Shown here: positions 1 through 64,000 of the stretch, one piece after another
Layout of the letters: the number at the start of each line of letters is the position of its first letter
Position numbering within the stretch: position 1 is the first letter of the stretch
DNA from: Psammoneis japonica
Lineage: Eukaryota
Assembly (NCBI GenBank): GCA_008632985.1
Contig: QPGO01000155.1
Span: 124,001 to 188,000 of the forward strand
Reading direction: 5' to 3'
DNA length: 64,000 bases
Notes under the pieces: generated by a model
What the model was told of the DNA's origin: nothing
Database searches by the model: none
Seen by the model: only the letters and a program-made list of their open reading frames with translations
Program-made: the position numbers and the translations under genes

Positions 1-470
1 GGTTGTTTGAGCAGGAACCACATGAGGGCCAGCCTCTGCTTTCTTTTTGAACGCACGCTGAACGCCTGTAGACGTCGTGGACTAAGACGGTGTGCTTGAT
101 AACCCCGAAGGGCAGCCTTTTTCGTGAAGGTTGTAAGGTGGTTCAGACCGCTTGAGTTGCTCATTGAGCATCTCATATCTGTGCCCCCGTAGGTTTAATA
201 CTCCTATGGGTCGCCGGCCCGTTATATCAGCTATATTCTCCACGTCCCACAGCGTTTGAAGATCTGTTTTGTTGCGTTTGCGATTGTGACCGTCTCGCTG
301 AGTTATACTTTATAACTCACACTCTTTTTTCAGATTTTGATTTCTATTTGGACAGACGATATGAATGGAGATATGCAAGAAGGAGGAGCTATATATTATT
401 TACAGTCGCTTCTACGGTTGCTAGTGATGTTGTCAGGACAGTGGCATTCGAATGGCCCCCATATAGGTTT

Positions 471-845
471 GTGGTCATCCCGCCGCTTGGAGGAAGACAA
501 GGCGCTGAGTCGGATCGACAATGCGGTTTTCCTCGCGCTCCAACTATCGTTCATTCAAGGCACTCGGCTTTGAGGCATGATACCGAACGCGCATCTACCT
601 CCAGACGACGATCTTCCGTAACCGGCGCGTCTCTGCCCTTTGGCTGCTGTTTCCCTTGACGTGTTCCTGGAGAGATATCTCCCTCTGATTTACGTGGTCA
701 TCCCATGTCGTTTGGAGGAAGACAAGTCATTGAGTCGGATCGACAAGGGTCATCAAATCCAAGCAGTAGACGATGATCTTACGCAACCAGCGTGTCTCTG
801 CCCTTCGTGGCTGTTTCACTTGACGTGTTCCCAGAGATCTCTCTT
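471..845. repeat. Local imperfect direct repeats (471-520 ~ 694-746; 604-680 ~ 770-845)
   Basis: gtggtcatcc..ttggaggaagacaag..tgagtcggatcgacaa occurs twice; gacga(c/t)gatctt..gtctctgccctt..ttgacgtgttcc occurs twice. Confidence 0.7.
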
Positions 846-2189
846 TCTCGCAGCACTCCTGCAAACGAGGTGACTCTCTGAGCCTTGGAAGCTGTTCTAG
901 TTAAGACATTGCCGCGATTGAAATGCAAATACCACCCGTTTGCTCCTTCGCGATATCGGTTCTGCGTTGCACGTAGTCGACCTGAGTGCGCTCTCCAAGA
1001 CACGGCCTTCGCTTTATTCAGTTTCGAAGCGCTTACTTTCGCAGCCATATCACTATCATAGCTCACGACCGTGTGTGTCCTTCAAGTGATGGGGCAACCA
1101 AGATTCACAAGGTCGAGAACCTCTTTCAACATGAATGTAAGGGAGGACACCGAGTGAAGCTTGCCTATACTTTCCGCACCTGTAGCGAGTTTGGTTTGCA
1201 TTTGTACATAAATGCTCGAGTATGCCACGAGAGCCTACATCAGTCCTCAGGGTCCAAGACAACACCAAGGCGTGACAGTCGTTGCAACTACATATGCAAT
1301 ACATGGCCACAATTCTGTGCTTTGCTTTGGCCGCCAATCTTCATTCGTACGCTCAAAGCAAAATGCATCAGCAATGGCATCAGCTAGAGAGCCTACCAGA
1401 AAGCGGATTCCAATAACAGTAGATGCAAAGCTGCAGTCTTGCTCCGCCCTCAAGAACAAGCGTCGTGCTAAAGCCGTACTTATGCATCAGTCCCAACATG
1501 AAACACGAGCCAATCAGAAAATCGAAAACGGGACCAAAGATTCAGAGATAAATTATGTTCCAAGCCAAGCAATAGCTGTACATAGTTTCAAGTCCATACA
1601 CGAACCATATTGGACGCACTTCACAAGTTTCTGAGTCAAGTGGGACAGCCCTGGTACCGTTGCCATGATTGCTGAGTCGACCTTGCTGTAATCAGATCAA
1701 TAGAATACAATGGCCAAGTACTTTCGCGTCGCAAATGTATAACTACTTCTAGCAATCCACTCAGCCCCCCACCCCCCTCTCCTCCTTTCGGTAGAACTCA
1801 GCAATATGTCTGTTTCACTATCTTGATCCAGCAAGTACGGCTTTGTACTTTGTAGTCACTTCGCGATGATAGCCTCAGAGAGAAGAACGCTAACGCTTCA
1901 CCAACCTGTCGTCAAAAGTCTTAGTCTGTTCCCAAACTTGATCGACCCGCTTCTTCCACCTTCTGCTTAAACGCGCGCACGTGGCATTCTGTTATTCCTT
2001 ACTAACATTTGGAGAACGAGATGGTCACTGTACACGTTCGGCGACTATGTGCATTAACCGAAAAACGGGAAAAATTAGACAAGCATCGTACACAACATTT
2101 TATCTTTTCCAGGACTGATAACACTCGATACTCACCGTATTGTAACTTTCGAACTTCTCTTGATAGAGCGATAGAGCACGATCTCATTA

Positions 2190-2410
2190 CCGAAATGAGT
2201 TGAAAACTAGCCGTGTTTGTACTGTCCTTGTTTTTCTTATCGTTTTCAGCATTTTTCGCAGTGGCGAAAGTAGATTTAGCGTCGGCTTCATCCACACTAC
2301 GGTCCGCTTGTGCAGATTATGTCCTCCGGTATCAGTCAAGCCTTGTACATTTTCCTGTCTTCATCTCAGTGCTATTGTTGGGAAGAGTCCCACTTGCTTT
2401 AATCGTAGAG
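2190..2410 (-). pseudogene. Rearranged partial duplicate of the low-complexity gene at 3930-5819
   Basis: 2190-2300 aligns by eye with 4898-4997 (KNAENDKKNKDS..FQLIS vs KNADNDKNNKDS..FQLIS); 2313-2410 aligns with 4261-4360. Confidence 0.6.
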
Positions 2411-3929
2411 CCGTGTTTCTTGTGGAAAAAGCAAATAAATAGACCCATCAAAATAGACGCACCAGTTGCTTCTATTGTTGTTTCAATTCGTTCAACAACG
2501 CCAAGTCGAAACTCACACCTAACTCCCACTTAGGAAGTTCATTTGCATGCTTCCGTTGATTTTTCTTCCCTTTCATTCGCCGTATTTCTCTTCTGTTGCG
2601 CCCACCATTGTACTTCTTCTCTCCCTTCCTTCCTTATACGAATCGGACCAAACAGAGCTGTCAGTGAATTTCCTCTCCGGTTCCCGCCTTTGGGGCCTTT
2701 ATCCGACGACCCGTTATTCTGGCGGTTCCGGGCCACTGCGAGCTTCTTCCGGCTAATGCCACATCCATCCATAATGCGTTTAGCTTCGTCGTTTTCATCC
2801 ATACTGTCCTTGCAGTTTCGTTTCCTCTTTTGTTTGGCCGTGTCTTTCTTGGCAACACAGACCTTGCGTATGGAACGAACTGGATTCGCTGGCTTCGGCT
2901 TTTACCATTCGGTAGCTTTCCGAGCTCATAACTGCCGGTCACGTTGCAAAAGAGACGCATCAATAATGCAACCGAGCGAGGACTCGTCGCGACTATTTCG
3001 TCGCACCCGGACAACAGTCGTTCCCAGCAAATACTGAATAGACGCGTACAACGATCAATGTTGAAGACCGGTCTGAAATCTGCGAATCCGTCGCTGCTGC
3101 ACAGAGTAACATTGTTGGAGAGGCGAGTAGAGGCAGCTCTGTCTACAATGGAAATGCCACGGCTACCCTTGTGTCGAACGAAAAAGGTCAAGAGGACTTC
3201 AGACGGCCGGTCGGATCCACCGAGAGCCAGGTGTTGCTCGAGCTTTTGTTTCGTTTGAATCAAAATGAATGAATCGCTGTTAGGATGATGCAATCAAGGC
3301 GGAATTGATGCGTTGAATTAGTCATCATTCAGAGAACTTACGTGATGAGCGACAAGCACATAAAGTTTGCAGCTACCCAGCCCACCAGAGAAGGGTTTGT
3401 CGAGATTCTGCTGAAATAGCAATATCTTTAGAAGTAGAAATACAGCGGAAAAGCTGTCATACTGCGCAAAGCAATACGATCCGAAACAAACCGGTTGGTA
3501 CAAAGATTATCAAAGCTTGTCTTCGAGATCATCGAATCGTCCTTCGCTAAGCTGTATCTTTTGTAGTTTTGAGCCTGCGTGGAAGCGTGCTGGCTTGCAT
3601 CTGTGCCACTATGGCAATAATGGGAACACGAGCGAACTTGAGCATCTCGGCATTTTCTGTCAAGCTGCTTTTTTGCATCTTGCGTCCGAGCGACTTGAGA
3701 GCACTCACCACGATTTTTCGTGCTTCGCCCGTTGGTCCAATGACCGGTTATTGTTGCTGGTGTTGTGGTGCGCCATGCGACACAAACGACACTGTCACGT
3801 CGGAGGTATGACCTAAACCGTCGGTTTCGTCATTTTCGTCGTCATAAGAAGACGCAACATCACTCATTGCACCTTGCTCTTGCATTTGTTGCAAGACGAG
3901 CCGCTTTCCAACGCGCGCAGCCTTCCTCA

Positions 3930-5819
3930 TCATGTTCGGAATGCAAATCTGACAAGGTTCTTTTGCGTGACCGACATCTTTTCGGCACTATCTGTGTTAC
4001 TACTCCCACTACAACAATTGTCTTCGTAATCGGAATAGTCGCCGTCAGAACATAGACCCAAAGCAGTTTGAGAAGACGAACCGTTCTCACTGGTTGGTGG
4101 CTCTGCAGTGATTATATATGACTTTGACGCGCTTTCCGTAAATTGTTCTGGCTTTGTTGAATCGTCGCTGTCTGTTTTTGCAGTCGCACGCGGGCTCTCA
4201 TCCGTTTCCGCGGTAGCGGGCGAGGATTCAAGACTTGGTGATTTGACGGTCTGCTTGTGAAGATTATGTCCTCCGGTATCAGTCTCGCCTTGTACATTTT
4301 CCTTTTCTCCATTCAAAGTGCTGCTGTAGGGCAGAGTCCCGCTTGTGTCATTCGTAGAGGCTAGTTCATCTCGGTCTGACTTGTTTGCATTACCAATATC
4401 GGCAACGGTGCTTGTTCCAGCGTCTTGCTCCACTGAAGTATCAACAGCATCAACCTTACCAGGGACAGTTCTCCATTCTCCAGCCAAAGTAATACTGCTG
4501 GACAGTGAAACCTGATTCAGCAGCCCTTGGCACGGCCAAAGTATCTCCAAGATTATCCGACTCGTTGATGGGACCTTCCATCTATTGTCCAGCCAAGCCA
4601 ATGACACCGGGAAAATTTCCGCATGACTCACTCGTTATCAGGAGGCAAAGATTCGGAATCTGATTTTGCTGCCATGCTCTCCTTACTGAATTCAGCGACC
4701 AGTTGGAGCACCGAGGTGAATCCAGCATTCTCCGACTCGATGGTAGCTTGCAAACTTTCTCCATTTGTACTTTGAAGAGTCTGTTGTCCATTTGCTTGGA
4801 CGTGTGCATCAACAGTTTGTTCACGAGTCAATTTTATACTTTATCGTCAACCGGATCGTCAACAACAATGTCCCTTTCTTCCGACACACTCACTATGGAA
4901 ATGAGTTGAAATCCAGCCGTGGTTTTACTGTCCTTGTTGTTCTTATCGTTGTCAGCATTTTTCGCAGTGGCATGTAGCATCGACTTCATCCACACTGTGG
5001 CTAGTATTGCACTCAACAACACCATCCGTAGTGGCAGTAGCATCTGACGACGACGACGATTCGGACTTGCTTTCTTCTGTCACAATAGCAGCATTGTGTT
5101 CTTCGTGCTTGTGCACTGCAGATATAGCTGGTGGGTACGACGGTTTCCATGACAACATGCTCCTTATCACTGCTCCCGCTATTGCTCGTACGCATACGTA
5201 TTGGAGATGTCTCATTGTTGTTTTATTCCTCCTGAATACGTAAACACTCGTGCTCGACTGGCACAACACACCCGACAAGGCCGAATCAACATCGCTGGCA
5301 AAACAACAGACAGGAGGTGTCGCATGTGATCCAAAGACTTCTACTCGAATCTGTTGTTGTTGTTGGCTGGTACTTTTCTGCATTTGATCTTCTTGCGGTG
5401 TGCGTCGAACATACGAAGCAAACGACAAGAGCTCTTGATCGAATCGTGAAGAGCATCTTGTGATACGTGACTTGTCGGGAGTTTTGATTTTGATTTCTTT
5501 TCATGCGGAGATTGATCGGAAACAGCGGCAGCAGCATAAGTGCTTTCACCACTCACTGACTGAGAAATGTTCTTGCTGTAGCACGGCATGTCTCTCCAAG
5601 ACGCCTTCTTGTCCATACGTGGCAGTTGTCAATGAAAGACTGGTTTCTTGTTTTATTAACTCTTTTTCTTTTTTTCAATCGTTTCTTTGCCGCAATAAAC
5701 TCGGCTTTTTTCTTTTTCAAAAGTGAAACAGCGCTTTTCTTGTGGGCAGCCTTGCGTTCGGCGATACCGTTGTTGCGGTCGGTTTCCTTTTGCTTTTTTG
5801 ACGTCTTTTTTCGAGCCAT
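3930..5819 (-). CDS. Hypothetical low-complexity protein (basic N-terminus, Ser/Thr/acidic body), broken into several frames
   Basis: Chain of minus-strand ORFs from MARKKTSKKQKE (5819) through 4952-5428, 4834-5043, 4628-4831 and 3930-4631; no recognisable domain. Confidence 0.4.
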
Positions 5820-6230
5820 GGTAGAGTAGTGGTTGTTGTATGTGTATGCGTATGGACTGCGGTTGTTGTCTTGTACCGGAATGGGTAACAGCAGCAGCAG
5901 CAACAACAACAACAACCAACACTGAACTGTTTCTGTCGATGTGCGCCTTCGCTCTTGGCGTTGGGCGGAATGTTCAAACAGCGTACCCTTTGGTACAAAT
6001 GCTACGTAGAGAGTGGCTACGTACGTATTTTCTACGAGCGAATCTTAGCGGCGTATAATTCTACGCACGTTTATACCAAGACGGCATCTTGCACTCGCTT
6101 CACGACAAAACAGAGCACGAAATCACAATCGTGACAGCAACAACAGCGGCAGTAGTCATTCCTTCCACATTGTTTCATTCATTCGTATTCATCGTTGAGC
6201 CAACCACCACCTTCATTGTAAGAATTCATC

Positions 6231-8269
6231 ATGAGGCGCGCAATGGGACGAAAGAGTAACAAACCAAAGGTACGATCCACCGGAGCAAACAGAACATTCA
6301 CACTGCGGCATGTTGACTTCGGCATGAAACGTGCACCGGTGTTCAAGATTCCGTATTCCTTGATTCTTTTTTGATCAATCTTCGGGACTGGTTAAAATAG
6401 GAATGTTCATGGCCGACTGCGAAACCCAAAATCGAGAAAAGAAATTGAAAATTGCATCCAACTAGTTGAATGATGAACTGTGGCTGTGCTATCGTTATTT
6501 CTGGATAGAGATCCTCTTGATATCCCGTATCGCCATGTATCGATATGATTGCTTCTCCTATCGATACGTTCTATCGCGAGAGACGAGAGAAATACGGACA
6601 CAATCAGAACGAATGAGAGGCAGATGTGTTTCTCGCCAGCAACATAACCAGCAAGAATACTATCGTTGTTTTGGAAATTTACTTGACGAGAGAACCGCAC
6701 TCACACCTCATTCGTGTGTCTCTTTTGACAGAATGACGACGACGGAAAAAGGGAGTCCGCAAGGCTCCCGCGGCGGTCTCGTCCATGTCCATCCCGGCGA
6801 GTCAGGCCGCGGCCTTGGCGGAGAAACACCGGCAGCAGCAGGCTCAGCAAATGCAAGCGCAGCAGCACCATCATGGAGGAGTCAAGCAAGAGACGGAGCA
6901 ACCGTCAATTGCTGTGGAACGACCAACCGTGTCGACTCCCTCTGGAGTGGAGCAAGTGCACATGGTTCCCCGGGGATCTCCTCCTTCGGCTCTCAAGGAG
7001 TTGCCTCCACTCCGCGATGCGTCTCCTGCCAAAAAGGAAGAATTGTTTATTCAGAAATTGCAACTCTGCGGAGTTATTTTCTCATTTGACGATCCCACCT
7101 CGGACAAGCGTGGTAAGGATATGAAGCGACAGACGCTACTAGAGTTGGTGGACTATGTCAATACTCCTGCCGGACAAAAGATTTTTACCGAGAGTGTCAT
7201 GGGCGACCTGATGGCTATGGTGTCGGCCAATGTCTGCCGCGCCCTACCACCCGCCACGGACGATTTTGATCCCGAAGAAGATGAACCCGTCTTGGAACCA
7301 GCCTGGCCCCACTTGCAAGTGGCGTATGAATTCTTTCTTCGCTTTATTGTCAGCTCGGAGGTCAATGCCAAGGCTGCCAAAAAGTATGTCGATCAAAAAT
7401 TTTGTCTACAACTGGTGGAACTCTTTGATAGTGAGGATCCGAGGGAACGGGATTACCTCAAGACCATTTTACACCGCATCTATGGAAAGTTCATGTCGCA
7501 CCGTTCCTTTATTCGTCGCGCCATTTCCAATGTCTTTTATCGGTTTGTATACGAAACGGAAAGGCACAATGGTATCGGAGAGTTGCTCGAGATTTTGGGA
7601 TCCATTATCAATGGATTTGCCATTCCGCTCAAGAAGGAGCACTTGCACTTTTTGGCTCGTGCGTTGATTCCTCTCCACAAACCAAAGTGTGTCTCGTTGT
7701 ACCACCAGCAGTTGTCCTATTGCATTATTCAGTACGTGGAAAAGGACGCCGACACGGCCATTCCCATTCTCGAGGGATTCTTCAAGTGCTGGCCATGGAG
7801 TTGCAGCGGCAAGCAAGTCATGTTTCTCAATGAACTCGAGGAGATTCTTGAACTGCTTGGAGCGGACCAGTTGGCTCAAGTCAGCACGACGCTCTTTACC
7901 AATTTAGCTCGCTGCCTCGATTCGGATCACTTTCAGGTGGTAGAGCGTGCCTTGTTTTTGTGGAACAATGAGCATCTTGTCAATAGCGGCTGTCTATCGA
8001 GCCTTAATGCCAAGACGGTCTTGCCCATTATCTATGGGCCGCTGTACAAGAATTCGTCGGGACACTGGAATGCAACGGTGGAGGGGTTGGCTCAGAATGT
8101 GCTGAAAATGTACATGGAGTACGACTTGGTCCTTTACGACCAGTGCACGGCGGCATACTTCAAGGAAGAAGAGGAGGCCAAGAAGAAGCTAGAGGCCATT
8201 AGTAACCGATGGGCGGCGATTGAAAAGGAGGCCGAGGCCAATATGCATGCCGTCACGGCATCATCGTAG
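6231..8269 (+). CDS. PPP2R5: Protein phosphatase 2A regulatory subunit B' (B56 family)
   Basis: ORF 6785-8269 has EEDEPVLEPAWPHLQ, LFDSEDPRERDYLKTILHRIYGKF, HNGIGELLEILGSIINGFA, HFQVVERAL. Probable exon 1 at 6231-6269 with GT-AG intron 6270-6731; joining needs one extra A in the A-run near 6746. Confidence 0.95.
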
Positions 8270-8655
8270 ATATACAAACGCACGGGAGCTGTAGTATAGT
8301 TCTAGTTAGGATGAAAACAAGATATATAGTTTGAATCATACATTGGCTTTGCGTGTTTTCAGTCGCTAGCAAGGCATAGCCTACGGTAATACTCTCTATA
8401 GAGGGAGTTGCGAATCGAGGCGTCGCGTCGGAAGACAAGCAAATGGCGACGTTCTTTGGAAAGGTTATCATGCTCTGCTCTGTTGTTTCACGCTACGCTG
8501 CCTCTCGATGTTTCGCTTACCTCTTAACTGTCGCAGTTCCCAGCGAAAGATTAGAAATACCAGGTACGATAAAACACATAAAATGAATTCGAAAACCGTG
8601 GTTATTTCTGTTTCAACTCTCACTAAAGGGCCGAAATAGTTTTGCTCTGGATCAA

Positions 8656-9129
8656 TTAGGAACAAATTTCGACATCAAAATCGACTGACACCATACGAGT
8701 GTCATCGTTGAAGATGTGCTGCTCAAACTCAGTGCAATCCCATTCAAACCCCCAAAAGTAGGAGCAATGCTTGACGTAAACGCAAGTTGCAGAGCTCGCC
8801 CTGTAAGACTGGTCCACCAAGTCCTCATCGCCATCTTGCAAGTCAATGACAGTAGCGCGAAGATCAGGAGAAAAATAAGCGACACCCACACGTCGACGTT
8901 TGCCACAGTTGTTCTTGATCTTGATGATGAGCGGGGCGATTTCGGAGACTTCGATGGGAATGCATTTGCATCCGTCGAATAGATCCTCAACTGTTTCAGG
9001 CAAATCGCAGGTGTAAGAACTGCCTGCGGTGGTCTTCTTTAAGAATTGCTCCACTTCATCGGCTGAAATGGCAACCAAGCTGCCGCAGAGGCCCAAGGCA
9101 AAAAGAAACATGGTAGAGAAGAGTTTCAT
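8656..9129 (-). CDS. Small secreted Cys-containing hypothetical protein
   Basis: Signal-peptide-like MKLFSTMFLFALGLCGSLVAISA followed by ~135 aa with several Cys. Confidence 0.6.
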   Translation of the reverse strand: MKLFSTMFLFALGLCGSLVAISADEVEQFLKKTTAGSSYTCDLPETVEDLFDGCKCIPIEVSEIAPLIIKIKNNCGKRRRVGVAYFSPDLRATVIDLQDGDEDLVDQSYRASSATCVYVKHCSYFWGFEWDCTEFEQHIFNDDTRMVSVDFDVEICS

Positions 9130-9621
9130 GGTGTGCAGTATCGGTATTCTCAAACGCTGTAGAATAACGTTAGATCAAGATTGTGAGAATAGCAAAGGCA
9201 CATCATTCTGTCAGTTTCTCGCTTCTCCAGGAGTCGTTCATGACTCGTGCGTCGGGTGGTGCGGAGAAATCCGATGACTTTCTGTTGATCAAGTGCCGGT
9301 CATATTCTCGTTTTGCGGCGACTGTCAATACAGACTGTACAGTGTGCATAAAGTTTGAGTCATTCGCGCTTCATGCTGTGCTTCTTTCGCTTGTCGCACG
9401 TACTGTACTTCTTATGGGCTCGGGTTCAAAATTTTCAATTCGATCGATCGGTTCGAGGCGCGGTGTTTTCACTGTGTGTGGAATGCGGCACAAGGGAGAA
9501 GACAAGAGCTTTTAGTTCGCTTGTAAAGGCAACGAATGAATGAGCTCTATCTAGGCATGACCCACAAAACAGTAGCACAAGTTTCTTCACGTACAGCACA
9601 AGCCACTACAACGTCTTCTGA

Positions 9622-11878
9622 CTACCGTCGACGTCGTCGAGGAGGTGGTGGCATGGCCACCATTCCGTGAATTGGTGGAAGACCAACTGGTGGCACGGGG
9701 AATCGGTGCGGTGGTCCAATCGTAGCATCAGCCCTGCGACTTCCAGAATTCGCACCAGTAGGGTTCTCGAGAATACTATCCACATTGATTTGAATACCAT
9801 TGTCTTCGACTTGATCTCGTGATATAGAATGGCCCAACGACCCCGTTTCTGGCATTAAACTTTGTTTCCGAACCTCTTCTGCCGCCTTTACACCCGCCTC
9901 GCGCATAGCTAACGCGTCATCTTCTTCTGCGTTAGAATACAACTTGCATTTCTTACACTTCTTGTGATTGCAGTGAGGCTGTTGGCAGAAGTGTGCGTAG
10001 CCCACATTTCGTGGGATTTCCTGTCGGCAAATGTAGCAAATTAGAGTTCGGCAAGAACATGTCATTTTGTTGCATCCGTCCGACTTGACAAACTTTTTGC
10101 CGCAACCCGGCTTGGGACACGTGCGAATCTTGGCCGCAGAAATCGCCTCCTCCACCTTGAGTCGACCCTTGGTTTCATTCTTTTTCTCTACTTCGTCACA
10201 CCGCAAAGGTATATGAGGCTCTTCGCCACACTTTCGGCAGGACTCATACAAGCAGTCTTGCACGGGGCACGCGAAAATCATTTGGGTGGAAGGTAGCACC
10301 GCCTGATAGCCGCACTTGGGACACGTGCTACACGACAAAAGACAAGTAGACATACACGTGAGACACCATGCGTACCAAACAATTACCATACAGAACAACA
10401 ATGACGTACCATAAGTCTTCAATTCCCGCCTTGTCTACTGCAGCTTGAAAACATAGCTCGTCGTACTTGGTCAGTACTTTTTCTGGTAGCGCCTTTCTCA
10501 AAAACTGTTGATCAAATCCCGACGTGCATCCCTCGCCATACATGCACTTGAGTTCCAACGCCGGACTGTTGGTACTCTTATCCATCCCCAAATTCCCTTG
10601 TCCAAAGACTTGTTCTTCCGCAAAGCGCCTGATACAGTCTACACAGAACAAATGCCCTTCTGTCTTACACGATATCATTTCTTCCATTGCCACGTCTGCA
10701 AAGCAGCATTGGCACTCCATGGTGGATCCCGTCATTTCTGAAATCTTGCGCGCTCGAGCTCGCTGAATCTTGGCACTTGCTTCTTCCATGTATGTGTGAT
10801 GCTTGTGTTTGACGTATGCAATCTCGTCCTTGAGAATAGGATCGGTTACTGGAGTCGATGCCTTGGCGGATTTGCGCGGTCGTTTCAAAACACCGGTAAC
10901 ACCTTGTAGCTTTTTGACTCGCGCCGTTTGACGAAACGATAGACCCTGACCAGCAAGAGCCCCAACAAGTGCATTATACTGCTTTTCTTCCTTTCCCTCA
11001 TTCTCTGCTGGCACTGCCGACTTGCCCATGACTGCGTTACATACATTGTTGTGAAAAATAGCGTAATGCTGCTGACATTCGCCTGCGAGATGACGCTTGA
11101 TGCATTCCTTGGACAAGAAGGGAAAATCCGCCATGAGTGTCATGATGGCTTGTTCAATGTAGTGTGACGTTGGCGTAAAAGACGACGGTGACATGTAGTC
11201 AGTCTGGCTTGTTCCGTTTAGCCGCTTGATCAGAGCATCGTGCGGATGATGAGCACCCGCACCACCGTCCTTTGATTTTGGATAAGACGGTCCCTCTGCC
11301 AATTGAAGCAAGACAGATTGAATCATTGCTTCATGCGTCAAAGTAGAAGGGTGGTTGTGAAATGCACGAGCTACTCCGGCTTGTTCCAAGAGAGTCTCGC
11401 AATGAGACATGTCAATATCAGGAAACACCTCAAGTACTCGCTGCTTTGGCGTCAACGATTCGGCAACAGCAGCGCTGGCTCTTGGCTTCAAATGTCCGTC
11501 ATTCCGGTTGCTATCTTCGTCACTTAATACCACGATATCGTCCGTAGAGTGGCTGTTCTGGGGTATTGCTTTTCGTTTTCGATTCGTGCTTTTAGGTGCC
11601 GATGAGGAAGTGTTGTTTCTACCATAAGTTTCATGCTCGTCAATTACAATTACGTCATGGTTGTTGAAGCCACTGATATCAGCGTTTTGATTCATCGGCA
11701 ACCTCGCTACTCCATCTACAGCAAGCCCATCTTGAGCACGATGTTGTGTATGAGTATTACGTCTCCGTTTTCGTGATACTGTGCCCTGTCGCTGTTGCTG
11801 CCGCTGCTGATTTGAACCATCTACACGTACTCCCTCATCAGAATCAGAGTCTACCAGATCTATGACTTCATTCGCCAT
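9622..11878 (-). CDS. RBR-type E3 ubiquitin ligase, RNF216/TRIAD3-like
   Basis: RING1 CQCCFAD..GHLFCVDC, IBR CPKC..CPVQDC..CRKC..HIPLRC, RING2 CPKPGC..KSDGCNKMTC..ICYICR; intron 10328-10409 (GT..AG) joins the two ORFs. Confidence 0.9.
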
Positions 11879-12191
11879 GGCTTATGCTGTATCGTACGGC
11901 CTCTTCTTGCTATGTCAAAGAGCTTTGTGCTTAAACTACGTCGTCATGGTAGTTGTGTATGTTGATGTGCGCAATGCTGTGTTTTTTGGGTGGAGCGAGG
12001 GAAGGAAATCTTGGGAGTTCGGAGCTCGTACAGTACAGGGGGGACAAGGTCCGTCCGTCTCAAGCCAATGTTAGGTCTACGGTACTGTAGTGCAGACGCA
12101 CACTCATTAGACCCTATTTGGTGAAGCAGAAGAATCATCGAGTACAGCATCATGTAACCTTATTGAACATCGAAATACCATGTCGGTTGAG

Positions 12192-13121
12192 ATGGAAAGC
12201 ATTCTCATTACGGGAGCAAACGCTGGCATTGGAAAGGAGTGTGCTCGTCAGTTGTCGCGTCTTCCACACACCCAGAGGATTGTCCTGGCGTGTCGCAACA
12301 AAGACAAGGCAGAAGCCGCACGTACGGAACTTATGCAGCATGATGCTTCTTCCACGGTCTCTTTTGAAATTCTCATTGTGGACTTGTCCGATATAAAGAG
12401 TGTCAAGAATGCAGTCCATGAGCTGTCAGCTCCAGTGGATGTTGTCGTTATGAACGCGGGTGGATTGGGAGGAGAGCATCCTGAAAAACTCACTGAGGAA
12501 GGCGTGACATCCATTTTTGGGTCGAATATTCTTGGCCATGTGGCTCTGTGTGATGGACTTGTTGCCGCAAAGAAGCTGAATCATACAGCAATCTTGGCTG
12601 GTTCTGAGACAGCCCGTGGACTTCCCTTTATGCATTATCCTGTTCCAAAGCTAGCGTCAGGATCGGTCGAGGAATTCAAGACAATATGTGACGGCTCCTT
12701 CTTTGGAGAAGAAAAAGATACAAAAGCTATGTACACGTATACCAAGTGTCTCGGCGCTCTGTGGATTGGATCTGCCGCTCGTCAGTATCCGCACATTCGA
12801 ATGGTCACCATTAGCCCCGGAGCGACTGCCGGAACCAGTGCAGCAGATCAAATGCCACCCTTGGTGCAATTCTTACGAAGATTCCTGCTATTCCCAGTAA
12901 TGGAGTTGCTTGGAAATGCGCACGGCCTCGAAACGGGTGCAAGTCGTTACGTTGACGCAATCTTGGACAAAGAGGATGCCTACCAGACGGGACATTTTTA
13001 TGCCAGCAACGGCCCAAACAAAGTGTCTGGTCCTGTAGTGGATCAAATCGCTTTCCTTGATGATTTTGGTAATGAAGAGTATCAAGATCATGCCAGTGCT
13101 GCAATTCATTCCTTTCTCTGA
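12192..13121 (+). CDS. Short-chain dehydrogenase/reductase
   Basis: ITGANAGIG Rossmann motif, LACRN, NAG, YTYTK (YxxxK). Confidence 0.9.
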   Translation: MESILITGANAGIGKECARQLSRLPHTQRIVLACRNKDKAEAARTELMQHDASSTVSFEILIVDLSDIKSVKNAVHELSAPVDVVVMNAGGLGGEHPEKLTEEGVTSIFGSNILGHVALCDGLVAAKKLNHTAILAGSETARGLPFMHYPVPKLASGSVEEFKTICDGSFFGEEKDTKAMYTYTKCLGALWIGSAARQYPHIRMVTISPGATAGTSAADQMPPLVQFLRRFLLFPVMELLGNAHGLETGASRYVDAILDKEDAYQTGHFYASNGPNKVSGPVVDQIAFLDDFGNEEYQDHASAAIHSFL

Positions 13122-14504
13122 CCCAGCATTCTCCTTTAGCAAAACGAAACTTGGTTGGTATGTCAATGACTAGAGGGCTTTGCATCTAATGGCACTGGTT
13201 TACCTATCGGAAATGGATTCATGTTGATGAATGCGCGATGCGGGGAGGGAGCCGAGTACGAAGTACTATCACATGCTCACGCTCAGTGGATTCAAAGGAT
13301 TTGATGGGGTCTTCAAGTGAGAATGTCGTTCATCTGAATGGTCTTTCGAGTGTAGGAATAGCTCTGAAAAGATGTGACAGAGTAGAAAGGGGAAGAAACT
13401 TTTTTATGCACTACGAGTTCGAATAGCGAGTATGAATATTGGAAGAGCATTAATGACAGCTTTGCCGCTTCTTTACCCCATGACCTTTCCTAGCGGCCAA
13501 GAAGGCGGAGTGTAGTGTTGCTACAGTTACCGCGTTACTGATTCTTCAGGTCAGAAAGAGGATAAAGGGAGCTTGGTTCACCGTCCGACAAGTAGACTTT
13601 GCGAAACCGTCCGATCCGTACTTGAAATCACCTAAGGCACTTGACACCAATACAAATACGCAAATCCGAATAGGTAGCTCCCATGGCGGAAGCCATTCAT
13701 GATGCTGTTCCGCACATTGGCAAGAGCATTGTTCAACAGGCTGCGGGATTTGGTACCGCAGACGAGAATTGACGTGGAAGTTCTCTACCTCATAGATCCA
13801 GTGGACGCGTGCGCATGTCGCAACAGGTACTCGACTCTGACAGCAAGAAGTTGCTTCTCGACCAGGACGAAGATCAGGACGTGGCGAAAGGAAAGGAAAA
13901 TGCATGCAGGTAAAATTCTATAAGCCGAGGACCAACTGACTCAAGCTAACTCGGTGAAGCCTGTGGGCGTGTCCAAGCGACTCAGAACTTCACCGGCTGT
14001 CAGCAGCAAGCAGCGATGGAGGACAAAGTGCAAATATGGAAAGGATTAGGAAAGCGCATGCCTACCAGTCTTGCGCTCAAATCGAGTTTCTGATGCGAGC
14101 CATGAAAATCTTCGAGATCGACATTCATCGCCCGATCGTTTTGAAGCTACTCGAAGGATGCCCAATTGGTGGGGAAGAAGAGGGGGCGAGCCGTTTGTAG
14201 CTTCTCGAGAATGCTGCTTGGATTCTGCATGACTGAATGCGAGGGCTTCCTCATCACTAAAACTGTTGTCGACATGATGCAAATAATTCGTCTCAACGGA
14301 TCATCTTTCTTTGGAGCTTGAAACCGAGATCTCTGAAGAGAATCCGTTGACAATTATCCCTCATTTTCGGGTGATTGAATTTTGGTTGGAAGCATTTTCA
14401 ACATGCGCATCTGTCAGAGCAGGACGTCGATGATGATGCCACTGATGTGGTTTGGGACGAAGACGAATCCAAAGAAGCAGATGTGTGGACAAGGAGGTCA
14501 GATG

Positions 14505-16184
14505 TCAGCTGCAATGGCTCATCTCCTTCGTTCCGTGCGTGGCTTGGCATCGCAGTGCAGCACTCCCGGATGTTGGGGTCGGCGTGGAGATTGCATCATG
14601 TCTGTTTGACCAGAGCGTGGAAAGCACCGAGGCAATGGTTCGAAGGAGCATAGAGCAAGAATGTTTGAGACCTAAGATCCGTGTCTCAAGGACTTTCTTG
14701 GCGTGCGTTGTAGTTTCAGTGATGTTCCAAGCAATTTTTGAAGCGCTGAGATACATTGTTTCGCGACTGCCTGTTGTCTTCTCCATTGACCGAACAATGT
14801 CGGCAACACTTTCTTCAAACTGAGACCCCATTCTCTGATCCAAAGTGCACCAAGCCCCTTCAAACACCCATGATGAAGTCACTTCCCCGCGCCTTGATCG
14901 TTCTTCCAAATTCCCCTGCAAGTCACTGTCTTGAGAGCTGTTTAGCGACTTGTTCGTTCCAGTGGGAACTGGAGCTGTGGCCGCTGTGGGAGCCGGAGCT
15001 GCAACCGGTGCGGGAGCCGGAGCTGCAACCGGAGCGGGAGTGGGGTTGGTGATGGGCACCCAAGGGTTTTCTTCGGCCGCTCCCTTGGCCCTCTTGTGAA
15101 AGACGCATTTGCCCAAAGCACGAGGAGGGAGCATTCCCAAGCATGTTCCCAGGAGGCCATGAAGTGTCGCCATGGAATCCCTTTTTTTCCCATGAATGTT
15201 GCCTGCAGAAAAGTCTGGGAGAAGCATGCCGTTGCTGCGGCACTTCTGGATGTTGGCCTGGCAGCCAGCGTTGTGCGAGCAGGCGTTCATGCCCACGCAG
15301 TTCAGCACATCGTAAGATTCGTCATGACCAAGGTTTTGGATGTCCGAGCAGTTGCTGACAAAAAGGATGCCTGCAAACTCGTCTGAAAGAAAAAGAGAAG
15401 CAAAACTTTGAGGGCCAGGAGTCGCACAGCAGCAGTCGCAAGCACGCACGTCTCACTCACCAGGAGGCACTTCAGTCAAGGCAACCTTGCGTTTGGCTTG
15501 AATGACAACATGCAAGCATTCACAAGTGATCTTGCGGGGCTTCCGGCCCATGTCAATTGCCTGAATCGTGTCTGTGACTTGATCCACGACCGGGATCGCA
15601 GACACTTCCATGTTCTTGCCGGCGTTTTCAAGCCCCTCGAGCTGGTTTCTGGTGTCACGAGTGAAAGCGACGATGTCAGCTTTGATGCCTTCCTCGTGTC
15701 TTTTGGCCTTCTCTTTCTGATTTCGCAGCTCTGCGATTTTTGCTCCACAGTGATGCGAGTCCCCACCGGTCGCTTGCGTCATGATCTCCAGACGCTTGCT
15801 TGGGTCATCTGCAATTTCATGAACGAGCTTGGTGTCCTCATCGCCAAGAGCGACCATGGCGAACTCCTTGGTGCAGTTCATCAAATGCTGGGGACCAATC
15901 ACGCAGTCTTTGGAAACCATGGGAGGGCTTCTGACTTCTGGCGTAGAGTCGGCACGGCGGTGACGAGCAATGCCACGAGCGGATCCCGGCGTTCTGCGCC
16001 ACCACGTTGCGGCGTCCTGAAATTCGGGTTCATCGAACCGGCGTGCCAAAGTTACGGTTGTTGGAGCGCGATGGCTGCGGAGTGCTGTACATGGTGAGAC
16101 GTCGTGCAGCTTATCACAGACACCCGCTGTGGTCATGGAGTTGTGAGCTGTGCTCTGTGCTCTGTGCTCATCATCTGCATTCAT
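14505..16184 (-). pseudogene. Two-exon gene of unknown function, TpA-hypermutated
   Basis: ORFs 15453-16184 and 14505-15449 join in frame through a 78-bp GTGAGT..TTTCAG intron (15383-15460, PP-D-EFAG); only two Tyr in total, Cys/His-rich, PAPVAA repeat. Confidence 0.55.
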
Positions 16185-16423
16185 CTACTGCGTGTCGCGG
16201 CTTCTTCGCGCGCGCTGGTGGGGTGTTGTCGTGTATGCGCCCGCGCCGCAGGCGCTGGGAAAATCCGAATCGCGAATCTTTTCTGCTTCTTATTTCCGAT
16301 CTTTTCTCTTCTCAGAAGCTTTATGCGGTGTTGCGAGAATAAGCGAGACAATAGACTCCGAATTGTTTGTATCTCCTGTGTCACCCCCAGGCGAGTAGTT
16401 CTGAATCATATAAAGAGAGAGCG

Positions 16424-18878
16424 ATGTTTCACAATAAGCAAAACGCAAAACACCGTAACGAAAAAGATGAGAACGTCGTTGTGGTGCATTTGAGTGCAAG
16501 GTCAATTGTGTTTCGCAATCATGTAAGACGAGCTGATAAAACTGTTCGACAAGTCTTGGAGGAAGTCAGTTTGGTGGGTGACGACTTATCATCTTCATTT
16601 GATAAAGACGATGATGACGACGACTCGTCCATTGAAAGTTACGATAGTGATCAGAATGAAGACTCGATTCATGAGAACAGTCTGCTTCGCATGTCGGTAA
16701 GAGGTTCCATGCGAGGTATATCCAAGCAAGAATCCGTTCGCCACTTGCAAGATTTTACCAAGACAATGGACCAGGAGCTCAAGACACTGGCGACCTCCAT
16801 GGTTCCAGATCTCAAGCAAAAAGATCACCTTACAGAACGACACGTGGAAATCGAAGGCTTTCAAGTTACTCAAGTCAAGCCCTTTCCGTCTCTTGAACTA
16901 ACGGGCGAGTCGGAATTTAAACCTCTCTTGGACTCGGATTCTCCCAATGATGACAGTTGGACTGTTGCTGAGAAGGAAGTATTCAAATGCTTAAAGATCA
17001 AAAGGCGTGTGTCAAGACCATCAAGAATACCGGAACAGAGTGGTCCGACTTTCTAAAGCGTTTCACAACGCCTCATGCAAACCGCGGAGGCACCAGATTC
17101 CCTTCGCAGCATGATGATATCGGGCCCCACAACGATTTTGCTTTTAACAGCTTTCTGACGTCCACATCGCTCTTGCCAGAACTTGGGAAAAAGATGCGTT
17201 GTTACGGATCTCTTTCAGCGTATGGTACCGGCGTCGTCTTTGCACTACCGACTTGTAGTAGTGACGAGGCGGAAACCAAAGAGCAGGAACGAACCAAGAC
17301 GTGGGCGTGGCCTGCGGGATATGCCGCAAAGACAGAGTTCAACATTGAACGTGGCAAGTTGATTAATGGGAGACAGGAGGCTCTGGTATCACTGACGAAG
17401 CTGCGAGACTACAATCACGAGTACCTTCATAGCAGCGACCACTTTATTGGGACCAAAGTGATAAAAGGAGGCATGCAGATTGTTCCCTACAATGAAGTAT
17501 ATCTACGAGTTGGTGGCAAATCTCGTATCGTGGATCGGAAGGACGTGGCGACGGGACAAGAACGATCTGACGCCAATGGAACGGGACGATCCTTTGAAGG
17601 TGGGTGCGGGCTCCCCGTTGCCTTGTTTGCTCGAGACAACAAAATGAGCGACTTGATCAGTTTGCTTCGAGTCCGCTCCCGGATAGTACATGTTTTGGGA
17701 GAAGAACATTTCGGGGACATTCCTCTGTTGCTTATTTCTCATGACGTCGGAGTTCGAGTGTTTACCAAGTCTCTCCAACACCAGTTTTGGAAATTGGCAG
17801 CACATAAACTCAATCCCTTTCAAAACCCAATGTTGGCGCCTTCAACTCGATTTGACAACACCCGTGAAGCAAGTCTCCAGCAGAAATTGCAGGAATTGCT
17901 TGAACTGAAGCAAGATCTCCGGCAAGCTCTCTCGTCAAAAGAATGTTCTCGGATTGCAGGCGGCTTTGGGGTATCAGATGGATCTATTTTCGACGTATTA
18001 AAAGCAGCCGTTGCTCATGACAAGAGTAATGGCAGGTTGTTCAAAAAGTCGCATAAGCTTCAAGACGCTTTGACAGAAGGATTCGCGTACGCTGCAAGAT
18101 CCGACGACTACTACACGGCCAGACAACTATTGATCGTTTACGTTATTATTTCGGGAGAAGAATCACTTAACTCGGTGATTGGGACTCCACTGAAAATTTT
18201 AGGAGCCGGTGCTGCCTCTTATACAGACGTGTCTCTTCTCAATTCTGGAGGAACTGCAACTGCACCGACCTTGCCTCCACCTCTGGATACGACTCGTGTG
18301 CGAAGTGCAACGCAGTCACAGGGTTTGTTGGTAGTGTTTGGTGCTGCTCAGATGCTGGCTTCTTTGAAAAACAGTAGCGCGAGAAGGCGGGCTGAAGAAA
18401 GCTATCGAGCCGTAGAAGAGTAAGTGCAACCTTCGTCGTGTACATAAAATGTTCTTTGCGACGCTTCTTCTTTAAATTCGCGATAATTCTATCTCTCCCA
18501 TTCACTTCTGCGATGTGCAGGTGGATTGAAAAGGGCAAGAAATCAATGGCGTATCGCGTTTCATCTTGGCAAACTCAACGAGATGCTCAAGACGATGCGA
18601 ATCTTGCCGCCGAGAACGACTCTTTGTTTTTGGCGTTTGTTAGTCAAAAGGCAATCAAGAATCGAAAGAAGTTTGCTCAACAGCTTCGGAACGCTGTAAA
18701 TGACTACACCGATGCTAGCTTTGTGCGAGCCGTGTATGAGATTCTGAATAGCATGAAGCATCCAAGCTTGAGATTGGAGCTGCTTCAATACATACTTGGC
18801 CTGGATAATCGCTACTCCATCACGTGTACGAAACAGACCGTTGAACTAGCCGCCACTTGCATGAGCCTTGCGAAATGA
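16424..18878 (+). CDS. Large hypothetical protein, one frameshift near 17000 and an intron ~18421-18520
   Basis: Consecutive long ORFs 16367-17056, 16987-18423 and 18438-18878; GTAAGT donor and GCAG acceptor; normal Tyr usage. Confidence 0.7.
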
Positions 18879-19121
18879 TCAAGGTCGTTTGTCAAGGTAG
18901 TTTGGTTGGTGCACGCACAGTTAAGCTTGTGCATTCTGTGTCGAGTAGCAAAGACAATCGACGTCGGTCGTACGGGATTAAAGGCTCGTCACCTCTTGTA
19001 TAGTGAAAACTTTTTGGATTTGTTTACCCAGCTAGGTACAATTTGATGCCTTCCCATCACTACTCACTGTAACCTGTTTCATAATCATCATCACAAGCTG
19101 CGGGCGATGCCAACAGTACGA

Positions 19122-20661
19122 TCATTCCGGGATACGAACAATCGAGAGCTTCCGCTGAATGTGAGGAGGACGCGCCTTCGATGCCAATGGTTCATCCTGT
19201 TCCTCTTCTTTCTTTTGGTGAAGATAGAAGCCAGCCGATGCTGCCAAGGTAGCAACTATGGTCGCAACCGCTTTTCTGGCGGCACCAGGCCCTCCCCACC
19301 CAAGCCTTGTCTGTAAAGCCCCCGCAATCAATCCCAATACACCACCCGTCACGATCAAAGTAATCTCGTCCTCCTTGAAAACTGAAACGGGTACACGATA
19401 AGATCATGAGAATGAGATGAGATGATTGCAATAACGTTTACTCCTCCAAATCAATTCCACAATACTTCAATCACTTACCTGGATGCAGCAAGTCTTCAAA
19501 ATCAGTCGGAGACAATTGCTTCAGACGACTTGCAAGAGTGTTATCAATGTCAAGCTGCTTGTCAACATACCAATGAAGCTCAGGGTAGTCCCTTCGATTA
19601 CGCGCAACCTTTTGAATGGCAGCCACTGCTGCGGATAGAATATGCGATGGTACCGGAAAGGGCAGCTGACGACGAAGAAAAGCATAGAGCTCGCCGTCCG
19701 TTCCTCCATTTGACAAATCGTCCAGCAACTGAGAAGGCGTCAGGACTCGTTTCTTCATAAATGCTCCAAATTCATCTGATACTTCTAGCTGCCGACTTTC
19801 AAACAATCCTTGAATCTCAAACAGACCAGCAACCGATACTGGCTCTGCCGGTTCGAACAGCAACTTTATTGCGATCCAATTGGTAACATAGCCCACCAGT
19901 GCACCGGCGGCTGGGAGTGTCCACGGCTTTGGTGCAGCAGCCCACGCGGCAGTTTGGAACAAGCCCAGCAGAAACCCAAACCCAAATCCAGAATTGACAA
20001 GAAATTCAAGCTCCACTCGTCCCACTTTTTGAAAAAGATCAACGAGAACCTTTTTGTCTCGCAGAAAGGCAGACAGAACAACGTGATGAAGATCCAGGAC
20101 CTGTTCGACTTCACCTTGCAGATTTGACAAGAGCCTAGGAAGTAGAATTGGAAGCACTGGCTTGAGAAGTGCATACCATACATGACCACAGTCCTGTCGT
20201 ATTTGTTCTTCAATTGCTGGAAGGAGTAGTCTGGACAGATCCCTTGGTTCCAACCTACTAAACGCCTCATCAAGACTTAGCAACCGTTCCGTGACCACAC
20301 CTACTAAACGTGTCGCCATTTGCTTTGTTTTCGTAGGAACCACGCCTTGCCACCCAAAGAGGCCATACGGAGTATCTTTCCACCGCTGCAAGTCAATTCC
20401 CATGTATTTAATAGGGTAAAACAACATTTTCACACCCATCCAGTTGGTAAGAATGCCGACAAAAGCAGCAACGCAGGGGATACTTGCGTATTCGATTGGG
20501 CGTTTACGAATCTGACTTTGTATTCGAAAAATCGTTGTATTTGGCACAGCAACCGTTGCTGTGCTGCGTTTAAGGAAAGCATTAGCTTTGCGCCTTGTTC
20601 GTTTCACATGTGCAAGCCGATACAGGCCGAGCGGGTACAGTCTTCTTTGTGACGAGATCAT
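19122..20661 (-). CDS. DUF445-like membrane protein
   Basis: TNWMGVKMLFYP, GWQGVVP, GYVTNWIAIKLLFEP, FEDLLHPVFKEDEITLIVTGGVLG after removing intron 19382-19478. Confidence 0.8.
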
Positions 20662-21757
20662 GTTGTTGTGATGGTAGCAATTGTGGCGCTTTTCTTTTTT
20701 TAATAAAGTGCAATGAGAAACCCTGAGTTATCAGTGTCCTCTATAACAGACTGGGTAGTTGACAGTGGGGCGACGGCGTTGGGTCATTCGTCTTGTCATA
20801 TGCGTCGGAGTCGTCTGGTCTAGCTCTGATGGTCCGAATGTTGCTGCGTTATTTTATTGTGTGCGTGTGCTGATGAGAGCGATGAGGCGTGCGTGATGTG
20901 TGTGCGGGAGCGGCGGTTGTGATGCGCGCACTTTTGGGTCGCGCCACATCATCATTGGCACGACTAACATTGAATTCACACATTCGGAAATAAATAAAGA
21001 TGAATGTGTGGTCGCGCAACATGACCCTACCAGTCGTGGAAGGCCGATTAGTTTGTTTCCAATTGATCCGTGCTCGGATTGAACGAGCCAGTGGATTGGA
21101 CCGGAGCACAGCAGAGTTAGCAGCCTTCCTCTTTTTTTCATGCTTTTAATGGAGTTCTTGCTTTTTACCTGGCGGGCTCTCGTTGCAACGGAGACTCTTC
21201 AGCTCAATCTCTTGGACGACAAGATCCGTGCTTCAGCCACCAAGCACAAAGAGCTTGCGCAGTGCCGATGGCTGTGCCGAACCAGCTGATGCCGGTCCAT
21301 CGCTTCCATTCTCGAACGCACTCCTGCTTGTCCACGTCTTGTCCAATGATTGAGAGGACATGAAGAGAGAAGCAGGTCTGGCCTGAAGCCATGCCGAAAG
21401 TGTTGAAGCTCATGACTGCAGCAGCACAATCAGAAAGCTGAATGTGCTCTGGGCCGATGATGTCACAAGTGTCCTTTTTCATTTTGGGTTGTCACAGCCA
21501 TTGTGTCTGAGTGCAAGAACAATCCACAGAAACAACAAAGTGTCTGTTTTTGCTTGTCTTCTAAGCGGCCAACAAAGAGCGCAAGGAGAAAGACAATCAA
21601 AGACGGATTTGAAGGTGTCGAACATGTCACACCTTGAGATCTTTGTGAGAAGTCCAAGGAAGCTCGTCAGACTTCCTGGATTCCTACAAGCACTTCCATG
21701 CTCGCATTTTCTTCCTTGCAAATGCTGTGCGTTGGGCTGTCGCTAAAGTGTGTTGTA

Positions 21758-21991
21758 AGTTGAGACACAGTCCCACAGCTGGGTGGGATGGATAAGACCT
21801 CGGAGGTTGGCAGCAATGTGAACAGCAACAGAGGTAAACAGACGCTTGTTCAAAGTCGTTGTCTAAAAATTATGACGAATGTCATTGCTTCTGTTTGAAT
21901 CAATTTTGTGATGAGCTGATCATTTCGAAGAGAAAATCTGAGTCTGGGTTGCAGTCGTGAGATGCGACCAGAATGACGTTGAGTCGCGACT
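21758..21991 (-). repeat. 3' LTR of element 1
   Basis: Direct repeat of 27933-28166, next to PPT. Confidence 0.95.
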
Positions 21992-22012
21992 CTCCCTCTC
22001 AACCGAGAGAGC

Positions 22013-25000
22013 TCACCAGCCCACAAGAGCCTTTCTAGCCGTGCGGAACGCATCGGTCCGTAGTCCCTTCGTGAACTGATCGGCCAGTTGCTCTGGAGTG
22101 CTGACAGGTTGGACATCGATCTCCAATTGTTCGACTTTAGTCCTAAACCAGTGGTGCGGGGTGCCGATGTGTTTGGTTCACGGAGACAACTTGGGCACAC
22201 GTGCGAACTTGAGGCACGCGGAGTTATCTTCACACACAACGGACGCAGGTGGGACATTCTGCGCTGCAGGCGAGTCATCGGTGCCTTGGGTTGTGAGCTC
22301 AAAAGCCTTGGAGTGAGTCGTGACAGGGTTTTGGCGGTCAGACTTTCCGAGTGCGTGGTGGTTGAGCTCCTTGAGAACTTCACGAACAGGGATGAGATCA
22401 CGCGTGGCTTGAGAAAGTGCGACACACTCCGCTTCCATGGTCGACAATGCTGCAAGAGTCTGCTGCTTGGACACCCAGACAAGCGGGCAGCCGGCGTGGC
22501 AGATGAGGCATCCAGTCCTGGACTTGACAGAAACTGGGTCTTGACCATCTTCCACACCAAATGACCCCGCGAAGTCAGAATCGACGTGACAATCAACTCA
22601 ATGATCTTGCGCAGGCTTGAGAATGAGACCTTCAGCAGCAGTTGCTTTGAGGCATCGGAGCATCCGCTTCACTGCAGCAGCATGGGACGCTCGGGGTGCA
22701 AACGAGAATCGAGCTGCTTGATGTGTGGCACATGCAATGTCTGGCCGGCTGTTCGCTGCCAAGTGCATCAACATTCCAACAACTGAGCGACAATCGTGGG
22801 GTTCATCAAAAGGCAGGCCGTCCGTGTCTGCACCAACAGCCGCAGGTAGAGCTGGAGCAGATGCTCCATTGCAATCCTGCATCTGTGCGGTGCGCAGGAC
22901 CTTGTCAATTAGACCGGGTTGAGTGAGTAGAAATCGACCCTCGGAGAGCTTTTCGATCTTGATGCCGAGAAAGTTGCCGACTTCTCCTTCGTCTCTAAGT
23001 TCAAATGCGTGGCGATGTTCATCGTCGGAGACTCCCAACTTGCGAATTTCGGCTTCTAGAGCTTCAGCTGAAGCTCCAGCAAAAACGGTGTCGTCGACGT
23101 GTGCCACACACATCGTGCCCTCTTTGAAACACAAACAGGGATCCATGGCTGAAGGTGCCCATCCGCGCTCGGTTAAACCAGCTCGTGACTTCTCGCAGAA
23201 GCCCTTGGGAGACTGTTTTAGGCCATGTGGTCCTTTCAAAAGTTTGAGAACCACATTGAGTCCCGACCTTGGTGCAAATCCCTTCGGCAGTGTTGTGTGA
23301 ACTTCCTCGGCGATGTCAGCTTGGCAAAAGGCTGTGGCATGGTCCACCTGACGTGCAGTCCATCCCTCCTTTAATGCCGCAGTGAGCATGAGTCGGATGC
23401 TGGACCATTGCACAACCGGCGCACAGGTTTCGAAGTGGTCGACTCCTTCTTTCTGTGAATCACCGCGGACGCAGTGTCGGGCCTCATGCTTGAGAGGGGT
23501 TCCATCTGGGAGTCTCTTGAGCTTCAGTGCCCATGTGCCTGGAAGTGCATTCACACGCGGCTGACGCTTGACTGCTTTCCAGGCTCGACAATGTGTGAGT
23601 GCGTTGACTTCAATTTTCATCGCCTTGATCCATTCGTCGGCGTCCGGACCTTTCAGAGCATTGTGTGACGAAGGCATGTCAGGGTCCTTGGTTTTCTTGC
23701 TAGCTGCGCAGGCTCGTGGATCGCCGATGTTGATGGCACCACTGTCCAAATCCGTCTCTCGGACACGAGGCTCGTCCCTTGGAATTGGGGGTGACATTGT
23801 AGATGTGTGTGGCATGAGAAACTGCCATGGGCCACAGGGAGCTGTCAATTCCCCCCTTCCAGTGGATTGATGCATGAAGCAACATCGCTCTCGCCATGTT
23901 GGAGATGCTGCGGATGCCCCGCTCTGTGACGCCGTTCTGATGATGGGCGTTGGTTCCACAAAAACGGAGACGTTGTTCATGTTCTCGCGTGTGTTGTGCA
24001 AAAGCGTTGGCCTTGAAAGCACCACCATCGGCAAGAAATTCTTGGATGATGACGCCGTGGTCCAAAGCATGTTTCTCAAATGCTTGCTTCGCTCGCATCG
24101 TCTCAACAGCGGAGAAACCCAGTTGGTGCTCGACCTGGACATAGCCAGAGGCGTGGTCGACAAAGACACAACCGCCCTTGAATTGCTTGGACGTGGCTTT
24201 GCCACATGAGTCGAAGGTGCGGCCCAAAAGGCGGGACTCAAAATGATCAACGCTGACAGCCTGACCCGGTCGAAGATGGTCAGCACGAAGGGCCCCGTCG
24301 CGTTCAGGGACTGTCGACTTGTGAGTAGATCCAAGGGAGTGTCTGTGACCTTTGGCACACTCGCGTGCCTCGCATCTTGGGTGGTCACACTTCGCTGCGG
24401 ACTTGAAACGGTTCGACAGGAACGGAGCTGCGCGGAGAAGTGCTTGGACGCGACCAAAGTTCAAATGGCCAAAACGGGCGTGCATTTCGAGAAGAAGCTT
24501 TTGGCCTGCCGTGAGGTTTTGATTCTCCTCGTTGAGGATCTGTAGATTCACTTGAGGAGCGGCAGATGCGCCCTTGGTCATCGACGCAACAGGCAAGTCG
24601 CTTGATGGATGACATGGCACGACCAACTTGCCTGTCCCATCAATGTGCAAACGGAAAGTGGTTTCATCGCCCTCACACTTCCCACGCACCCCCTTCTCTT
24701 CGTTGAAGAGGCATTGAGGCGACAGCAGGCACTGACGGGCTCCAGGAACGCAGCATGCCATGGTGTTCAGTTGGATGGCAGTGCCACTCGGCGTTGTGAA
24801 CACCCATGCAACCGGACCGGCACCCTGGATGGCAAGACCGTTGGCAATCCCATTGATCTGCAAGGGTTTCTTGGGAACAGTCATGGGCCCCGTAAAATCA
24901 TCTTTGTCGGGGGCAACAGCTAACGTGGCACCAGCATCCATGACGACCGTGAGAGCCTCGTCCGACAGACCGATGAGTGCCTGCGGATCGGATGCAAGGA

Positions 25001-27770
25001 GGTCGGCTTGAGATTGTCCGGTGAGCAGTCGGATGGTGGAGGCATTGTAGACGACTGGTCTGACACTTGCTTCCTCCAACAGTTCCACAGGATCTTGAAA
25101 ATGGGCAGTGTCCACGATGTGATTCGGCAGACAGAGCTCGTCAAACCGGAAGAAATCCGGGCTGAAGTCCTCAAGAGCGTCGAAGAAACATTTCTGGTCA
25201 TCGAGAGGTTCCAGTTCCTCACAGGTGTCAAAGAAGGCTGATTCGTCCATCGCATCAGACCGTTCAGCGACTTCTAAGCTCTCCCAGTGGGCCTTGAGAC
25301 GAGTGCTCAGTGCGTGTGACGGATGGCGCGCGACAAACTCGGTGAGCACTTGCGTGCCTTTGATCCTGTGACATTCGAACAGTGACCCCGTATCCAACAC
25401 TATCCGGTCATCTAGCTCTTCCACAACATGGTAGACTTGAGAGCTGGTGGTCGAAAAATGACTTGGTACGTTCGAGAATGGATGCTCGGGCTGTTGACCG
25501 GCGTAAACTGCTGACCATGCCATCACTGCAACGGACAGGACCATCCAGGAGGCTGGAAACCCGTGCAAAGTTGGGAGTTTGCGCTGGCGGCGTAGAGCTC
25601 GAGGGATGCATGGGATCGGAGCAAAGCAAAGATGCAGTGCCGTTTCCCAAAACATGGCGGCGAGCCAGAGTGTGAATGGCTTGACTCGTCCCAAGAGTGA
25701 GCGACGCAAAGTGGGCTCGTCTTTGACGTCCTCGTGACAATCATCCGCACCCAGGACCTCTGGATCGTAGAAATCGAAGCCACGACACGCAGCACACGGA
25801 GGTGAGTCGTAGCATGCGTCTTCAAAGTGTGCGTCATGTTCAAGGATGAGATCTAACTTTGTGTCGTCTGACAGCACATCTGTCAAATGTGCGGGAGCAT
25901 CATAGAACTCATCTGGATGCTTGACAGAGTACAGCTTCGAGGCCGGAAACAACTCAATAGCCGGTGGTTTGTTTTCAAAGGTGGAGAAAGCGTCGGAGCA
26001 TTCGCAGAAGTCATCGGCGTCTTCGGGAGTGACAGTCTCAACCACGATGGGAGACACGACTGGATCCACGACTGAGGTGAGTAGAGGTGGGCTCATTTTG
26101 TTGCAAACCACCTCAGCACTGATGACTGCATCGCTCTCCCTCTCGGCCAAAGAATCCGGAGTAACAACAATTGCAGTGGTGACAGGGGCGGAACAGAAAT
26201 CCGGGTCGGCAATGGCATCTGTAGCCGCGCACCACATTCCCGTGAAAACCAACTCGTTGGGGTCGGATTCGTCTCCCTCTGGTTCCTTGGCAGTCTGAGC
26301 GGGCGGACCCATGGGCACGCCACTGTCTGGATCAGCAACGGAAGACAAATTCCCGGCTGGGGTCTCCTTGGGAGGGCGCCTGTGGTCATCGGTGTGGTCC
26401 GCGGTAGAGTGCTTCTGGTGGATTCCAGGTTTGTCGGCACCCTTCGCCGTGCACGTGGCACACCACTTCCATTCCTTGCCATTCTTATCCTTCTTCGTTT
26501 CTCCGTCAAATTCAGTGCGCCAGGCAGCGATGGGTTGCCTCTTCTTCTTGGAAGGGTTGTCTGCAGGCGGCGGATTGGGAGGAGGATCGTCGCGCGGCGG
26601 TTTGGCGTTGCACTTTGGGCACGTCTTCTTGGTGCACCCCTCGAGACCGCAACCACAACAGTGCTTTGTCTTCCCAGGGTTGTCCGCAGTCGAAAGATTG
26701 CTCTCGGGTAGCTTGGCAACCAATGCAGGCCACTCCCCGTCCTTCACGAGCTCATTGTGTTGCTCCTGAATCCACGCAATGATGCCGACCGGTCCGAGTG
26801 TGTTGTGATCGCCATCGGACACGATGTCAGCAGGATTCTTGAGGCGGCACTTGCGTTCCACAGTCTTGACGTCGTCGAGCTTGTTGTAGACTTGCCGATT
26901 GAAGTGTTCAGAGGACGTAGAGGAGATCTTGTGGAGTGGCTTGGAGCTTGTGTTTGCCGGAAGCGCGCAGTCGGTCTGCACAATTTTCACGATGCGAAGA
27001 GCTTCGGCAGCAAAGTCCGTGCAATCCTCGCCGGGACAGTTGGCCAAACTGAGGTCTTCCAGCTGCTTCTCAGCCGTCTCAATGTCCATTGGAGCGCCAG
27101 TGTTGCAAGTGTCGAGAGCCATCATGAACAGAACAGATCCAGGGCAGTCTTGGCAGTCCGAGAGATGGTTGAACTTGGTCTCGATTTTTTCGCGAAAGGT
27201 GTTGGCGATTCTTGAGTGAACGAGAAGTTGAGAGAGCCCGATGTCGTCAAGCTCGATCTCGTTGTACTTGGTGTCATCGGCAGCTGCTTTCCTGGCCGTG
27301 TGCTCGTTCACGAGATCGGTCACAGTAAACTCGTGAAGATGGTCGAAGACACATTGAACCTTGTCGTCGCTGTTCTTGACATGGCAGAACGTCTGCTGAC
27401 CATGGGCTTCTGCTAGATCTCGAATGGTCTTGACGAAATGGCCCTTGTCAAGCTCGTTGATGGGACCGTCCGAAATCTCAAGTCAACCATTGAACTTGGA
27501 AGTCATTGCGGAAGCTTGTTGATCGCGGAGAGATCGTTCCATTGAGTCGAGAGCCTTGGGATGACGGCGCTGAGAGGCGAGTCGGCAGGTTCTGTTGTTG
27601 GATTGTTCGCAGCTGTTGTTGAGTTTGGAACCACCAATGTAAACCCCGTGGGTTGGGTGAATTCCACCACGTAACGGCTTGGTTGGAGCCGGAGGAGCGG
27701 TCGCCGCGGCGTTGGCGGCCATTGCGTCGGCAAACGCCTTCGCCAGAACAGCCGGATCGATGGTGGCCAT
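22013..27770 (-). pseudogene. gag-pol of element 1
   Basis: Gag from MATIDPAV (27770); zinc knuckle; protease MDAGAT; HARFGH; integrase VSVDH..FVDHASG..HHQNGVTER; RT ARHCVRGD, HGLKQSP, HVDD; RNaseH DSDFAG..SRTG, EDNS, ADQFTKGL. In-frame TGA at 27483, 22598 and 22178; deletion plus frameshift near 23775. Confidence 0.93.
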
Positions 27771-27932
27771 GACAGAGAGTGCAGTGTGAGAGGTTCTTGT
27801 TAGAGTGAAGACGAGAGAAGCGAGAGAGACTCAGCTATTTCCCGGGTTTGCTTCAAAATCAAAAACCGAAAGCGTCCGTGACGATGACTCGGTCAGGAGC
27901 TCTCGTCAACGCGCAAATTGGTCTCTGTGACC

Positions 27933-28166
27933 AGTTGAGGTGCAGTCCTGCAGCTGGGTAGGATGGACAAGACCTCGGAGGTTGGCAGCAATATGAACAG
28001 CAACAGAGGTAAACAGACGCTTGTTCAAAGTCGTTGTCTAAAAATTATGACGAATGTCGTTGCTTCTGTTTGAATCAATTTTGTGATGAGCTAATTGTTT
28101 CGAAGAGAAAATCTGAGTCTGGGTTGTAGTCGTGAGATGCGACCAGAATGACGTTGAGTCGTGACT
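27933..28166 (-). repeat. 5' LTR of element 1
   Basis: Direct repeat of 21758-21991; abuts a PBS-like ..ctctgtgacca on the + strand. Confidence 0.95.
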
Positions 28167-28608
28167 TTGTAACCAATCCCAACATTCGACGTCTTGTTCT
28201 GCAACGAGTGCAAATGTCTTATCAACTTTTCCATAGTTCGTTTGGAACGTCGTCCCGGCAAGGTGCTAGCTACTTGTAGACTTGCGAGTGGTTATGGTGT
28301 TTGTTGGGAAGAGGAATCGATATTTCAGGCTCGCATCGGGATTGTGCTGGATGAAAGCTGTTTCGGAAGCCAACTATCCACAAAACAAAAAAGACTAGGG
28401 CCCTAACCAGCCACTGCCTGCATAGTACAGGTTATCAATTATCTTTTTGTTTTGCGCGTGCGAAAACTCTTATTGACATCGATAAGTACAGTAACAAAGG
28501 TTTCTTTACAAGCTTGAGCTTATCTTGCGCAGTCCACCATGATGTAATGATTGCGATTTGTGCAATCTCTATGTCTATATTTCATAACGTTACCTACGAC
28601 TACCGCAT

Positions 28609-30455
28609 TCAGAATCGATTCTTGCCAAAACATCGTGATTCAGTGTGTCGTGACAGTGACTCTGCCTCCTCGCATGCATGTGCGTCTCTCAACGAGTCGT
28701 CATTGTAAGTAGCATTTGCTTTGTCCGATTGAGAAGACGCAACGTTAGTAGTGGTATTAGCTTCTCCTTGCTGAGCATACAGGGCGATTGCCATTCCCAA
28801 GGACCATTCAACCTCGCTCCCTTCCACGAGAAATGTAAAGGTAATATCTCGAGACGACGGGTGAAAGCCAAAGCCATCTCGAAGTAGTGTCACCATGTAA
28901 ACGCTTTCCAAACATCGATGCGGCAAAACTTCTGCTCGAGTGTACGCGTGGGCGGTATGTTGAATATCTTCCAAATCCTGTGAAAATACACATCGATAAG
29001 AATACACAAGTGGTGAGGGGTTGTGCAATCATATTGAGTGAACATTTGGATTCGAACGAGACGAATTGTGAACTTACGCCATGCCAACTCCTTGAGCATA
29101 GTCCGTCCAAGCATTGTAAAGTTCTTCAATACTGGGATTAGGCCATGATAGATTCAATTCCTCATGCGCTTCTTTGGCTGGGTGTGACAGCTCCCGTAAG
29201 CTGTCCAACGTAAAAAAGTACAACGACATTGCAAAGAACTTCCCTCGAAGCGGTGGATGCTCTGTTCCTCCAACCACTCGGCCATCTTCCTCGTGGTGTG
29301 GGTGAAAAACCTCTTCGTGGTGGGGAATGAGTCTACGTACTTGCATTACACATTCGTGAGCCTCGCCAGAACCAACGAGTGTCCACCCATTCCACTCAAT
29401 CTCGTAGCCTTTGAAAGTACACGGATTATCAATGATTTTTTCTGCACAGGAATCAATTGGCATTTGTTGTTGTAGCTTCTGTGCATCGTTCACCCATGTA
29501 TTCCAAAGTCGTTCTCGAAACTGATCAGCTCCATATGATAAATATGACGTTGAGAAGAAGTCGTCTCCCTCTAGACGCTTCGGAAGTCCCTCGGCCACGG
29601 CGCCTCCGTCAGCTGGGCAAGTTTTACTCTGAACATCATTGGCATCACACGATTCAGGGTACGCCTCGTTACTGCGTCGCTCACTTTCAGGTAAAAAGAC
29701 AATTTGTGTCGAGCTGCCGCCCATATCGAGTGCCCCCAATGGCCCATGCAAGTTGACATCATGGCTGCTCTCGCTGCTGCCAGCTTTGGTATGCATGGTG
29801 GCATCAATGATTCCTTTCAGGTAGTTCGCCGCTACTGCTCCATAAAACCCCTCCAAGTCTCCGCTTAACGTCGCGATATCGCTTCGTTGCAAGCTGGAGA
29901 ACACAAATGATTCCTGTTGTATTAGTCCCTCATACAAGGCATCGTATACTTCTTCTTGGTCTGCTTGATCCAATAATCTCATTCCTGCAGTCGCTTGGTA
30001 GTGACTCGTGTTGTTGAATGATATGATAATGGTATAATCTCAGCAGCATACTCAAAAACCGGTAGCAGATGCAGAGCCACCTCCTCCGGAGACACCGGTT
30101 GGTCCCCGACACGGCCAAATGCAGACAATGGTGTATCGACTCGTGATGAGCCACGACGAACACATTCACTGTCCAGAGTTGTACTATTGGTAACAAATTC
30201 AAAGATATGTAGTCTCGATCCTGTTGACCCACCGTCAATTATCTGTTGATGGTAGCATGATACAGTAGTAGGAAAGAACAAGAAAAATTGAGAAAGCTCT
30301 ATGAATCTCGAATCTCGACACGAATCTACGAAAGAAATTGTCTATCCACATGGCGTTACGACTCATTCACCCCGCATTATGCAATACGAATGATGTTTAA
30401 AAAGGCTTTCAGTGGAAATCAAGCTCGAGTCTGAGTTGTAGCGACGTGACGCCAT
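28609..30455 (-). CDS. GDA1/CD39-family apyrase (NTPDase), several apparent frameshifts
   Basis: IDGGSTGSR (ACR1), SGDLEGFYG (ACR3), LDMGGSSTQ (ACR4), VEWSLG (ACR5); ends approximate. Confidence 0.85.
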
Positions 30456-31787
30456 TGTCAGCGACGTGTTCTCAAAGCATGCCGATTTTGATGATGCCTC
30501 GTAGAATTTGTATTGGGTCCCACGTATGAATTCAATGACTGACGGGACACATCAAACGCCATCAACTCTGCCGATGGAAACAACTTACAATAGTATACGG
30601 TGACGGTGCACTGCCCACCACAACAAGAGGAAGTAACCATAGAACGGATGCGGCACTGTATTGTCTCAAAGTCCAGTTCATTGTTTGATTTATGTGTGAT
30701 TGTTTGAGATGACAAACGCGAAATGTGATGGATGTGACGTCGTCGGTCGTGTTTTATTGCTTTGGTCGTGTTTCTCCGAGAAAGACGCGAACCGGCCGTG
30801 TCGTTGATGGAAGATGATGAAGTGGTGAACTGAACTTGCGCAAATCAAACAAAGCCTCAACTATGAACCTCTCTATTGTCTCCTAGCGTTGAAAAATGCG
30901 TTGTATTAACGACGAAGTGATGGACTACTGGTCGGAACAGCTGTCGAAATGAGAGTCTGTGAGGGAGTGGTGGCGATTAGAATTTTAAATTTCCGTTGAA
31001 TGCACCGGGGCTGCTTTGCTGCACGTTGATTGGCTAGAAGACGTAATGATTTGTCCACGTGGCAGAGGTTTCTCATTGGATCAGCGAGGAATGCGACGTC
31101 GCAACATATCCAGACATTAAAAAACAATACATAATCATGACGATCAAATTTCTTAGTCTTTCATATTTAGATCCTCGTGCTCCGTAATCATTCACGACAA
31201 AATAAAATCCATGTTTTCACATTACAATTGGCTGATTACCTTCAAACAAGCAACATAAGTTGATTCTATATGATAGAAAGATATTGTTGAAAGGATTGGA
31301 AACAGTCTAAAACGCCTCTCCGATTCTCATGGTGGGTGTTGTTTTGAGGAAATGGGCACACGTGACTGAATGAGTCCCATCAACACCTGTTTTGCGCGAA
31401 GTTTCGAGAAGTTTTTCACTCCCCATCGTTCGTGAAGCACTTGAAACACCTGCTACGCTTTGCTACGCTTGTCCACGGAGCACTAAGTACTATCTACGCC
31501 CTTGGGTACGCAGTGTCCCGTTTGTCCACAGGTGTCCAAAAAAATTCAAAGCAAAACGATGGAGAGTATCCATAGCTCGAGGACCGAACCGACCGGACCT
31601 CGCCGACTAGCTAGAACTCTACTCCTAACATCTCTACACTGTATGGTATCAGCTGATGGATGATGGGCGATGCATGTACGTAATACAGCGACGTCTGACA
31701 TTGATTGAACTCAAAAGGTTTGGGAGAGCATCACTGCAGTGGACGAGAGTAGACATCAAGGACGGCAAATGGGTTGTGCCATGAGCA

Positions 31788-33735
31788 TTGCATGGCGAGA
31801 GAAAGAGTGGAATCGAAAAGAAACATAAGGTGATGAGGCGGCGGAGAATTCCTCGTAATGTGGCTGCTTCCGTAACTGATGCTTCTCCAACAGATCAAGA
31901 AAGAACAAAACAAACCGATACGTTTTCAACGACGAGTAATTCTGGAGAATACAACTGCTACGAAACTGAAATATCTTTTGTGGTGGCACGAGAACTCATG
32001 CTTCGCACCGTCGCCATGGTTTTCTTTTTCTCCTTTTATGGGGCGTTTTTACAAAACTCTGGACTTATGGGATCTTATGGGCTTGTCCCAGCTCATTCAT
32101 ATATGAACGTTTTGCAAAACGCATCGCCTTCCAAGTGGAACGGCTTCTTGAACCATCCGACTCTGTTTTGGTGGATCGCTCCCTCAGATCGAAATCAACA
32201 GGCAATCGCCATTGCTGGTGTTGTGCTTTCGATTATGGGGATAATCATTGGGGACTACGGATGGTCCGCTTTGGTTTCCTACCGATTTCGATGGGCAATA
32301 TTTTTCTCTCTGTGGCTGCTACATTTTTCGATTGTGACCATTGCCGGTGGTACTAGCTTTTATTCTTACGGATGGGAATCACAGCTTCTAGAAACTGGAT
32401 TCTTGTGTATTTTTCTATGTCGAATACCATGGATTGATAAGTGTCCTCGAGAATCATCAAGTGCCAATAAAATACAAATGCTTCCCATTCTGTGGTTGTT
32501 TCGATGGTTGAGCTTTCGGATTTCGATGGGAGCTGGGCTCATCAAACTCCGCGGTTCGTCGTGCTGGATCAAGAAGACGTGTCTGCATTACCACTTTGAA
32601 ACACAACCATTGCCGTCCCCGCTAAGCTTCATATTTCACTTTTTACCCAAGAGTATCCTGTCGAGAGCGGTTGATTTGGATCTTTTTGTGCAAGTCTACA
32701 CAAGTTGGTTTGTCATGGTGCCGGATCTCAACATTGGGCGGCATTGCGTTGGTCGTTCTGTGCGCCGATTGGGAGGATTTATCCAAGCAGGCTTCATGGT
32801 CAACATTATGCTGTCGGGAAATTTCAGTCTTCTTAATCATATCACCATTGTTCCTGCATTGGCTTGTCTGGATGACGAATGCTTTGGAATCCTGTCTCGG
32901 TGGGTGGCACTACCAGCAACACCCTTCGTCAGTGACAAAAGGCGAAACTCGTGGCTTGTTTCTCCGCGATTCATGTTGAACTTTTTCTTGATTGCCTTGA
33001 TAGGCTACTTGTCAATTCCGACTGTATCGAACCTGTGGGGAAGCGACGGACGGCAAGTGATGAATGGAAGCTTTGATCGATTTCGTTTGGTGAACACGTA
33101 CGGTGCCTTTGGTAGTGTTGGAGAGGCTCGATACGAACCGATTATTTCGGTGAGTACGGGCGATCGATCAGAATGGGTGGAAATAGAGTTCCCGTGCAAA
33201 CCAGGAAGTATCACTAGGAGACCGTGCTTTTGCGCTCCGTATCACTATCGGCTGGATTGGAACATATGGTATGTCACTTGCGTTTTCAGGTTGTCAGTAT
33301 TGGCGCCCGGCTCATTCTTCAGTAAACTTTGAAATTGATTTCGTGTCATGCAGGTTCATTGGATTTAAGCCTCATCAAGCCTACTTACGTCAGCGTGAAA
33401 CATGGCTCTACCGTCTACTAGAAAAGCTTCTGGACGTTAGTGAAAGCGAAAGGCCTTGGTTGGGCTTGCTCGACAAGAGTTCTGCTGCGTACTTGGAGAA
33501 CACATACAACCACACCAACACGCGACAGCTACCGATAAGAGTTGCCAAGGTTGACATGTACCATTATCAAATGGCGAATTCACTTTGGAACATAGTTGCG
33601 AACACTTTGACCAACAGAACCACGCAAGTCGTGTGGTGGAAAAGATCTTGGAAAGAAAGTCTGATCCCGCCGGTAGAATTGGATCCAAAAACGAAACGAT
33701 TAAGATTAGTGGCGACGTCACACGGAAGCAGCTAG
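31788..33735 (+). CDS. LMF1: Lipase maturation factor family membrane protein
   Basis: YGWESQLLETGFL, GAGLIKLRG, YHFETQPLP, SGNFSLLN, VNTYGAFG, APYHYRLDWNIW; intron ~33269-33353. Confidence 0.9.
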
Positions 33736-33897
33736 GGCCTAGGAGTCCCACCTCGAGTGGTTTGGTTGGTACATTCCGCTGTACTGTACTACTACGTTAC
33801 AGGACGTGACAAAGGCGCTCACTTGGCGTGTACTGTACTACTTTGAAAGGGGTTGTTGTACACGACTCCTATTGTTCTATTCCATGCCAATATCTAG

Positions 33898-35435
33898 TCA
33901 TGGCATCTTGACGTCCATTTCATCTGCGCGTCGATGCATTTCGTCGGCTCGTTTCAACATCGCCTCAGCTAATCTTTCTAACCGAGAAGTTGTAGCAATT
34001 AATTCTTGTTCCTTCTTTCGTAAATCTCCAATGTCCGCAGGCCATTCTTCCTCTTGCTCCAGATCCAAAGCTTGACTTGCAACTTCGCCTTCGCGATGGT
34101 TCTCCTCTTTCTCTTTCTTCTTTGCCTGCGCTTTCTTATGCAGAGCCTGTCTAACCTTTTCTTGTTGCTTCTGCAAGTTCACTTTGTATCGCTCCAGTTC
34201 GGACGTACTACGTTTATTCTTCACCTTTGCCTGAGCCAATTCTTTCGATTTGTCGTACAGACTGCCTCTGCTCTTGATGACACGAGCACGAGCTTCTTCC
34301 AGCACCCGCCTCGCTTCTGCTTGAGCTTCGAGGTCCAGCTTGGCTTGCTCTTGCGCGTCTAGCACTTCACGTTCCAGTTCGTCCATATGCTCTTGGGTCC
34401 CACATGCATGGGTGTATTTGTCAAAGTACTCGGATTCAACCTTCTCGAGGCTTTCAATTTCGTCAACGATACGATGCTTGCGGCGAGCTCGATCCACCAG
34501 TGAAATCGAATCAATAGTGTTGAGTCCATCGAGTATTTTGAGTGATTCGGCAGCGGATATAGCCGAATTTGGTGTCTCCAAGGCTAAATGGAGTCGCTTG
34601 TCTATCAAGGCGGTTAGTTTGGTCTTGAGCTCCATGGCTTTCTCCGTTTTCTCTGCGGCTCTGCGTCAGACAAAAAAGCAATACGTATGAGCTATTTGGA
34701 AACAGCAAACACATGGCATGAGGTAGCTTGGCACGCCTTCTAGCTTTGTGGCGCTCACCGAACTTTAAGTTGTTCACTTTCACTCAACAAAGACATTCTA
34801 TCCATGCGCTGATTGGCATGCTTGCCCGCTTTGATTGCTGCTTCAACCGCCGATCGTACGTCGTGCGAATCACTCCAGTCATCAGACAAGGATGAAATTG
34901 ACACCATGGTTGTAGCGGCGGCACGTTCCATGAATGGCATGGCCCATTTGTCTACTACATGCTTTGCCGCGGGCCCCACAGCTGAACCAAGTTCAGATGC
35001 AATTTTCTCCACTTCATCGGAGAGAGCATTCGCCATGAGTTCGCGATCATACCGTTTTCTGGACTTGTCATCTTTCAAAATATGCCATGCAGAAGCTATT
35101 TCATGAAAGTCTGGTTGTAATGCTGCGTCTTGTGTGGTGTTAGAGAGAGTTTGGTTTTGTCCAATGCACGCATCGGGATGACTTTGCCTTGCCAATGCGA
35201 TGTACTTCTGTTTGAGCTCAGACCGAGTAGCATTCGGAGAAACACCCAAAACATCGTATAGACTACGCTTCGGCTGATGGATTATCTCTTCAGCATCGCT
35301 TATATCATTGCGTAAAGAGTCTCGTTCATTCTTGGAAACATGAACACGTTGATGCGACGCAGTAGTCGTCGACCCGAGACAGCTCCAATGCTTGAGACCG
35401 TAGTTTCTGGCGAGAGGAGTGAATCCGAGCGCCAT
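33898..35435 (-). CDS. DnaJ-domain protein with coiled-coil C-terminus
   Basis: LYDVLGV..HPD..AWHILKD..RKRYD J-domain; intron ~34663-34757 leads into coiled-coil ORF 33898-34635. Confidence 0.85.
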
Positions 35436-36028
35436 AAGACATTGTGCACGAACACAGACAAAATAACAACGCGCCGGTGACTCATGATTGCTCTAAGGCG
35501 TGGCATAGTGTCCATCGATAAGGCTCCAAAGATCCAATACCGCCAACAGATTGACACTTCGCAGCTGAATTCAGAAGTCGGGATCGTCGTTGGCTTTGGG
35601 CTTGCCTTCCTGTTTACTGTTGTCTGAAGCGACTCATCGCCTCCGTTTCCATTCGAGATTGGAATTTTGAGCGCATTATTCGCCGGTCATTGACGTCATT
35701 GTCACTTTCCATTCTTTGGACAAGTTCGAGAATGTCTCAAGGTTCTTCTCACTATTTCTGCTGCCTCTCTTTGGGAAAACAATTGCAATCGTTTTGCTTC
35801 TACAGTATGCTTATCGCAGCAGCGCCTAATCTACTCAAACCAGTACATACAGTAGGAAGAGAGAAACTGATGGTTCTTAGAATAAATCGGGTAGGATTAT
35901 TCGTTTGTAGGGTTCTTGCGATCAAGTGCAACACGATCAAACTCGCGATTTACCCTTTAACGCACAATTTCTAGAAAAATAATGCAAATGAAAGCGAAGT
36001 ACCGGTATATGCCATCTTTCTATGCATG

Positions 36029-39000
36029 TTATAATGAACTGTAGATACCCTCTCGGACCAACACATCCGTCTCCTCAAGCGGAGTATCTGAAGAGCTGTC
36101 TGTTTTATATGTTGTCCACCGCTCCATACATTTGCCATTTCGTTTGTCGTCGGAATCTAGTACCTTTTTCCTCGCCGTCGGCCAATGTTGGACTGTGCTT
36201 AAGGTCGGCCACTTGGGAATGGGCTCGTCTTTGTTGTCCCCGCGTTGTAATATCTGTAAATCCAAGGCCATATTGTAATAGCTGAAATCGCGCACTGGGT
36301 CGGACCACCCTATATGTCTTGAATCGATCTCGCGAATATCGCAGGCAAGGAGTGGGTAGTCAAACTTGGGATGTCGTACTTGAGGCACATAAGCACTGAT
36401 TCGTTCCAAGCTGCTAAAGCGCTTTCCCGAATCGATTTCGTCGGTGAACTGCAAAATAGAGAGAGCAAGAAGAACGATTAACAGACATGCCGCTCTTCAA
36501 TCATCCCACCGTTGTGCTGCGAAGTTTCTTACATAATCGCCCGAAATTGCTTCCCTCAATGACGGAATCCATGATCTAACGCAAAGGAAAACAATGATAG
36601 AGGCAGAGGCTACCACAACGCTTATCCCAAACAAGAACGTCAAAAGCTCTTGGTCGTTTGACATCCAGTCATTCTGATCCCGCTTGAAGAAGCGTACCAG
36701 GTCGGACGCACGGTCCAAAAAGTCTTGGTCGCAATAGGTCCAGGCTTGGTCATGAATGTTCACACTGGCCTGAATCGTAACGTGCTGGTGACTTTTGTTT
36801 GAAGAAAGCGGAAGTAGGCTGTGGACACCAATATATTCAGGATGGTAAATACTGCCGAAAGTCTCATCGAGCTCTTGGAGGAAAGAATCAATGAACGTGA
36901 GTAGTGTAAATCTCTTTCACAATGGATACAATGCTCTGTTGCGATGACTCACCACACACGTTGTCGAATGGGTAAGCCGACCAGTAAACCTCTGACATCA
37001 CCGCAAGCGCTAGAATGGCTAGGGGAAAGAAGACACGGCGGCTATAGATGAAAATTTCCAACAAGGAGCAGACGAGTTCAATGAGGGTTCGGAATCGCAA
37101 TAATTCACCGGATCCCCCTTGAGTCCAAGTCGTACCTGAGTTTTGCAACGTCGTCCCCTAACTCTGGTAGCGGTCCCCAACTTCTCTGCGTAGTGGGGAA
37201 GCAAGCACTTGGATATTAAAGGTAATGATTCGCGCAACTTAACATACGTCATTACTTTGACCTCGCCCCACACGACAAAACAAACAAGAAAAAAAAACGT
37301 GAACGACTTACCATTAGAAGAAACTTGTCTGTATAGTAGGTTACAGCCAATGCAACAGCTCCATAAAAGAAGCTAGCAGGGAAGACAACCGCGTAGAAGA
37401 AGCACAAGAAGACAATCTTCGTCATGTTCTACCGGGAAAAAAATGAAACGAGACCAAGTGGCAACATAAGCACCTTTCTGAAATCGCGACGCAAGAAAAA
37501 CCGAACAACAATAAATACGCACCGTGTACTTGTCGCCGAGGTTCTGTCTCGAACCTCGAAACATCATCATGACAGTATTTTGATTGTTTGCTCGTGGCGC
37601 AAGGAAGTGGCGTTTGATTTGACCAACGATATCCAGCATATGCACAATGGGTGCGGTCACAATCTCAGCCTTCAAGATTGCATGCACTGCAGGAATTAGG
37701 GAGTTGGCGCCTCCCGAGATGGTACTCGCAAAGGGCTTTACAAGCGCTGTAATGATGGCCGTGTTGATCCAGCGAAAAGTGCTAAGCTTTATGTAAAGTG
37801 ACGCTTGATAGCCTCCCTCGTGAGCATGGGCTTCCAAACGATTCATCTGTTTAAAGATGAGTGGTACAAGAATATTCAGCATCACAATGCTAAAGGCCGC
37901 GACGTTCACACTTTGCTCAAACGCAAATTTGACAAAGAAGAAGCCAGCAATAATAATTGCTACAGTCAAGAGTCCCGTGAGTATCCGTTGCATAGTTTTG
38001 ACCTGTCGAGTGCAATTAGACGTTGAAGCAAAATGAAAATTAGAGGAAACACAACCCTTTTGCTTTAAAGCTGAACAACCACAACGTACCAAGAGAGTGT
38101 CGTCGAGATCTTGCCACCGAATGGCAGACGGCTCTACCGCTTCGGTTACATCAAGGACTAAACTACCTCGAAAGAGGTATTTACTCGGGAGCACGCTTGT
38201 ATTGTTTGCAGCTACATTCACTTTCCCAACGCTAAGAGTCTTCAGAACCGTTCGTTGGGCCAGTTCAGTTTCAAAGACGACAAAGACGGCAGACGTCGGA
38301 TAAGGACGCATGAGCAATTCTCGACACTTTTTCTCGTTTTTTCGAATTTTTCGTTTTGTTAGCCTACTCGTGGCTTCGAATGCGTCCTTCTGTTTGGCGC
38401 TCCTCGCATCGTCGTCATTTCCCTCCTTTATCTTTTTTTCGACACATTGCATCAATACTCTTCGTTTGACAAGCGCGTTGACAAGTTTCTCGTTGTTGAG
38501 GGCCACGGTGCAATATACCACTTCGCAGCCTTCAAAGGCAGAAAAGAAGTCTTTCCACTCTATGAAATGATATTGTTGGAAAGAGTGAGCTTGAATGCCT
38601 CGAACGACGCGCATGGTAGATTATTCACAAGCGCATGTAAAAGAACTATACCTTGCGGGTCTGTCGCATCAGGCGGAGGGTTGTCAATCTTGATGCTGTA
38701 GTCAGATGCAGTCAAGACGTCTTCGTCATATTCTCGTTCCTTTCTACTTTGGTACAGTGACAGTCCAATCATAGAAACGATTAAAAACAGTAATACGACA
38801 ATGTGGTTGGCGCCCTCTTGCCAGCGAAGTGGGGCGCAATCGTTCTTGAGAACAAAGGGTAATCCAAAGCTGGAAACGGCAATTCGATCTAAACTGTCAC
38901 TCCATTCCTCCGTTGTACAGTTCGGGCATGGCACCCATTTCGTTTGGGTGCAAATTAAGGATCCTCGTAAGGTGCCTGTCAAAGAGTCTTGTCCGTCTCT

Positions 39001-39532
39001 GGCATAACTTGCAGAGGCATAGTAAGAAAAAGTAGGCGTATAGATGAATCCTGCAACAAGAAAGATGAAAATCAACGCCTTCAGCGTTCCAAAGTAACCA
39101 GCAATACCTAAAAGGTGTCAAAGACACGATGAAGTTAAAAATTAGCATGATAACATACGGATAGCAAATCGCCTCTTGCTAATTCTTACCAGTCCCGAAA
39201 TCATTCAGTGCTCGTTGCGGCGTTGTCCACGCTGGATACAGTGAGGTCGGGACATGCTTGATTCCAGGTGGTGCCTTAACATACCCATCATGACCATCCG
39301 ACATACGACGCGGTAGAGTTACATTCTCAAAGTAATCCCATCCCTCTTGAATCGAAACGCATCTACCATACTCGGGAAAGACTCGTGAGAAAAACTTGGA
39401 AACGCGTCGTCCCCATAGTCCTCCGTTCTCGTCACTTGGAATCTCCAGGAGTTGTGACGCATACTTCTTTGTTGACTGCAAAAGGAGTCGTTGCCTTTCA
39501 AATTTGTCACCACCCTCGTTCATGTTGCTCTT
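36029..39532 (-). CDS. Multi-exon OSCA/TMEM63/TMC-like membrane protein
   Basis: Several transmembrane-rich ORFs; SDYSIKIDNPP, AVFVVFETE, EAVEPSAIRWQDL, FRWINTAI; GT-AG introns between ORFs. Confidence 0.7.
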
Positions 39533-40130
39533 CATCCAGAAGCAATGCAATTGTGTGGGGTATTAATAGACCTTACTGTGTATTATCATAAAACAGAATT
39601 TCGGGTTTCGGCCGGTTGTCAGCGCGGTGTCAACAGCGAACATACCAAGCATTGGCTGCTTATGTATGATGTATTCAATCTTTAATAAATGCATTGAATT
39701 TTCGAAATCGATACAACGTGGAATTGTACGAGGTGATGACGCAAGACGGACAATTTCGGCCTTATTCGAATCTTCGGGTTGCAGACCTATATTGAATTTT
39801 CAAAATGTTGAAAGTCCGTGCGTCGGTCGTGAGCACGGGCAACTCATCATCCGCATCGCTGCTGTTAGACTACCATACCATACTGAACTCTCTACAGTAC
39901 TCTAGCTAGTAGTCTCTAGCTATGAAACAGAGCTACAACTCTCTCTTAGGAATGAATACAATGAAATCTACGCACCAATATCTTGCGTTATCACCTTATA
40001 CTACATTGGCTTCTGTTACAACTTCAATTGTTCAATCTGTAGATAGTTCGGGACCAAGATGATATTGCTACGATTTTTTTGTCGTGCCATACAGCATCAT
40101 CACAGTTCTACTCACAGCTACAATGCTTCT

Positions 40131-41183
40131 TCACTTTCCTCTCAAAAGTCGAGCATGACACCAAAGTCTTTATTGCCTAAACCCCTTTTTTCGGCCAACT
40201 GATAGAGTTCCTTGGCGTTGTTCCCAGTGGCAGAGCGACATGAGCGTTGCTTCCCGCCTCGATCGCCAGAGACAAATCCTTTAGCATGAGTTTTGTTCCA
40301 AAGCCACCTTTGTAATGGTCCGATGCAGGGGATTGATTTAAAGCCTTTGCTGCTTTGGGATGTGGATTATTGACCTTGGATGACCAGCAGGCGGCCGTTG
40401 AAGAATTCATCACGTTTGCCAACACGATGGGGTCACTCCCAAGGCGTCGCCCAAGTTCATTGCTTCACAAATGCCAATCATTTGAGTTGCTAGTGCCAAA
40501 TTATTGCATAGCTTGGTGGCTGCTCCCGTGCCCGGACCACCGCAATGCATTACGGTAGATCCCATTCTGTTGAAAATCTCGCGAGTCGAGTCTAGGAGAT
40601 CTAGAGATTCGCATCCCACCATAAAGGTAAGTGTCCCGTCATGGGCCCCTCGGACTCCTCCCGATACCGGTGCATCCAACATGGAGTGACCGAGTTGTGC
40701 CGCCGTGTCATGCCAACGCCGGCTAGTCGTTGGAGACACGGTGGAGCAATCGATAAAGGTTCTCTTTTTCTGTTCCGGATCGTCTTCCAATGTATGTATC
40801 GTTTCGTGTGGATCATCAACCAGCAGTCCTTCATAAACATGATTCACCACGCTATCGTTTGGAAGTGACGTGATGATAACGCTGCAATCCGATGTTCTCA
40901 AGTCTTTGAGAGACGAAGCCGGTACGACACCCCCCATTTCGGCTTCAGCCATGGCGAGATCATTGATATCATACGCCATCACTTGGAACTCAGAAGAAGA
41001 ATTCTGATCCTTGGATGAAACCAAGTTGAGACACATTGGTAGGCCCATATTTCCAAGTCCGACGAATCCAACCTTGATTGGTGCAGAAGATTCGCTTGAG
41101 AAGCGTCGCGTGAATGTCGGTGACACTGCCTTTCTGAAGAGGCCTCTGCTTAGCTCTCGTCGACACAGGAAGCAAATTGACAT
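40131..41183 (-). CDS. HIBADH: 3-hydroxyisobutyrate dehydrogenase, mitochondrial
   Basis: VGFVGLGNMG, IDCSTV, LDAPVSGG, LTFMVG, KLCNNL, GGFGTKLMLKDL; apparent frameshifts near 40430 and 40210. Confidence 0.92.
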
Positions 41184-41425
41184 GTTTGGAATTTAAAACA
41201 AGAGTACGCAATAGAAGATTGAGGAGGTGGTGTGTGGAGAGTAGTCTAAGTAGTAGGTATTCACTGCACGACAACAAAAACAGAACGAGAACGCTTCGAC
41301 TGCGGGTGCCGCGCCCGATGCCGGTGCGCGATGCTCGGAAATTCCGGGCGGAGATGATCGGAGATCGGGCCTCGACGGACCCACAACGAAGACGTCACTG
41401 TCGGCAGTTTCGTTTCTATGGTTTC

Positions 41426-41539
41426 CATTGCAATCTGAAGCCTGAGAATATCTTGCTGACCGAGAAGTAGTCTCATTCGAGCAATGTCAAGTTAATTGCT
41501 TTCGGTTCGGCTTGCTGTGAGATCATTTTGGTGGATCGT
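41426..41539 (+). pseudogene. DYRK-like kinase fragment in frame with the start of an IMP1 remnant
   Basis: HCNLKPENILLTEK*SHSSNVKLIAFGSACC-EIILVDR. Confidence 0.65.
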
Positions 41540-41886
41540 TGTGGGAAAGTAGCCAGAATTCTAAGATTCGTCTGCACTTTCAATGATTAAAAGCTGTAAT
41601 TGCGATACAACAATCAATCAGTAACTTTATTGTACCAAAAGTTGAGAGGTGATAATCAGTGCGTTAGAAAGATTATGAGCAGTTTTTATGAGCAGATGCA
41701 GCTGCCATCTAAAGGAAACGCGAAGTTAAACGAGCGCGAAGCTAGGAACAAACATCGCATTCGTGACTCGGCTTCCGCGGGATTCGAGACTGAGCATCGC
41801 ACACGGGGTTCGAATCTTGGATCTCTGATTTGAATCGTGGAGGTCCGATGTTGTTGTAAAAACATGCAAATATGAATATTGTCACA
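41540..41886 (-). repeat. 3' LTR of element 2
   Basis: Direct repeat of 47759-48105. Confidence 0.97.
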
Positions 41887-41929
41887 CTCCCTTCAACAAT
41901 GTCGGGTGGAATGATGACTCGAAAACGTC

Positions 41930-44900
41930 TTACCACTTAAGGAGCGATTTCCTGTGTTCGACGAAGAGATTCTGTGGTAGAGGTTTGGTGAAAATGTCTG
42001 CAATCTGATCCGCCGTATCAATTGGTAGAATTGATATGAGACCTTTGCGAACATGGTCTTTAAAGTGGTGGAGAGTGAGGTTGAAGTGTTTTGTCCGAGG
42101 ACGCATCTTAGGCAATCTCGCGATCTCCAATGCTCCAGAATTGTCTTCAAAAGCCTTACAATGTACGACTGGTGTCTTGGAAGGGACATTATGACCGTGA
42201 TCCATAAATTCTTGAATGAGGTTCAAAATTGGGGATGGCGCTTCGAAGACTTTCCGAAAGAGCGATAAATTCAGCTTCAGTAGTGCTGAGCGCGATCTGA
42301 GTCTGTAGCTTGGACGTCCAGACAATCGGACATCCTGCATAGGTGATGACAAACCCAGTTCGAGATTTGGAAGTGCCGACGTCATTGGGTGCAGTCAGCT
42401 TATTCCAATTGCCCACAAAGTCCGCGTCGGCGTGAACTTCAAGGGACTTGTCCGTTGAGGGCTGTAGTATAATACCTTCAGTTCTGGTTGACCTTAGGTA
42501 CTTACAGAGCCATAGTACGGCTTCACCGTGAGAAACCTTGGGATCGGAAGAAAGCGTGCGACTTGGTGCACCGCGTAAGCGATATCCGGTCGAGTGCTCT
42601 TCTCCAGAAAATTGAGCTTGCCGATGATGGATCGGTAATGAAAGCTCCCTTGGAAAGCAGGCTCACTCATATGCCTGTGGAGGATCTTGGAGGAAGGAGC
42701 AGGAGTAGGCTTATCTGGTAGTCTCTTTGGAATATTGGCTATCTCCAGTATCTGATTGATAAGGTGAGGTTGGGTAAGTTTCATTCTGCCGTCTGGTAGT
42801 GTTTCGACGTTGACACCGAGATAGTCGTCCAGAGTGCCTTGATCATCAATATCAAAATTCTCATCTCTGATATCCTGTATCGCCTTGTCAATAGCAGACT
42901 TGTCAGGGGATGCAAAGATACCGTCATCGACATAATGAATGAAAATGACATTGCCACGAAAATACAGGCACTCATCAACCGCCGATTGTACGAAACCAAT
43001 CCTTAACAATCCATCACGTAAGTGTTTCTTGCCATACTCTCCCTGCTTGCTTTTGTCCATATAAGTTCTTGAGCAACTTCAGAACATGAGTCTTACCATT
43101 GCCACATTTTGTTTCAATTCCTGCAGGTAACTCCATGTACATATCATGTTCGATATCGGCATGCGGATACGCCAGAACGAAGTCGACTTGGCGTGTATGC
43201 CACTTCTTAAGAATGGCAATGATCAGTAGGAGCCGGATAGTGAACCAGAAGACCACGGCAGAGTAGGTCTGGAAGTAGTTGACAGCATGCTCTTGCTTTC
43301 CACCGTGCACATTAAGTCGGGACTTCCATTTGTAGACGGCTTGGGTCTTAATATCTCTTTTGCGCTTCATAGACCATACCGAAGGGAGAACATCAACATC
43401 GTCAGGTACGTCCTCTCTTGGAATGAGTATCCAATGTTTCCTTTCAATATGATCATTGACCTCCTTAACACAGGCCTTGATAAATTCGTCTCTGTCAGGT
43501 TCACGCATAGCCTGATCAAAGTACATGGTGTCGGGGTCCGAGCTCGCCAGAAAAGAGATAGGTGAGTCCATATCGTCCTGCAGTTTGTAATCATCCTCGT
43601 GCATCGCATCATAATGTGCCTCTGCCTCTGCATTGTAGGAGACAATGCCTTGAGCCCGTTGTAGTTGGCTCTCGCGCATCCTTTCGGTCGGGCGTCGTTG
43701 TCGGCCGGACCTACTGGTGCTGGGTTGACCCATAGTGCGCTGTGGCTCAGATGGTGCGTCAGAATCATCTGGAGGCGTGTATAGCATTTCATCATCCGGT
43801 TGGGCATTATCAAATGAGTCATCAGTGGCAGACGTATCAGTGGGGTGCAGCAGCTGAGACGGGACATCCGAATTCGGCTCAGGTGGTTCCGTTGTGGTAG
43901 GGACTGATCCCTCAACCGGTACGTCACTTGATTTCCCAAAGATGTTGAAAGTACTCCTTGTCATGAGTTGTCTGAAACCTGCAATGCCTTGCCATTGTGA
44001 GAATGTAGGAGGATTCCCAGCAAAAGGGCGAACGGTCTCAAAGAAGTCGTCAAATTGTACGTGAAATTGCGGCGATACGAGTCCGGTCTGCAAATTCAAA
44101 ACCAAGGTAACTGAACCTGCGTGTCTTGTTGATGGTCCCAAATTGATTCCTAACCTTGCCCTTGGGTCCCACTTAGGCAGCCTACCTCCTCCCTGCAACC
44201 GGTTGTGCAAGGCGTAGACGGGACAGCCGAAGGTATGGTGTTGTTTGAGATTAGGCTGGACCTTGACGGACGAGAAACGTTCCAGCGGAGAAGAGCCGTC
44301 CTCGTGATTCGGTAAGTGATTCTTGATCTCGTTTGAGTTCCTGAGAGCGCTTGGCCATAAGTTCAACTCAATAGCCGTTGGCCATCTCACTTTTGCATGC
44401 AGGAGTTGCTTCCGAGATTGCTCTTGGAGGTCCCTTATTCTTTTCTCCGCGATGCCGTTTTGGAAGTGGGCGTTGACCCCACAATAGGATATTGTTTGCT
44501 GTTGCTTCTTGACGTCTTGTATGAAAGCATTGTCAGCAAATCTTCCATTGTCGGCGTGGTAGTGTTGAATACGGACGTGCATCCGGCGTGCGAATGCCTC
44601 GAAAGCGTGCTTGGCTTCGAGCGTCTCGGCTGAGGTAAGTCCTTTCTGCAAATACATGTGTCCCAATCCGCTGAAATGATCAACAAAAATTGTCGCTGCT
44701 CGATACCTTTGTTTCGTAGGTCTCCCTTTGAGCTGTGGGATCAATCCAGGAGTAGGACTCTCGAGCTGGTCGACGGATACGGCTTCTCCAGGCGAAGTTG
44801 CCAAGTGGATTCGTCGGTTCCGCTTGGACTTGGAGCGCCATGGTCGTTTCGTCATGGCACCGTATAGGCAGCCGGCACATTTTGGGTTGTGTACCTTTGT

Positions 44901-46190
44901 AAGGCGTTTCGGTAGAATGCCTAGGGCGGCCAATGGCTTTATCATTTTGAATGACATGTGGCCCAGGCGGCAATGCCAACGCAACAGTTCACCCTGGTCA
45001 TCTGTGGCAGCAAGGGCGTCATCATTTGGTGTGATGTTGATGGGTTCCGGTAAGTCCTGCTGTACCTCCGGTGTCGTGAAATCCCTTAGGTTTTCCTCGT
45101 CTGAGTCTGAACCACTTGCTCCGTCTGTTGGCTCAAATGAGACAGGAGCATCCTCATCAGTGGTGTTGCGTGCGTCTTGCGTCTCGGAAGGACGTGTCTC
45201 GGATGGACTTCTGAAGACGTCTGTATCAATTGCAGCCTCGTCATCATTCGCAATGCTCTCGTCGTCTGGTGGTATGATGTGAGCTTGACAGGCCACGTGC
45301 TCGATAGTTTCGATGTCGGTTTGTTCTTCGACAGCGGCTGCAAAGGTCCGGCATTTGTTGGAACCGGGTGCGGAGCGCATCTTGGCGACATTGGAGTTGG
45401 CGGACCATGGAATCAGGCGATGGTGCTTGCGCTGATCCCACATCAGTGACAGTCCGTCGTCCCTAGTCCAAGATGCGGTTCCGTGAGGCTCTGGCGTGTG
45501 GTCATTAGCTTGCTGGCTCCATTGCTGCGGGCAGAGAAGACAATGAGGTAAGTCGGGTGCATGGAGTGCGTCTCGAATTTTGATGCTGTGCACTTGTCCC
45601 ATGTCGTCCTCAATTGCCCACTGCACTGTTCCTTCTCCCTCAGCACGCAAGCAGCCCTTGACACCGAGTGCCATTTTGTTGGATTTGCGAAGAGGACCAA
45701 CGAAGTGTGCCTCGTCGTTGGACATGGTGCAGGAAGAATGCGAGTCGACGCCGATTGCGAATGAGCCCGAATCGTAAGTGGGCTCCGTTCGCTCGGGACG
45801 GTGTGGTGTGGTTGAGTTGCACGCTCCAACCGTCTTGTGTCGTGCAATGACATGGTGAGCCTTCTTGGTGGCCACTCTGGAGCGGTGACCTGGCCTCGTC
45901 GACGCATGACACCGTGCGCAGCACCTCGTCGTTGGCCGTCGCTGGCAAGTCTTAACTCGTCTTGTGCCTGGTTCAGCCAGGACATGTGAGATGACCCACT
46001 CACCCAGCGTCATCACGGCATGTGACAGGCGCTTGCACTTTTCTGAAGGAAGGGACAGCATCATGAACAGCAGCATGATCCAGATCGGTGCTGCACATTT
46101 CATGACGCCAGCGACCGCCATCAGGAGCACTGACACAGTGACGGCCATCTGCAAGGACAGCAGCAGTGTCAGAGTGAACCTGCAGAGCAG
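41930..46190 (-). CDS. pol of element 2 (PR-IN-RT-RNaseH) with frameshifts in RT/RH
   Basis: VDSHSS protease, WHCRLGH, VSVDQ..FVDHFS..HFQNGIAEK, FGCPVY, KSRLNVHG, LYGQKQAG, YVDD, TRPDIAYAVHQ, SRTG, EDNSG, IADIFTKPL. Confidence 0.93.
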
Positions 46191-47684
46191 TCACTCCACT
46201 TCGTTTAGGATGGTAGAGATGGCACTTGCGAAGGAGACTTTCTTGTCCGACGTGTCTGTGGATGGAGCAGACTGTTGCTTGCGGAGTCTGCAGCCTTGGT
46301 TGCCCGGATCATCAGGCAAGTGCATGACCCAAGCAGTGTGACATGGGCACCAGTGATGGTCGCGATTGTTGACGCGCTTGTGACAGCACTGATGGCCGTT
46401 CACTGTCTTCTTGGGAGTGTCCTCCTCAGGCGGGACTTTCTTCCAGGCTTCGTCCGCTTTCTGTCTCTGACGTGGAGTGGTCTTGGTCTTCCTTGACCGT
46501 GTGCTTCTTTCCTTGGTTGAGCCAGCCTTGGCCTTCAAAGCTTCAGACAGCTGAAGGTTCTGATCCTTGATGGAGTCTGCCTTGGCTGCAAGCGCGACGA
46601 TTTGCTCTTCAGCCGGTGACAGTGCTCCCCACTTCTTCTCGCGCTTGAGGTCAGCACATTTGTTCAGTGCCAACGTCATGATTTGCGTCGGCGTGAATTC
46701 CTCGCCGTCGTCACACCTGTCCTTGTGCAACATGATGCACTTGACGAACACTTCGTCAGCAGCTGCGGCGCATCCTTTGAATGGATTCATGATGAGGTCG
46801 TCGCACTGCTCTCCTCTAGCTTGGAGTCTGTCAACGTTGAGCTTGGCGCACTTGTTGAACTCTTCGATGTCCGAGTTGACAGCTGCCGCGCAGGTGTCCA
46901 GGCTTGACAAATTCTCGCGGAAGCAGTCAGCGGCAGAGCGTGTGTCAACGACGGCCTTTTGCGCAAGTGGCTTGAAGAACAGTGTGCCGATTTGATTTCC
47001 ATTGATCGTGCAGGAATCTGTCTCAGCCAACATCTTGTCTCTTGCTTCCTCCGCAAGGGATTGAGAGATCGCCTCGGCCATCTGCACATTGTTCTGTGCT
47101 TGTCGCACAGGTGGATTCGCGAAGGCATTCGCGTGGGTTCTTGCATCCTGTGGAGTGAGCAGTCCGCACTCGGAGATGAGATCTCGTGGAGCTCCATTTG
47201 CGTCGGGAATGGCAAGCATGTCTCCTGCCCCTGTTTTCCATCCTGCCTCGGCAGCTCGTTGACTGAGTGTCTCACAAAACCGTTTGAGACCTTCTGAATC
47301 GCCGTTGAACTCGTGCGGCAGCGGTGCAGTGGCGGCGTTCCAAAGCTTGAGGCCTTGCGATGTGCCGCAGTCAATGAAGTTGTTGGGACGGTGTTGACCT
47401 GGAGTCAACGCGAAGATCGGCAGTGGCGGCACAGGTGCCAATGGTGGTCCACCTGGCGGGGCTCCACCTGGTGGGACTCCACCTCCGCCTCCACCTCCTC
47501 CGCCACCTCCTCCTGGAGGCACACCGGGAGGAACGACTGGGGGAGGCACAGGAGCAACTAGAGCGGCTGCAGGAGCAGGTGCTGTTGCCGGAGCAGCAGC
47601 AGTGGCAGGAGCTGCAGCGGGTGCAGCAGCGGGAGCTGCAACAGAGGCAGCCAGAGCAGCCGCGGTTCGTGTCTGTGTGACCAT
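46191..47684 (-). CDS. gag of element 2 (497 aa, no Tyr)
   Basis: Ala/Pro/Gly-rich N-terminus, FALTPG, WC..H..W..H..C knuckle; lies between 5' LTR and pol. Confidence 0.88.
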   Translation of the reverse strand: MVTQTRTAAALAASVAAPAAAPAAAPATAAAPATAPAPAAALVAPVPPPVVPPGVPPGGGGGGGGGGGGVPPGGAPPGGPPLAPVPPLPIFALTPGQHRPNNFIDCGTSQGLKLWNAATAPLPHEFNGDSEGLKRFCETLSQRAAEAGWKTGAGDMLAIPDANGAPRDLISECGLLTPQDARTHANAFANPPVRQAQNNVQMAEAISQSLAEEARDKMLAETDSCTINGNQIGTLFFKPLAQKAVVDTRSAADCFRENLSSLDTCAAAVNSDIEEFNKCAKLNVDRLQARGEQCDDLIMNPFKGCAAAADEVFVKCIMLHKDRCDDGEEFTPTQIMTLALNKCADLKREKKWGALSPAEEQIVALAAKADSIKDQNLQLSEALKAKAGSTKERSTRSRKTKTTPRQRQKADEAWKKVPPEEDTPKKTVNGHQCCHKRVNNRDHHWCPCHTAWVMHLPDDPGNQGCRLRKQQSAPSTDTSDKKVSFASAISTILNEVE

Positions 47685-47758
47685 AGCAACAGCAGAGTAA
47701 AGCAGAATCGAGAGCTTAAGATCGATTGACTCAACTTGTAGATTGCGCAGAGGAAGCG

Positions 47759-48105
47759 TGTGGGAAAGCAGCCAGAACTCTAAGATTCGTCTGCACTTTC
47801 AGCGGCCAAAAGCTGCAATTGCGATGCAACAATCAATCAGTAACTTTATTGTGCCAAAAGTTGAGAGGTGATAATCAGTGCGTTAGAAAGATTATGAGCA
47901 GTTTTTATGAGCAGATGCAGCTGCCATCTAAAGGAAACGCGAAGTTAAACGAGCGCGAAGCTAGGAACAAACATCGCATTCGTGACTCGGCTTCCGCGGG
48001 ATTCGAGACTGAGCATCGCACACGGGGTTCGAATCTTGGATCTCTGATTTGAATCGTGGAGGTCCGATGTTGTTGTAAAAACATGCAAATATGAATATTG
48101 TCACA
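47759..48105 (-). repeat. 5' LTR of element 2
   Basis: Direct repeat of 41540-41886 with 10 A:T>G:C differences. Confidence 0.97.
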
Positions 48106-48110
48106 ATCGT

Positions 48111-48684
48111 TTGACACCGCGTCTCTTTGGCCTGCAAGGAGGACACGATGGATCCAAGCGTGCCGAGTATGCTAGACAATTACAAGAAGATTATCAAAAA
48201 CAAGAGCGACAAAAACAAGAACAAAAGGCAAAAAGTTTGCGAAGAAGACCAACTGAACATCATGAATGTTTGTCAAGTGTACTACAGGACTTCATGTCGG
48301 TGATGTGGTGGTGGTACAACATCCAGACCGTTCGGGAACGGTGTGCAAGCGTATCTTGGGTCTGCCTGGGGATGTTGTGGTCCAACCCGCTTCCAATTTT
48401 GCTTTTCAAAATTCATCTCGAGGAGGCTTGCTCGTTATTCCGGATGGACACCTGTGGATAGAAGGTGATAACTCCATGAACTCGTCGGATTCTCGGAATT
48501 ATGGACCTATTCCATCCCGCATCCCTGCGAGTGCATCGTTTTATTTAAGGAGGGCCTCAGCCATGTTCATGGACTAATATGCAGCTGCGCTGCCTTTGTT
48601 TCATCGTAGGGGGAGCACGATCTTGCCTGCTGGATACGAAGGAGAAGTCATCCTTAAACACGCCGAAGAGAAGCCATCACAATA
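48111..48684 (+). pseudogene. Mitochondrial inner membrane peptidase IMP1-like (S26), 3' part, interrupted by element 2
   Basis: GDVVV..CKRILGLPGD..IPDGHLWIEGDN..SSDSRNYGPIP; continues EIILVDR across the TSD; catalytic-Ser box not seen. Confidence 0.8.
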
Positions 48685-49459
48685 ACACCGGTAAGAGTAT
48701 ATCGCACGGCGGAAGAAGTTATTATATCAGCAGTTAAGTGGATGCCTACTGGCGTTACTCGAGCCATTCAAAACTCACCGTCGTGTAGCCATTGTACTAC
48801 GTCAACGTAAAATGTCTCTCTTGCTCAAGTAGGAAAAAGTTTCACATTAACACCTATTTCAGCAATAAGTAAGTCGTTCAATTGTGTATAACTGCTACTA
48901 TAGCAAAATACAAACTAACAAGGAATCACTCTATGCAAGAATCCGAACTGGATTAGCTGCTTGGGTCAAAGCTTATTTTAAGTGGGCTAGCATGTGGTGC
49001 TGATAAAAGTAGTTGATAAGAAGGCAACCGATGACCCGAATGCAAAGAGCATATAACAAACAAGTTTGGATTGCGTTCTCTCTCCAAAAGTTGCTTCATG
49101 TAGCCCAAGCATCGCCAAGTAACAGCAGCATGAAAGGATGCAGTCGAGATGCTGCGGTGGCGCGCCACCGACACGAGTGGAAGATCATAGAAGCTCATGA
49201 AGTTGCCCACGTTAGAAACCGGTTCATCATCGAACACATCCTACGTTGTTCAGCACGATCCAAGTGCACTTCTCAAAAGATTCCACCTACCGGCTAAGTA
49301 TTTTTAATATCTGGGACTAAAAAGATCTACAACCGATCATCTAACTTTTCAACGCCAAAGGACCCCTTGTTTGTTCTGTTATTACTCAAAGAACCTTTAT
49401 CCTACTGTACAAGAGCTAAACGTAACTTCAAGATCGTACCTCCTGTCTCTCTACCTATC

Positions 49460-49462
49460 TTT

Positions 49463-49522
<60 letters not shown>
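49460..49522. repeat. (CT)n microsatellite
   Basis: Direct reading. Confidence 0.95.
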
Positions 49523-49525
<3 letters not shown>

Positions 49526-49820
49526 GTAGAGTAGAGCTATGCCCTCTCTAGAGTCTAGCTACTAGAGTCTAGAGTAGCTATCGTTGTTAGTAGCTAGTAC
49601 GGTACCTGACGACTCCTCGCGACTGTTTCAAAATATCTCCTCCGTTCGCGTATATTATGAAATATTGTTTTTGGCGATCGGACATTCTGACATAAGTTTT
49701 GCAGTACGACATTCTCGTATATTTCTACGACGAACCTGCTGTTACAAGAAGAATCAAACCCTCGCGTGTTTCAAACAGAATAAGACCACACAATTCACGC
49801 TGATTTCAATCACATCCACA

Positions 49821-51780
49821 ATGTCCAAACAAACAATGAGATACACTCTTTCTACCCGTACCGTTCCAATGGCGAGCATGGGGCGTGCTCGCATGATCGT
49901 CGGTGACAAACGCAGCAGGCTGTTGACGCAAGACGAGGTTTCCCGCGACATCAAGCTTTCGACAACCGGACGTCCTTCGAAACGGCTCCAATGGCAGTCA
50001 TCGGTTCAGTTGAGCGTCATTCCAAGCAAGCACGACACTTCCAATGTGTACTTACTTGACGAATTGACGAGTGTTAGTGCATCCTCAACAAGATCCGAGC
50101 CTGAGTCACTCCAAGGCATTTCGAAACCATCTCGTCTGGAAGTTCAGCCGGAGCTTTCGGATTGGTCGCCGATATACTTGGGTCCAGACGAGTCATCGCT
50201 ACTCCAAAGTCGGAATGAGCACTCCCAGCACGATCACTTTGCAAGTGTTGTGCAACAAATTGCTGACCAGTCTTCGAGCGAATGCCTCTTTGTCGATCCG
50301 AGGTCTGGCCACAAGAGGTTTCGGCACACAAACAGCACGGAACTTGGTTCGCGTAAACGTCGTCGTACTTCCTACAAGCAAGATGATGAGGTCACCCATG
50401 TTGGTTCTAGTCACAAGGAGAGCTGTGACAACGGAAACAACCATCTGACATTCGGCTGGGGTCGCCCAAAGCCTTGTTCATGTGCGCACCATACTTGCTT
50501 TCCTCGCACGCGTCGAGACCTCAGTCAAAAGACTATCCGTGCCCCAAGGAAACGTCGAATGGATGAGCACTTAAAGCCTGATCATTCATTTTATTTCATG
50601 GAGAAGTTGCCGGTTCAAGAATCTGCGGATGGACGTTTCATCGACAGCTTCTCCGGCGCAAAACGGAAGCATCAGCGCAGAATGTTGGGTCCGCGGAAGC
50701 GACGCCTAATTATACGCGATCAAGATGACGCATGTGTTGACATTGGCCTCAGTTCAACTTCTGAGGGAAGGAGTCAGAGAGTAAGTCGCCTCTTTCATTT
50801 GCACTATCACTCATTTCCACGTGCGTTGACAATTGACTGAAACGTGTTTCTACTTCTTCTTTACTCTGCATTAACAGCTTGTACACGAGAAGTCCATTCA
50901 ACACGAGACGTCTTCCATTGCATCTGCTGCAATAGAGATTCCTCGCGATGCGGGTGTTTCAGATGAGGATCAAGTCCAACAGGTGGCGGCACCTGCAGTG
51001 GTGTGGACGGTGCAAGATGGCCCTTCCAAATTCGATACATATGGTCAAGAACAACGCAATGAAGTACATGAAGTGTTGGTCGATCAAGAACAATCGGAAC
51101 GGGAGTACTTGCCTGTTTCCGTCAAGGACGATCCCATCCACGAGACGGCGTCAGCAACGGTGGCACCTTCGGAGCGCGAGATTCCACCCGACGATGATGC
51201 TTCCATTCCAAATCCGCACGATGGCGTAGCTGAAGCGTTGGGAGAGGAACGAGAAGAAGAAAGACACGTCCCAGTACGGGAATCCCTCATTACGGATCAC
51301 CGTGCTACATATAGCGACGATCCGATCCAGGAGATTCCATCCGGAGATGATGCTTCCATTCCGAATCCACACGATGCCGTGGCTGAAGCATTGGTAGAGG
51401 AACAAGAAGGAGAAAGACGCGTCCAAGTACGGGAATCCCTCATGACGGATCACCGTGCTTCTGAAAGCGACGATCCTATCCACCAGACGGCGTCAGCAGC
51501 GGTGGTACCTTCCACACAGATCCCTTCCAACGACGGTGATGTGAGTCTTCCAGACCAGCACGTTGGTGTAGGGGGGTTGTTGGTCGAGACGGAACAGGCG
51601 GAAGAAGAAAACGTTCAAGCACCTGCATCCCTCATTACGGATGGTAGTGCTTCTATCATTCCAAGGCGGTCTGCTCGGCTTAGAGCAGCTTTGGGAAGCG
51701 TGTACATCCTCTCTACTGACGGGAGAACTCTTCGAAGGTCCGCTAGAATCTTGAACCGGCGAAATGGCGTCTTGCGGTAG
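49821..51780 (+). CDS. Hypothetical disordered protein with internal ~50-aa repeat and C-terminal RRSARL/RRSARI motifs
   Basis: ORFs 49584-50840 and 50983-51780, probable intron ~50781-50877; EIP..DDASIPNPHD.VAEAL..RESL.TDHRA twice. Confidence 0.55.
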
Positions 51781-52251
51781 TTTGAATGCATGCGGGAAAG
51801 AATGGGGAAAGGGGAGGGCGGGAATCCGATATAGAAAGAGAGAAACGAGCGGGAGTTAGAGACGGGGAATGGAGTATTTAGAAAAGAGAATACGTCGATT
51901 TGTAGAGCGGAAGAAAAAGAATCAGAAAAATGGCGAGGCAGGAAGAAGATTGGGTTCAGGAAGACCTGTAGGTAGTAACACTCACTCTTGCTATTGTTTG
52001 CTTTACCGGTTCCGAATGGATGATTTGAATCTGGCGGCGGGTTTTCTGACCATATGCTGGATCCGTGTGTATGAATAATCATGGTGCAGTTGCTTTCGTG
52101 AAAGTGGCGATCGGTAAGTTACGGGTGAGCAGCGATATTCTTTTGACTACAGAATCTTCGTGGCGCCTGCAGTTCGGCACATATCACGCACAGCACGTAC
52201 CTCTACATTCAACATTGCGGATTCGGCATTGTGGGGATTGAAAACCCAATT

Positions 52252-53290
52252 CCTGATTCAATGATTCCTTGTTAGGACTGAAAAAGCACCATTGGCTGTG
52301 GACAGTGTGGCGCTTGCACCGTGGACGGATTCAGCCTTGATTTTGCATGGCGTACTTGACATTTTTTTGATAACTCTACTAGTCGGAACATTTTCTGTTG
52401 GGCGTTTCACAACGTAGTATGAATTTTGTTAGGAACACTTGGCGGGCTTACGGAGAGCATTGAAGAAGATGCACGTTCAAATACATGATGAAAGCTCGTA
52501 CCTTTACCTAACTCATTCTGCAGGCTTTGTTTATTCAGCGTGTAGTCTACCAAGCTTTGACTCTGTCCAATGCTAGCGGTTCTCGCCTCTTGCAATTCTT
52601 GTTGTTCGATCTTATTGACACTGCTGCTACGGAGTAATTCACGAAAAAAGTCACAAAAATCTTGTCAATTTCCACTCACAACTCTTCAGAGAGAGGTCAC
52701 CAATCGTCTTAACCGCAGAGATTAAATCTACTTCGACTGACGGCTATATTTGTGATGTATGGGAGCTGCGATCTGGAATTTCTGCCCCGCGTTAGCTCCA
52801 CAATCGCTGCCCTGTCGATGGATATTCACCCATTTTCAATACCTAGACAAAGGCACGGTCCGTTTTGAGCCCTGTAGAAGCATCCTACATGGGTGGTGGC
52901 GAATGTCAGTTTGGTCCTACTTGTGGATGCCTGATTCGATGATTCCTTTTCGAGATTGAAAATAAAGCACTATTGACCATGGACAGTCAGTGTGGCGATT
53001 GCACCATGGGCGGATTCAGCCTTTTTTTATGAAGTACTTGGCCATCTTTTTTAAATAACGCTATTAGTCGGAACGTTGCTGTTTGGGGTTGCACAAAGTA
53101 GTATGATTGTGTAAGGAACACTAGGTAGGCATACGTAGAATGCATGGTGAAAGCACATACCTTCAATACACTCGTTCCGTAGGCTTTGTTTATTCAGCAT
53201 GTACGAGTAGTCTACCAAGCACCAAGCCCAATATAAGTAGTTCTCGCCTCTCGCAATTCTTGCTGTCAGTCTTGTTGGTCACTGCTTCTA
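52252..53290. repeat. Diverged direct duplication (~52252-52630 vs ~52930-53290)
   Basis: Shared cctgattc.atgattcctt, ggattcagcc, tagtcggaac, aggctttgtttattcagc, tagtctaccaagc, gttctcgcctc. Confidence 0.8.
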
Positions 53291-54819
53291 CGATTTTTTA
53301 GAGCGGGACCAGCAATCGTCGAGATACTACGTACAGGCATCTCATAGGTTTCCTGCTCCACCAGAAATTACACCAAAATTGACCAGCAGAGATTCGTGAC
53401 GCAAGGTGGTTGATGGGCTTGGATCTCAAGCTCCTACAAGAGATGTCAAACTGATGCTCGTCATGACTCATGGAGGATGCAACGGTAAAACTTCATGACA
53501 GTGCCATCGCGTGGGATCCAACATGGCCTCGTGAACTGGACGTCAACGTAGGACGGTGCATTTCTCTGAACGACATTCTTGAGTGAAGCGAGCCGGTGAG
53601 TTTAGCATCGTTGCACCCAGTTCGCTGCTCGTAATCCCTGCGGGAGAACTCAAGGGTGGCACATTCTGGATCTTCTGCTTCGACCTGGAGGCCTGAAGGA
53701 CATATTTTTTTCTTGACGCTAAAAGATCATCTCGACTCGTGCAACCGGCAGAGAGCCTTTGCGGGATCGACAAAATACACGAAAGAACTGCACTGGCGAG
53801 CGACAGAAAACAGCTTTTCGGCAACCTCAAACCGATGCTCTTCTTTTGATTTTTGATCAAGTTCTGCAGTTGTACTTCTGTTTCTAAAACCAACATGGAC
53901 TTAATATTCTAAGACCAAACATGGCTGCTATCCTTCACGACTTGTTGACTCATCGGTACGCACGCCATTGTGCACTCCGCATTTTTTTTGGGCAGGATGT
54001 CGTCAGTCCGTCGCTTCTCCGTCAATTTGAACAATCGCTGTGGTGCGTGGTGCACAGGCTTGTGCGTGGTGCACGACGCGTGCTGTGGTTACGGAGAACG
54101 GTCGCGCATTGTCTGTCGGTGGTTGTAGGAACAGTTGCAGTTGACTAGATTGTAAAGAACAACATGGCCAATCAAACCAGGTTGCTTTCTCTAGGGCTGA
54201 GTGCTTTTCTGGGGGCTGAAAAGCTCTGCAGCCAATCACCCGACTTTTCGAAAAACTCACTCCAAAGAACCCCTCATCTTGTTGGGATGCCAACAATCTG
54301 GCGGGTCTGTGACCGCCTGCTGCAATCCGGGCATTTCCTGACTGTAATCCCAGACAAGTGTCTCTCATTGAGTCAGGTTCTTTTTCATTTCAGTTCAGAA
54401 CCAATTTGGTTTACAGGCTCCTTGTTTCTAAATTGCACCCTGGAGCCTGCTTTGAACAGCGGCCATGTTCTTGTGCCTCTGCAACCCCGCGTTTGGCCTT
54501 TCTTGACAGTCACTGTGTTTGGTCGCTCCTTCATTTCATCTCATGCTGCATGTGATGCAACATCAGCACCTGAAATGTCCTTCTAAATTGCATCCATTTG
54601 CAGCCCAACAAACAGCATGGTGAGCTTCTCATTGTCACAATGAAGCAATTGCAGTCAAAGCAAAACCATGAGACTTGGCAGCCTGCGCACCTTTGCTTCC
54701 TGTTGCAACATTCCTGAGGTCTGAAAGCTTGGGGAAGAATCTCTGCAGCTGTTGGTTTCTCTCTCAAATCATCTGCCAAGGGAAGGCCAAAGGATGCCAT
54801 TGTGAACAAGTGTCTGGAT

Positions 54820-55096
54820 GACTTGCCTGGCATCAAACAAATGCGATGGACCTTTGCCTGGCATCAAATGAACACAAGGGACCTTTGCTTGGCATCAAAC
54901 AGCTGCTGAATGCAGCGGACCTTTGCTTGGTGTCAAACAAATGCAACCTGCCTGTGCTCAGCATTGAAGAATGAATGTGATGTGCCTTTGCTCAGGATTG
55001 AATGAACATGGTGCACCTTTGCTGGGGATCAAATGAGTGCCTCACTTTGCTCAGCATCAAATGAATGTGACAGATCTTTGCTCAGAGTCAAATGAG
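54820..55096. repeat. Degenerate ~30-bp tandem repeat, about 9 units
   Basis: Recurring cctttgc(c/t)(tg/ca)gcatcaaa core. Confidence 0.7.
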
Positions 55097-58000
55097 TTGA
55101 ATTTGAATTTCACAATGGAGCATCACAAACGCACTTTGCAGTCACTTGGCTCTTCATCTCATCCTTGTTCTTTTCACTTCAAGAACTCTAAAATCAGCAC
55201 TTTGTCAAACCCAGACTGCATCAGCATGACACATTGTTTTAAGTTTCTGTTTGCTCTGACTTTTCTGGATCACTGAAACTCAGGCAGGAAGCTTTGGAAG
55301 ACACTGGACAGAATGGGGCTGGGCTTCCGTTTTCAAAAAACAGCGAAAGCACTTGCATGCTCTTTTGTCTGCTGTGGCTTTGACTGTTTCAATTTGCCTG
55401 TCACCAATCAATTGTTCAACACAACAATTGCCGGCAAGTGCCAGCGCCCCGTGGACTTTTGACAACAGAATCAAGCAACTTCAATCTTTGAGCTCACAGC
55501 TCTGCCCTCTCCAGCAGGGAGCACTGCAGCTTGAGAAACCTGCTGCATCAGCTGCACACACCAACAAAAGCAAAGCAGGAGTGGCCCTGCACTCTCTGAA
55601 GCAGTTGCTGAACAATCTCGCCACTGGGTCCCCACAGGAGCTGTTTCTGTCATCCAAAGAACCATTCATTGTGCACGACTTCATGTTCTCAAGTGGAGTT
55701 TCAAGATTTTGCAAAGTTTGCTGTCACATCCAGCACAAAATGTCAACCAAAATGTGTGCAAACTGTCTCTTTCCTCATGCATTGCCAGCTCTCAAACTCG
55801 TTGGTGTGATGGAGCATTTTGACATGGTTGCCCCATTTCGCCCACTGGAAGAACCAACATTTCACACTCCTTTGTTGCTTGTTTGTCTCAAAGATGTGCT
55901 CCACTTTTGCAAAAAAATGATCATCATCAAGTCCTTCCCTGATGAGGGCTTTGATTGCTCCCTTGCTGAACTTCATGTTGGTCCTGCATTTGACACAACA
56001 CAGAGCTTGTTCACAAAAAGCAGTTTTGTGGCTTTGATTGTGAGCACTTGTCAGTCATCAGTGCCACATCATCTCAATGGGCAACAGCAGGCACTGCAGG
56101 GTGCTTTGCCACCTCCGGGCACAAGCGCACCCTTGTCATCTTGGTGCCTCAGTGATGAAGGATGAAATTTCATCTCAGGCTGAAAGCTCAACTTGGTGCT
56201 GGTCTTCTTGGAGTGTGAGAACTTGTGGCTTTTGTCATCTCTGCTGCTGGCAGCAACCACAACTTTGGCCTTGGTCTCCAGGCATTTGGCATTCATCAAC
56301 TGTGTGAGGCCAGTTTCTGCAAGCACTGAACGCAGCACTTGCAACTCTTTGGAGTGAATGTTGAACCCACAAGCCAGTGTTCCCAAAAAGGAATCCTGCC
56401 AGGCTTTGTGTGCCTCTTGACACACTTGTCTTGGTTGGTGGCAGTGGCTGTGGTGTGATGAAAGTTGTCAATGTGAACTTCAATCTTGCGGTGCACAACA
56501 GGTGCCCAGTGATGCCAAATGACAAACCAAATGATTCCATCCAAAGAGCAAGATGAAGCTGAAAGGTGAGAGATCAGCAATGGCGAAACTTTTCCCGGTG
56601 GTGCATTGAGGGGGTTGCCCATGGTGCATGAAAGATGCAAAGGCTTCAGACTTTCTTCTTATCAGCTGCTCACAGCAGTTGTGAAACAGCAGAAAATGAA
56701 AACTTGCAAGTGTGTGTGGCAAGAGTGAGCACCACATGATGATGGGGCATTGGCAGACAGGGCAACAAGCAGTGGCCTCTGCCAGCCAGTGGCTGTGAAG
56801 CAGCAGCACAGCACTCACCAAGGAGGGGACACTGCATCAGTTGTGGGGCTGCCCAGCAGCAGGGCCATCTGTGTGGCACCATCAAAGCAGCAGCAAAAAT
56901 CACCAGGCATCCCCACATGTTCCACCAACAAGTCCATCTGAGAGCAGGTGTTTGTCACAACATCTCAGTGACCATGTCAACATCAGACCATTTGAAGGCC
57001 AACAGCTGGGTTTTTGATGACTCAGTCAGGTCAAGGAGGACAAAGCAGTCTGTTGGGACAAATGCATGCTTTCTCTGCTTCCACCTTCTCAGCTTGCTTT
57101 TGCAGCCCAAGAGCTCAGGCTCACAGCACAGCAAGAAAATGAGGCCACTTCAGATGCAAGGAGTTGTTGAGGCAGAGGGGCAATGTCAACAAAAAAGAGC
57201 TCTGGGGTGTCATGTTTTGGCGCAGGCTTGCACTGCCACTGCACAAGCTGTGCTGCTGCCTTTGAAAGTCAAAACTGTTGAAACAGCAGCAATTTTGGGC
57301 AATCTGGGAGCAGCCATGATCACAGTTGGCATCAACGGCTTTTCAGTTGCTTGGCATGACATCACTTGAAAGTTGCAGTGTGCTCACTGTCATGACAACA
57401 AAGGCAAAGCTTTCCTTGGCTGCACATGGTGTGTGCACCTTGCTTGGGCACAACAAACATTGCTGGCAATTGTCAACCTCACAAGGAGCACACATGCCCT
57501 GCATTGAGAGGCACCCCCAGTCCTTTGCAAGGGTGCAGTTTTGTGGCTTGTGTTCATTTGCTGTGCAGCTGTTGCTCTTGCACTCATGCATCAGTCTTCA
57601 TCACAGAGCCAACAGGCTTCAGGCTTTCATGCCTGTTGTGGCCTGATGCTTGCAGCAACAGTTGTTTCCTTTGCTGAAATGGGGTGGTTGGTGCTGCACC
57701 ACTGCACTTCAATTCAACGGCATCAAAATGAGAGACAAATCAACATCTGAGGCCGTTTGCCCAGTTTTTGATCACTTGCACTAAAAGGGTGTCATTTGCT
57801 CTCAACTCAAACACCACTTTCTCATCTGCTGAGCTGCTGTTTGTGTGTTGGTGCAGCTGGGCTGGCTGCATGTGCTGTCAAGCCAATTTTCTGCCTCAAT
57901 GGCAAGCTCTTCTTTTTCCCATTGCTTGCCAGTCAGACTGGAAAATTTGAGAACAACAGCCACCTTTGGCACATCTCCATCAACTGGAGGGGGGCAAGAC

Positions 58001-58668
58001 AGGAAGCATCGCCGCTTTTTTCACTGTCCCAAGAACTGGTGAGATGGTTGTGACAGAGAAGAAGTGCCCATTTGATGGCAGGCACATGCTGCTTTGCCTT
58101 CAGCACACATCTGCTGGGCTGCATTTTTTTCTGGCAATGTTGGCACACTTTCAAGGGCAGCAACATCTGCTCTGCCAATGAAGGCCCCCAGCACCTTCTA
58201 AAAAGGCAGCTCTCAAACATGCACAATCTTTGCTGCATCAAGCATTTTGGGTGGCTTGGTGGAGGCAAACCAGCTGCAAAACAAAAATGGCTCAGAGCAT
58301 TGCCAACTGCAAAAGAGCCTCAAATGCACAAAACTTTTTGTTGTCAAGCTTTTTTGTTGAATCCCAACTGCTTTTGTTCTTTTCAGAATGAAGTCCAGTG
58401 TGCACATCTCTGCACTTTGTTGCCATGCCAACAACGTCCAATGTTGGCACCATCACGGCTCACACACTGCCTCTTTGCAAAGGCATCATCACAAGCAGTG
58501 GTGCTGCAGAGTGTTTGCATGATGTCCTCTGTCTGGAAGTCTCTGTGCTGCTGTGCACAAGGAGCCATGTCTGTGGACAATTTGCAAAAGTCGTGCAGAT
58601 CAGGGCACATGTGCTGTGCTCTCATGGATCTGAAGACAGCTCTTGGTGGCACCAATGACCCCCCCCCC

Positions 58669-58865
58669 NNNNNNNNNNNNNNNNNNNNNNNNNNNNNNNN
58701 NNNNNNNNNNNNNNNNNNNNNNNNNNNNNNNNNNNNNNNNNNNNNNNNNNNNNNNNNNNNNNNNNNNNNNNNNNNNNNNNNNNNNNNNNNNNNNNNNNNN
58801 NNNNNNNNNNNNNNNNNNNNNNNNNNNNNNNNNNNNNNNNNNNNNNNNNNNNNNNNNNNNNNNNN
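58669..58865. other. Assembly gap
   Basis: Run of N. Confidence 1.
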
Positions 58866-61800
58866 GTGCCTGACTGTTCTTTGGTCTTTCATGACATGTT
58901 TGTTGCAAACATTGCCAGCTCTCATGTCAAGATGGCATTTCAAGATGGTGCCATTTGGTTGAGGAGCAAGGGCATCTCACCGCCCATGCTGTGAGCATCA
59001 TGTGGGGAAGGTGTGCAAATCCAGAGCAAGACAGGGAAGCAAATCAGCAGAAGAGCCTCTCATTGTGCAGAGCATGGGTGGCCAAAAGAACCAACTGCTG
59101 TGTCAGCTCATTTTCTCCACACAAGGGCAACACCATTGTGGCTGTGATCCTTGTGAAGAGCCCACCCTTGGTTTCCCAAGTTTTGGTTGTGGATTTTTCA
59201 TTCTTGATTTTGGTGTGAATTTGCTCAAAATTGTGGTTGACAATGTTCCGCCATTGCAGAGAATGTGCAGAGGCTTGTTCTTTGCTTTGCCCAAAGAGGT
59301 GCTCACATGAGTGATGACTGCTGGACTGGTGTGAATTGCTTTTTTGGGGCTTCCCAATGTCCAGCAGTGCGCAAGACTCCTCGAGCAGCGCCAGTTCAGA
59401 ATCACTGCACATCACAAGAAGTGGGATGTGGCGGTGCTGTTGAAAATTCTCCAGCCAATCTTGTTCTTCAATGCAACTGGGAGAGTCTGCTTGCATGTCT
59501 GGGCAGTTGAGGCTTGGAAGCAGTTGGAAATTAATTTGTCAAGACAAAGAAAAAGCACTTCCAAGATTGCTGCAATCAGCTCACAAGTGTTTTTGAAATG
59601 GCGGAGGGTTTTGTGGCAGGGTTGTCCCAGAAGAAATTTCCAAGAAAGGAGATGGGTTTAGCACAGATGCCAATGACACCTGGAAGAAAGAGAGGAACAA
59701 GTTGTTGGCAGCACTGTCAATGGAAGGTGTCAAGAAACATTGGCTTGTCTCAAAAGACCTGTGCTGGCAATTTGCACTGGGATTCACAATTGTCCCATTT
59801 TGGCCAAGGAGGCACTGCAGGTGTTGGACACAGGCAGGGCCAACAAAAAACCTGAGGGCACAAGTCTTGTGCAAAATGAGAAGAAACAGCTCAAATGCAA
59901 AAGGTTGGGCATGTGAAAAAGGACTGTCCTTTGCTCAATGACAACAGCGATCATTTGTTGGTGGAGACACATGACATCAGCTGTGGAGAGAAACAAGGCA
60001 GTCAATGTGGCACTGGATGGCATGGTTTTCAAGTGTTGTCCTCCTGCAGCCAGTGTGCATGAGGCCAATCCATTGATGGTGGCTTGTGCAAAGGAGTGTG
60101 TTGGAACATTGGGGAGCAAGGCAGTTTTCAACAATTGTGGATGAGGTGAAGTTGCACTCACATGAACTTTTTGTGAGTTGTGGGTCTTGTGCTCACTTTT
60201 CAGCTTTTGCACCTGCTGGCCAACATGGCAACAGTGGCAGCGGCAATGGAAATGCGGTGTTTGCAATCCACATGCGGCAAGTTTGGGGATCAGTGAGACC
60301 AAGTGTGTGCCACATTCAGCAAGCTGTGGAATCACAGCACCGCTGCAAGACCCCCCTCTGAAGTTTTTTTTGGCACAACAGGCTCCTGCAAAAGGTCAAA
60401 AGTGCCCACAAGTGGCCAATCAAGGTCCCACACAGAAAGCATGCAGGTCCAAGGAAAGGAAGCCATTCTGAACATTTTGGCCCAGTGTCACAAGGCCAAT
60501 CTCAAAGCCACCAACAGCTGTTCATTTTCACTGTTCCATGCTGAAATTCACATGTGTGGTGCGTCATCCACAAAAAGGCTGCCCCCACACTTGGAAACCA
60601 AAAAGGCATTTTCTGTGCTTGTCATGAGAGAAAAAAAACATGATGCTGTTGGTGCGCACACACTTCTTGATGCAGACAATGCTGTCTTGCACCTTGATCA
60701 ATGGTGCGACAACCAACACATGATCAAAGAACAAGCCCCATGGCAGAAGATGCAGCATCATTGTTTGTTGTGCAATGTGCATTGCATTGGGCACAATTTC
60801 AAGTTGTGACATCATGCACCATGGAAATTTGTGGCTTTTTGTGCAGTGATGAAGCACAGCACAGTGAACTTGACACCTGCCAAGAAAACAGCAAGCATGC
60901 AAGAGCTGCATGTGAGCCCAAGACTCGGCCTCAACTTGCCAGGATGTGGTGGTGCAAAGTGCTCAAAGTTGCCACAAGGATGTTCAGATTCTCAGCTTGC
61001 CAAAGTGAGGTGACTTTGCCAAATCTGACCTGCCAACCACCTGGAGAGGCCAGGTGCCACCCTGTCCTCTTCTTGAACAACTCTGAGCTAAAGCCTGCCA
61101 GCCAACATGCAAAGGAAAAAGTTGAGAAGGCTGGGTGGTTGTCTGCCAGGGAGTCTGAGCATCTGATGGCTCAATTGCACAGATGCACCTGCTGCTTGGC
61201 TGCTTTAAAAAAGAAAGAGCTGTGCAGAAACAAGTGTGAGACAATGAGCATGCTTTTGCGAGATTCTTGCTGGCAATGGCACATGTGCCATGCTGGCAGA
61301 CACACCAGACAACTTGTCAATCTGCAGAAAAATGCAGCAATTGGCAAAAGTGCGCCACTCACAAGTGTGCTTGTTTTGTTTGGCAATGGGGCCTGGATTT
61401 GACTTCATTCTAGAGTTCCCCAATTTTGCAGCAGAGCTGCAGAAAGTCTCTCCCACACACACACCAGATGACTTGTTCATTGAACAAAGCAAAGCAAGGG
61501 ATTTTTTTTCTGACAGAGTGGCAAAATCATGCTCAACAGGAGCAAAAAAAAGATCCACATGTCTCTCTTTCTTTTTCAACACAGACAAAACCAACAAAAA
61601 AGAGGGTGCTGCAGTGTGGCAGTCACCAAGCAAACAATTTTGCAAAAAGTGTTTCCAAAGAAAGTCTGTTGGGCCTTGTTTGAGCTTTTGAGCAAGGGGG
61701 GCTCTGGGGGGCACAATGCAGCAAGAGAAGCAGAGCTGGTTGGAGGCAGCATGATGATGTGTGTTGTGCAAGCAAGTTTGAGTGGTGGACCTTTCCCCAA

Positions 61801-62517
61801 TTTTTGTTGCTTCTTTTCTCATGTTTGATCATTTTAAAGTGCTTGAGCAGTGTGAACAATCTTTAAAAGGTGGTCATTTTTCCTGAAAACAAAGTGACAG
61901 GAACAAGCTGCTGTGTGGCTGCCACTGGTTTTGCTGCCTCTTGGAGCCATTTTTTTTGTCTCTTCTGCTGCATTTGGCTGTTTTTAACAAGAAATGTCAG
62001 CATTTTTTACAGTGCAACAAGGAGCTCAGATGCAAAAAGTGACTTTCTAACTGAAGTCATTTGGACAGAACAATCAGGAGAGCTGAGTTTTGCTTTTTTT
62101 GGTGCACACCATTGGCTGTCAGAAAGACCAAGTGGTGGTTCGCTGACCTGTGTGGGAGTCTTGTGGGTGATCTGCATGCTGGCATTGAAAAAAGTTTGTT
62201 GACTGTGAAGCAACTGTGCAATGTGAAAGACAGCAGAAGAGGTGACAACAAAATGTTGACAAATTTCAATGCTTGGAAAAGAAGTTTTGCCTCAGACAAG
62301 TGAAGCAAAATGGCCACAACATCTGGACATTGCCAATGTTTTTCATCTGGCTTGCAACATTGGACACTTGTTGCACTTGCCCACGGCATTTTGGTTGTCA
62401 TGCACCACCAAAGCTGAGTGCAAAATCTCTCTTTTTTGTTTGCACAAAAAAAATTGATGTCATCCATGACAGCACAATGCAAAAAATGTGCAAGTGCATG
62501 AGTCACCAAGACACTCT

Positions 62518-62588
62518 CCTGTTGTTGTTGTTGTTGTTGTTGTTGTTGATGTTGATGATGTTGATGATGTTGATGATGACGATGATGT
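62518..62588. repeat. (GTT)n/(GAT)n microsatellite
   Basis: Direct reading. Confidence 0.9.
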
Positions 62589-64000
62589 TTGCAGCTGGTG
62601 CCAAGTTGACAGAGACAAGGGTTGTGAAGAGAAATCTAAAGGAGTTCCAGAAAGAAAGACACCAAGCATGCAAACATCAGCGAGCTCTCCACAAAACAAA
62701 ACAAAACAAAGCCACAAAGAGCAACTCAAATTGCAGCCAAATGACCAAGTGGGCTGCAGCCTTGGGCTGTTGACCTGTCTTAGAAAATGAAAGTTGCCTT
62801 CTCACCTTGGTTGCAACAGCTGTTGGTTCATAAATGGCAGGGTTCATGGCAGCAGCATGGTGCATTTTGGTGTGCGCAACTTGCAACTTGAGTCACACAA
62901 AACACATCATCTTCATTTTGGAGCTCAGCAGTTTTCTTGCGCGGGTTTGGCACCAAACATGATGCAGAACACACAGAAACAAACCAAAAACCTCATGATT
63001 CATTCTAAAGTTTCTCATTTGGAGATCTGTCTGCCCCAGCAGTGGTGAGCTGCAAGTGGCACAATGCCAGCAAATGGCAGTTCCATGCACAAGCACTGGC
63101 CAACCTTTGCGAGACTGGAGGGCTTTGTTGTTTTGCAGCCACGTTTCTGTGTGAATGTTGGCACAACAAAGTTTGTAAAAATGCCCAGCTGATTGACAAA
63201 AACATTGCACACTGCACTCAAAAGTGTGCTGGCTGGCACAACTGCTGTTGCACTGGATGTTTGCAGGCACTCAGCACACAAGAAAGAGAGGCAAGTTTGG
63301 CGCCAATGTTGGCTCCTCCTGTCATGGTGGTGAGTTCCCCCACCCAAGCAACCATGGGCTGCTTTGACTGGCAATCATCATGATTTTGCCTCAGTCCAAG
63401 TTCCAAAGACACACGCCATCAAACACACACTGGAAACCTGCCTCTGTTGTGTGGGGCGGGGAAGACCTCACAACAAGAATGACTTGGCTCCGGCAGATCA
63501 CTCTGATTCGCAATGAGGAAGAGAGGATCCACTCGCCCTTGACAGACAACTGAAGTGACCACTGCAATGGTGGCGACAATGTGTTTCAAAGAGTCAAATG
63601 GCAATTTTGTGTGCTTTGTGCAACTGACAACTGAGCAAAGTTTGTCCAGGGTTCAAATGGCACGAGCTCCGAACTCCCGAGACTTCCTTCCTGCAGCTGG
63701 ATCGCACAACAACAGCACTGCGGTCAGCAAGCAAGACAATGACGATGGTGCTTCTGTGTCGCGACGACGACTCTTTGTCTCTTCCTTGGTGACAAACTCA
63801 TCCATCATGGCTGAGGACAGCACAGTCACAATGCCTCCTTTTGTCCGTTTGCATGTTCCTTTCATCATGCGTGACAACAACGCATGCCATTGAGCCGGTG
63901 CGTTTTGAGGATCTTCTCAGCAATGAAGAACATCGTCATGCAGCCTCACCACCCTAGACCGAGAGCCCGAAGGATGTGAAAGAACTCTACACAAGTCAGC

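Follow-up and report, generated by a model that had tools for sequence, protein, structure and literature searches.

A chromosomal, region-limited hypermutation very likely turns TpA into TpG or CpA in mobile-element-derived DNA of the diatom Psammoneis japonica, as judged from the footprint left in 64,000 nt of contig QPGO01000155.1 (positions 124,001 to 188,000, here called the window). Four tracts bear the signature. According to their 200-nt profiles the tracts are bounded, and the neighbouring host DNA is normal; two correspond to LTR retrotransposons (elements 1 and 2), two (T1 and T4) have no recognisable origin. A previous reading of the sequence alone (the sequence-only reading) had described the signature in element 1, where it was found, but element 1 is not alone, as three more tracts reside in the window.

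Element 1 and the loss of tyrosine codons

Element 1 is made up of the following components.

21759–28167, minus strand: full-length Ty1/copia-type LTR retrotransposon with LTR pair, target-site duplication and RVT_2 domain (E=9.8e-30); TpA o/e 0.17, hypermutated end to end
21754–21758 and 28168–28172: target-site duplication TGTAA, 5 bp, perfect copies
21759–21992, minus strand: 3' LTR, 234 nt, 4 TA remaining, mutated over its full length
27934–28167, minus strand: 5' LTR, 234 nt, 7 TA remaining, changes mostly at the U5-side end (27940–27968)
23700–27482, minus strand: gag-protease-integrase frame, open over 1260 codons, 11 Tyr (0.9%)
22178–24460, minus strand: RT-RNase H frame, Tyr-free over its 620 codons up to an in-frame TGA at 22598–22600, followed by 139 codons

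The element had essentially been delimited before, and its ends were corrected to those listed; the TA-poor tract continues outside the element, to about position 21201. The RT-RNase H frame is frameshifted with respect to the integrase ORF. The integrase part matches element 2, and is located upstream of RT. Direct LTRs, 5-bp target-site duplications, RVT_2 and integrase upstream of RT, found in both elements, are features of the Ty1/copia (diatom CoDi-like) type. The closest named relative, at 60% identity, comes from Fragilaria crotonensis.

The seven peptide motifs quoted in the sequence-only reading are all present in the minus-strand RT frame, where they had been placed. HVDD, starting at 23101, replaces YVDD, which is kept by element 2 at 42934. 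The RT/RNase H segment (367 aa, 22601–23701) has 0 Tyr, versus 3.4% in 50 relatives sharing 49–60% identity, and none of 115 database relatives is Tyr-poor, the lowest value being 1.89%. Near-total loss of conserved Tyr, as previously claimed, is evident at columns featuring Tyr in at least 70% of the 50 relatives: element 1 retains 0 of 9, replaced by His (5), Cys (3) and Trp (1). Other residues conserved in the same relatives are kept (Gly 17/17, Arg 11/11, Asp 12/13). Additional replacements fit the same change: ACN>GCN after a preceding T, CTA>CCA, TTA>TCA, GTA>GCA and ATA>ATG.

The change is unable to create a stop codon, in agreement with the proposal that elements die by missense. Tyr codons would become Cys or His codons without new stops, and the dead elements would retain long open frames because no stop codons are made. 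Similarly, long meaningless open frames fill the tracts because TAA and TAG are removed and stops never made.

Specificity of the TpA loss

Within the internal region of element 1, TA makes up 50 of 5940 dinucleotides (0.84%, o/e 0.17), versus 1600 of 38130 (4.20%, o/e 0.60) in the host DNA of the window (Fisher p=1e-49). TG and CA reach 1.30 and 1.36, respectively; AT, AA and TT are unchanged. When the 16 dinucleotides are compared in the four tracts, TA alone is depleted (4- to 15-fold), and TG and CA alone are enriched. Conversion of TpA to TpG and CpA on both DNA strands, in bounded tracts over mobile elements, had been proposed earlier and is what the tracts display; host genes are spared, as also proposed. 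Tyr accounts for 2.88% of residues in host ORFs, and host TpA is at the level given above.

Bases differing between the LTRs of elements 1 and 2 are transitions in 24 of 24 cases. The 14 differing bases of element 1 correspond to 11 events, 8 of which are of TA type: five TA<->TG/CA changes and three TG-versus-CA doubles, the remainder being two CpG-type changes and one other. At the three columns where one LTR carries TG and the other CA, independent hits must therefore have occurred on one ancestral TA. Of the 10 LTR changes of element 2, five fall on TpA, versus 36 of 202 A/T bases located in TpA (p=0.02); the other five are A:T>G:C changes off TpA, four of them within one 5-nt cluster. In bulk composition TA is the sole A/T dinucleotide depleted, but the strict TpA specificity of the sequence-only reading is not supported at the level of single changes.

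These data bear on GC-biased gene conversion, which the sequence-only reading had itself raised, and on the related idea that repair in repeats generally favours AT>GC. This alternative would fit the rise in GC content, from 0.47–0.48 outside to 0.55–0.56 inside the tracts, and the changes located off TpA. Yet AT, AA and TT are not depleted, and TpA is hit in the element 2 LTR above its share of A/T bases. TA falls and only TG and CA rise, therefore no general AT>GC drift took place, and this is the least probable of the alternatives considered.

Strand bias is absent, as denoted by the His and Cys counts (5 vs 3) and by the similar levels of TG and CA, which is not what a simple deaminase working on the non-template strand would readily produce. 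Since TpA is self-complementary, the A>G named in the sequence-only reading is indistinguishable from T>C.

The 114 TA surviving in the tracts differ in context from the 1779 of host DNA. ATAT (ratio 0.12), ATAC/GTAT (0.23) and ATAA/TTAT (0.38) are rarer, CTAA/TTAG (3.3), CTAG (2.3) and TTAA (2.1) commoner; sorted by the 3' base, the ratios are 0.32 for TAT, 0.81 for TAC, 1.5 for TAA and 1.6 for TAG. The series tentatively suggests a preference for TA with alternating A/T flanks, with ratios that may also reflect the starting composition of the elements.

Decay of 5-methylcytosine (CpG>TpG/CpA) has left its own signature besides that of TpA. CpG o/e drops to 0.16 in T4 and to 0.60 in the DNA flanking element 1, and at 17 of the 40 differences listed (out of 119 variable sites) the window has TG or CA where other copies have CG. 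CpG decay cannot explain the loss of TpA. We infer that it proceeds in parallel but more slowly, young tracts being devoid of TA only, the old T4 of both TA and CG.

A partial tract in element 2

In element 2 the signature is restricted to one part of the element.

41540–48105, minus strand: element 2, second copia-type element, unrelated to element 1 (~35% aa identity), with RVT_2 (E=5.6e-22), gag_pre-integrs and SH3_retrovirus domains
41540–41886 and 47759–48105, minus strand: LTRs, 347 nt, TG...CA, flanked by the target-site duplication ATCGT (5 bp, perfect)
45001–47853, minus strand: hypermutated tract of ~2.7 kb, TpA o/e 0.15 vs 0.61 in the remainder of the element

The tract, whose last changed base (47853) is within the 5' LTR, covers gag and protease and extends into integrase; it weakens from 45600 to 45000. 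The RT half, the 3' LTR and most of the 5' LTR lack the signature. All 10 differences of the LTR pair are A:T in the 3' LTR and G:C in the 5' LTR, and lie within 85 nt (47769–47853); the 5' LTR has 10 changes in 95 nt, none in the remaining 252 nt. Only 2 Tyr occur in ~935 codons inside the tract, versus 17 in ~660 outside. A TATA-like motif of the 5' LTR precedes the start of the tract by ~50 nt, and the signature has faded after 2.7 kb, an arrangement suggesting that the tract starts close to the site of transcription initiation. The same polarity would result if a mutated copy had served as donor in gene conversion. Within the 64-kb window no other copies of elements 1 and 2 were found, the mutual aa identity of the two being only the ~35% noted above.

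Within a single insertion the two LTRs are unequal at TA sites, and target-site duplications are perfect; the changes therefore arose in the chromosome. Editing prior to integration, either of the element RNA by an ADAR-like enzyme or of single-stranded cDNA by an APOBEC3-like deaminase, was weighed against this. ADAR changes A to G with a preference for a 5' U/T, and the signature resembles this habit; many family pieces of 90–99% similarity are present in run X1, and mutated copies are hence numerous. Retroviral reverse transcription places R-U5 in both LTRs, whereas the R-U5 changes of element 2 are confined to the 5' LTR. In addition, both A>G and T>C are found on the sense strand (Tyr>Cys 3, Tyr>His 5), the LTR pairs differ at TA, and single-copy DNA outside the element has the signature too, and varies between samples. 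The 5' U/T preference of ADAR is mentioned in the Discussion of a preprint on the alga Bigelowiella natans (bioRxiv 10.64898/2026.01.13.699255). Editing of this kind is very unlikely as a whole; sense-strand T>C changes and the differing LTRs speak against RNA-level A-to-I editing copied into DNA (ADAR-type).

Tracts outside the two elements

The signature is also borne by DNA adjoining element 1 and by two further regions.

21201–21757 (no strand): single-copy DNA adjoining the 3' LTR of element 1, same signature, TpA o/e 0.11, CpG 0.60
14401–16100 (no strand): tract T1, TpA o/e 0.10, CpG 0.81, with a minus-strand frame of 558 codons interrupted by one stop; no homologue found
54201–64000 (no strand): tract T4, continuing past the window end, TpA o/e 0.04, CpG o/e 0.16, TG 1.80, CA 1.86, no recognisable gene
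58669–58865: gap of 197 N inside T4

The flank of element 1 has a depth of 56–75 in run X1, versus 2400–6300 for the element. It is the most variable stretch in the comparison of the window with run X1, with at least 10 transition differences, versus one in the neighbouring 700 nt, and one plus an indel in 1330 nt on the other side. As CpG o/e is lower in the flank than in element 1 (0.60 vs 0.89), the flank may be an older relic which received the insertion, rather than DNA reached by spread from element 1.

The TA-poor flank and both junctions recur in contigs of run X1 at 97–99% identity, with differences from the window at fixed sites. The two data sets are hence not the same, a result which disfavours errors of sequencing or base calling due to chemical modification of the DNA. 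Miscalls at the same site would be uniform and would not yield TG and CA in opposite LTRs, and neither the pattern at the protein level nor the sharp tract edges resemble miscalling; an artefact is scarcely credible.

Searches for the origin of T1 and T4 gave negative results. Pfam analysis of 32 frames from both tracts gave no match above curated cut-offs, a word-index search with a 315-aa frame and a full HMMER search with a 243-aa frame gave 0 hits each, and tblastx within the window gave chance-level matches only.

Targeting of repeats, as put forward in the sequence-only reading, is not supported. Single-copy flanking DNA was hit, the repeated LTR parts of element 2 and its RT half were spared, and a single-copy viral insert was hit in B. 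natans, according to the preprint.

Environmental relatives

Environmental relatives served as controls; 80 loci were retained of 537 confirmed. The search patterns demanded Tyr or Phe at two sites, so that mutated copies are under-sampled, and with patterns thus biased none of the 80 loci had the Tyr>Cys/His pattern. In 12 environmental LTR pairs, 4 of 33 events were of TA type, whereas the pairs of elements 1 and 2 gave 13 of 21 (Fisher p=2e-4). Among 39 environmental relatives none had a 5'/3' contrast like that of element 2 (ratios 0.69–1.53 vs 0.35). One pair (L039/L033, 74% identity) features a weak asymmetry, with 37 TA>TG/CA changes vs 11 in reverse.

Two of the loci, L042 and L054, are low-TA copia elements which still look functional (TpA o/e 0.14–0.18, CpG 0.10, conserved Tyr kept 6/8 and 5/8). 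They are what might be expected if low TpA were the composition of the family itself, under selection (e.g. UpA avoidance in RNA, or a TA-avoiding genome), and not damage. In the window, all nine conserved Tyr of element 1 are lost, including that of the catalytic YVDD, one tract ends partway along element 2, TA sites are not the same in paired LTRs, and host DNA has TpA o/e 0.60. Selected composition is accordingly a highly improbable alternative to hypermutation.

Chemistry and targeting

Hypermutation would be fast relative to ordinary decay, 70–95% of TA steps being lost. The chemistry tentatively favoured is that an enzyme deaminates adenine within 5'-TA-3', and that the resulting hypoxanthine is copied as G when the DNA next replicates. 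The same phenomenon could rely on other reactions, such as a modified T in TpA (e.g. 5-hydroxymethyluracil) mispairing with G, or Pol eta acting at WA during repair. The self-complementarity of TpA leaves T>C open, and dinoflagellates are known to carry 5-hydroxymethyluracil at TpA. Besides WA in the form of TA, Pol eta targets AA, and it yields transversions, whereas 24 of 24 LTR differences are transitions and AA is not depleted. Taken together, these other reactions are unlikely; a modified, mispairing thymine and error-prone repair synthesis are, each taken singly, quite unlikely and equally so, and the rest of the probability goes to something else. It is possible that an element is targeted according to its silenced or transcribed state, and not to its repetition, as hinted by one clean case, element 2.

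Relation to known systems

The sequence-only reading knew of no description of the signature. The same TpA signature has in fact been reported by Mettrop et al. in a 2026 preprint on mutation-accumulation lines of B. natans (bioRxiv 10.64898/2026.01.13.699255). Of the 302 new mutations in these lines, two integrated viral regions received 231, those of A:T>G:C type all on TpA, and low-TpA genes were enriched for RT and DDE domains. The processes of B. natans and of the diatom are very likely of the same kind. Common traits are TpA>TpG and TpA>CpA changes, bounded tracts of foreign or selfish DNA with normal host neighbours, TpA loss with CpA and TpG gain, RT genes among those depleted, and no dependence on repetition. 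Differences concern the host, a diatom (stramenopile) rather than a chlorarachniophyte (rhizarian), and the targets, LTR retrotransposons instead of giant-virus and virophage inserts. Depletion is far deeper in the diatom (o/e 0.04–0.17 vs 0.45 in the NCLDV region), some changes are off TpA, and a tract edge lies inside an LTR. A mutation rate raised by orders of magnitude was measured directly in B. natans; in the diatom a raised rate may be hinted at, indirectly, by the 10 changes in 95 nt of the element 2 LTR and by the concentration of run X1 differences in the flank of element 1.

Fungal RIP is similarly a DNA-level, regional process, which kills elements by transitions on both strands, can spread to neighbours and leaves a dinucleotide footprint. 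RIP differs because it turns CpA into TpA, creates stop codons, and needs duplication and a sexual cycle; in the window unique DNA was hit and repeated LTR parts were spared. RIP was rejected: TpA is lost and not gained, the opposite direction noted in the sequence-only reading, single-copy DNA was hit, and in element 2 duplicated LTR sequence escaped change. The animal deaminases APOBEC3 (on cDNA) and ADAR (on RNA) share transitions in retroelements with a dinucleotide preference, a 5' U in the case of ADAR, but act before integration and on one strand. The diatom changes are post-integration, involve both strands and extend to DNA beyond the element. In immunoglobulin genes, tracts of somatic hypermutation begin shortly downstream of the promoter, fade over 1.5–2 kb and involve both strands. 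The likeness concerns the tract of element 2 only, one element; somatic hypermutation depends on AID (a C-deaminase) and has a mixed spectrum, in contrast to the pure A:T>G:C spectrum found here.

No report of the signature in diatoms was found in the freely accessible literature covered, including PMC2806351, 10.1101/2025.10.24.684338 and PMC9258296.

Significance

TpA-directed hypermutation was first reported in 2026, in one alga, and the diatom case means that it is not a single-species curiosity. From the sequence footprint, the diatom would be a second lineage, and a genuine one, for this recently reported process, and it offers new anatomical clues. Relative to the Results and Discussion of the B. 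natans preprint, new are the in-place origin seen in single insertions, a tract edge placed within an LTR to a precision of ~10 nt, and an initial ranking of TA sites by context. LTR divergence is inflated by the process, so that LTR-based dating of insertions is wrong in such genomes. Diatoms include transformable models, have methylome and small-RNA maps, and carry great ecological weight.

Diatoms and chlorarachniophytes might share an old, perhaps SAR-wide pathway, in which a DNA adenine deaminase, guided by transcription or small RNA to promoter-proximal silenced mobile or viral DNA, erases TpA on both strands; this is a speculative and rather doubtful proposal. If true, it would amount to a natural adenine base editor serving as genome defence, with tracts starting from the transcription start of the element, as in antibody hypermutation.

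Loss of tyrosine and TpA in element 1

The flagged element (element 1) and a second element of another family (element 2, about 35% amino acid identity) are LTR retrotransposons.

Retrotransposons in the window
21759–28167, minus strand: element 1, full-length copia-type LTR retrotransposon (LTR pair, target-site duplication, RVT_2)
21759–21992 and 27934–28167, minus strand: LTRs of element 1, 234 nt each (LTR pair comparison)
41540–48105, minus strand: element 2, of a different family (347-nt LTRs, target-site duplication ATCGT)

Element 1 is bordered by a perfect 5-bp duplication, TGTAA, and features a gag-protease-integrase frame of 1260 codons and a reverse transcriptase (RT) frame of 620 codons, the latter matching Pfam RVT_2 (E=9.8e-30). 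The peptide motifs quoted in the sequence-only reading were all found at their positions. Its RT/RNase H segment was aligned with 50 relatives (49–60% identity), and columns with Tyr in at least 70% of them were scored. The reported loss of conserved Tyr is borne out, as the 9 Tyr columns read His (5), Cys (3) or Trp (1), and Tyr in none; Gly (17/17), Arg (11/11) and Asp (12/13) are retained. Other replacements are also those predicted by TA>TG/CA: Thr>Ala and Lys>Glu where the preceding codon ends in T, CTA>CCA, TTA>TCA, GTA>GCA and ATA>ATG. No Tyr-poor member was found among 115 database relatives, and Tyr makes up 2.88% of host frames in the window.

TpA is depleted as claimed, with an observed/expected ratio (o/e) of 0.17 in element 1 (50/5940 dinucleotides) versus 0.60 across 38 kb of host sequence (1600/38130; p=1e-49). 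TG reaches 1.30 and CA 1.36, with AT, AA and TT static, so the signature is no general shift towards GC. Between gag and protease (25400–26000) TA survives better, at 5–6 per 200 nt versus 0–2 elsewhere, and this patch holds 6 of the 11 Tyr of the gag-protease-integrase frame.

Four TA-poor tracts

Per-kb and 200-nt dinucleotide profiles delimit four tracts, and the signature extends beyond the flagged element.

TA-poor tracts
14401–16100: T1, 1.7 kb between host genes, TpA o/e 0.10
21201 to about 28000: element 1 and about 550 nt past its 3′ LTR
45001–47853: 5′ part of element 2 only, TpA o/e 0.15 (0.61 in element 2 outside the tract)
54201 to window end, about 10 kb: T4, TpA o/e 0.04, CpG 0.16, TG/CA 1.8–1.9

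Pfam and protein searches found no recognisable genes or homologues for T1 and T4. T1 has a minus-strand frame of 558 codons, broken by one stop and carrying an Ala/Pro-rich run resembling the element 2 gag; two large protein searches found no homologue of it. T4 has many 200–300-codon frames without homologues and a gap of 197 N (58669–58865). Its GC content is still host-like (0.476), since TpA and CpG decay cancel. Within it, a short tandem array (54821–55092, unit spacing 31–65 nt) has copies differing chiefly by TG/CA alternations (GCATC/GTGTC, TCAAA/TTGAA), the same two-outcome footprint as in the LTRs described below. Since TAA and TAG are lost through the change and no stop can arise from it, several phases of the tracts stay open over long distances.

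Host genes are long, uninterrupted frames; the best matches of a PP2A-B56 gene (81–93% identity, none identical) are in Cyclotella, Stephanodiscus, Nitzschia, Amphora and Cylindrotheca, which places the host among the diatoms. The region 49801–51200, with two frames lacking a Pfam match, is moderately TA-poor (3–6 TA per 200 nt, about 12 expected), and might be a tract with weak loss or simply show coding composition. Tandem repeats of 153 nt (51178–51651; 87% identity), accompanied by a third, partial copy that is more diverged, sit in a 301-codon frame (50875–51780) that has no Pfam match and resembles a host protein with internal repeats.

Chromosomal origin of the changes

LTRs of one element are identical at insertion. 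The 14 differing bases of the element 1 pair represent 11 events: in 5, TA in one LTR faces TG or CA in the other; in 3, TG faces CA in the same column; 2 are CpG-type and 1 is of another kind. TG facing CA denotes two independent hits on a single ancestral TA. In element 2, all 10 differences have A/T in the 3′ LTR and G/C in the 5′ LTR, and 5 fall on TpA; all lie inside 47769–47853, the remaining 252 nt being identical. TA-type events account for 13/21 in the window pairs versus 4/33 in 12 LTR pairs of environmental relatives (p=2e-4), a control omitting locus L045, the "pair" of which is only 75% identical.

The stretch 21201–21757, beyond element 1, carries the signature and is single-copy in run X1, an independent DNA sequencing run assembled as contigs (summed depth 56–75, versus 2400–6300 over element 1). 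It shows at least 10 differences between window and run X1, all transitions, as against 1 in the adjoining 700 nt and 1 plus an indel in 1330 nt on the opposite side. The changes thus arose in the chromosome, following insertion. RNA or cDNA editing before integration cannot account for either LTR pair or for the single-copy flank; a base-calling artefact would not place TG in one LTR opposite CA in its partner.

The element 1 family is highly repeated in run X1, where depth in the flanks is 56–77 and 2098 contig pieces align at 90–99% identity, a spread that independently hypermutated copies would give.

Tract anatomy

The element 2 tract starts within the 5′ LTR, about 50 nt downstream of the TATA-like CATAAAAA and beside an AATAAA. 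It spans all of gag and protease and tapers off through integrase, leaving RT, RNase H and the 3′ LTR untouched. In element 1, hits in the 5′ LTR cluster mainly at the U5 end, and the tract runs on past the 3′ LTR. Judging from the one clean case, element 2, tracts would start near the transcription start site and spread downstream. A mutated copy acting as donor in gene conversion would leave the same picture in element 2, and none of 39 environmental relatives has a comparable 5′/3′ contrast. As to the downstream spread in element 1, CpG is lower in the flank (0.60) than in the element (0.89), and the flank may therefore be an older relic.

Strand bias is absent (5 His versus 3 Cys; similar TG and CA). 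Of the 114 TA sites that survive in tracts, few stand in ATAT, ATAC/GTAT or ATAA/TTAT and many in CTAA/TTAG, CTAG or TTAA. This hints that TA flanked by alternating A and T may be hit first, though the ranking may also reflect the composition with which the elements started.

CpG decay and suggested order of tract age

CpG is slightly low in young tracts and almost absent in T4, which suggests the age order element 2 tract, element 1, T4. In 17 of 40 listed differences (from 119), the window has TG or CA where other run X1 copies have CG. Both observations are what cytosine methylation usually leaves behind; this second, slower process accompanies TpA loss, and its trace marks the tracts as silenced DNA. 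Two environmental copia relatives, L042 and L054, have TpA o/e 0.14–0.18 and CpG 0.10 over whole loci and keep 6/8 and 5/8 conserved Tyr, respectively. Either they are active lineages exposed to the same mutation pressure, in which selection preserves the Tyr codons, or they reflect genome-wide host composition.

Process and relation to known systems

The process acts on DNA, on both strands, is mainly TpA-specific and spatially bounded, and is fast relative to neutral decay. Adenine may be deaminated to hypoxanthine, which would fit the pure transitions and the T 5′ of the affected A, the context of A34 after U33 in tRNA deaminase substrates. The equal hits on both strands suggest that the activity would work on double-stranded DNA, where the TpA step stacks weakly, or with both strands exposed. 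The chemistry may instead involve modified thymine or error-prone synthesis.

The hypermutation was rightly seen and is real and striking; as far as the evidence goes, it is not repeat-induced. The chemistry of RIP is the mirror image, and RIP, unlike this process, needs repeats. Animal APOBEC/ADAR restriction acts before integration, whereas these changes arise after it.

The sequence-only reading knew of no description of such hypermutation, but a 2026 preprint, in its accessible part, describes this kind in Bigelowiella natans (10.64898/2026.01.13.699255). In mutation-accumulation lines, two integrated regions, one of giant-virus and one of virophage origin, took 231 of the 302 new mutations in the nuclear genome. 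Almost all of these were A>G or T>C, and these all lay on TpA; the rate was about 6e-7 per site per generation, and only some lines were affected. The genome has 324 TpA-poor genes, enriched in RT and DDE domains, and 124 TpA-poor clusters; the candidate enzyme is an ADAT2 homologue. No mention of diatoms, LTR-pair proof or tract edges was found in that part of the text (10.64898/2026.01.13.699255). A literature search, diatom transposable element papers included, found no diatom report of TpA hypermutation. The diatom is a second, phylogenetically distant host of the phenomenon first reported in 2026, and its case adds new anatomical clues that are worth following.

Follow-up and report, generated by a model that had tools for sequence, protein, structure and literature searches.

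LTR differences in a diatom copia retrotransposon suggest TpA-directed mutation on both DNA strands after integration

The window analyzed here is a 64,000-nucleotide stretch of the Psammoneis japonica genome (assembly GCA_008632985.1, contig QPGO01000155.1, forward-strand positions 124,001 to 188,000), and all coordinates below are positions within it. Self-comparison found one direct-repeat pair between a DUF445 gene (19474-20727) and a GDA1/CD39 gene (29077-30039). The two copies (21758-21991 and 27933-28166) were 234 nt long, aligned without gaps and were 94.0% identical. In the LTR-pair alignment the 5-base sequence TTGTA lay on both outer sides (21753-21757 and 28167-28171), showing that the pair borders a single insertion, referred to here as Element 1. 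A neighboring host gene, for a B56 phosphatase subunit, was 82-93% identical to diatom proteins, which marks the host as a diatom. Element 1 lies on the minus strand, so that the copy at 21758-21991 is its 3' LTR (LTR1) and the copy at 27933-28166 its 5' LTR (LTR2). The LTR termini were AGT...ACT (21758-21760 and 21989-21991), versus the usual TG...CA.

The internal region (21992-27932, minus strand) was assigned to the Ty1/copia type, with gag, integrase and reverse transcriptase, from an RVT_2 match and tblastn homologues. Among the long minus-strand frames between the LTRs, one matched RVT_2 (copia-type reverse transcriptase) at E = 9.8e-30. For a 1260-residue frame, every Pfam match was weaker than E = 0.001, gag_pre-integrase among them (E = 0.029). 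By tblastn, 14 related polyproteins covered the interior from end to end, with gag first, then integrase, then reverse transcriptase. These polyproteins bear gag_pre-integrase and RVT_2, and one is source-named Fragilaria crotonensis, a diatom. A protein search with the 1260-residue frame returned 26 matches, the best with 47-62% identity over part of the length; a copy of the same family was absent from these 26. The reading frame of Element 1 shifts near 23724-23758, and at least one stop (22598-22600) lies inside the homologous frame, yet homology extends to about 22016. Element 1 is thus a minus-strand LTR retrotransposon of the Ty1/copia type, now defective, with RVT_2 downstream of integrase, between two LTRs, and with a 5-base target duplication. 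A putative polypurine tract, proposed from its place and base content, is the purine run GAGAGGGAG (21992-22000, minus strand, written for the element strand), which immediately precedes the 3' LTR.

Element 1 was strongly depleted in TA. Its interior contained 50 TA vs. 300 expected (0.17), with CG at 0.89, CA at 1.36 and TG at 1.30 of expectation; gene regions of the window held TA at about 0.5-0.8. Counts of TA were 4 in LTR1 (17.5 expected) and 7 in LTR2 (18.1 expected), which is at the edge of the TA-poor domain. Across Element 1, CG was about 90% intact (0.89-0.96) and TA was 60-80% gone. The domain of low TA and enriched CA and TG spanned about 21000 to about 28100, and took in the left flank (21000-21757, from 250-nt window counts and contig depth). 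Three 250-nt windows of this flank (21000-21749) contained 5, 0 and 3 TA vs. 15.3, 13.9 and 18.7 expected. The right flank was at background from 28250 (16 observed, 19.0 expected). At 21697-21705 the left flank was covered by a single contig at a depth of 64, so it is single-copy at least there. Compared with the window, this contig, from public run X1, showed a CA/TG difference at 21697-21698 and a CA/TA difference at 21705. These differences are of the same kind as those between the LTRs described below, here between two alleles or strains, and they hint weakly at an elevated rate of new mutation. In the Element 1 region (21700-28250), 25 stop-free frames of at least 100 residues were spread over all six frames, and these long false frames probably arise because losing TA also removes the stops TAA and TAG. 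They could pass for genes, and TA loss also blurs domain detection.

Other TA-poor and repeat DNA was present in the window. A block at 14001-16000 had TA at 0.20 and 0.04 and CG at 0.84 and 0.78 in two 1-kb windows, and its three long frames had no Pfam match. A second copia element (Element 2, 41540-48105) carried TG...CA LTRs at 41540-41886 and 47759-48105. These differed by 10 transitions, each with A/T on the left and G/C on the right; the ten sites lay within the first 95 nt, and five of them were at TA. The interior of Element 2 was TA-poor only from about 45000 to 47499 (0-4 TA per 250 nt). Short tandem or dispersed repeats with 71-88% identity were found by self-comparison at 51127-51642 and 52249-53292. 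The 10-kb block at 54001-64000, which includes a run of N at 58669-58865, had TA at 0.00-0.14, CG at 0.04-0.45 and CA + TG at 1.64-2.02. Nine frames of at least 150 residues from this block gave zero Pfam matches at E = 1e-5 or better. The block resembles old repeats whose TA and CG have both been driven to TG and CA.

Depletion alone could be native to the family of Element 1, and changes in the coding region were therefore polarized with the 14 diatom copia polyproteins as outgroups. Conserved columns were defined by at least 75% agreement among at least 6 homologues, which gave 769 columns; the window departed from the conserved residue at 183. At the 32 conserved tyrosines the window had Cys (TGY) 15 times, His (CAY) 11 times and Phe twice, and Tyr was present in the window at just 1 of the 769 columns. 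Conserved arginines had changed to Cys twice and to His in no case. All six Val>Ala changes had the codon GCA, fitting GTA>GCA. A single base change was needed for 130 differences, and more than one for 52 further columns. The 130 single-step changes comprised TA>TG (38, plus 2 ambiguous), TA>CA (21), CG>CA (11), CG>TG (2), other transitions (17) and transversions (39), with none that created TA. In total, TA was lost 59-61 times and gained in no case, and CG was lost 13 times. Of 91 single-step transitions, 68-70 were A:T>G:C (59-61 at TA, 9 elsewhere) and 21 were G:C>A:T, 13 of these at CpG. With TA lost repeatedly and gained in no case, TA is ancestral in the coding region, and CA and TG are the products in the lineage of Element 1.

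The LTRs were compared in an ungapped alignment, and differed at 14 of 234 sites, all 14 by transitions. Three doublets were CA in LTR1 and TG in LTR2 (21766-21767, 21774-21775 and 21921-21922). At five single sites one copy had TA: LTR1 had TG and LTR2 TA at 21785, 21818 and 21918, LTR1 had TA and LTR2 CA at 21793, and LTR1 had CA and LTR2 TA at 21952. The three CA-versus-TG pairs and five one-sided TA sites listed in a first-pass annotation of this DNA were thus all present. Three differences were missing from that list: 21765 (LTR1 A, LTR2 G), beside the first doublet, and two of CpG type, 21884 (LTR1 CA, LTR2 CG) and 21987 (LTR1 CG, LTR2 TG). A scheme of TA replaced by TG or CA fits 11 of the 14 differences and does not fit these three. 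As a chance control, 14 transitions were placed randomly on LTR1 100,000 times. Random placement gave a mean of 0.14 CA/TG doublets, and three or more, as observed, at P = 0.00013. Adjacent difference pairs had a mean of 0.78 (P = 0.0043 for four or more), and at least 11 TA-compatible differences arose at P = 0.00001. The five TA singles alone were not enriched over random placement (mean 2.76, P = 0.119 for five or more). The non-randomness of the LTR difference pattern comes from the doublets.

The origin of the doublets was evaluated from LTR counts. LTR1 and LTR2 share 3 TA and 9 CG. If the differences are read as TA losses, four TA sites changed in LTR1 only and one in LTR2 only; for CG there was one single hit per LTR. 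Relative profile likelihoods were calculated with independent hits per LTR and half of double hits invisible. They were 1 for three doublets from TA, 0.18 for two, 0.05 for one and 0.017 for none, so that the LTR counts alone favor an origin of all three doublets in TA about 59-fold over one in CpG. The TA fit requires hit rates of 0.70 and 0.47 per LTR, with three visible doublets on the high side. Deriving all doublets from CpG would require about 32% of CpGs to be hit per LTR, which is hard to reconcile with CG at 0.89-0.96 of expectation. An LTR with the A/T state set at all differing sites had 11 TA (0.56), which is background level and the look of a freshly inserted, unmutated element; the G/C state at every site gave 3 TA (0.19) and 14 CG (1.13). 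For a RIP-like process, a rate was taken from the five LTR singles (5 hits per 76 CA/TG target copies) and applied to 166 CA/TG bases, located in conserved codons that the window retains, at which such a change would replace the residue. This predicted 10.9 TA gains and 0 were seen (P = 1.8e-5), on the assumption that interior and LTRs shared their post-insertion history. The proposal in the first-pass annotation that TA was ancestral at the LTR sites is supported indirectly, by independent lines that include the polarized coding-region totals and the doublet likelihoods.

Family copies were sought in contigs of three public runs (X1-X3), compared with 21600-27900 at 80% likeness; X1 contains the region, whereas only 2 pieces came from X2 and none from X3. 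The family has a high copy number, with 2388 contig pieces and a summed depth of about 3000-12900 vs. about 40-64 for single-copy DNA. Variant places in 21600-27900 numbered 681, of which 579 were transitions, with both directions equally common. No LTR site was among the 40 of these places that were listed. Of the listed places, 37 lay in Element 1, with nearly all family contigs disagreeing with the window. The family had CG and the window TG or CA at 10 of the 37, and the window had CG and the family TG or CA at 4. The family had TA and the window CA or TG at only 2, and the reverse (TA in the window, CA or TG in the family) was seen at 0. Four internal CA/TG doublets made up 8 of the 37; the remainder were 9 other transitions and 4 transversions. 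CpG-type changes dominate the 37 listed places, so CpG decay is active in this copy of Element 1. The listed places are presumably biased against sites that vary within the family, as recurrent hypermutation sites would. At the four internal doublets the family contigs shown agree on one state; the family founder was not TA there when the family spread, and doublets can thus also arise through lineage history. Exact-pattern scans of metagenome contigs and viral contigs returned no other LTR copies. A loose-end consensus of TACG, where the window has TGTG beside LTR2, was set aside as too weak (6 contigs, agreement 0.56).

At insertion, the two LTRs of an element derive from a single template and are identical. 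The differences between LTR1 and LTR2 therefore arose after integration. Read as TA losses, LTR1 has four CA products and three TG products, so that adenines on both strands would have been changed within one copy. We consider it probable that TA was ancestral and that both strands of both LTRs were hit independently after integration. The most likely agent is a host mechanism that changes TA within silenced mobile elements and struck each LTR separately after insertion. Under this model a young Ty1/copia-type element would have integrated into the diatom genome with identical LTRs, and the eight LTR sites would have been TA at that time. A locus-restricted process on double-stranded DNA would then have changed A to G at TpA, giving TpG when the strand read was hit and CpA when its complement was hit, across Element 1 and about 750 bases of the left flank, fading at the right-hand LTR. 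Each LTR would have been struck separately, LTR1 losing 7 and LTR2 losing 4 of 11 putative ancestral TA. Sites struck in both LTRs on opposite strands would appear as CA versus TG (the three doublets), and sites struck in one LTR, with TA kept in the other, as the five singles. Slower, ordinary CpG decay would account for two further LTR differences, with one difference unexplained. The chemistry would be adenine deamination. The first-pass annotation had proposed independent mutagenesis of double-stranded DNA, and this is supported in that the LTRs of one insertion differ, LTR1 holds both products and TA loss reaches into unique flank DNA on one side.

The main remaining doubt about TA as the ancestral state concerns a CpG origin of individual doublets. 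The five singles may be TA losses with at least one doublet derived from a methylated CpG that was deaminated on opposite strands, and we regard this mixed origin as unlikely. It would agree with the two CpG-type single LTR differences (21884, 21987), the ten CG>TG/CA changes private to the window among the listed interior places, the 13 CG losses at conserved codons, the low CG (0.04-0.45) of the old block at 54-64 kb, and the methylation of transposons by diatoms in the available text of PMC9998398. Against it, CG is about 90% intact in Element 1, and the nine shared CpGs are accompanied by one single hit per LTR. One doublet from CpG is about 5.5 times less likely than none. The caveat in the first-pass annotation that the pairs could also come from ancestral CpG stands for any single doublet; an origin of all three from CpG is about 59 times less likely than of all from TA. 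LTR data alone set no direction: each of the 14 differences could on paper be a C>T or G>A change with TA as the derived state, and 13 would then fall at CpG or CpA/TpG. Such ordinary G:C>A:T decay, or a RIP-like process, is nevertheless very improbable: TA is strongly depleted rather than enriched in Element 1 and its flank, conserved codons show 0 TA-creating changes vs. the 10.9 expected, and conserved tyrosines became Cys or His, which is the opposite direction. CpG decay with TA derived had at first been modestly favored, and was dropped on the TA depletion, the tyrosine losses and the zero TA gains.

Two further explanations place the source of the differences outside the inserted copy or before its insertion. 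With 2388 contig pieces, the family is abundant enough to offer differently mutated copies from which the LTR differences could have been imported by gene conversion or recombination. We give this very little credence, as both copies of the 5-base target duplication are intact, which indicates no exchange between elements, and the differences are scattered single sites and doublets without tracts. Gene conversion also cannot explain a TA-poor domain running into unique flank DNA. Least probable of all is editing of RNA or cDNA before integration, by ADAR-like A>I change or by deamination during reverse transcription. ADAR prefers a 5' U next to the adenosine that it edits (Mettrop et al., bioRxiv 10.64898/2026.01.13.699255, Discussion, in the available text), and would leave the same TA>TG/CA signature. 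Editing before integration cannot make two LTRs differ, nor can it deplete TA in flanking host DNA. It could still have added to the TA losses common to both LTRs.

Post-integration mutation at TA shares features with several known systems. Repeat-induced point mutation (RIP) of ascomycete fungi is a transition-only, in-place mutation of repeated or mobile DNA on both strands; its dinucleotide preference involves CA/TG and TA, and it leaks into adjacent unique DNA. Element 1 resembles RIP in each of these respects, with transitions in mobile DNA in place, both strands, the CA/TG/TA preference and leakage into unique DNA. The direction is opposite, as RIP makes TpA from CpA and Element 1 loses TpA (0.17, with 0 gains). 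RIP also depends on duplication and on a sexual cycle. The RIP hallmark of enriched TpA with depleted CpA and TpG was absent from Element 1, in which CA and TG are enriched. Methyl-CpG decay likewise yields TG and CA from one dinucleotide through opposite-strand hits. It cannot explain the loss of TA, and CpG is at about 90% of expectation in Element 1; it appears to operate there at a lower rate, as a minor component. Diatom transposon methylation, as described in the available part of PMC9998398, fits this slower CpG component. APOBEC (C>U on cDNA) and ADAR (A>I on dsRNA) also produce clustered, transition-only hypermutation of retroelements; unlike the process proposed here, they act before or during integration, and can neither set the two LTRs of an insertion apart nor mutate flanking DNA.

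The signature of Element 1 matches the TpA hypermutation of Bigelowiella natans, as far as the available text of the preprint describes it (Mettrop et al., bioRxiv 10.64898/2026.01.13.699255). In mutation-accumulation lines of that alga, 231 mutations were recorded in two integrated viral regions, and 230 of them were A>G or T>C, without exception at TpA. The mutation rate of these regions is about 1000-fold that of the remaining genome, with the process active in some lines only. Reverse-transcriptase and DDE domains are over-represented among TpA-poor coding sequences in B. natans. Adenosine deamination is the mechanism that the authors propose, with an ADAT2-like candidate. By the same text, features in common are TpA>TpG/CpA change on both strands, TpA depletion with CpA + TpG enrichment, and confinement to a domain of integrated foreign DNA with neighboring genes at background. 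The systems also differ. B. natans is a chlorarachniophyte, thus rhizarian, whereas the host here is a diatom, a stramenopile, and the target is a copia LTR retrotransposon with about 750 bases of unique flank rather than viral regions. The evidence here is comparative, unlike that from the mutation-accumulation lines. Specificity here also looks looser than the all-at-TpA pattern described in the preprint (9 A:T>G:C changes outside TA vs. 59-61 at TA), and old blocks in this window lost CpG too. No account of TpA-directed mutation in diatoms was found in the literature, subscription journals aside, nor in the available text of a diatom copia paper (PMC2806351).

TpA-directed mutation of foreign DNA has so far been described in one preprint on one alga only. 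The same signature on diatom retrotransposons would extend it to a major, genetically tractable algal group and would make the mechanism testable. We lean toward the view that diatoms carry a recently active, locus-targeted DNA mutator that turns TpA into TpG or CpA on both strands of integrated retrotransposons and spreads into unique DNA, either shared with B. natans, and hence old in the stramenopile-alveolate-rhizarian (SAR) group, or convergent. The LTR pair serves as a built-in before-and-after control, for a process that would be post-integration, DNA-level, on both strands and independent in copies 6 kb apart. With 11 of the 14 LTR differences assigned to the TpA process, a date from the usual LTR clock (6% divergence) would make Element 1 appear too old; sites differing otherwise than by TA replacement number 3 of 234 (1.3%). 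If diatoms do carry such a mutator, LTR-divergence dating in their genomes would overstate insertion ages several-fold, and LTR pairs such as that of Element 1 would record its action site by site.

What the first reader, a model, noticed from the sequence alone, without database searches (positions are those of the whole stretch)
44700..47860. Mutation tract covers only the 5' half of element 2
Gag has no Tyr in 497 aa (IDCGT, SECGL, FKGCA, NKCAD, HHWCPCH) and the protease region is nearly Tyr-free (WHCRLGH). From about 44900 leftwards, integrase core, RT, RNaseH and the 3' LTR keep normal TA and Tyr (HYHADNG, FGCPVY, LYGQKQ, YVDD). This is an internal control within one insertion. It implies kb-scale tracts, possibly set by promoter-proximal chromatin, transcription or a pairing partner. 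The acidic insert of element 1 (~25400-25950) similarly retains several Tyr.
Basis: seen in the sequence. Interest (0 to 1): 0.78.

Follow-up and report, generated by a model that had tools for sequence, protein, structure and literature searches.

The report
Half-mutated retrotransposons with spliced antisense RNA
In a diatom, a TA-to-TG/CA mutation process has repeatedly wrecked the front half of one family of jumping genes while sparing the back half, which likely makes a many-intron antisense RNA that may shield it, giving a testable handle on how this little-known genome defence picks its targets.

Summary
Confirmed and larger than one insertion. Element 2 (copia, 41540-48105, intact target-site duplication) has lost 94 of 110 TA sites in its 5' half and 11 of 122 in its 3' half; the tract is about 44935-47853. 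Changes are A-to-G, strictly in TA, on both strands, made after insertion and independently in each copy. The 5' bias recurs in 8 of 15 independent insertions of the family, never reversed, so it is encoded by the element, not by chance, flanks or assembly. The process matches TpA hypermutation reported in Bigelowiella natans (2026 preprint); this scan noted it in this genome many times, including one similar gradient. New here: contigs of a public run show six GT-AG introns antisense to pol across the spared half, and antisense splice donors are six-fold enriched in this family and its relatives. Best reading: a chromatin-gated mutator held off by the element's antisense transcription unit (0.45). 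Against it: donors continue into the mutated half, and three other families show no, opposite or mixed polarity. Homology pairing and promoter-proximal targeting are not supported as general rules.

The parts
41540..48105 (-). Element 2: full-length Ty1/copia LTR retrotransposon (6566 bp), one of at least 21 near full-length copies
   Evidence: Pfam Pol_BBD, gag_pre-integrs, SH3_retrovirus, RVT_2 in copia order
47759..48105 (-). 5' LTR (347 bp); all 10 differences from the 3' LTR are A:T to G:C in this LTR, at 47769-47853; outer 250 bp identical to the 3' LTR
41540..41886 (-). 3' LTR, TA sites kept
48106..48110 (.). 5-bp target-site duplication, upstream copy
   Evidence: empty-site junction seen in contigs of both runs
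41535..41539 (.). 5-bp target-site duplication, downstream copy
46191..47684 (-). gag ORF, 497 aa, no tyrosine; followed in frame by a TGA stop that a TA-rich copy also has
41893..46190 (-). pol (protease, integrase, RT, RNase H); three single-base indels private to this copy near 43025, 42550 and 42231 break the frame
44935..47853 (.). TpA hypermutation tract (TA to TG or CA, both strands); 104 of 123 TA sites lost in the best-fit segment
42730..44934 (.). Partly protected zone (integrase core to RT): few losses in this copy, about 0.07-0.26 pooled loss per 250 bp in the family
41890..42730 (.). Most protected zone (RNase H end): 0.00-0.02 pooled loss; candidate site of the antisense promoter (inferred)
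42895..45250 (+). Spliced antisense transcript of the family, laid from run X2; no long ORF (longest stop-free stretch 111 codons in three TA-rich copies); both ends not determined
43018..43126 (+). antisense intron, GT-AG, 109 nt
   Evidence: joint in X2, absent in X1
43406..43498 (+). antisense intron, GT-AG, 93 nt
43562..43638 (+). antisense intron, GT-AG, 77 nt
43919..44008 (+). antisense intron, GT-AG, 90 nt
44107..44176 (+). antisense intron, GT-AG, 70 nt
44312..44402 (+). antisense intron, GT-AG, 91 nt, inferred from a 15-letter loose end
44635..44719 (+). antisense intron, GT-AG, 85 nt
45050..45141 (+). antisense intron, GT-AG, 92 nt, inferred from a 9-letter loose end; lies at the tract edge
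45548..47217 (+). Nine further antisense donor-like motifs of the family inside the mutated half; this copy has lost the GT at six of them; use as splice sites untested

Best explanation
A host process has rewritten TA to TG or CA on both DNA strands of this retrotransposon after it inserted, hitting the gag-protease half of independent copies again and again, likely because it works in silenced, CpG-methylated chromatin and the pol half is kept open by the element's own spliced antisense transcription unit. Shown: the spectrum (A:T to G:C transitions in 5'-TA, TAC > TAT > TAG > TAA), its timing after insertion, its independence between copies, the family-wide 5' polarity with steps near element positions 3050 and 5400, CpG decay concentrated in the same tracts, GT-AG joints antisense to pol, and excess antisense splice donors. 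Inferred: that the enzyme is an adenine deaminase of the TadA/ADAT kind acting on DNA (as proposed, not shown, for Bigelowiella natans), that run X2 is RNA, that the antisense promoter lies in the RNase H region, and that transcription or splicing there excludes methylation and the mutator, with protection fading towards gag.
For: Spectrum: 543 of 1383 and 318 of 1383 TA sites hit on the two strands against at most 1.1% in other contexts, 14 young copies. After insertion: TA lost in the 5' LTR only 91 times, in the 3' LTR only 18 times, 20 LTR pairs. Independent: median TG/CA agreement 0.61 over 105 pairs; 1.0 and 0.91 only for two pairs that share flanks. Polarity: 8 of 15 insertions with matching target-site duplication are 5'-biased at p<0.01, none 3'-biased at p<0.05; four tract ends fall at positions 2944-3171 and two at 5372-5435; two steps fit better than linear position, GC or CpG density. 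The RNase H end is spared even in L039, whose downstream flank has 1 TA in 550 bp. Private CpG decay 1.73 per kb inside tracts, 0.38 outside. Six GT-AG joints on the + strand in X2, none in X1; X2 contigs carry the unmutated TA alleles. Antisense GTAAGT 12 against 2.0 expected, 0 of 500 synonymous shuffles reaching it; 12 host ORFs 1 against 1.4; 11 of 32 metagenomic relatives enriched on the antisense strand at 0.05 or less, 0 of 32 on the sense strand, mostly at different codon positions. Slight excess of hits on the + strand at positions 3001-5300 (logit -0.29 and -0.39, each +-0.15). A family without antisense donor excess spares its own promoter-leader kilobase instead.
Against: Nine of 18 internal antisense donor motifs lie inside the mutated half, so the sequence signal does not stop at the tract edge. 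Family 1 has antisense donor excess but no polarity and more loss in its 3' LTR, 64 against 29. The family of L220 also has the excess, yet 1 copy is 5'-biased and 4 (3 insertion sites) are 3'-biased. Exons and introns of the antisense unit lose TA at similar rates, 316 of 701 and 159 of 394. The transcript's ends, its strand beyond the introns, and any chromatin mark are not measured; the two step positions were chosen after seeing the data; no enzyme is identified.
Confidence: 0.45

Rival explanations
1. The mutator is guided to the 5' half rather than kept off the 3' half: a short gag-type sense RNA, or its duplex with the antisense RNA, yields small RNAs that direct methylation and TA editing to positions about 250-3050, from where it spreads.
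For: Tract starts inside the element with normal flanks in the window copy (19 TA in 550 bp upstream) and in L035, L027, L021; lightly hit copies L030 and L034 already show the 5' bias; four tracts end near one point. In Arabidopsis EVD 95% of siRNAs map to the short gag RNA (PMC5580714, section 12 read), though that paper calls this unique to EVD.
Against: No strand bias in the 5' half after context (logit -0.04 and 0.07); family 3 spares its 5' kilobase; it does not by itself explain the second, near-absolute step at the RNase H end.
Confidence: 0.28
2. Copies are mutated along their whole length and the 3' half is then overwritten by unmutated sequence, through recombination with 3'-biased cDNA or with another copy.
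For: L040 shares both flanks and all 117 jointly mutated sites with L039 but is clean at positions 3600-6000; L032 is 1 substitution from L023 and L034 over 4400-6200; four copies have unmatched target-site duplications.
Against: Private non-TA, non-CpG changes are as dense outside as inside tracts (0.81 and 0.80 per kb; transversions 0.38 and 0.48; 7 copies, small counts); the window copy's LTRs share a minority allele and 250 identical bases; graded declines in L025, L027, L035 and low-dose bias in L030.
Confidence: 0.1
3. Tracts spread in from neighbouring mutated domains or start at random; the 5' bias is an accident of insertion sites.
For: L031 and L025 have TA-poor upstream flanks (3 and 1 in 550 bp); in the L220 family two 3'-biased copies have TA-poor downstream flanks.
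Against: 8 to 0 among independent insertions in both chromosomal orientations; L026 is unmutated beside a TA-free downstream flank; the window copy has normal flanks and an unmutated outer 5' LTR.
Confidence: 0.08
4. Assembly artefact: a mutated 5' half joined to, or polished with, the 3' half of other copies.
For: Some other copies are chimeric; no spanning read was available.
Against: Matching target-site duplication; the 3' half is 19 substitutions from the nearest other assembled copy, with three private indels and five TA losses absent from 11 lightly mutated copies; an artefact has no reason to follow the element's sense direction in 8 insertions.
Confidence: 0.05
5. RIP-like homology pairing marks the mutated part.
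For: Repeat-directed, both-strand, dinucleotide-specific transitions with CpG decay.
Against: The spared part is the best-matched repeat; LTR pairs are not hit together; gag and RT searches return the same set of copies; the B. natans target is single-copy.
Confidence: 0.03

Closest known systems
TpA hypermutation of integrated viral DNA in Bigelowiella natans (Mettrop et al., bioRxiv 10.64898/2026.01.13.699255; parts 1-3 of 5 read)
   Same: A:T to G:C transitions only at TpA, both strands, chromosomal DNA, foreign sequence; TE domains enriched among TpA-poor genes; ADAT2-like deaminase proposed, not shown.
   Different: There two viral regions of 25 and 186 kb in a rhizarian; here a diatom, young retrotransposon copies, 3-5 kb tracts with element-fixed edges, a 3'-base preference and coupling to CpG decay. 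In the parts read, no structure inside an element is described.
Repeat-induced point mutation (RIP) of ascomycetes (own knowledge; indices as in PMC7884421 passages)
   Same: Host-made, dinucleotide-specific transitions on both strands that inactivate repeats and go with cytosine methylation.
   Different: RIP is C to T at CpA and creates TpA; it follows homology, whereas here the most identical part is spared.
Spliced antisense lncRNAs of Ty1/Copia and Ty3 elements in Blumeria hordei (PMC10648671, passages read)
   Same: Non-coding, intron-containing RNA antisense to the element's replication genes.
   Different: A fungus; no link to a mutation tract in the passages read; here up to eight short introns in 2.2 kb and donor excess over synonymous shuffles across a clade.
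EVD/COPIA93 short gag RNA and its siRNAs in Arabidopsis (PMC5580714, abstract and section 12 read)
   Same: A copia element whose host defence concentrates on the gag half.
   Different: Sense splicing and small RNAs, methylation but no hypermutation; a short gag RNA was not tested here.
CoDi (copia of diatoms) elements (PMC2806351, two passages; PMC9998398, passages)
   Same: Diatom Ty1/copia with PR-IN-RT-RH order, one stop between gag and pol, targets of DNMT5 CpG methylation in Phaeodactylum.
   Different: 'antisense' and 'intron' do not occur in the main text of PMC2806351; CoDi group not assigned here.

Membership tests
TpA hypermutation as in B. natans | Almost only A:T to G:C transitions | tested here: met
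   Window copy: 74 A>G, 50 T>C, 17 C>T/G>A, 4 transversions
TpA hypermutation as in B. natans | Restricted to TpA, both strands | tested here: met
   39% and 23% of TA sites against at most 1.1% elsewhere
TpA hypermutation as in B. natans | Acts on integrated chromosomal DNA of foreign origin | tested here: met
   LTR asymmetry 91 to 18, independent TG/CA choice; neighbouring host DNA keeps TA
TpA hypermutation as in B. natans | Rate about 1000-fold above background, active in only some lines | not testable with these tools
   Needs mutation-accumulation lines; copy-to-copy spread from 27 to 289 TA is compatible
TpA hypermutation as in B. natans | ADAT2-like deaminase as cause (proposed only) | tested here: inconclusive
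   Nine PF00383 and four PF02137 matches (two loci) in the genome; none can be tied to DNA editing
RIP | C to T at CpA, TpA gain | tested here: not met
   CpA C>T 0.2%; TpA lost
RIP | Mutation follows extent of homology | tested here: not met
   RT part 98-99% identical in 15 other copies and spared
RNA- or cDNA-stage editing (ADAR, APOBEC type) | One strand only, shared by both LTRs | tested here: not met
   Both strands, intermixed, no same-strand runs (z 0.4 or less); LTRs differ
Error-prone patch synthesis (polymerase eta type, recalled) | WA motif including AA, many transversions, clustered errors | tested here: not met
   AA at most 1.1%, transversions rare; non-TA A>G not clustered at TA sites
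Ty1/copia LTR retrotransposon | LTRs with TG..CA, 5-bp target-site duplication, PR-IN-RT-RH order | tested here: met
CoDi groups | RT phylogeny with named CoDi elements | not tested
   No reference CoDi sequence was held; host is a diatom by 24 silicon-transporter matches
TE antisense lncRNA | Spliced, antisense to TE genes, non-coding | tested here: met
   Six GT-AG joints on the + strand; 16-24 stops per frame in the spliced part; run type is recorded as 'DNA?', RNA is inferred from the joints
TE antisense lncRNA | Own promoter and defined ends | not testable with these tools
   Contigs show no start or end

The most novel reading that the evidence does not exclude
A clade of diatom copia elements has written a chain of short introns into the back of its own coding strand so that an antisense, gene-like transcript disguises the pol region as host DNA and shields it from a TA-editing genome defence: a retrotransposon counter-defence against targeted DNA mutation, visible as family-wide half-mutated copies.
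Probability: 0.25. Interest if true: 0.9.

Novelty: new variant of a known kind. Interest (0 to 1): 0.7.

Why it matters
TpA hypermutation has one description, in one alga, with no enzyme and no targeting rule. A young family of over 20 near-identical copies, each mutated independently with fixed edges, is a ready-made map of what attracts or excludes the process; it rules out simple homology pairing and RNA-stage editing and names two short intervals to test. If a natural DNA adenine deaminase is behind it, that matters for base editing as well. Separately, clade-wide excess of antisense splice donors inside a pol reading frame suggests selection on a hidden non-coding transcript of diatom retrotransposons.

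Tried and rejected
Sense-strand (transcription-coupled) bias: raw counts favour the sense strand (543 to 318) but vanish after fitting the 3' base. Processive same-strand runs: none. G-skew or R-loop zone in gag: the sense strand is C-rich there. GC or CpG density as the cause of the gradient: add nothing beyond position. A protein from the spliced antisense RNA: no long ORF (one search used wrong edges for two introns and is superseded). Sister families (18 stretches) were mostly saturated and uninformative; L082, a further copy of this family, shows a mild 5' dip but was not scored. Four- and two-copy families were too TA-poor to call. Reads: no RNA holder was listed; the one lay used a 97% threshold, which excludes unmutated copies over the mutated half, so nothing can be said on transcription there; X2 also had no cover at 41514-42798, which proves nothing. 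TET/JBP search found nothing, control silent. Protein atlas gave only unnamed clusters for gag and nothing for a host gene. Paper searches found the B. natans preprint and the Blumeria paper but no report of TpA hypermutation in a diatom, of polarity within an element, or of antisense donor excess in copia; the library lacks most subscription papers, and the preprint's supplements and methods were not seen. PMC7884421, PMC11624286 and PMC7264820 (passages) added only background.
Full report
What is there. The window comes from a 91-Mb genome with 24 silicon-transporter matches, that is a diatom. Element 2 is a 6566-bp Ty1/copia element on the minus strand, 41540-48105, with 347-bp LTRs and the same 5-bp duplication on both sides. 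TA counts fall from about 8 per 200 bp left of 45000 to 0-2 between 45100 and 47500 while CpG stays. Gag has no tyrosine in 497 aa.

Copies. Searches of the genome with the gag part and the RT part returned largely the same set of copies; the RT part is 98-99% identical in 15 others while gag is 93-95%. I fetched the 20 best further copies by the gag search and scored 292 TA sites present in at least two of the three TA-richest real copies. The window copy lost 94 of 110 sites in its 5' half and 11 of 122 in its 3' half; best-fit tract 44935-47826, outermost LTR change 47853.

The mutation. In 14 young copies (four older ones left out), at positions 350-2900, A became G at 543 of 1383 TA sites on the sense strand and 318 of 1383 on the other, and at 1.1% or less in AA, CA, GA; order TAC, TAT, TAG, TAA. 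The choice of TG or CA agrees between copies at a median of 0.61 (105 pairs), reaching 1.0 and 0.91 only for two pairs that share flanks, so copies were hit independently. TA was lost in the 5' LTR alone 91 times and in the 3' LTR alone 18 times, 11 of these in one copy (20 pairs): the change is made in chromosomal DNA after insertion. There are no same-strand runs and no clustering of other A-to-G changes near TA sites. This is the signature reported for integrated viral DNA in Bigelowiella natans (bioRxiv 10.64898/2026.01.13.699255; abstract to conclusion read), where an ADAT2-like deaminase is proposed but not shown. Earlier notes of this scan led me to that paper and describe the process throughout this genome.

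Polarity is a family property. Of 15 insertions with matching duplications, 8 are 5'-biased at p<0.01, 4 are nearly untouched and 3 are mutated end to end; none is 3'-biased at p<0.05 (two trend that way, p 0.05-0.06). Of the 6 set aside, 4 are 5'-biased, 1 even and 1 truncated, saturated copy is 3'-biased. Four tracts end at positions 2944-3171 (window about 44935-45160), two at 5372-5435, others at about 2200-2550 and 3850. Pooled loss is 0.42-0.61 over 250-3000, 0.07-0.26 over 3000-5500 and 0.00-0.02 over 5500-6250. Two steps fit better than linear position, and GC and CpG density add nothing, though the steps were placed after seeing the data and sites are not independent. Flanks do not explain it: the window copy has ordinary flanks and an untouched outer 5' LTR; L026 is clean beside a TA-free flank; L039 keeps its RNase H end beside one. 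Two polar copies do have TA-poor upstream flanks. Private CpG decay is 1.73 per kb inside tracts and 0.38 outside, while other private changes are level (0.80 and 0.81): tracts likely were methylated, and the 3' halves do not look younger.

Artefact. Several other copies are mosaics: L023, L034 and L032 have unmatched duplications and share a flank with another copy, and L040 is L039 with a clean middle. The window copy is not of this kind: matching duplication, 19 substitutions to its nearest 3' relative, three private indels and five private TA losses in the 3' half. No spanning read was available; the runs found come from a sample with other flank alleles and an empty site.

An antisense transcript. 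Laying two runs at 97% likeness gave, in X2 only, six joints with GT-AG ends on the + strand, 70-109 nt long, between 43018 and 44719, and two loose ends that fit introns at 44312-44402 and 45050-45141. X2 is listed as 'DNA?'; the joints, absent from X1, make it likely RNA. Its contigs carry TA where the window copy has lost it, so the RNA comes from other copies. The spliced part has 16-24 stops per frame. Antisense GTAAGT occurs 12 times in the ORFs of TA-rich copies against 2.0 expected from synonymous shuffles (0 of 500 reach it); the sense strand and 12 host ORFs show no excess. Among 32 non-redundant ORFs of 600 codons or more from 80 metagenomic loci, 11 show antisense donor excess at 0.05 or less (6 at 0.01 or less) and none on the sense strand; positions mostly differ between relatives, which points to selection for having donors rather than to conserved codons. 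Spliced antisense RNAs of copia elements are known from Blumeria hordei (PMC10648671, passages).

Other families. Element 1's family (17 elements scored, from the window and 16 of 20 fetched) is 45-67% mutated throughout, with no polarity and more loss in the 3' LTR, although it too has donor excess. A third family (16 copies) spares its first kilobase, LTR and leader (pooled 0.26 and 0.44 against 0.67-0.76 next), and has no donor excess. A fourth has donor excess; one copy is 5'-biased with RT spared (47 of 108 against 4 of 94) and four copies at three sites are 3'-biased. So protected zones are fixed by the element in two families, in opposite places, and antisense donors alone do not dictate polarity.

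How it most likely works. A TA-specific A-to-G mutator, likely a DNA adenine deaminase, acts where chromatin is silenced and CpG-methylated. In this family the gag-protease half falls first; the pol half is likely held open by the antisense unit, most strongly at the RNase H end just upstream of the first laid exon, where its promoter would lie. The slight + strand excess at 3001-5300 fits this weakly. Against it, nine of 18 internal donor motifs lie in the mutated half, introns and exons lose TA alike, and the other donor-rich families differ. The main rival is guiding to the 5' half by a short gag RNA or sense-antisense duplex, as for EVD siRNAs (PMC5580714). The two are not exclusive. Candidate deaminases exist and cytosine methyltransferase matches are many (27), but none is tied to the process.

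Verdict. Real; a new variant of a recently described process, with a family-wide internal map and an unreported spliced antisense unit that make its targeting rule testable. Interest 0.70.

Noticed in passing
window 54200-64000: About 10 kb nearly empty of both TpA (o/e 0.00-0.09 in most 500-bp bins) and CpG (mostly 0.0-0.25): an end state of both decays.
   Followed up: no
window 14000-16200: A third TA-poor block (1 TA per 500 bp at 15001-16000) with Tyr-poor, retroelement-like frames.
   Followed up: no
window 21758-28166: Element 1 lacks about 850 bp that most copies of its family have; the family is mutated evenly and its antisense donor-like motifs are mostly the TA-free GTGAGT.
   Followed up: partly
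L023, L034, L032, L040: Mosaic copies: flanks shared with other copies and unmatched target-site duplications; ectopic recombination, conversion or mis-assembly.
   Followed up: partly
L198-L213, first 1000 bases of the element: Third copia family keeps a TA-rich LTR and leader (33-39 TA per 500 bp) in most copies while the rest is mutated.
   Followed up: partly
L123, L124, L125, L133: Metagenomic copia relatives with low TpA (ORF o/e 0.22-0.32 in L123, L124, L133), L123-L125 also with low CpG: the process may occur in other organisms.
   Followed up: no
L232 and L233 (G000:C40, C79): Two adenosine-deaminase (PF02137) loci, where one ADAT1 would be expected (recalled); no RNA-binding domain evident in the frames listed.
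   Followed up: partly
L065:313-1785: Deaminase domain and a 2OG-Fe(II) oxygenase in one open frame.
   Followed up: no
G000:C38:226311-230342: Three silicon-transporter domains in one 1511-codon frame.
   Followed up: no
window 48513-48611: A further 97-base skip in run X2 outside the element, possibly an intron of a flanking transcript.
   Followed up: no

Follow-up and report, generated by a model that had tools for sequence, protein, structure and literature searches.

The two long terminal repeats (LTRs) of Element 2, a Ty1/copia LTR retrotransposon on the minus strand of the 64-kb stretch of DNA analyzed here (hereafter the window), differ at 10 positions. All ten differences are transitions, with A or T in the 3′ LTR and G or C in the 5′ LTR, and they are packed into 85 bp beside the internal region. 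We favor, with little better than even confidence, the explanation that a host process directed at TpA dinucleotides and converting A:T to G:C produced these changes in the 5′ LTR after integration. This process is most likely, by analogy, the TpA-specific hypermutation reported from integrated foreign DNA of Bigelowiella natans.

Organization of Element 2

Element 2 is bounded by a 5-bp target-site duplication, and its LTRs, which read TGTGGG...GTCACA, have TG..CA termini. The features used below are the following (coordinates are those of the window).

41535..41539, no strand: left target-site duplication, ATCGT
41540..41886, minus strand: LTR A, the 3′ LTR, 347 bp, with the A/T letter at 10/10 variable sites
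41550..41634, no strand: counterpart of the variable tract in the 3′ LTR, A/T kept at all 10 sites, the outermost end of Element 2
41887..41894, minus strand: polypurine-tract-like purine-rich stretch as read from the sequence, immediately preceding the 3′ LTR on the sense strand, where it reads GAAGGGAG
41930..43078, minus strand: remainder of the reverse transcriptase (RT)/RNase H in three frames, whose breaks match three 1-nt indels relative to the family contigs
43017..46190, minus strand: protease-integrase-RT frame, 1058 aa
46191..47690, minus strand: gag frame, about 499-500 aa from Met, without Tyr and with 5 TpA against ~65 expected
47759..48105, minus strand: LTR B, the 5′ LTR, 347 bp, with the G/C letter at 10/10 variable sites
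47769..47853, no strand: 85-bp variable tract of the 5′ LTR, LTR sense positions 253-337, with 5 TpA-type and 5 ApT-type differences
47845..47850, minus strand: AATAAA, a likely polyadenylation signal, sense positions 256-261 of the LTR (3′ LTR counterpart at 41626-41631)
48106..48110, no strand: right target-site duplication, ATCGT

The 1058-aa frame matches the Pfam families gag_pre-integrs (aa 393-444), SH3_retrovirus (645-715), and RVT_2 (927-1058), the last running on into the next frame. The integrase thus lies upstream of an RVT_2-type RT, as in Ty1/copia. Since gag, protease/integrase, and RT follow one another on the minus strand, the LTR starting at 47759 is the 5′ LTR, in agreement with the assignment of the G/C-rich copy in the original prediction. 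The position of the AATAAA at sense 256-261 suggests that the variable tract probably corresponds to the end of R plus U5 of the 5′ LTR, adjoining the leader and the primer-binding side. The U3 part of both LTRs (41790-41830 and 48009-48049) contains a tRNA T-arm-like stretch, GGGGTTCGAATC, on the plus strand and therefore antisense to the element.

Gene order (gag, integrase, RVT_2), TG..CA termini, and a 5-bp target duplication are shared with Ty1/copia elements (Pseudoviridae) of aquatic protists. Unlike these, Element 2 has a best relative that is 64% identical, and no TGG-starting tRNA-type primer-binding site was seen beside the 5′ LTR on direct reading of the sequence; the leader begins CGCTTCCTCTGCGC. 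The 64% identity, found among 5.8 billion proteins, holds over the integrase-RT part, and the closest proteins are encoded by aquatic metagenome contigs. The family to which Element 2 belongs therefore appears to be absent from the public collections searched. Relative to nearly all family contigs, Element 2 carries 1-nt indels at 42231, 42550, and 43025. As these coincide with the frame changes in the RT/RNase H region, either this copy is broken there or the assembly contains indel errors.

Ten one-directional differences between the LTRs

The LTRs were aligned with MAFFT without gaps, giving exactly 10 mismatches and 337 identical positions. LTR A carries T at 41550, 41559, 41584, 41587, 41588, and 41597, and A at 41583, 41586, 41607, and 41634. 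Ordered by coordinate, LTR B reads C, C, G, C, G, C, C, C, G, and G at the corresponding sites (47769-47853). Both the count and the single direction announced in the original prediction were recovered (two-sided binomial p = 0.002 for 10/10), as was its equal division between five TpA and five ApT sites when LTR A is taken as the reference. Two ApT dinucleotides are changed at both bases, from AT to GC, in the LTR B tract. Written on the plus strand, six differences are T>C and four A>G, and the two types are interleaved.

The clustering beside the internal region, also claimed at the outset, is highly significant. In 200,000 draws of 10 random sites in 347 bp for each background, the probability of a span of 85 bp or less was 2e-5 for all positions, 1e-5 for A/T positions, and 3e-5 for A/T positions within TA or AT dinucleotides. 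Inside the tract, 5 of 16 adenines in TpA context and 5 of 16 in ApT context are changed, compared with none of the 36 other A/T positions; in the rest of the LTR the corresponding counts are 0/20, 0/35, and 0/77. Outside the first 100 bp of the LTR, 17 CpG and 10 TpA are all unchanged between the copies. With these 10, the unhit TpA comprise 3 within the tract and 4 in the adjoining leader. Direct-repeat searches and self-BLAST identified no further copy of this LTR in the window.

Two other lines were considered and discarded. Decay of 5-methylcytosine at CpG does not fit, as a single one of the 10 sites lies in a CpG and the 17 CpG of the remaining LTR are the same in both copies. RNA structure was rejected as evidence: the G/C version folds like random A:T>G:C derivatives, and apparent compensatory pairs (sense 253/303 and 280/290) amount to one per predicted structure, a number that ~54% of randomly drawn sets of sites also attain. 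For the A/T version the folding energy is −22.5 kcal/mol, against a mean of −17.05 (sd 3.0) for random G:C>A:T derivatives of the G/C version, and 5.3% of 300 such derivatives reach this energy.

TpA depletion across the window

Dinucleotide odds ratios (rho) were computed over the whole window. Host DNA has a rho(TpA) of 0.47 overall, mostly 0.5-0.7 per 2-kb step, and several zones fall far lower: 0.16 at 14001-16000, 0.08 in the gag of Element 2, 0.05-0.08 at ~54300-64000, and 0.18 in a second element:

21758..28166, minus strand: Element 1, a second copia element, with LTRs at 21758-21991 and 27933-28166

In every TpA-poor zone, CpA/TpG is raised to 1.3-1.9. The depletion of TpA is equal at all three codon-position pairs, and it is therefore not an effect of codon usage.

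Within Element 2, TpA declines toward the 5′ part. The observed/expected ratio is ~0.75 at 41540-43700, ~0.5 at 43740-45000, and 0.1-0.3 at 45140-46300; at 46340-47540 there are 0-1 TpA per 200 bp, where 7-10 are expected, and the ratio rises again through the leader into the 5′ LTR.

The two TpA-poor zones outside the copia elements differ in their CpG content. Region 14001-16000 has normal CpG and 1-8 TpA per 500 bp, compared with 15-23 in neighboring DNA. It contains three overlapping frames of 236-315 aa, none with a Pfam match, and may be another hypermutated foreign fragment. Region 54300-64000 consists of ~10 kb of complex, non-repetitive sequence nearly devoid of both TpA and CpG (rho(CpG) 0.18-0.27, CpA/TpG 1.7-1.85, ApT 0.72-0.76, GpC 1.35-1.38). 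Its reading frames gave no Pfam match at the curated cut-off.

Direction of the TpA changes inside Element 2

We used two independent references to polarize the changes. The Pol frame was aligned with 14 metagenome homologs of 43-57% identity, a Tyr being considered conserved when present in at least 70% of them. At the 19 conserved Tyr columns, Element 2 has Y at 12, H at 4, C at 2, and S at 1; conversely, only 1 of 31 conserved Cys/His columns has become Tyr. Replacement by H or C concerns 4 of 6 columns in the N-terminal half and 2 of 13 in the C-terminal half, parallel to the TpA gradient. The four Y>H and two Y>C losses show that both strands were affected. At the codon level, 433 of 508 conserved columns are unchanged, 26 need at least 2 changes, 29 a transversion, and 20 a single transition. 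The last class is evenly divided between 10 A:T>G:C and 10 G:C>A:T replacements, which indicates that the bias is specific to TpA and not general. TpA is the context of 6 of the 10 A:T>G:C replacements, each of them in a Tyr codon, and ApT is the context of none.

The second reference came from contigs of three runs (X1-X3) of one public sample, aligned to 41300-48350. The family of Element 2 is large, high-copy, and diverse: 1159 X1 contigs match the element, 261 at 99% identity or more, 372 at 95-99%, 373 at 90-95%, and 153 below 90%, and the summed contig depth reaches ~2600-3000 on the LTR compared with ~78 on the right flank. Counted by places, family variation comprises 159 A>G, 196 C>T, 211 G>A, and 196 T>C, with 11-26 for each transversion class. 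Forty of the 897 variant positions were listed, each with 100% support in at least one run. Among these 40, the window has CA or TG where the family has TA in 22 cases, and the reverse was never observed. Four others (2 dinucleotides) oppose CA to TG, four are of CpG type, and ten are of other types. Four of these ten are ApT transitions: the window keeps AT at 41583 and 45674, and it has GT where the others have AT at 43845 and 45423. With the family letter at 45352, conserved column 280 again reads as a Tyr codon, and at 46579, 47020, and 47152, for example, every other contig has retained TA.

Internal sites of Element 2 thus display the direction of the TpA process. As both the Tyr columns of the outgroup proteins and the 22:0 ratio among the listed family positions agree, the sequence comparisons indicate that the change ran from TA to CA/TG, on both strands, in this copy or its lineage.

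The same contigs bear on the variable tract. At 41583, an ApT site, all six family contigs carry G (depth 3051.8/3051.8), which is the 5′ LTR letter, and none carries A. Either the 3′ LTR is derived at this position, or the family was hit in parallel, or the letter was copied from a family member; any of these could account for it. At the other nine LTR sites the family contigs would carry the A/T letters, judging from which 40 of the 897 variant positions are listed; if they do so at the neighboring sites, the A/T version is not private to the 3′ LTR. The family consensus, which in the original prediction would have told against the proposed polarity had it been GC-rich, therefore agrees with the G/C version at 41583 and apparently not at the nine others, as far as the listed positions tell. 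A search of metagenome contigs with a degenerate LTR pattern allowing R/Y at the five central sites returned 0 matches. Of 79 related metagenome loci, 21 have terminal direct repeats, mostly perfect overlaps of 100-130 bp typical of assemblers. Alignment of 10 of the repeat pairs revealed transitions together with transversions, and in none of them a cluster running in one direction; as these loci belong to other organisms and are consensus assemblies, they are uninformative about the genome that carries Element 2.

A second LTR pair with TpA-derived differences

In the older Element 1, TpA hits after integration are seen directly in both LTRs. Over 234 aligned bp these LTRs differ by 14 transitions and no transversion, and 11 of the 14 lie at TpA-derived dinucleotides. 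Shared TA is found 3 times, TA opposed to CA or TG 5 times, CA opposed to TG 3 times, shared CG 9 times, and CG opposed to CA or TG 2 times. The three CA-versus-TG sites imply that the two LTRs were hit at the same ancestral dinucleotide. We rejected an origin of the CA/TG differences by CpG decay: for the CA/TG pairs, a TpA origin has a log-likelihood of −17.39 compared with −22.80 for a CpG origin, and rho(CpG) is 0.89, that is, not depleted. The RT frame of Element 1 has no Tyr among 621 residues and reads HVDD where copia RTs have YxDD.

To the right of Element 1 the depletion of TpA ends at ~28166. To the left it persists for ~600 bp past the aligned LTR (21158-21757; 1, 0, and 4 TpA per 200 bp versus 10-15 expected), so either Element 1 extends past the aligned repeat or the flank, too, is reached by the process.

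Comparison with known mutational systems

Two known systems produce clustered or context-dependent transitions in mobile elements. Repeat-induced point mutation (RIP) of fungi converts C to T at CpA, thereby creating TpA, on both strands of repeated or foreign DNA after integration. The changes described here resemble RIP in being dinucleotide-context transitions that affect both strands of repeated or foreign DNA after integration. Their direction is opposite, with TpA destroyed and CpA/TpG created; RIP leaves an excess of TpA and a deficit of CpA/TpG, and we rejected it on the reverse composition of the window. ADAR-type hyperediting of retroviral or retrotransposon RNA generates clusters of A>G changes, favoring adenines preceded by U/T. 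Editing of this kind affects one strand and is copied into both LTRs; in Element 2, the changes on the two strands are interleaved and one LTR alone is altered. These two features speak against RNA editing and also against RT error, both of which had been dismissed in the original prediction.

The closest counterpart is found in mutation-accumulation lines of B. natans, in which the mutation rate of two integrated viral regions exceeds that of the remaining genome ~1000-fold (Mettrop et al., bioRxiv 10.64898/2026.01.13.699255). According to this preprint, A>G or T>C changes account for 230 of 231 mutations in the viral insertions, and every one of the 230 falls on TpA; reverse-transcriptase and DDE domains are overrepresented among coding sequences depleted in TpA; and an ADAT2-like adenine deaminase is proposed as the enzyme. 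An enzyme of that type may be responsible here as well. The two cases share changes that are almost exclusively A>G/T>C, hit both strands, and turn TpA into TpG or CpA, together with a long-term depletion of TpA and enrichment of CpA/TpG clustered on foreign or TE-like DNA, as far as the B. natans data are given in the preprint's main text. They differ in three respects from what that text reports. The record here is in LTR retrotransposons, including an LTR pair that dates the hits as post-integration, instead of viral insertions; half of the Element 2 LTR hits (5/10) are at ApT, two as AT>GC doubles, in one 85-bp cluster, instead of at TpA alone; and region 54300-64000 loses CpG alongside TpA. 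The terms LTR, retrotransposon, ApT, and CpG do not occur in the preprint's main text, and a full-text literature search found no further paper on TpA-specific hypermutation.

Origin of the variable tract

Under the explanation that we favor, Element 2 would have integrated with two LTRs of the A/T type. A host process acting on double-stranded foreign or repeated DNA, or on both of its strands, and mainly at TpA (TA>CA or TG), would then have turned A:T into G:C over 85 bp at the R-U5 end of the 5′ LTR. The 3′ LTR would have kept the original letters, and the 3′ third of the element would have been spared. The tract would thus lie on the border of the TpA-depleted zone of this copy, and the same process would have eroded TpA in the 5′ two-thirds of Element 2, in the whole of Element 1, and in the two other zones of the window. 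As both strands are hit in the LTR and in Pol, the target would be DNA rather than one RNA strand.

Hypermutation after integration is the most economical account of the single direction, the restriction to transitions, the involvement of both strands, the 10:0 asymmetry between the LTRs, and the identity of the rest of the LTR. It leaves unexplained the five ApT hits, the tightness of the cluster, and the family G at 41583. Hits at ApT make up 5 of the 10 sites, including the two AT>GC doubles, whereas the published hits, in the preprint's main text, are at TpA alone. They have a partial echo in the four ApT-type positions among the 40 listed of 897 and in the lowered ApT of 0.72-0.76 and raised GpC of 1.35-1.38 in the most mutated zone, 54300-64000; if the hypermutation reading is right, they would belong to the same event. 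The burst is also very local, since the nearby TpA in the tract, the leader, and the remaining LTR were not hit. The A:T>G:C polarity in the 5′ LTR, which the original prediction had assumed, fits both the polarized TpA process on Element 2 and the B. natans results as presented in the preprint's main text, although the family letter at 41583 disagrees; the 5′ LTR would accordingly be the changed copy. The timing proposed there, a burst after insertion, is plausible and has independent backing, but a single de novo burst is inseparable from a copied patch of ~100 bp.

Such a patch would have arisen if the R-U5 end of one LTR, ~100 bp, had been overwritten from another family member, by ectopic gene conversion, by conversion with strong-stop cDNA, or through a heteroduplex formed from two different co-packaged RNAs. 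The G/C letters would still stem from the TpA process and would have been acquired elsewhere. The diversity of the family, with its 1159 X1 contigs, shows that donors exist, the G of the 5′ LTR at 41583 is common to 6/6 family contigs, the tract matches the R-U5 strong-stop unit in size and position, and the 5 of 10 non-TpA sites need no new specificity if they were copied. The donor haplotype itself was seen neither among the 40 of 897 variant positions listed nor in the metagenome LTR pattern scan (0 matches). The 10/10 direction (p = 0.002) moreover requires a GC-richer donor or biased repair, and GC-biased repair of G.T and A.C mismatches might supply it. The central cluster of five changes (GCGGCC) has no local template: its sole match with up to 3 mismatches within Element 2 is the site itself, and the whole window contains 4 such matches versus 2.5 expected. 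On balance we regard a copied patch as a serious but less probable rival. An assembly or polishing artefact, in which reads of more mutated family copies were folded into one LTR, is very unlikely in our view. The high copy number of the family (depth ~2600-3000 on the LTR versus ~78 on the right flank), the scaffolding of the window (N run at 58669-58865), the recovery of just 52% of the sampled words of the stretch in the contigs of the best run, the occurrence of the 41583 A in no contig, and the three 1-nt indels private to this copy would all be compatible with it. A polishing error would, however, shift both LTRs toward the family majority and not create a one-way 85-bp patch in one of them, the remainder of the two LTRs is identical, and contigs drop rare variants by construction, so that missing words are expected anyway.

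The reverse polarity, with both LTRs of G/C type at integration and a subsequent G:C>A:T burst (RIP, APOBEC, or 5mC) at the outer end of the 3′ LTR, is most improbable. Read as C>T, 8 of the 10 sites have G at −1 (8/20 GCN changed versus 2/23 in other contexts), five are CpA, and the family letter at 41583 is G. Nevertheless, TpA is depleted in the copia elements, the opposite of a RIP-like footprint, and both the outgroup and the family comparisons give TA>CA/TG as the dominant direction. CpG is the context of just one of the 10 sites, the 17 CpG of the remaining LTR being unchanged, and at the nine sites other than 41583 the family letters would be A/T, to judge by the 40 of 897 positions listed. 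The A/T version also folds slightly better than 95% of the random G:C>A:T derivatives, which is weakly against this polarity.

A more specific form of hypermutation after integration would proceed in both-strand bursts of ~100 bp that start from the transcription start in the 5′ LTR and fade over a few kb, with ApT as a second target (AT>GC). We consider this version unlikely. If it were true, it would imply an adenine deaminase that works on duplex DNA under the guidance of RNA or transcription, and LTR pairs would provide a built-in clock and polarity marker for the process.

Significance for LTR retrotransposons and observations nearby

A genome defense by A:T>G:C changes at TpA has so far been reported in one preprint, whose main text describes it for viral insertions, and the window shows the same footprint in two copia retrotransposons. 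Element 2 would thus add another case to the one on record, this time in LTR retrotransposons and with a clock built in. Possible new features are the ApT doubles, the local bursts, the 5′ gradient, and a zone without CpG as well as TpA.

The two members of an LTR pair start out identical when the element integrates, and the pair is therefore a natural experiment on the hits that follow. The hits recorded in this way would be post-integration, on both strands, and regional, strong in the 5′ part and lacking in the 3′ LTR, and they can be tightly clustered. Should the ApT component and an onset close to the transcription start prove true genome-wide, they would constrain targeting, substrate, and processivity, and LTR pairs would measure rate and specificity without mutation-accumulation lines. 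In practice, LTR divergence would be unusable as an insertion clock in such genomes.

Several further observations were made in and around Element 2. Over 43017-47058, contigs of run X2, which is from the same sample and probably RNA, skip at least 13 segments of 70-113 nt. In 10 of the 15 listed, the skipped segments have GT..AG ends on the plus strand, that is, antisense to the copia genes. The pattern resembles antisense transcripts, spliced at many points, from a family copy with fewer mutations. The insertion site of Element 2 (41400-41539) encodes a protein-kinase-like fragment (HCNLKPENILLTEK, followed by a stop and then ..IAFGSACCE). This DNA is itself repeated in the genome, as several contigs diverge before 41426 and behind 41520. 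Finally, tandem repeats of 153 nt (87% alike) and related units of 57-64 nt occupy 51114-51654, inside a frame at 50875-51780.

Follow-up and report, generated by a model that had tools for sequence, protein, structure and literature searches.

TpA hypermutation in sharp-edged tracts of diatom nuclear DNA and a block of about 9.5 kb nearly devoid of TA and CG steps

The window, by which we mean the whole 64,000-nucleotide stretch of Psammoneis japonica DNA that was analyzed, has a gene content that indicates diatom nuclear DNA. A three-state segmentation by dinucleotide content assigned positions 54494-63662 to a doubly depleted state, poor in both TA and CG, and identified TA-only depleted tracts at 14362-16183, 21170-27956, 44943-47683, and 63663-63998. 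The window thus harbors four or five TpA-poor tracts with sharp edges, two of which are copia retrotransposons, referred to here as elements 1 and 2 (Table 1). Only these two elements can be dated; both lie on the minus strand, and both belong to a single window and a single sample. Outside the doubly depleted block and the three other TA-poor tracts, the observed/expected ratio (o/e) was about 0.4-0.75 for TA and about 0.8-1.2 for CG, while TA o/e was 0.13-0.2 in those three tracts.

Table 1. Positions of the elements, TpA-poor tracts, and block features in the window
Feature	Coordinates	Strand	Basis
Third TpA-only depleted tract (10 TA, GC 54%)	14362..16183	-	Segmentation
TpA-poor stretch just beyond the 3' LTR of element 1	21000..21757	.	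4 TA in 21170-21757
Element 1, copia LTR retrotransposon	21758..28166	-	RVT_2 match, copia HMM matches, LTR pair
Element 1 LTRs	21758-21991 and 27933-28166		
Element 2, copia LTR retrotransposon	41540..48108	-	Copia HMM, LTR pair
Element 2 LTRs	41540-41889 and 47759-48108		
Hypermutated tract of element 2, sharp edges	44950..47855	-	TA density, LTR differences
Left edge of block: TpA already rare, CpG at about half density	54155..54530	.	TA and CG positions
Core block, TpA and CpG both depleted	54180..63400	.	Dinucleotide counts, segmentation
31-bp tandem arrays in block	54823-54901 and 55017-55097		
Scaffold gap (N run) in block	58669-58865		
Right edge of block: TpA depleted, CpG near normal density	63400..64000	.	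2 TA after 63176

Element 2 is very young and hypermutated in part only. Its tract starts within the final ~95 bp of the 5' LTR and from there extends ~2.9 kb in the downstream direction, across gag and early pol. TA density was 5.5/kb in the tract versus 40.6/kb in the remainder, corresponding to a loss of about 35 TA per kb, and the tract had gained TG (+20/kb) and CA (+18/kb), indicating that both strands were struck equally. Tyrosine made up 0.2% of residues in the tract versus 2.6% in the untouched part, where 32 consensus-Tyr positions (taken from an HMM built on 30 relatives) held 18 Tyr, 4 His, and no Cys. The two LTRs of a retrotransposon are copied from the same template segments and are identical at insertion. 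In element 2, the pair showed no difference over about 250 bp, and all 10 differences fell within 85 bp of the 5' LTR (47769-47853), beside the TA-poor interior. Each of them had A or T in the 3' copy and G or C in the 5' copy; five were located at TpA and the remaining five all at an A followed by a T (N-A-T). TA was thus lost rapidly compared with substitutions of other kinds.

In element 1, TpA hypermutation covered almost the full length, with CpG intact and GC up to 54%. The LTRs were 94.0% identical, and 99.6% identical once YR steps were collapsed. Indeed, 13 of the 14 differences lay within YR steps, 11 at former TpA and only 2 at CpG. The pair read TA versus TG/CA at five sites and CA versus TG at three, the latter indicating that an ancestral TA had been struck independently in each copy. 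Since the LTR pairs of both elements differ almost solely by TA versus TG/CA, TA was lost by mutation. The 29 consensus-Tyr positions covered in element 1 held no Tyr but 9 His and 8 Cys, and letting TG/CA revert increased both HMM scores (223 to 278 bits and 411 to 560 bits), while a reversed-HMM control rose only from 18 to 42 bits. Finally, the hypermutated tract exceeded the element by 590-760 bp on its downstream side.

TpA-to-TpG/CpA hypermutation therefore works on integrated DNA, in sharp-edged tracts: the LTRs of a single element differ at hit sites, some of these sites were struck separately in the two copies, and the tract continues past element 1. We considered, as an alternative, that ADAR-like or APOBEC-like editing acted on the RNA or replication intermediate of the element and that the edited copy was then integrated. 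A gradient of minus-strand cDNA exposure is known for HIV/APOBEC3G, and the position of the element 2 tract, in the 5' part, is opposite to it. The clearly identified targets are retrotransposons, as such editing would predict, and A-to-G change after a 5' U or T is typical of RNA-editing adenosine deaminases, a point also found in the Bigelowiella natans preprint discussed below. However, LTRs that share template segments would not be expected to differ at hit sites, with three sites struck separately, nor would both strands be hit equally, the tract extend beyond element 1, or a block lacking any LTR structure be affected. Because the hits are neither identical in both LTRs nor limited to the element, we disfavor pre-integration editing and judge it very unlikely.

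Fungal RIP, which in Neurospora and other fungi turns CpA into TpA (or changes C to T in another context), lowers GC, and creates stop codons, was rejected as well, since the window changed in the opposite direction, with TA lost and GC reaching 54-57% in the young tracts. Both processes nevertheless act after integration, introducing dinucleotide-dependent transitions at high density into repeats or mobile DNA, and both inactivate in one or a few bursts that leave a compositional scar. At the dinucleotide level, the diatom process is the reverse: it destroys TpA, raises GC, removes TAA and TAG, and inactivates by missense. RIP is set off by duplicated sequence in the sexual cycle; for the window, contig depth gave a rough indication of copy number.

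The flanking bases had a strong influence on TA survival. When untouched element 2 sequence stood in for the ancestor, survival in element 1 was 7% for ATAR, 38% for GTAR, 63% for YTAR, and 4% for RTAY. Likewise, 20 of 25 surviving TAs of the block were in YTAR, versus 15% of TAs in normal DNA. The order of target preference is thus TAT > TAC > TAR, expected counts being derived from the window genes or untouched element 2 as proxies. Because TpA is palindromic, T-to-C and A-to-G changes look the same in the sequence, and the preference can equally be written ATA > GTA > YTA. A TET/JBP-type enzyme could therefore oxidize T at TpA to 5hmU or 5fU, which would mispair with G and yield T-to-C; indeed, 5-formyluracil is promutagenic in this direction, and base J and dinoflagellate 5hmU favor T before A. 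However, the five hits outside TpA in the LTR of element 2 share an A followed by a T and present no single T-centered context, although with n = 5 this argument is weak. Overall, we find thymine-centered chemistry improbable. Our leading guess is enzymatic deamination of adenine, in which A would become I and be read as G, as proposed for B. natans.

The third tract had a period-3 signal of coding type; its two frames, adjacent to each other on the minus strand, gave no Pfam, homologue, or Atlas match and belonged to no known family. Among 80 environmental copia relatives, none carried the TpA signature, in a set fetched with peptide patterns that favor intact copies.

The last part of the window comprises ~9.5 kb of diatom nuclear DNA in which almost all TA and CG steps have been turned into TG or CA. 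Positions 54180-64000 contained 27 TA, versus 660 ± 19 (minimum, 597) in 1000 mononucleotide shuffles, and 89 CG (90 when counted across the N gap), versus 545 ± 18 (minimum, 496). The preliminary description had called this block nearly emptied of both steps, and its depletion is indeed far beyond that of composition-matched shuffles. In 2-kb bins of 54001-64000, TA o/e was 0.02-0.08 and TG/CA o/e 1.7-2.1. The doubly depleted state held 21 TA and 63 CG, and its 1042 TG and 1038 CA again reflect equal hits on both strands; block GC (47%) equaled that of the background. From background to block, the share of TA+CG among dinucleotides fell from 9.84% to 0.93% and that of TG+CA rose from 14.5% to 23.2%. 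The 8.9 points lost are thus nearly matched by the 8.7 points gained, in good agreement with the proposal that TA and CG, the two palindromic YR steps, have been converted into TG/CA. The longest TA-free run measured 1430 bp (59659-61089) and includes 60001-61080, where the absence of TA had already been noticed; further runs were 1420, 1333 (N gap included), and 1122 bp long. The block is complex rather than low-complexity sequence, and its tandem arrays are short.

At the left edge, the final TAs of normal density were located at 54126-54192, while CG was dense to 54117, at about half density to 54524, and rare beyond, so that the transition had been placed roughly right at ~53900-54600. Since TpA is already rare where CpG is at about half density, the TpA-loss domain is wider than the CpG-loss domain at this edge. 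At the right edge, CG returned from about 63414, as anticipated from its rarity until ~63400, while TA stayed rare and the tract continued past the window end.

Sampled 31-mers of 52501-62500 were present at a proportion of 0.81 in contigs of a publicly available run; the one sample behind it is probably the window's own source and hence no independent support for the assembly. These read-derived contigs covered all 30 bins of 50001-64000, and one spanned 54041 to 54138. Contig depth in the block was 54-145, mostly about 85-145 with several bins higher, and about 91-98 in the flanking genes (52.8-54.2 kb). These data bear on the idea that the block reflects composition and not mutation, be it a contaminant, a misassembly, foreign DNA with its own avoidance of TA and CG, or selection. 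The block does hold a scaffold gap, and the reads come from a single sample. Yet read-derived contigs cover the junction at flank depth, TA was also lost from three more tracts amid ordinary diatom genes, the LTR pairs polarize this loss as mutation, the mass balance fits conversion, and the block offers no coding signal for selection to work on. A purely compositional origin is, in our opinion, hardly credible. For the block itself, we infer the loss of TA and CG from its composition and its neighbors and not from site-by-site polarization.

We then considered the ancestry of the block. The copia HMM found no match in it, whether in a plain reading or with reversion of TG/CA permitted, so the suggestion that back-mutation in silico might recover ancestral elements was not borne out for copia. 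None of its 75 frames reached the Pfam cut-off, no homologue was found for its 301-amino-acid frame, and LTR structure was absent. The period-3 coding signal was missing from 16 of 17 block windows and strong in element 1. In simulations, this signal survived complete draining of TA and CG plus 30% random change in four of five coding stretches, the fifth (LMF1) showing none even undrained. Given the lack of a period-3 signal, a family match, and recoverable copia ancestry, the block either stems from non-coding DNA or is far older and indel-broken, and is not merely a later stage of element 1. Accordingly, the series from partial to advanced to saturated that had been read into the window stands in that TpA goes faster than CpG, and is not supported where it makes the block the last stage of the element series.

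TpA loss is not only faster than CpG loss but also separable from it, as had been suggested. Together with its loss of TA, the element 2 tract retained 63.5 CG/kb versus 52.8/kb in the untouched part, and overall the young tracts lacked about 87-96% of their TA without any CpG loss. With CpG intact there, its loss is a separate, slower process. It was confined to the block (CG o/e 0.08-0.33 versus about 1 elsewhere), was accompanied by a gain of TG/CA, and left survivors skewed to GCG/CGC, with TCG/CGA almost gone (TCGT, 222 in normal DNA to 2 in the block; GCGC, 99 to 11; length scaling, 0.24). Among environmental copia loci, extreme CpG depletion was common at normal TA (e.g., CG o/e 0.02-0.3 with TA 0.7-0.8), indicating that CpG decay requires no TpA process. 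A single dual-specificity deaminase, fast on A at TpA and slow on C at CpG, would make CpG loss part of the defense. It could explain why both losses coincide in the block and why the surviving CGs are skewed, and the available part of the B. natans preprint (bioRxiv 10.64898/2026.01.13.699255) cites ADAT2-type enzymes that act on A as well as C. The young tracts, however, show no such CpG loss, the TA-loss and CG-loss edges differ at each end of the block, and CpG-poor environmental loci have normal TA. We thus view one enzyme for both steps as quite unlikely.

CpG decay to TpG/CpA probably proceeds by 5-methylcytosine deamination, which is favored because diatoms CG-methylate their transposable elements, through DNMT5a according to the available part of the source (PMC9998398). 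Methylation would then be the cause of the CpG loss. The block resembles decaying methylated transposable elements in its CpG o/e of about 0.1, its TG/CA gain, and its restriction to a repeat island with genes near 1. It differs in that CpG decay is overlaid on TpA loss and in the GCG/CGC skew. In the block, CpG may have been lost quickly, or before the block arrived.

Taken together, the block probably represents a silenced repeat or an island of heterochromatin that two separate transition processes have driven to saturation. The first would be a targeted, burst-like hypermutation of chromosomal DNA from TpA to TpG or CpA (A-to-G on either strand), preferring 5'-TAT, then TAC, then TAR, so that YTAR sites would persist longest. 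It would inactivate retrotransposons by missense (Tyr to Cys or His) and not by new stops, and it may represent an enzyme-driven defense with an adenine deaminase as the enzyme. The second would be the slower CpG decay.

According to the available part of a recent preprint, the chlorarachniophyte B. natans shows a TpA-to-TpG/CpA spectrum measured de novo in mutation-accumulation lines; hypermutation targets integrated giant-virus and virophage DNA, at a rate about 1000-fold above background in cultured lines, and reverse-transcriptase domains are enriched among TpA-depleted genes (Mettrop et al., bioRxiv 10.64898/2026.01.13.699255). As far as that part goes, alga and diatom are alike in that almost solely TpA-to-TpG/CpA changes strike discrete invading or repeated tracts of a normal nuclear genome and raise GC locally. 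Indeed, LTR polarization, replacement of Tyr by His or Cys, and mass balance all indicate A-to-G or T-to-C change at TpA in our window, in discrete tracts, two of which are of mobile (copia) origin. The hosts differ, a stramenopile here and a rhizarian there, as do the targets, the datable ones here being copia LTR retrotransposons instead of giant-virus or virophage DNA. Depletion is also much deeper here (TA o/e 0.02-0.2 versus a Rho of 0.45 in the B. natans NCLDV region). The flank order and the sharp edges starting within the 5' LTR are features of the diatom tracts, and the main text of the preprint makes no mention of flanking, context, trinucleotide, CpG, retrotransposon, or diatom. Our literature search found no diatom report of the TpA signature. 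So far, this 2026 preprint is the one report of a natural process by which chromosomal DNA is rewritten from A:T to G:C at a defined motif. If diatoms share the process, it would not be the curiosity of one alga but a wider eukaryotic genome defense, chemically opposite to fungal RIP. To the mutation-accumulation data, the window adds a saturated end state, a flank rule, tract edges in the 5' LTR, and the separation from CpG decay.

The tracts may begin at the LTR transcription start. In AID somatic hypermutation, C is deaminated in immunoglobulin genes of vertebrate B cells. The diatom tracts would resemble it in being of deaminase type, starting shortly downstream of a promoter, and spanning a few kilobases; AID, however, acts on C and not on A, and the transcription link in the diatom rests on two elements only. 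Tentatively, and with more doubt than confidence, we propose a diatom "inverse RIP": a defense by adenine deamination of DNA, anchored to transcription or guided by RNA, that would erase TAT and TAC in a single episode from the LTR start. It would act on both strands for a few kilobases, with slight spread into the flanks, and together with CG methylation would leave old repeats without either palindromic YR step. As the signature is common to a rhizarian alga, such a defense would either date far back in the SAR supergroup or have evolved convergently. It would also be the first natural genome defense by DNA adenine editing that could be dissected genetically in hosts of a transformable group: several diatoms lend themselves to genetic work, so that candidate deaminases or T-oxidizing enzymes could be knocked out.

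Such tracts are also an annotation hazard. Without TAA and TAG stops, they yield long spurious open reading frames with no tyrosine and an excess of Cys and His, and their raised local GC makes them mistakable for genes or foreign islands. The Cys/His/Gln-rich frames of the block, singled out in the preliminary description, are near what chance yields in TAA/TAG-free sequence: the longest (301 amino acids) was equaled in 14-15% of simulations of such sequence, and frames of at least 200 amino acids numbered 6 versus 2.0 expected (P about 0.01-0.02 by simulation).

Direct counting in the block at 54180 to 64000, which the preliminary description had called nearly emptied of both TpA and CpG, gave 27 TA and 89 CG, against 660 ± 19 (minimum, 597) and 545 ± 18 (minimum, 496) in 1,000 composition-matched shuffles of the same stretch. 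None of the 1,000 shuffles approached either count, and the double depletion over ~10 kb is thereby confirmed. In 2-kb bins, the observed-to-expected (o/e) ratio was 0.02 to 0.08 for TA, 0.08 to 0.33 for CG, and 1.7 to 2.1 for TG/CA. The three other TA-poor tracts of the window had TA ratios of 0.13 to 0.2, and the remaining sequence had ratios of ~0.4 to 0.75 for TA and ~0.8 to 1.2 for CG. The segment at 60001 to 61080 is indeed free of TA and lies within a 1,430-bp TA-free run (59659 to 61089). Both dinucleotides drain into TG/CA, as had been proposed: TA plus CG fell from 9.84% of dinucleotides in normal window DNA to 0.93% in the block, and TG plus CA rose from 14.5% to 23.2%, so that losses balance gains. 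The GC content of the block is unchanged at 47%, because the G/C gained at TA steps is offset by that lost at CG steps; in the TA-only tracts it is 54 to 57%. The block is complex sequence with short tandem arrays only, and neither Rfam nor tRNA scanning gave a match in the window. Depleted tracts were delimited by a three-state segmentation of the window.

Coordinates of depleted tracts, LTR pairs, and tandem repeats in the window
Feature	Position	Strand	Details
Doubly depleted state	54494-63662		TG 1042, CA 1038, CG 63, TA 21; three-state segmentation
TA-only depleted tracts	14362-16183, 21170-27956, 44943-47683, 63663-63998		three-state segmentation
Element 1 LTR pair	21758-21991 + 27933-28166	minus	94.0% identical (self-comparison)
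Element 2 LTR pair	41540-41889 + 47759-48108	minus	96.9% identical (self-comparison)
Tandem array, 31-bp units	54823-55097		inside block
TGT/TGA microsatellite	62520-62589		inside block

Two of the TA-only tracts belong to elements 1 and 2, both copia-type LTR retrotransposons on the minus strand (RVT_2 and integrase-associated domains). Because the LTRs of one element are copied from one template at insertion, differences between them record later events. Over ~250 bp, the element 2 LTRs do not differ at all; their 10 differences all lie within 85 bp (47769 to 47853) of the 5' LTR, adjoining the TA-poor interior, and in all 10 the 5' LTR carries G/C and the 3' LTR A/T. Five are TA->CA or TA->TG, and the other five are adenines (on either strand) followed by T. 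These five non-TpA sites (four within six bases at 47802 to 47807, plus 47778) read AAT three times, GAT, and CAT, and one makes a new CpG; going by these motifs, the +1 base may be as important for targeting as the -1 T. In element 1, 13 of the 14 LTR differences fall inside pyrimidine-purine (YR) steps, with five sites showing TA versus TG/CA, two CpG versus TpG/CpA, and three CA in one copy and TG in the other. The last three represent two independent changes each on an ancestral TA. When YR steps were treated as equal, the identity of the element 1 LTRs increased from 94.0% to 99.6%. The differences within the LTR pairs thus indicate that both elements are very young and that TA was lost after integration, fast, and by transitions. 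Editing of the ADAR/APOBEC type before integration is strongly disfavored by this test, and a mutational origin of the TpA loss is well supported.

The encoded proteins bear the same mark. At the consensus-tyrosine positions of a copia HMM trained on 30 relatives out of the 150 retrieved, element 1 had no tyrosine but 9 histidines and 8 cysteines at 29 positions, versus 18 tyrosines, 4 histidines, and no cysteine at 32 positions in the untouched part of element 2. Within the long frame of element 2, tyrosine made up 0.2% of the mutated part versus 2.6% of the remainder. In an ancestor-aware alignment, in which TG/CA were free to revert to TA or CG, the element 1 scores rose from 223 to 278 and from 411 to 560 bits, while the reversed-HMM control rose from 18 to 42 bits only.

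Per kb, the element 2 tract lost ~35 TA, against gains of 20 TG and 18 CA; TG equals CA in the block, so the two strands were affected equally. An excess of GTAG/GTAA among the survivors of element 1 was rejected as a strand bias, the same skew being present in the part of element 2 that escaped mutation. With that untouched part as a proxy for the ancestor, TA survival in element 1 was 7% for ATAR, 38% for GTAR, 63% for YTAR, 16% for YTAY, and 4% for RTAY. A strand-symmetric half-site model fits the survivor counts, with ~90% of ATA (=TAT), ~50% of GTA (=TAC), and ~20% of YTA (=TAR) sites mutated. TadA/ADAT enzymes act on a U-A-C anticodon-loop context, and the TAT/TAC preference seen here is similar; thymine oxidation (5hmU/5fU) would be a route to the identical sequence outcome.

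The tracts have sharp limits. Element 2 has TA at ordinary density as far as 44940 and thinly spread from 45051 onward; at the other edge, the changes end at ~47855, with susceptible TAT/ATA sites deeper in the 5' LTR intact. The 5' LTR of element 1 has three mutated sites in its last ~35 bp and one in the other ~180 bp, and four are found over the matching stretch of the 3' LTR; the tract spans the entire 3' LTR and extends 590 to 760 bp past it. In both elements, the start of the tract is therefore within the 5' LTR, close to the internal LTR end, and the tract proceeds downstream. This start would be where R/U5 is expected, and, with two elements as the sample, it suggests targeting tied to LTR transcription or to an RNA guide.

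CpG plays no part in the TpA process of the young tracts, which keep 63 to 67 CG per kb versus 53 per kb in untouched element 2. The earlier proposal that TpA loss is separable from CpG loss is thus borne out. At both block ends (54155 to 54530 and 63400 to 64000), the TA-poor domain is wider than the CG-poor one, which again separates the two processes; younger insertions at the block edges would look the same as separate domain limits.

Of the 25 TAs surviving in 54180 to 63662, 20 are YTAR, a context that accounts for 15% of TAs in normal DNA, and seven of them are TCTAAA. Since this flank signature is shared with the copia tracts, the same process most likely emptied the block. Among the other block dinucleotides, GC is raised and AT lowered, in agreement with TAC->TGC, GTA->GCA, TAT->TGT, and ATA->ACA changes.

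None of the 75 stop-to-stop frames of the block (at least 70 aa) reached the Pfam cut-off and none was TE-like, and a plain hmmsearch with the copia HMM found no match in the block, at 14000 to 16400, or at 20900 to 21800. The suggested back-mutation of TG/CA, which had raised the scores of element 1, recovered no ancestor here, the block scoring 107 to 120 bits versus 98 to 134 bits for the reversed HMM. Likewise, a YR-collapsed self-comparison of the block revealed neither an LTR pair nor similarity to either element. No homologue was found for its longest frame (301 aa), a maximum length that was reached in 14 to 15% of Markov simulations; six frames of at least 200 aa were observed versus 2.0 expected (P of ~0.01 to 0.02). 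The long frames are thus close to chance level for sequence without TAA/TAG.

A period-3 signal was absent from 16 of 17 block windows of 900 bp (z of -1.4 to 2.4), the remaining one overlapping a microsatellite, whereas z was at least 6.2 in 12 of 13 windows of element 1. Of five coding stretches from which TA and CG were drained completely in simulations, four kept most of their period-3 signal, even after 30% of the positions had been randomized; the fifth, LMF1, had no such signal before draining. Adding CpG loss to element 1 is therefore not enough to account for the block, which either arose from noncoding DNA or is much older and has been disrupted by indels. The preliminary description had arranged element 2, element 1, and the block as successive stages of one series; this is upheld only in part, the block showing neither copia ancestry nor period-3.

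The third TA-only tract, at 14362 to 16183, has a period-3 z of 15.9 and two adjoining minus-strand frames of 314 and 243 aa. It matched no Pfam family, and its frame at 14505 to 15449 had no homologue and no Atlas match; the tract may be a hypermutated mobile or host gene outside known families.

CpG loss within the window is confined to the block, where its product is TG/CA. According to one report (PMC9998398), CG methylation marks diatom transposable elements; in Phaeodactylum the enzyme is DNMT5a, and methylated TEs are described for Fragilariopsis and Thalassiosira as well. Many environmental copia loci had CG ratios of 0.02 to 0.3 with normal TA, those with extreme depletion (L070, L058, L071, L059, L074, L076, L073, and others) having CpG ratios of 0.02 to 0.2 and TpA ratios of 0.65 to 0.8. 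CpG drain without TpA drain is thus common in other hosts. Taken together, diatom TE methylation and these CpG-poor, TA-normal loci make methylation-driven deamination the economical reading, and it is a plausible cause of the CpG loss in the block. The CGs surviving in 54494 to 63662 are skewed to GCG/CGC (GCGC, GCGG, GCGA, TCGC), and TCGT, TCGA, TCGG, and CCGA are nearly extinct. This skew could be a flank bias of methylation/deamination or reflect new CpGs from rare non-TpA A->G changes; it would also be in keeping with a slow cytosine activity of the TpA enzyme itself, a source of the CpG loss that we consider very improbable.

The genes of the window are eukaryotic and intron poor (a PP2A B56 subunit, LMF1, GDA1/CD39, and a short-chain dehydrogenase). 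Diatoms supply the top named relatives of the B56 protein (Amphora, Nitzschia, Cylindrotheca, Cyclotella, and Stephanodiscus; 83 to 88% identity), and the window appears to be diatom nuclear DNA. Contigs from one public sample covered all 30 bins of 50001 to 64000. Most of the block had a contig depth of 54 to 145 (mostly ~85 to 145), near that of the gene flank at 52.8 to 54.2 kb (~91 to 98), with raised values of ~300 at 55.6 to 56.5 kb and ~390 at 59.3 to 59.8 kb. At the left block edge, one contig linked 54041 to 54138. As this is probably the source sample of the window itself, these contigs argue only weakly against misassembly; contamination is more strongly opposed, because three further tracts among ordinary diatom genes share the TA loss.

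Summed contig depth reached ~1,400 to 1,560 at 58874 to 59340 and 59808 to 60274 versus ~100 in most surrounding bins, and skips of 59 to 64 bp and many loose contig ends lay around 60113 to 60215. This suggests a short high-copy or variable tandem motif near 60.1 to 60.2 kb, at least for the bin at 59808 to 60274. Just beyond the left block edge lies a 19-bp tandem repeat (GTGCGTGGTGCACAG...; 54043 to 54089), and in one contig 14 different letters stand in place of 54042 to 54137, which may be an allelic length variant.

Contigs of run X2, labelled "DNA?", skipped 215, 108, 107, and 82 bp on the minus strand of 51700 to 53970. The skipped segments are bounded by CT..AC, which the minus strand reads as GT..AG, and with such spliced joints X2 resembles a transcriptome. 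Only ~200 bp separate the block from the end of this gene, which is expressed and spliced and has internal direct repeats (52249 to 52631 with 52927 to 53292, and 51178 to 51329 with 51331 to 51482). In this single RNA-like run, 54.2 to 63.5 kb had no cover.

Like fungal RIP, the diatom process is a scarring burst of transitions on mobile DNA, but at the dinucleotide level it is the exact reverse of RIP and therefore falls outside the RIP family. Our literature search on TpA hypermutation returned a single preprint, on Bigelowiella natans, and none for diatoms. According to that preprint (bioRxiv 10.64898/2026.01.13.699255), an integrated giant-virus region and a virophage region mutate ~1,000-fold faster than the remainder of the genome in mutation-accumulation lines, with changes almost all TpA->TpG/CpA; the genome has 124 TpA-depleted clusters, and the authors propose an ADAT2-like adenine deaminase as the source of the signature. 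In its main text, diatoms, CpG, retrotransposons, and flanking context go unmentioned. The diatom is a new host lineage for a process described only in 2026 and presents a much more advanced state. In mechanistic terms, it adds a ranking of target motifs, tracts with sharp limits whose anchor is the 5' LTR, and a TpA process that runs independently of CpG decay.

Among 80 metagenome copia relatives, found by peptide patterns that favor intact copies, none had a TA ratio below 0.29 in any 1.5-kb window and none the Tyr->Cys/His signature. A tyrosine survey covered the 102 of 150 representative relatives with at least eight consensus-Tyr columns, leaving out 48. Two of the 102 showed Tyr->Cys/His: P0125, with three tyrosines, eight cysteines, and four histidines at 18 positions, and P0232, with one, three, and four at 8. 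A third protein, P0243, is Tyr poor by composition only. All three are copia-like, nearly tyrosine free, and from different public sources, hinting at hypermutated copies in other assemblies.
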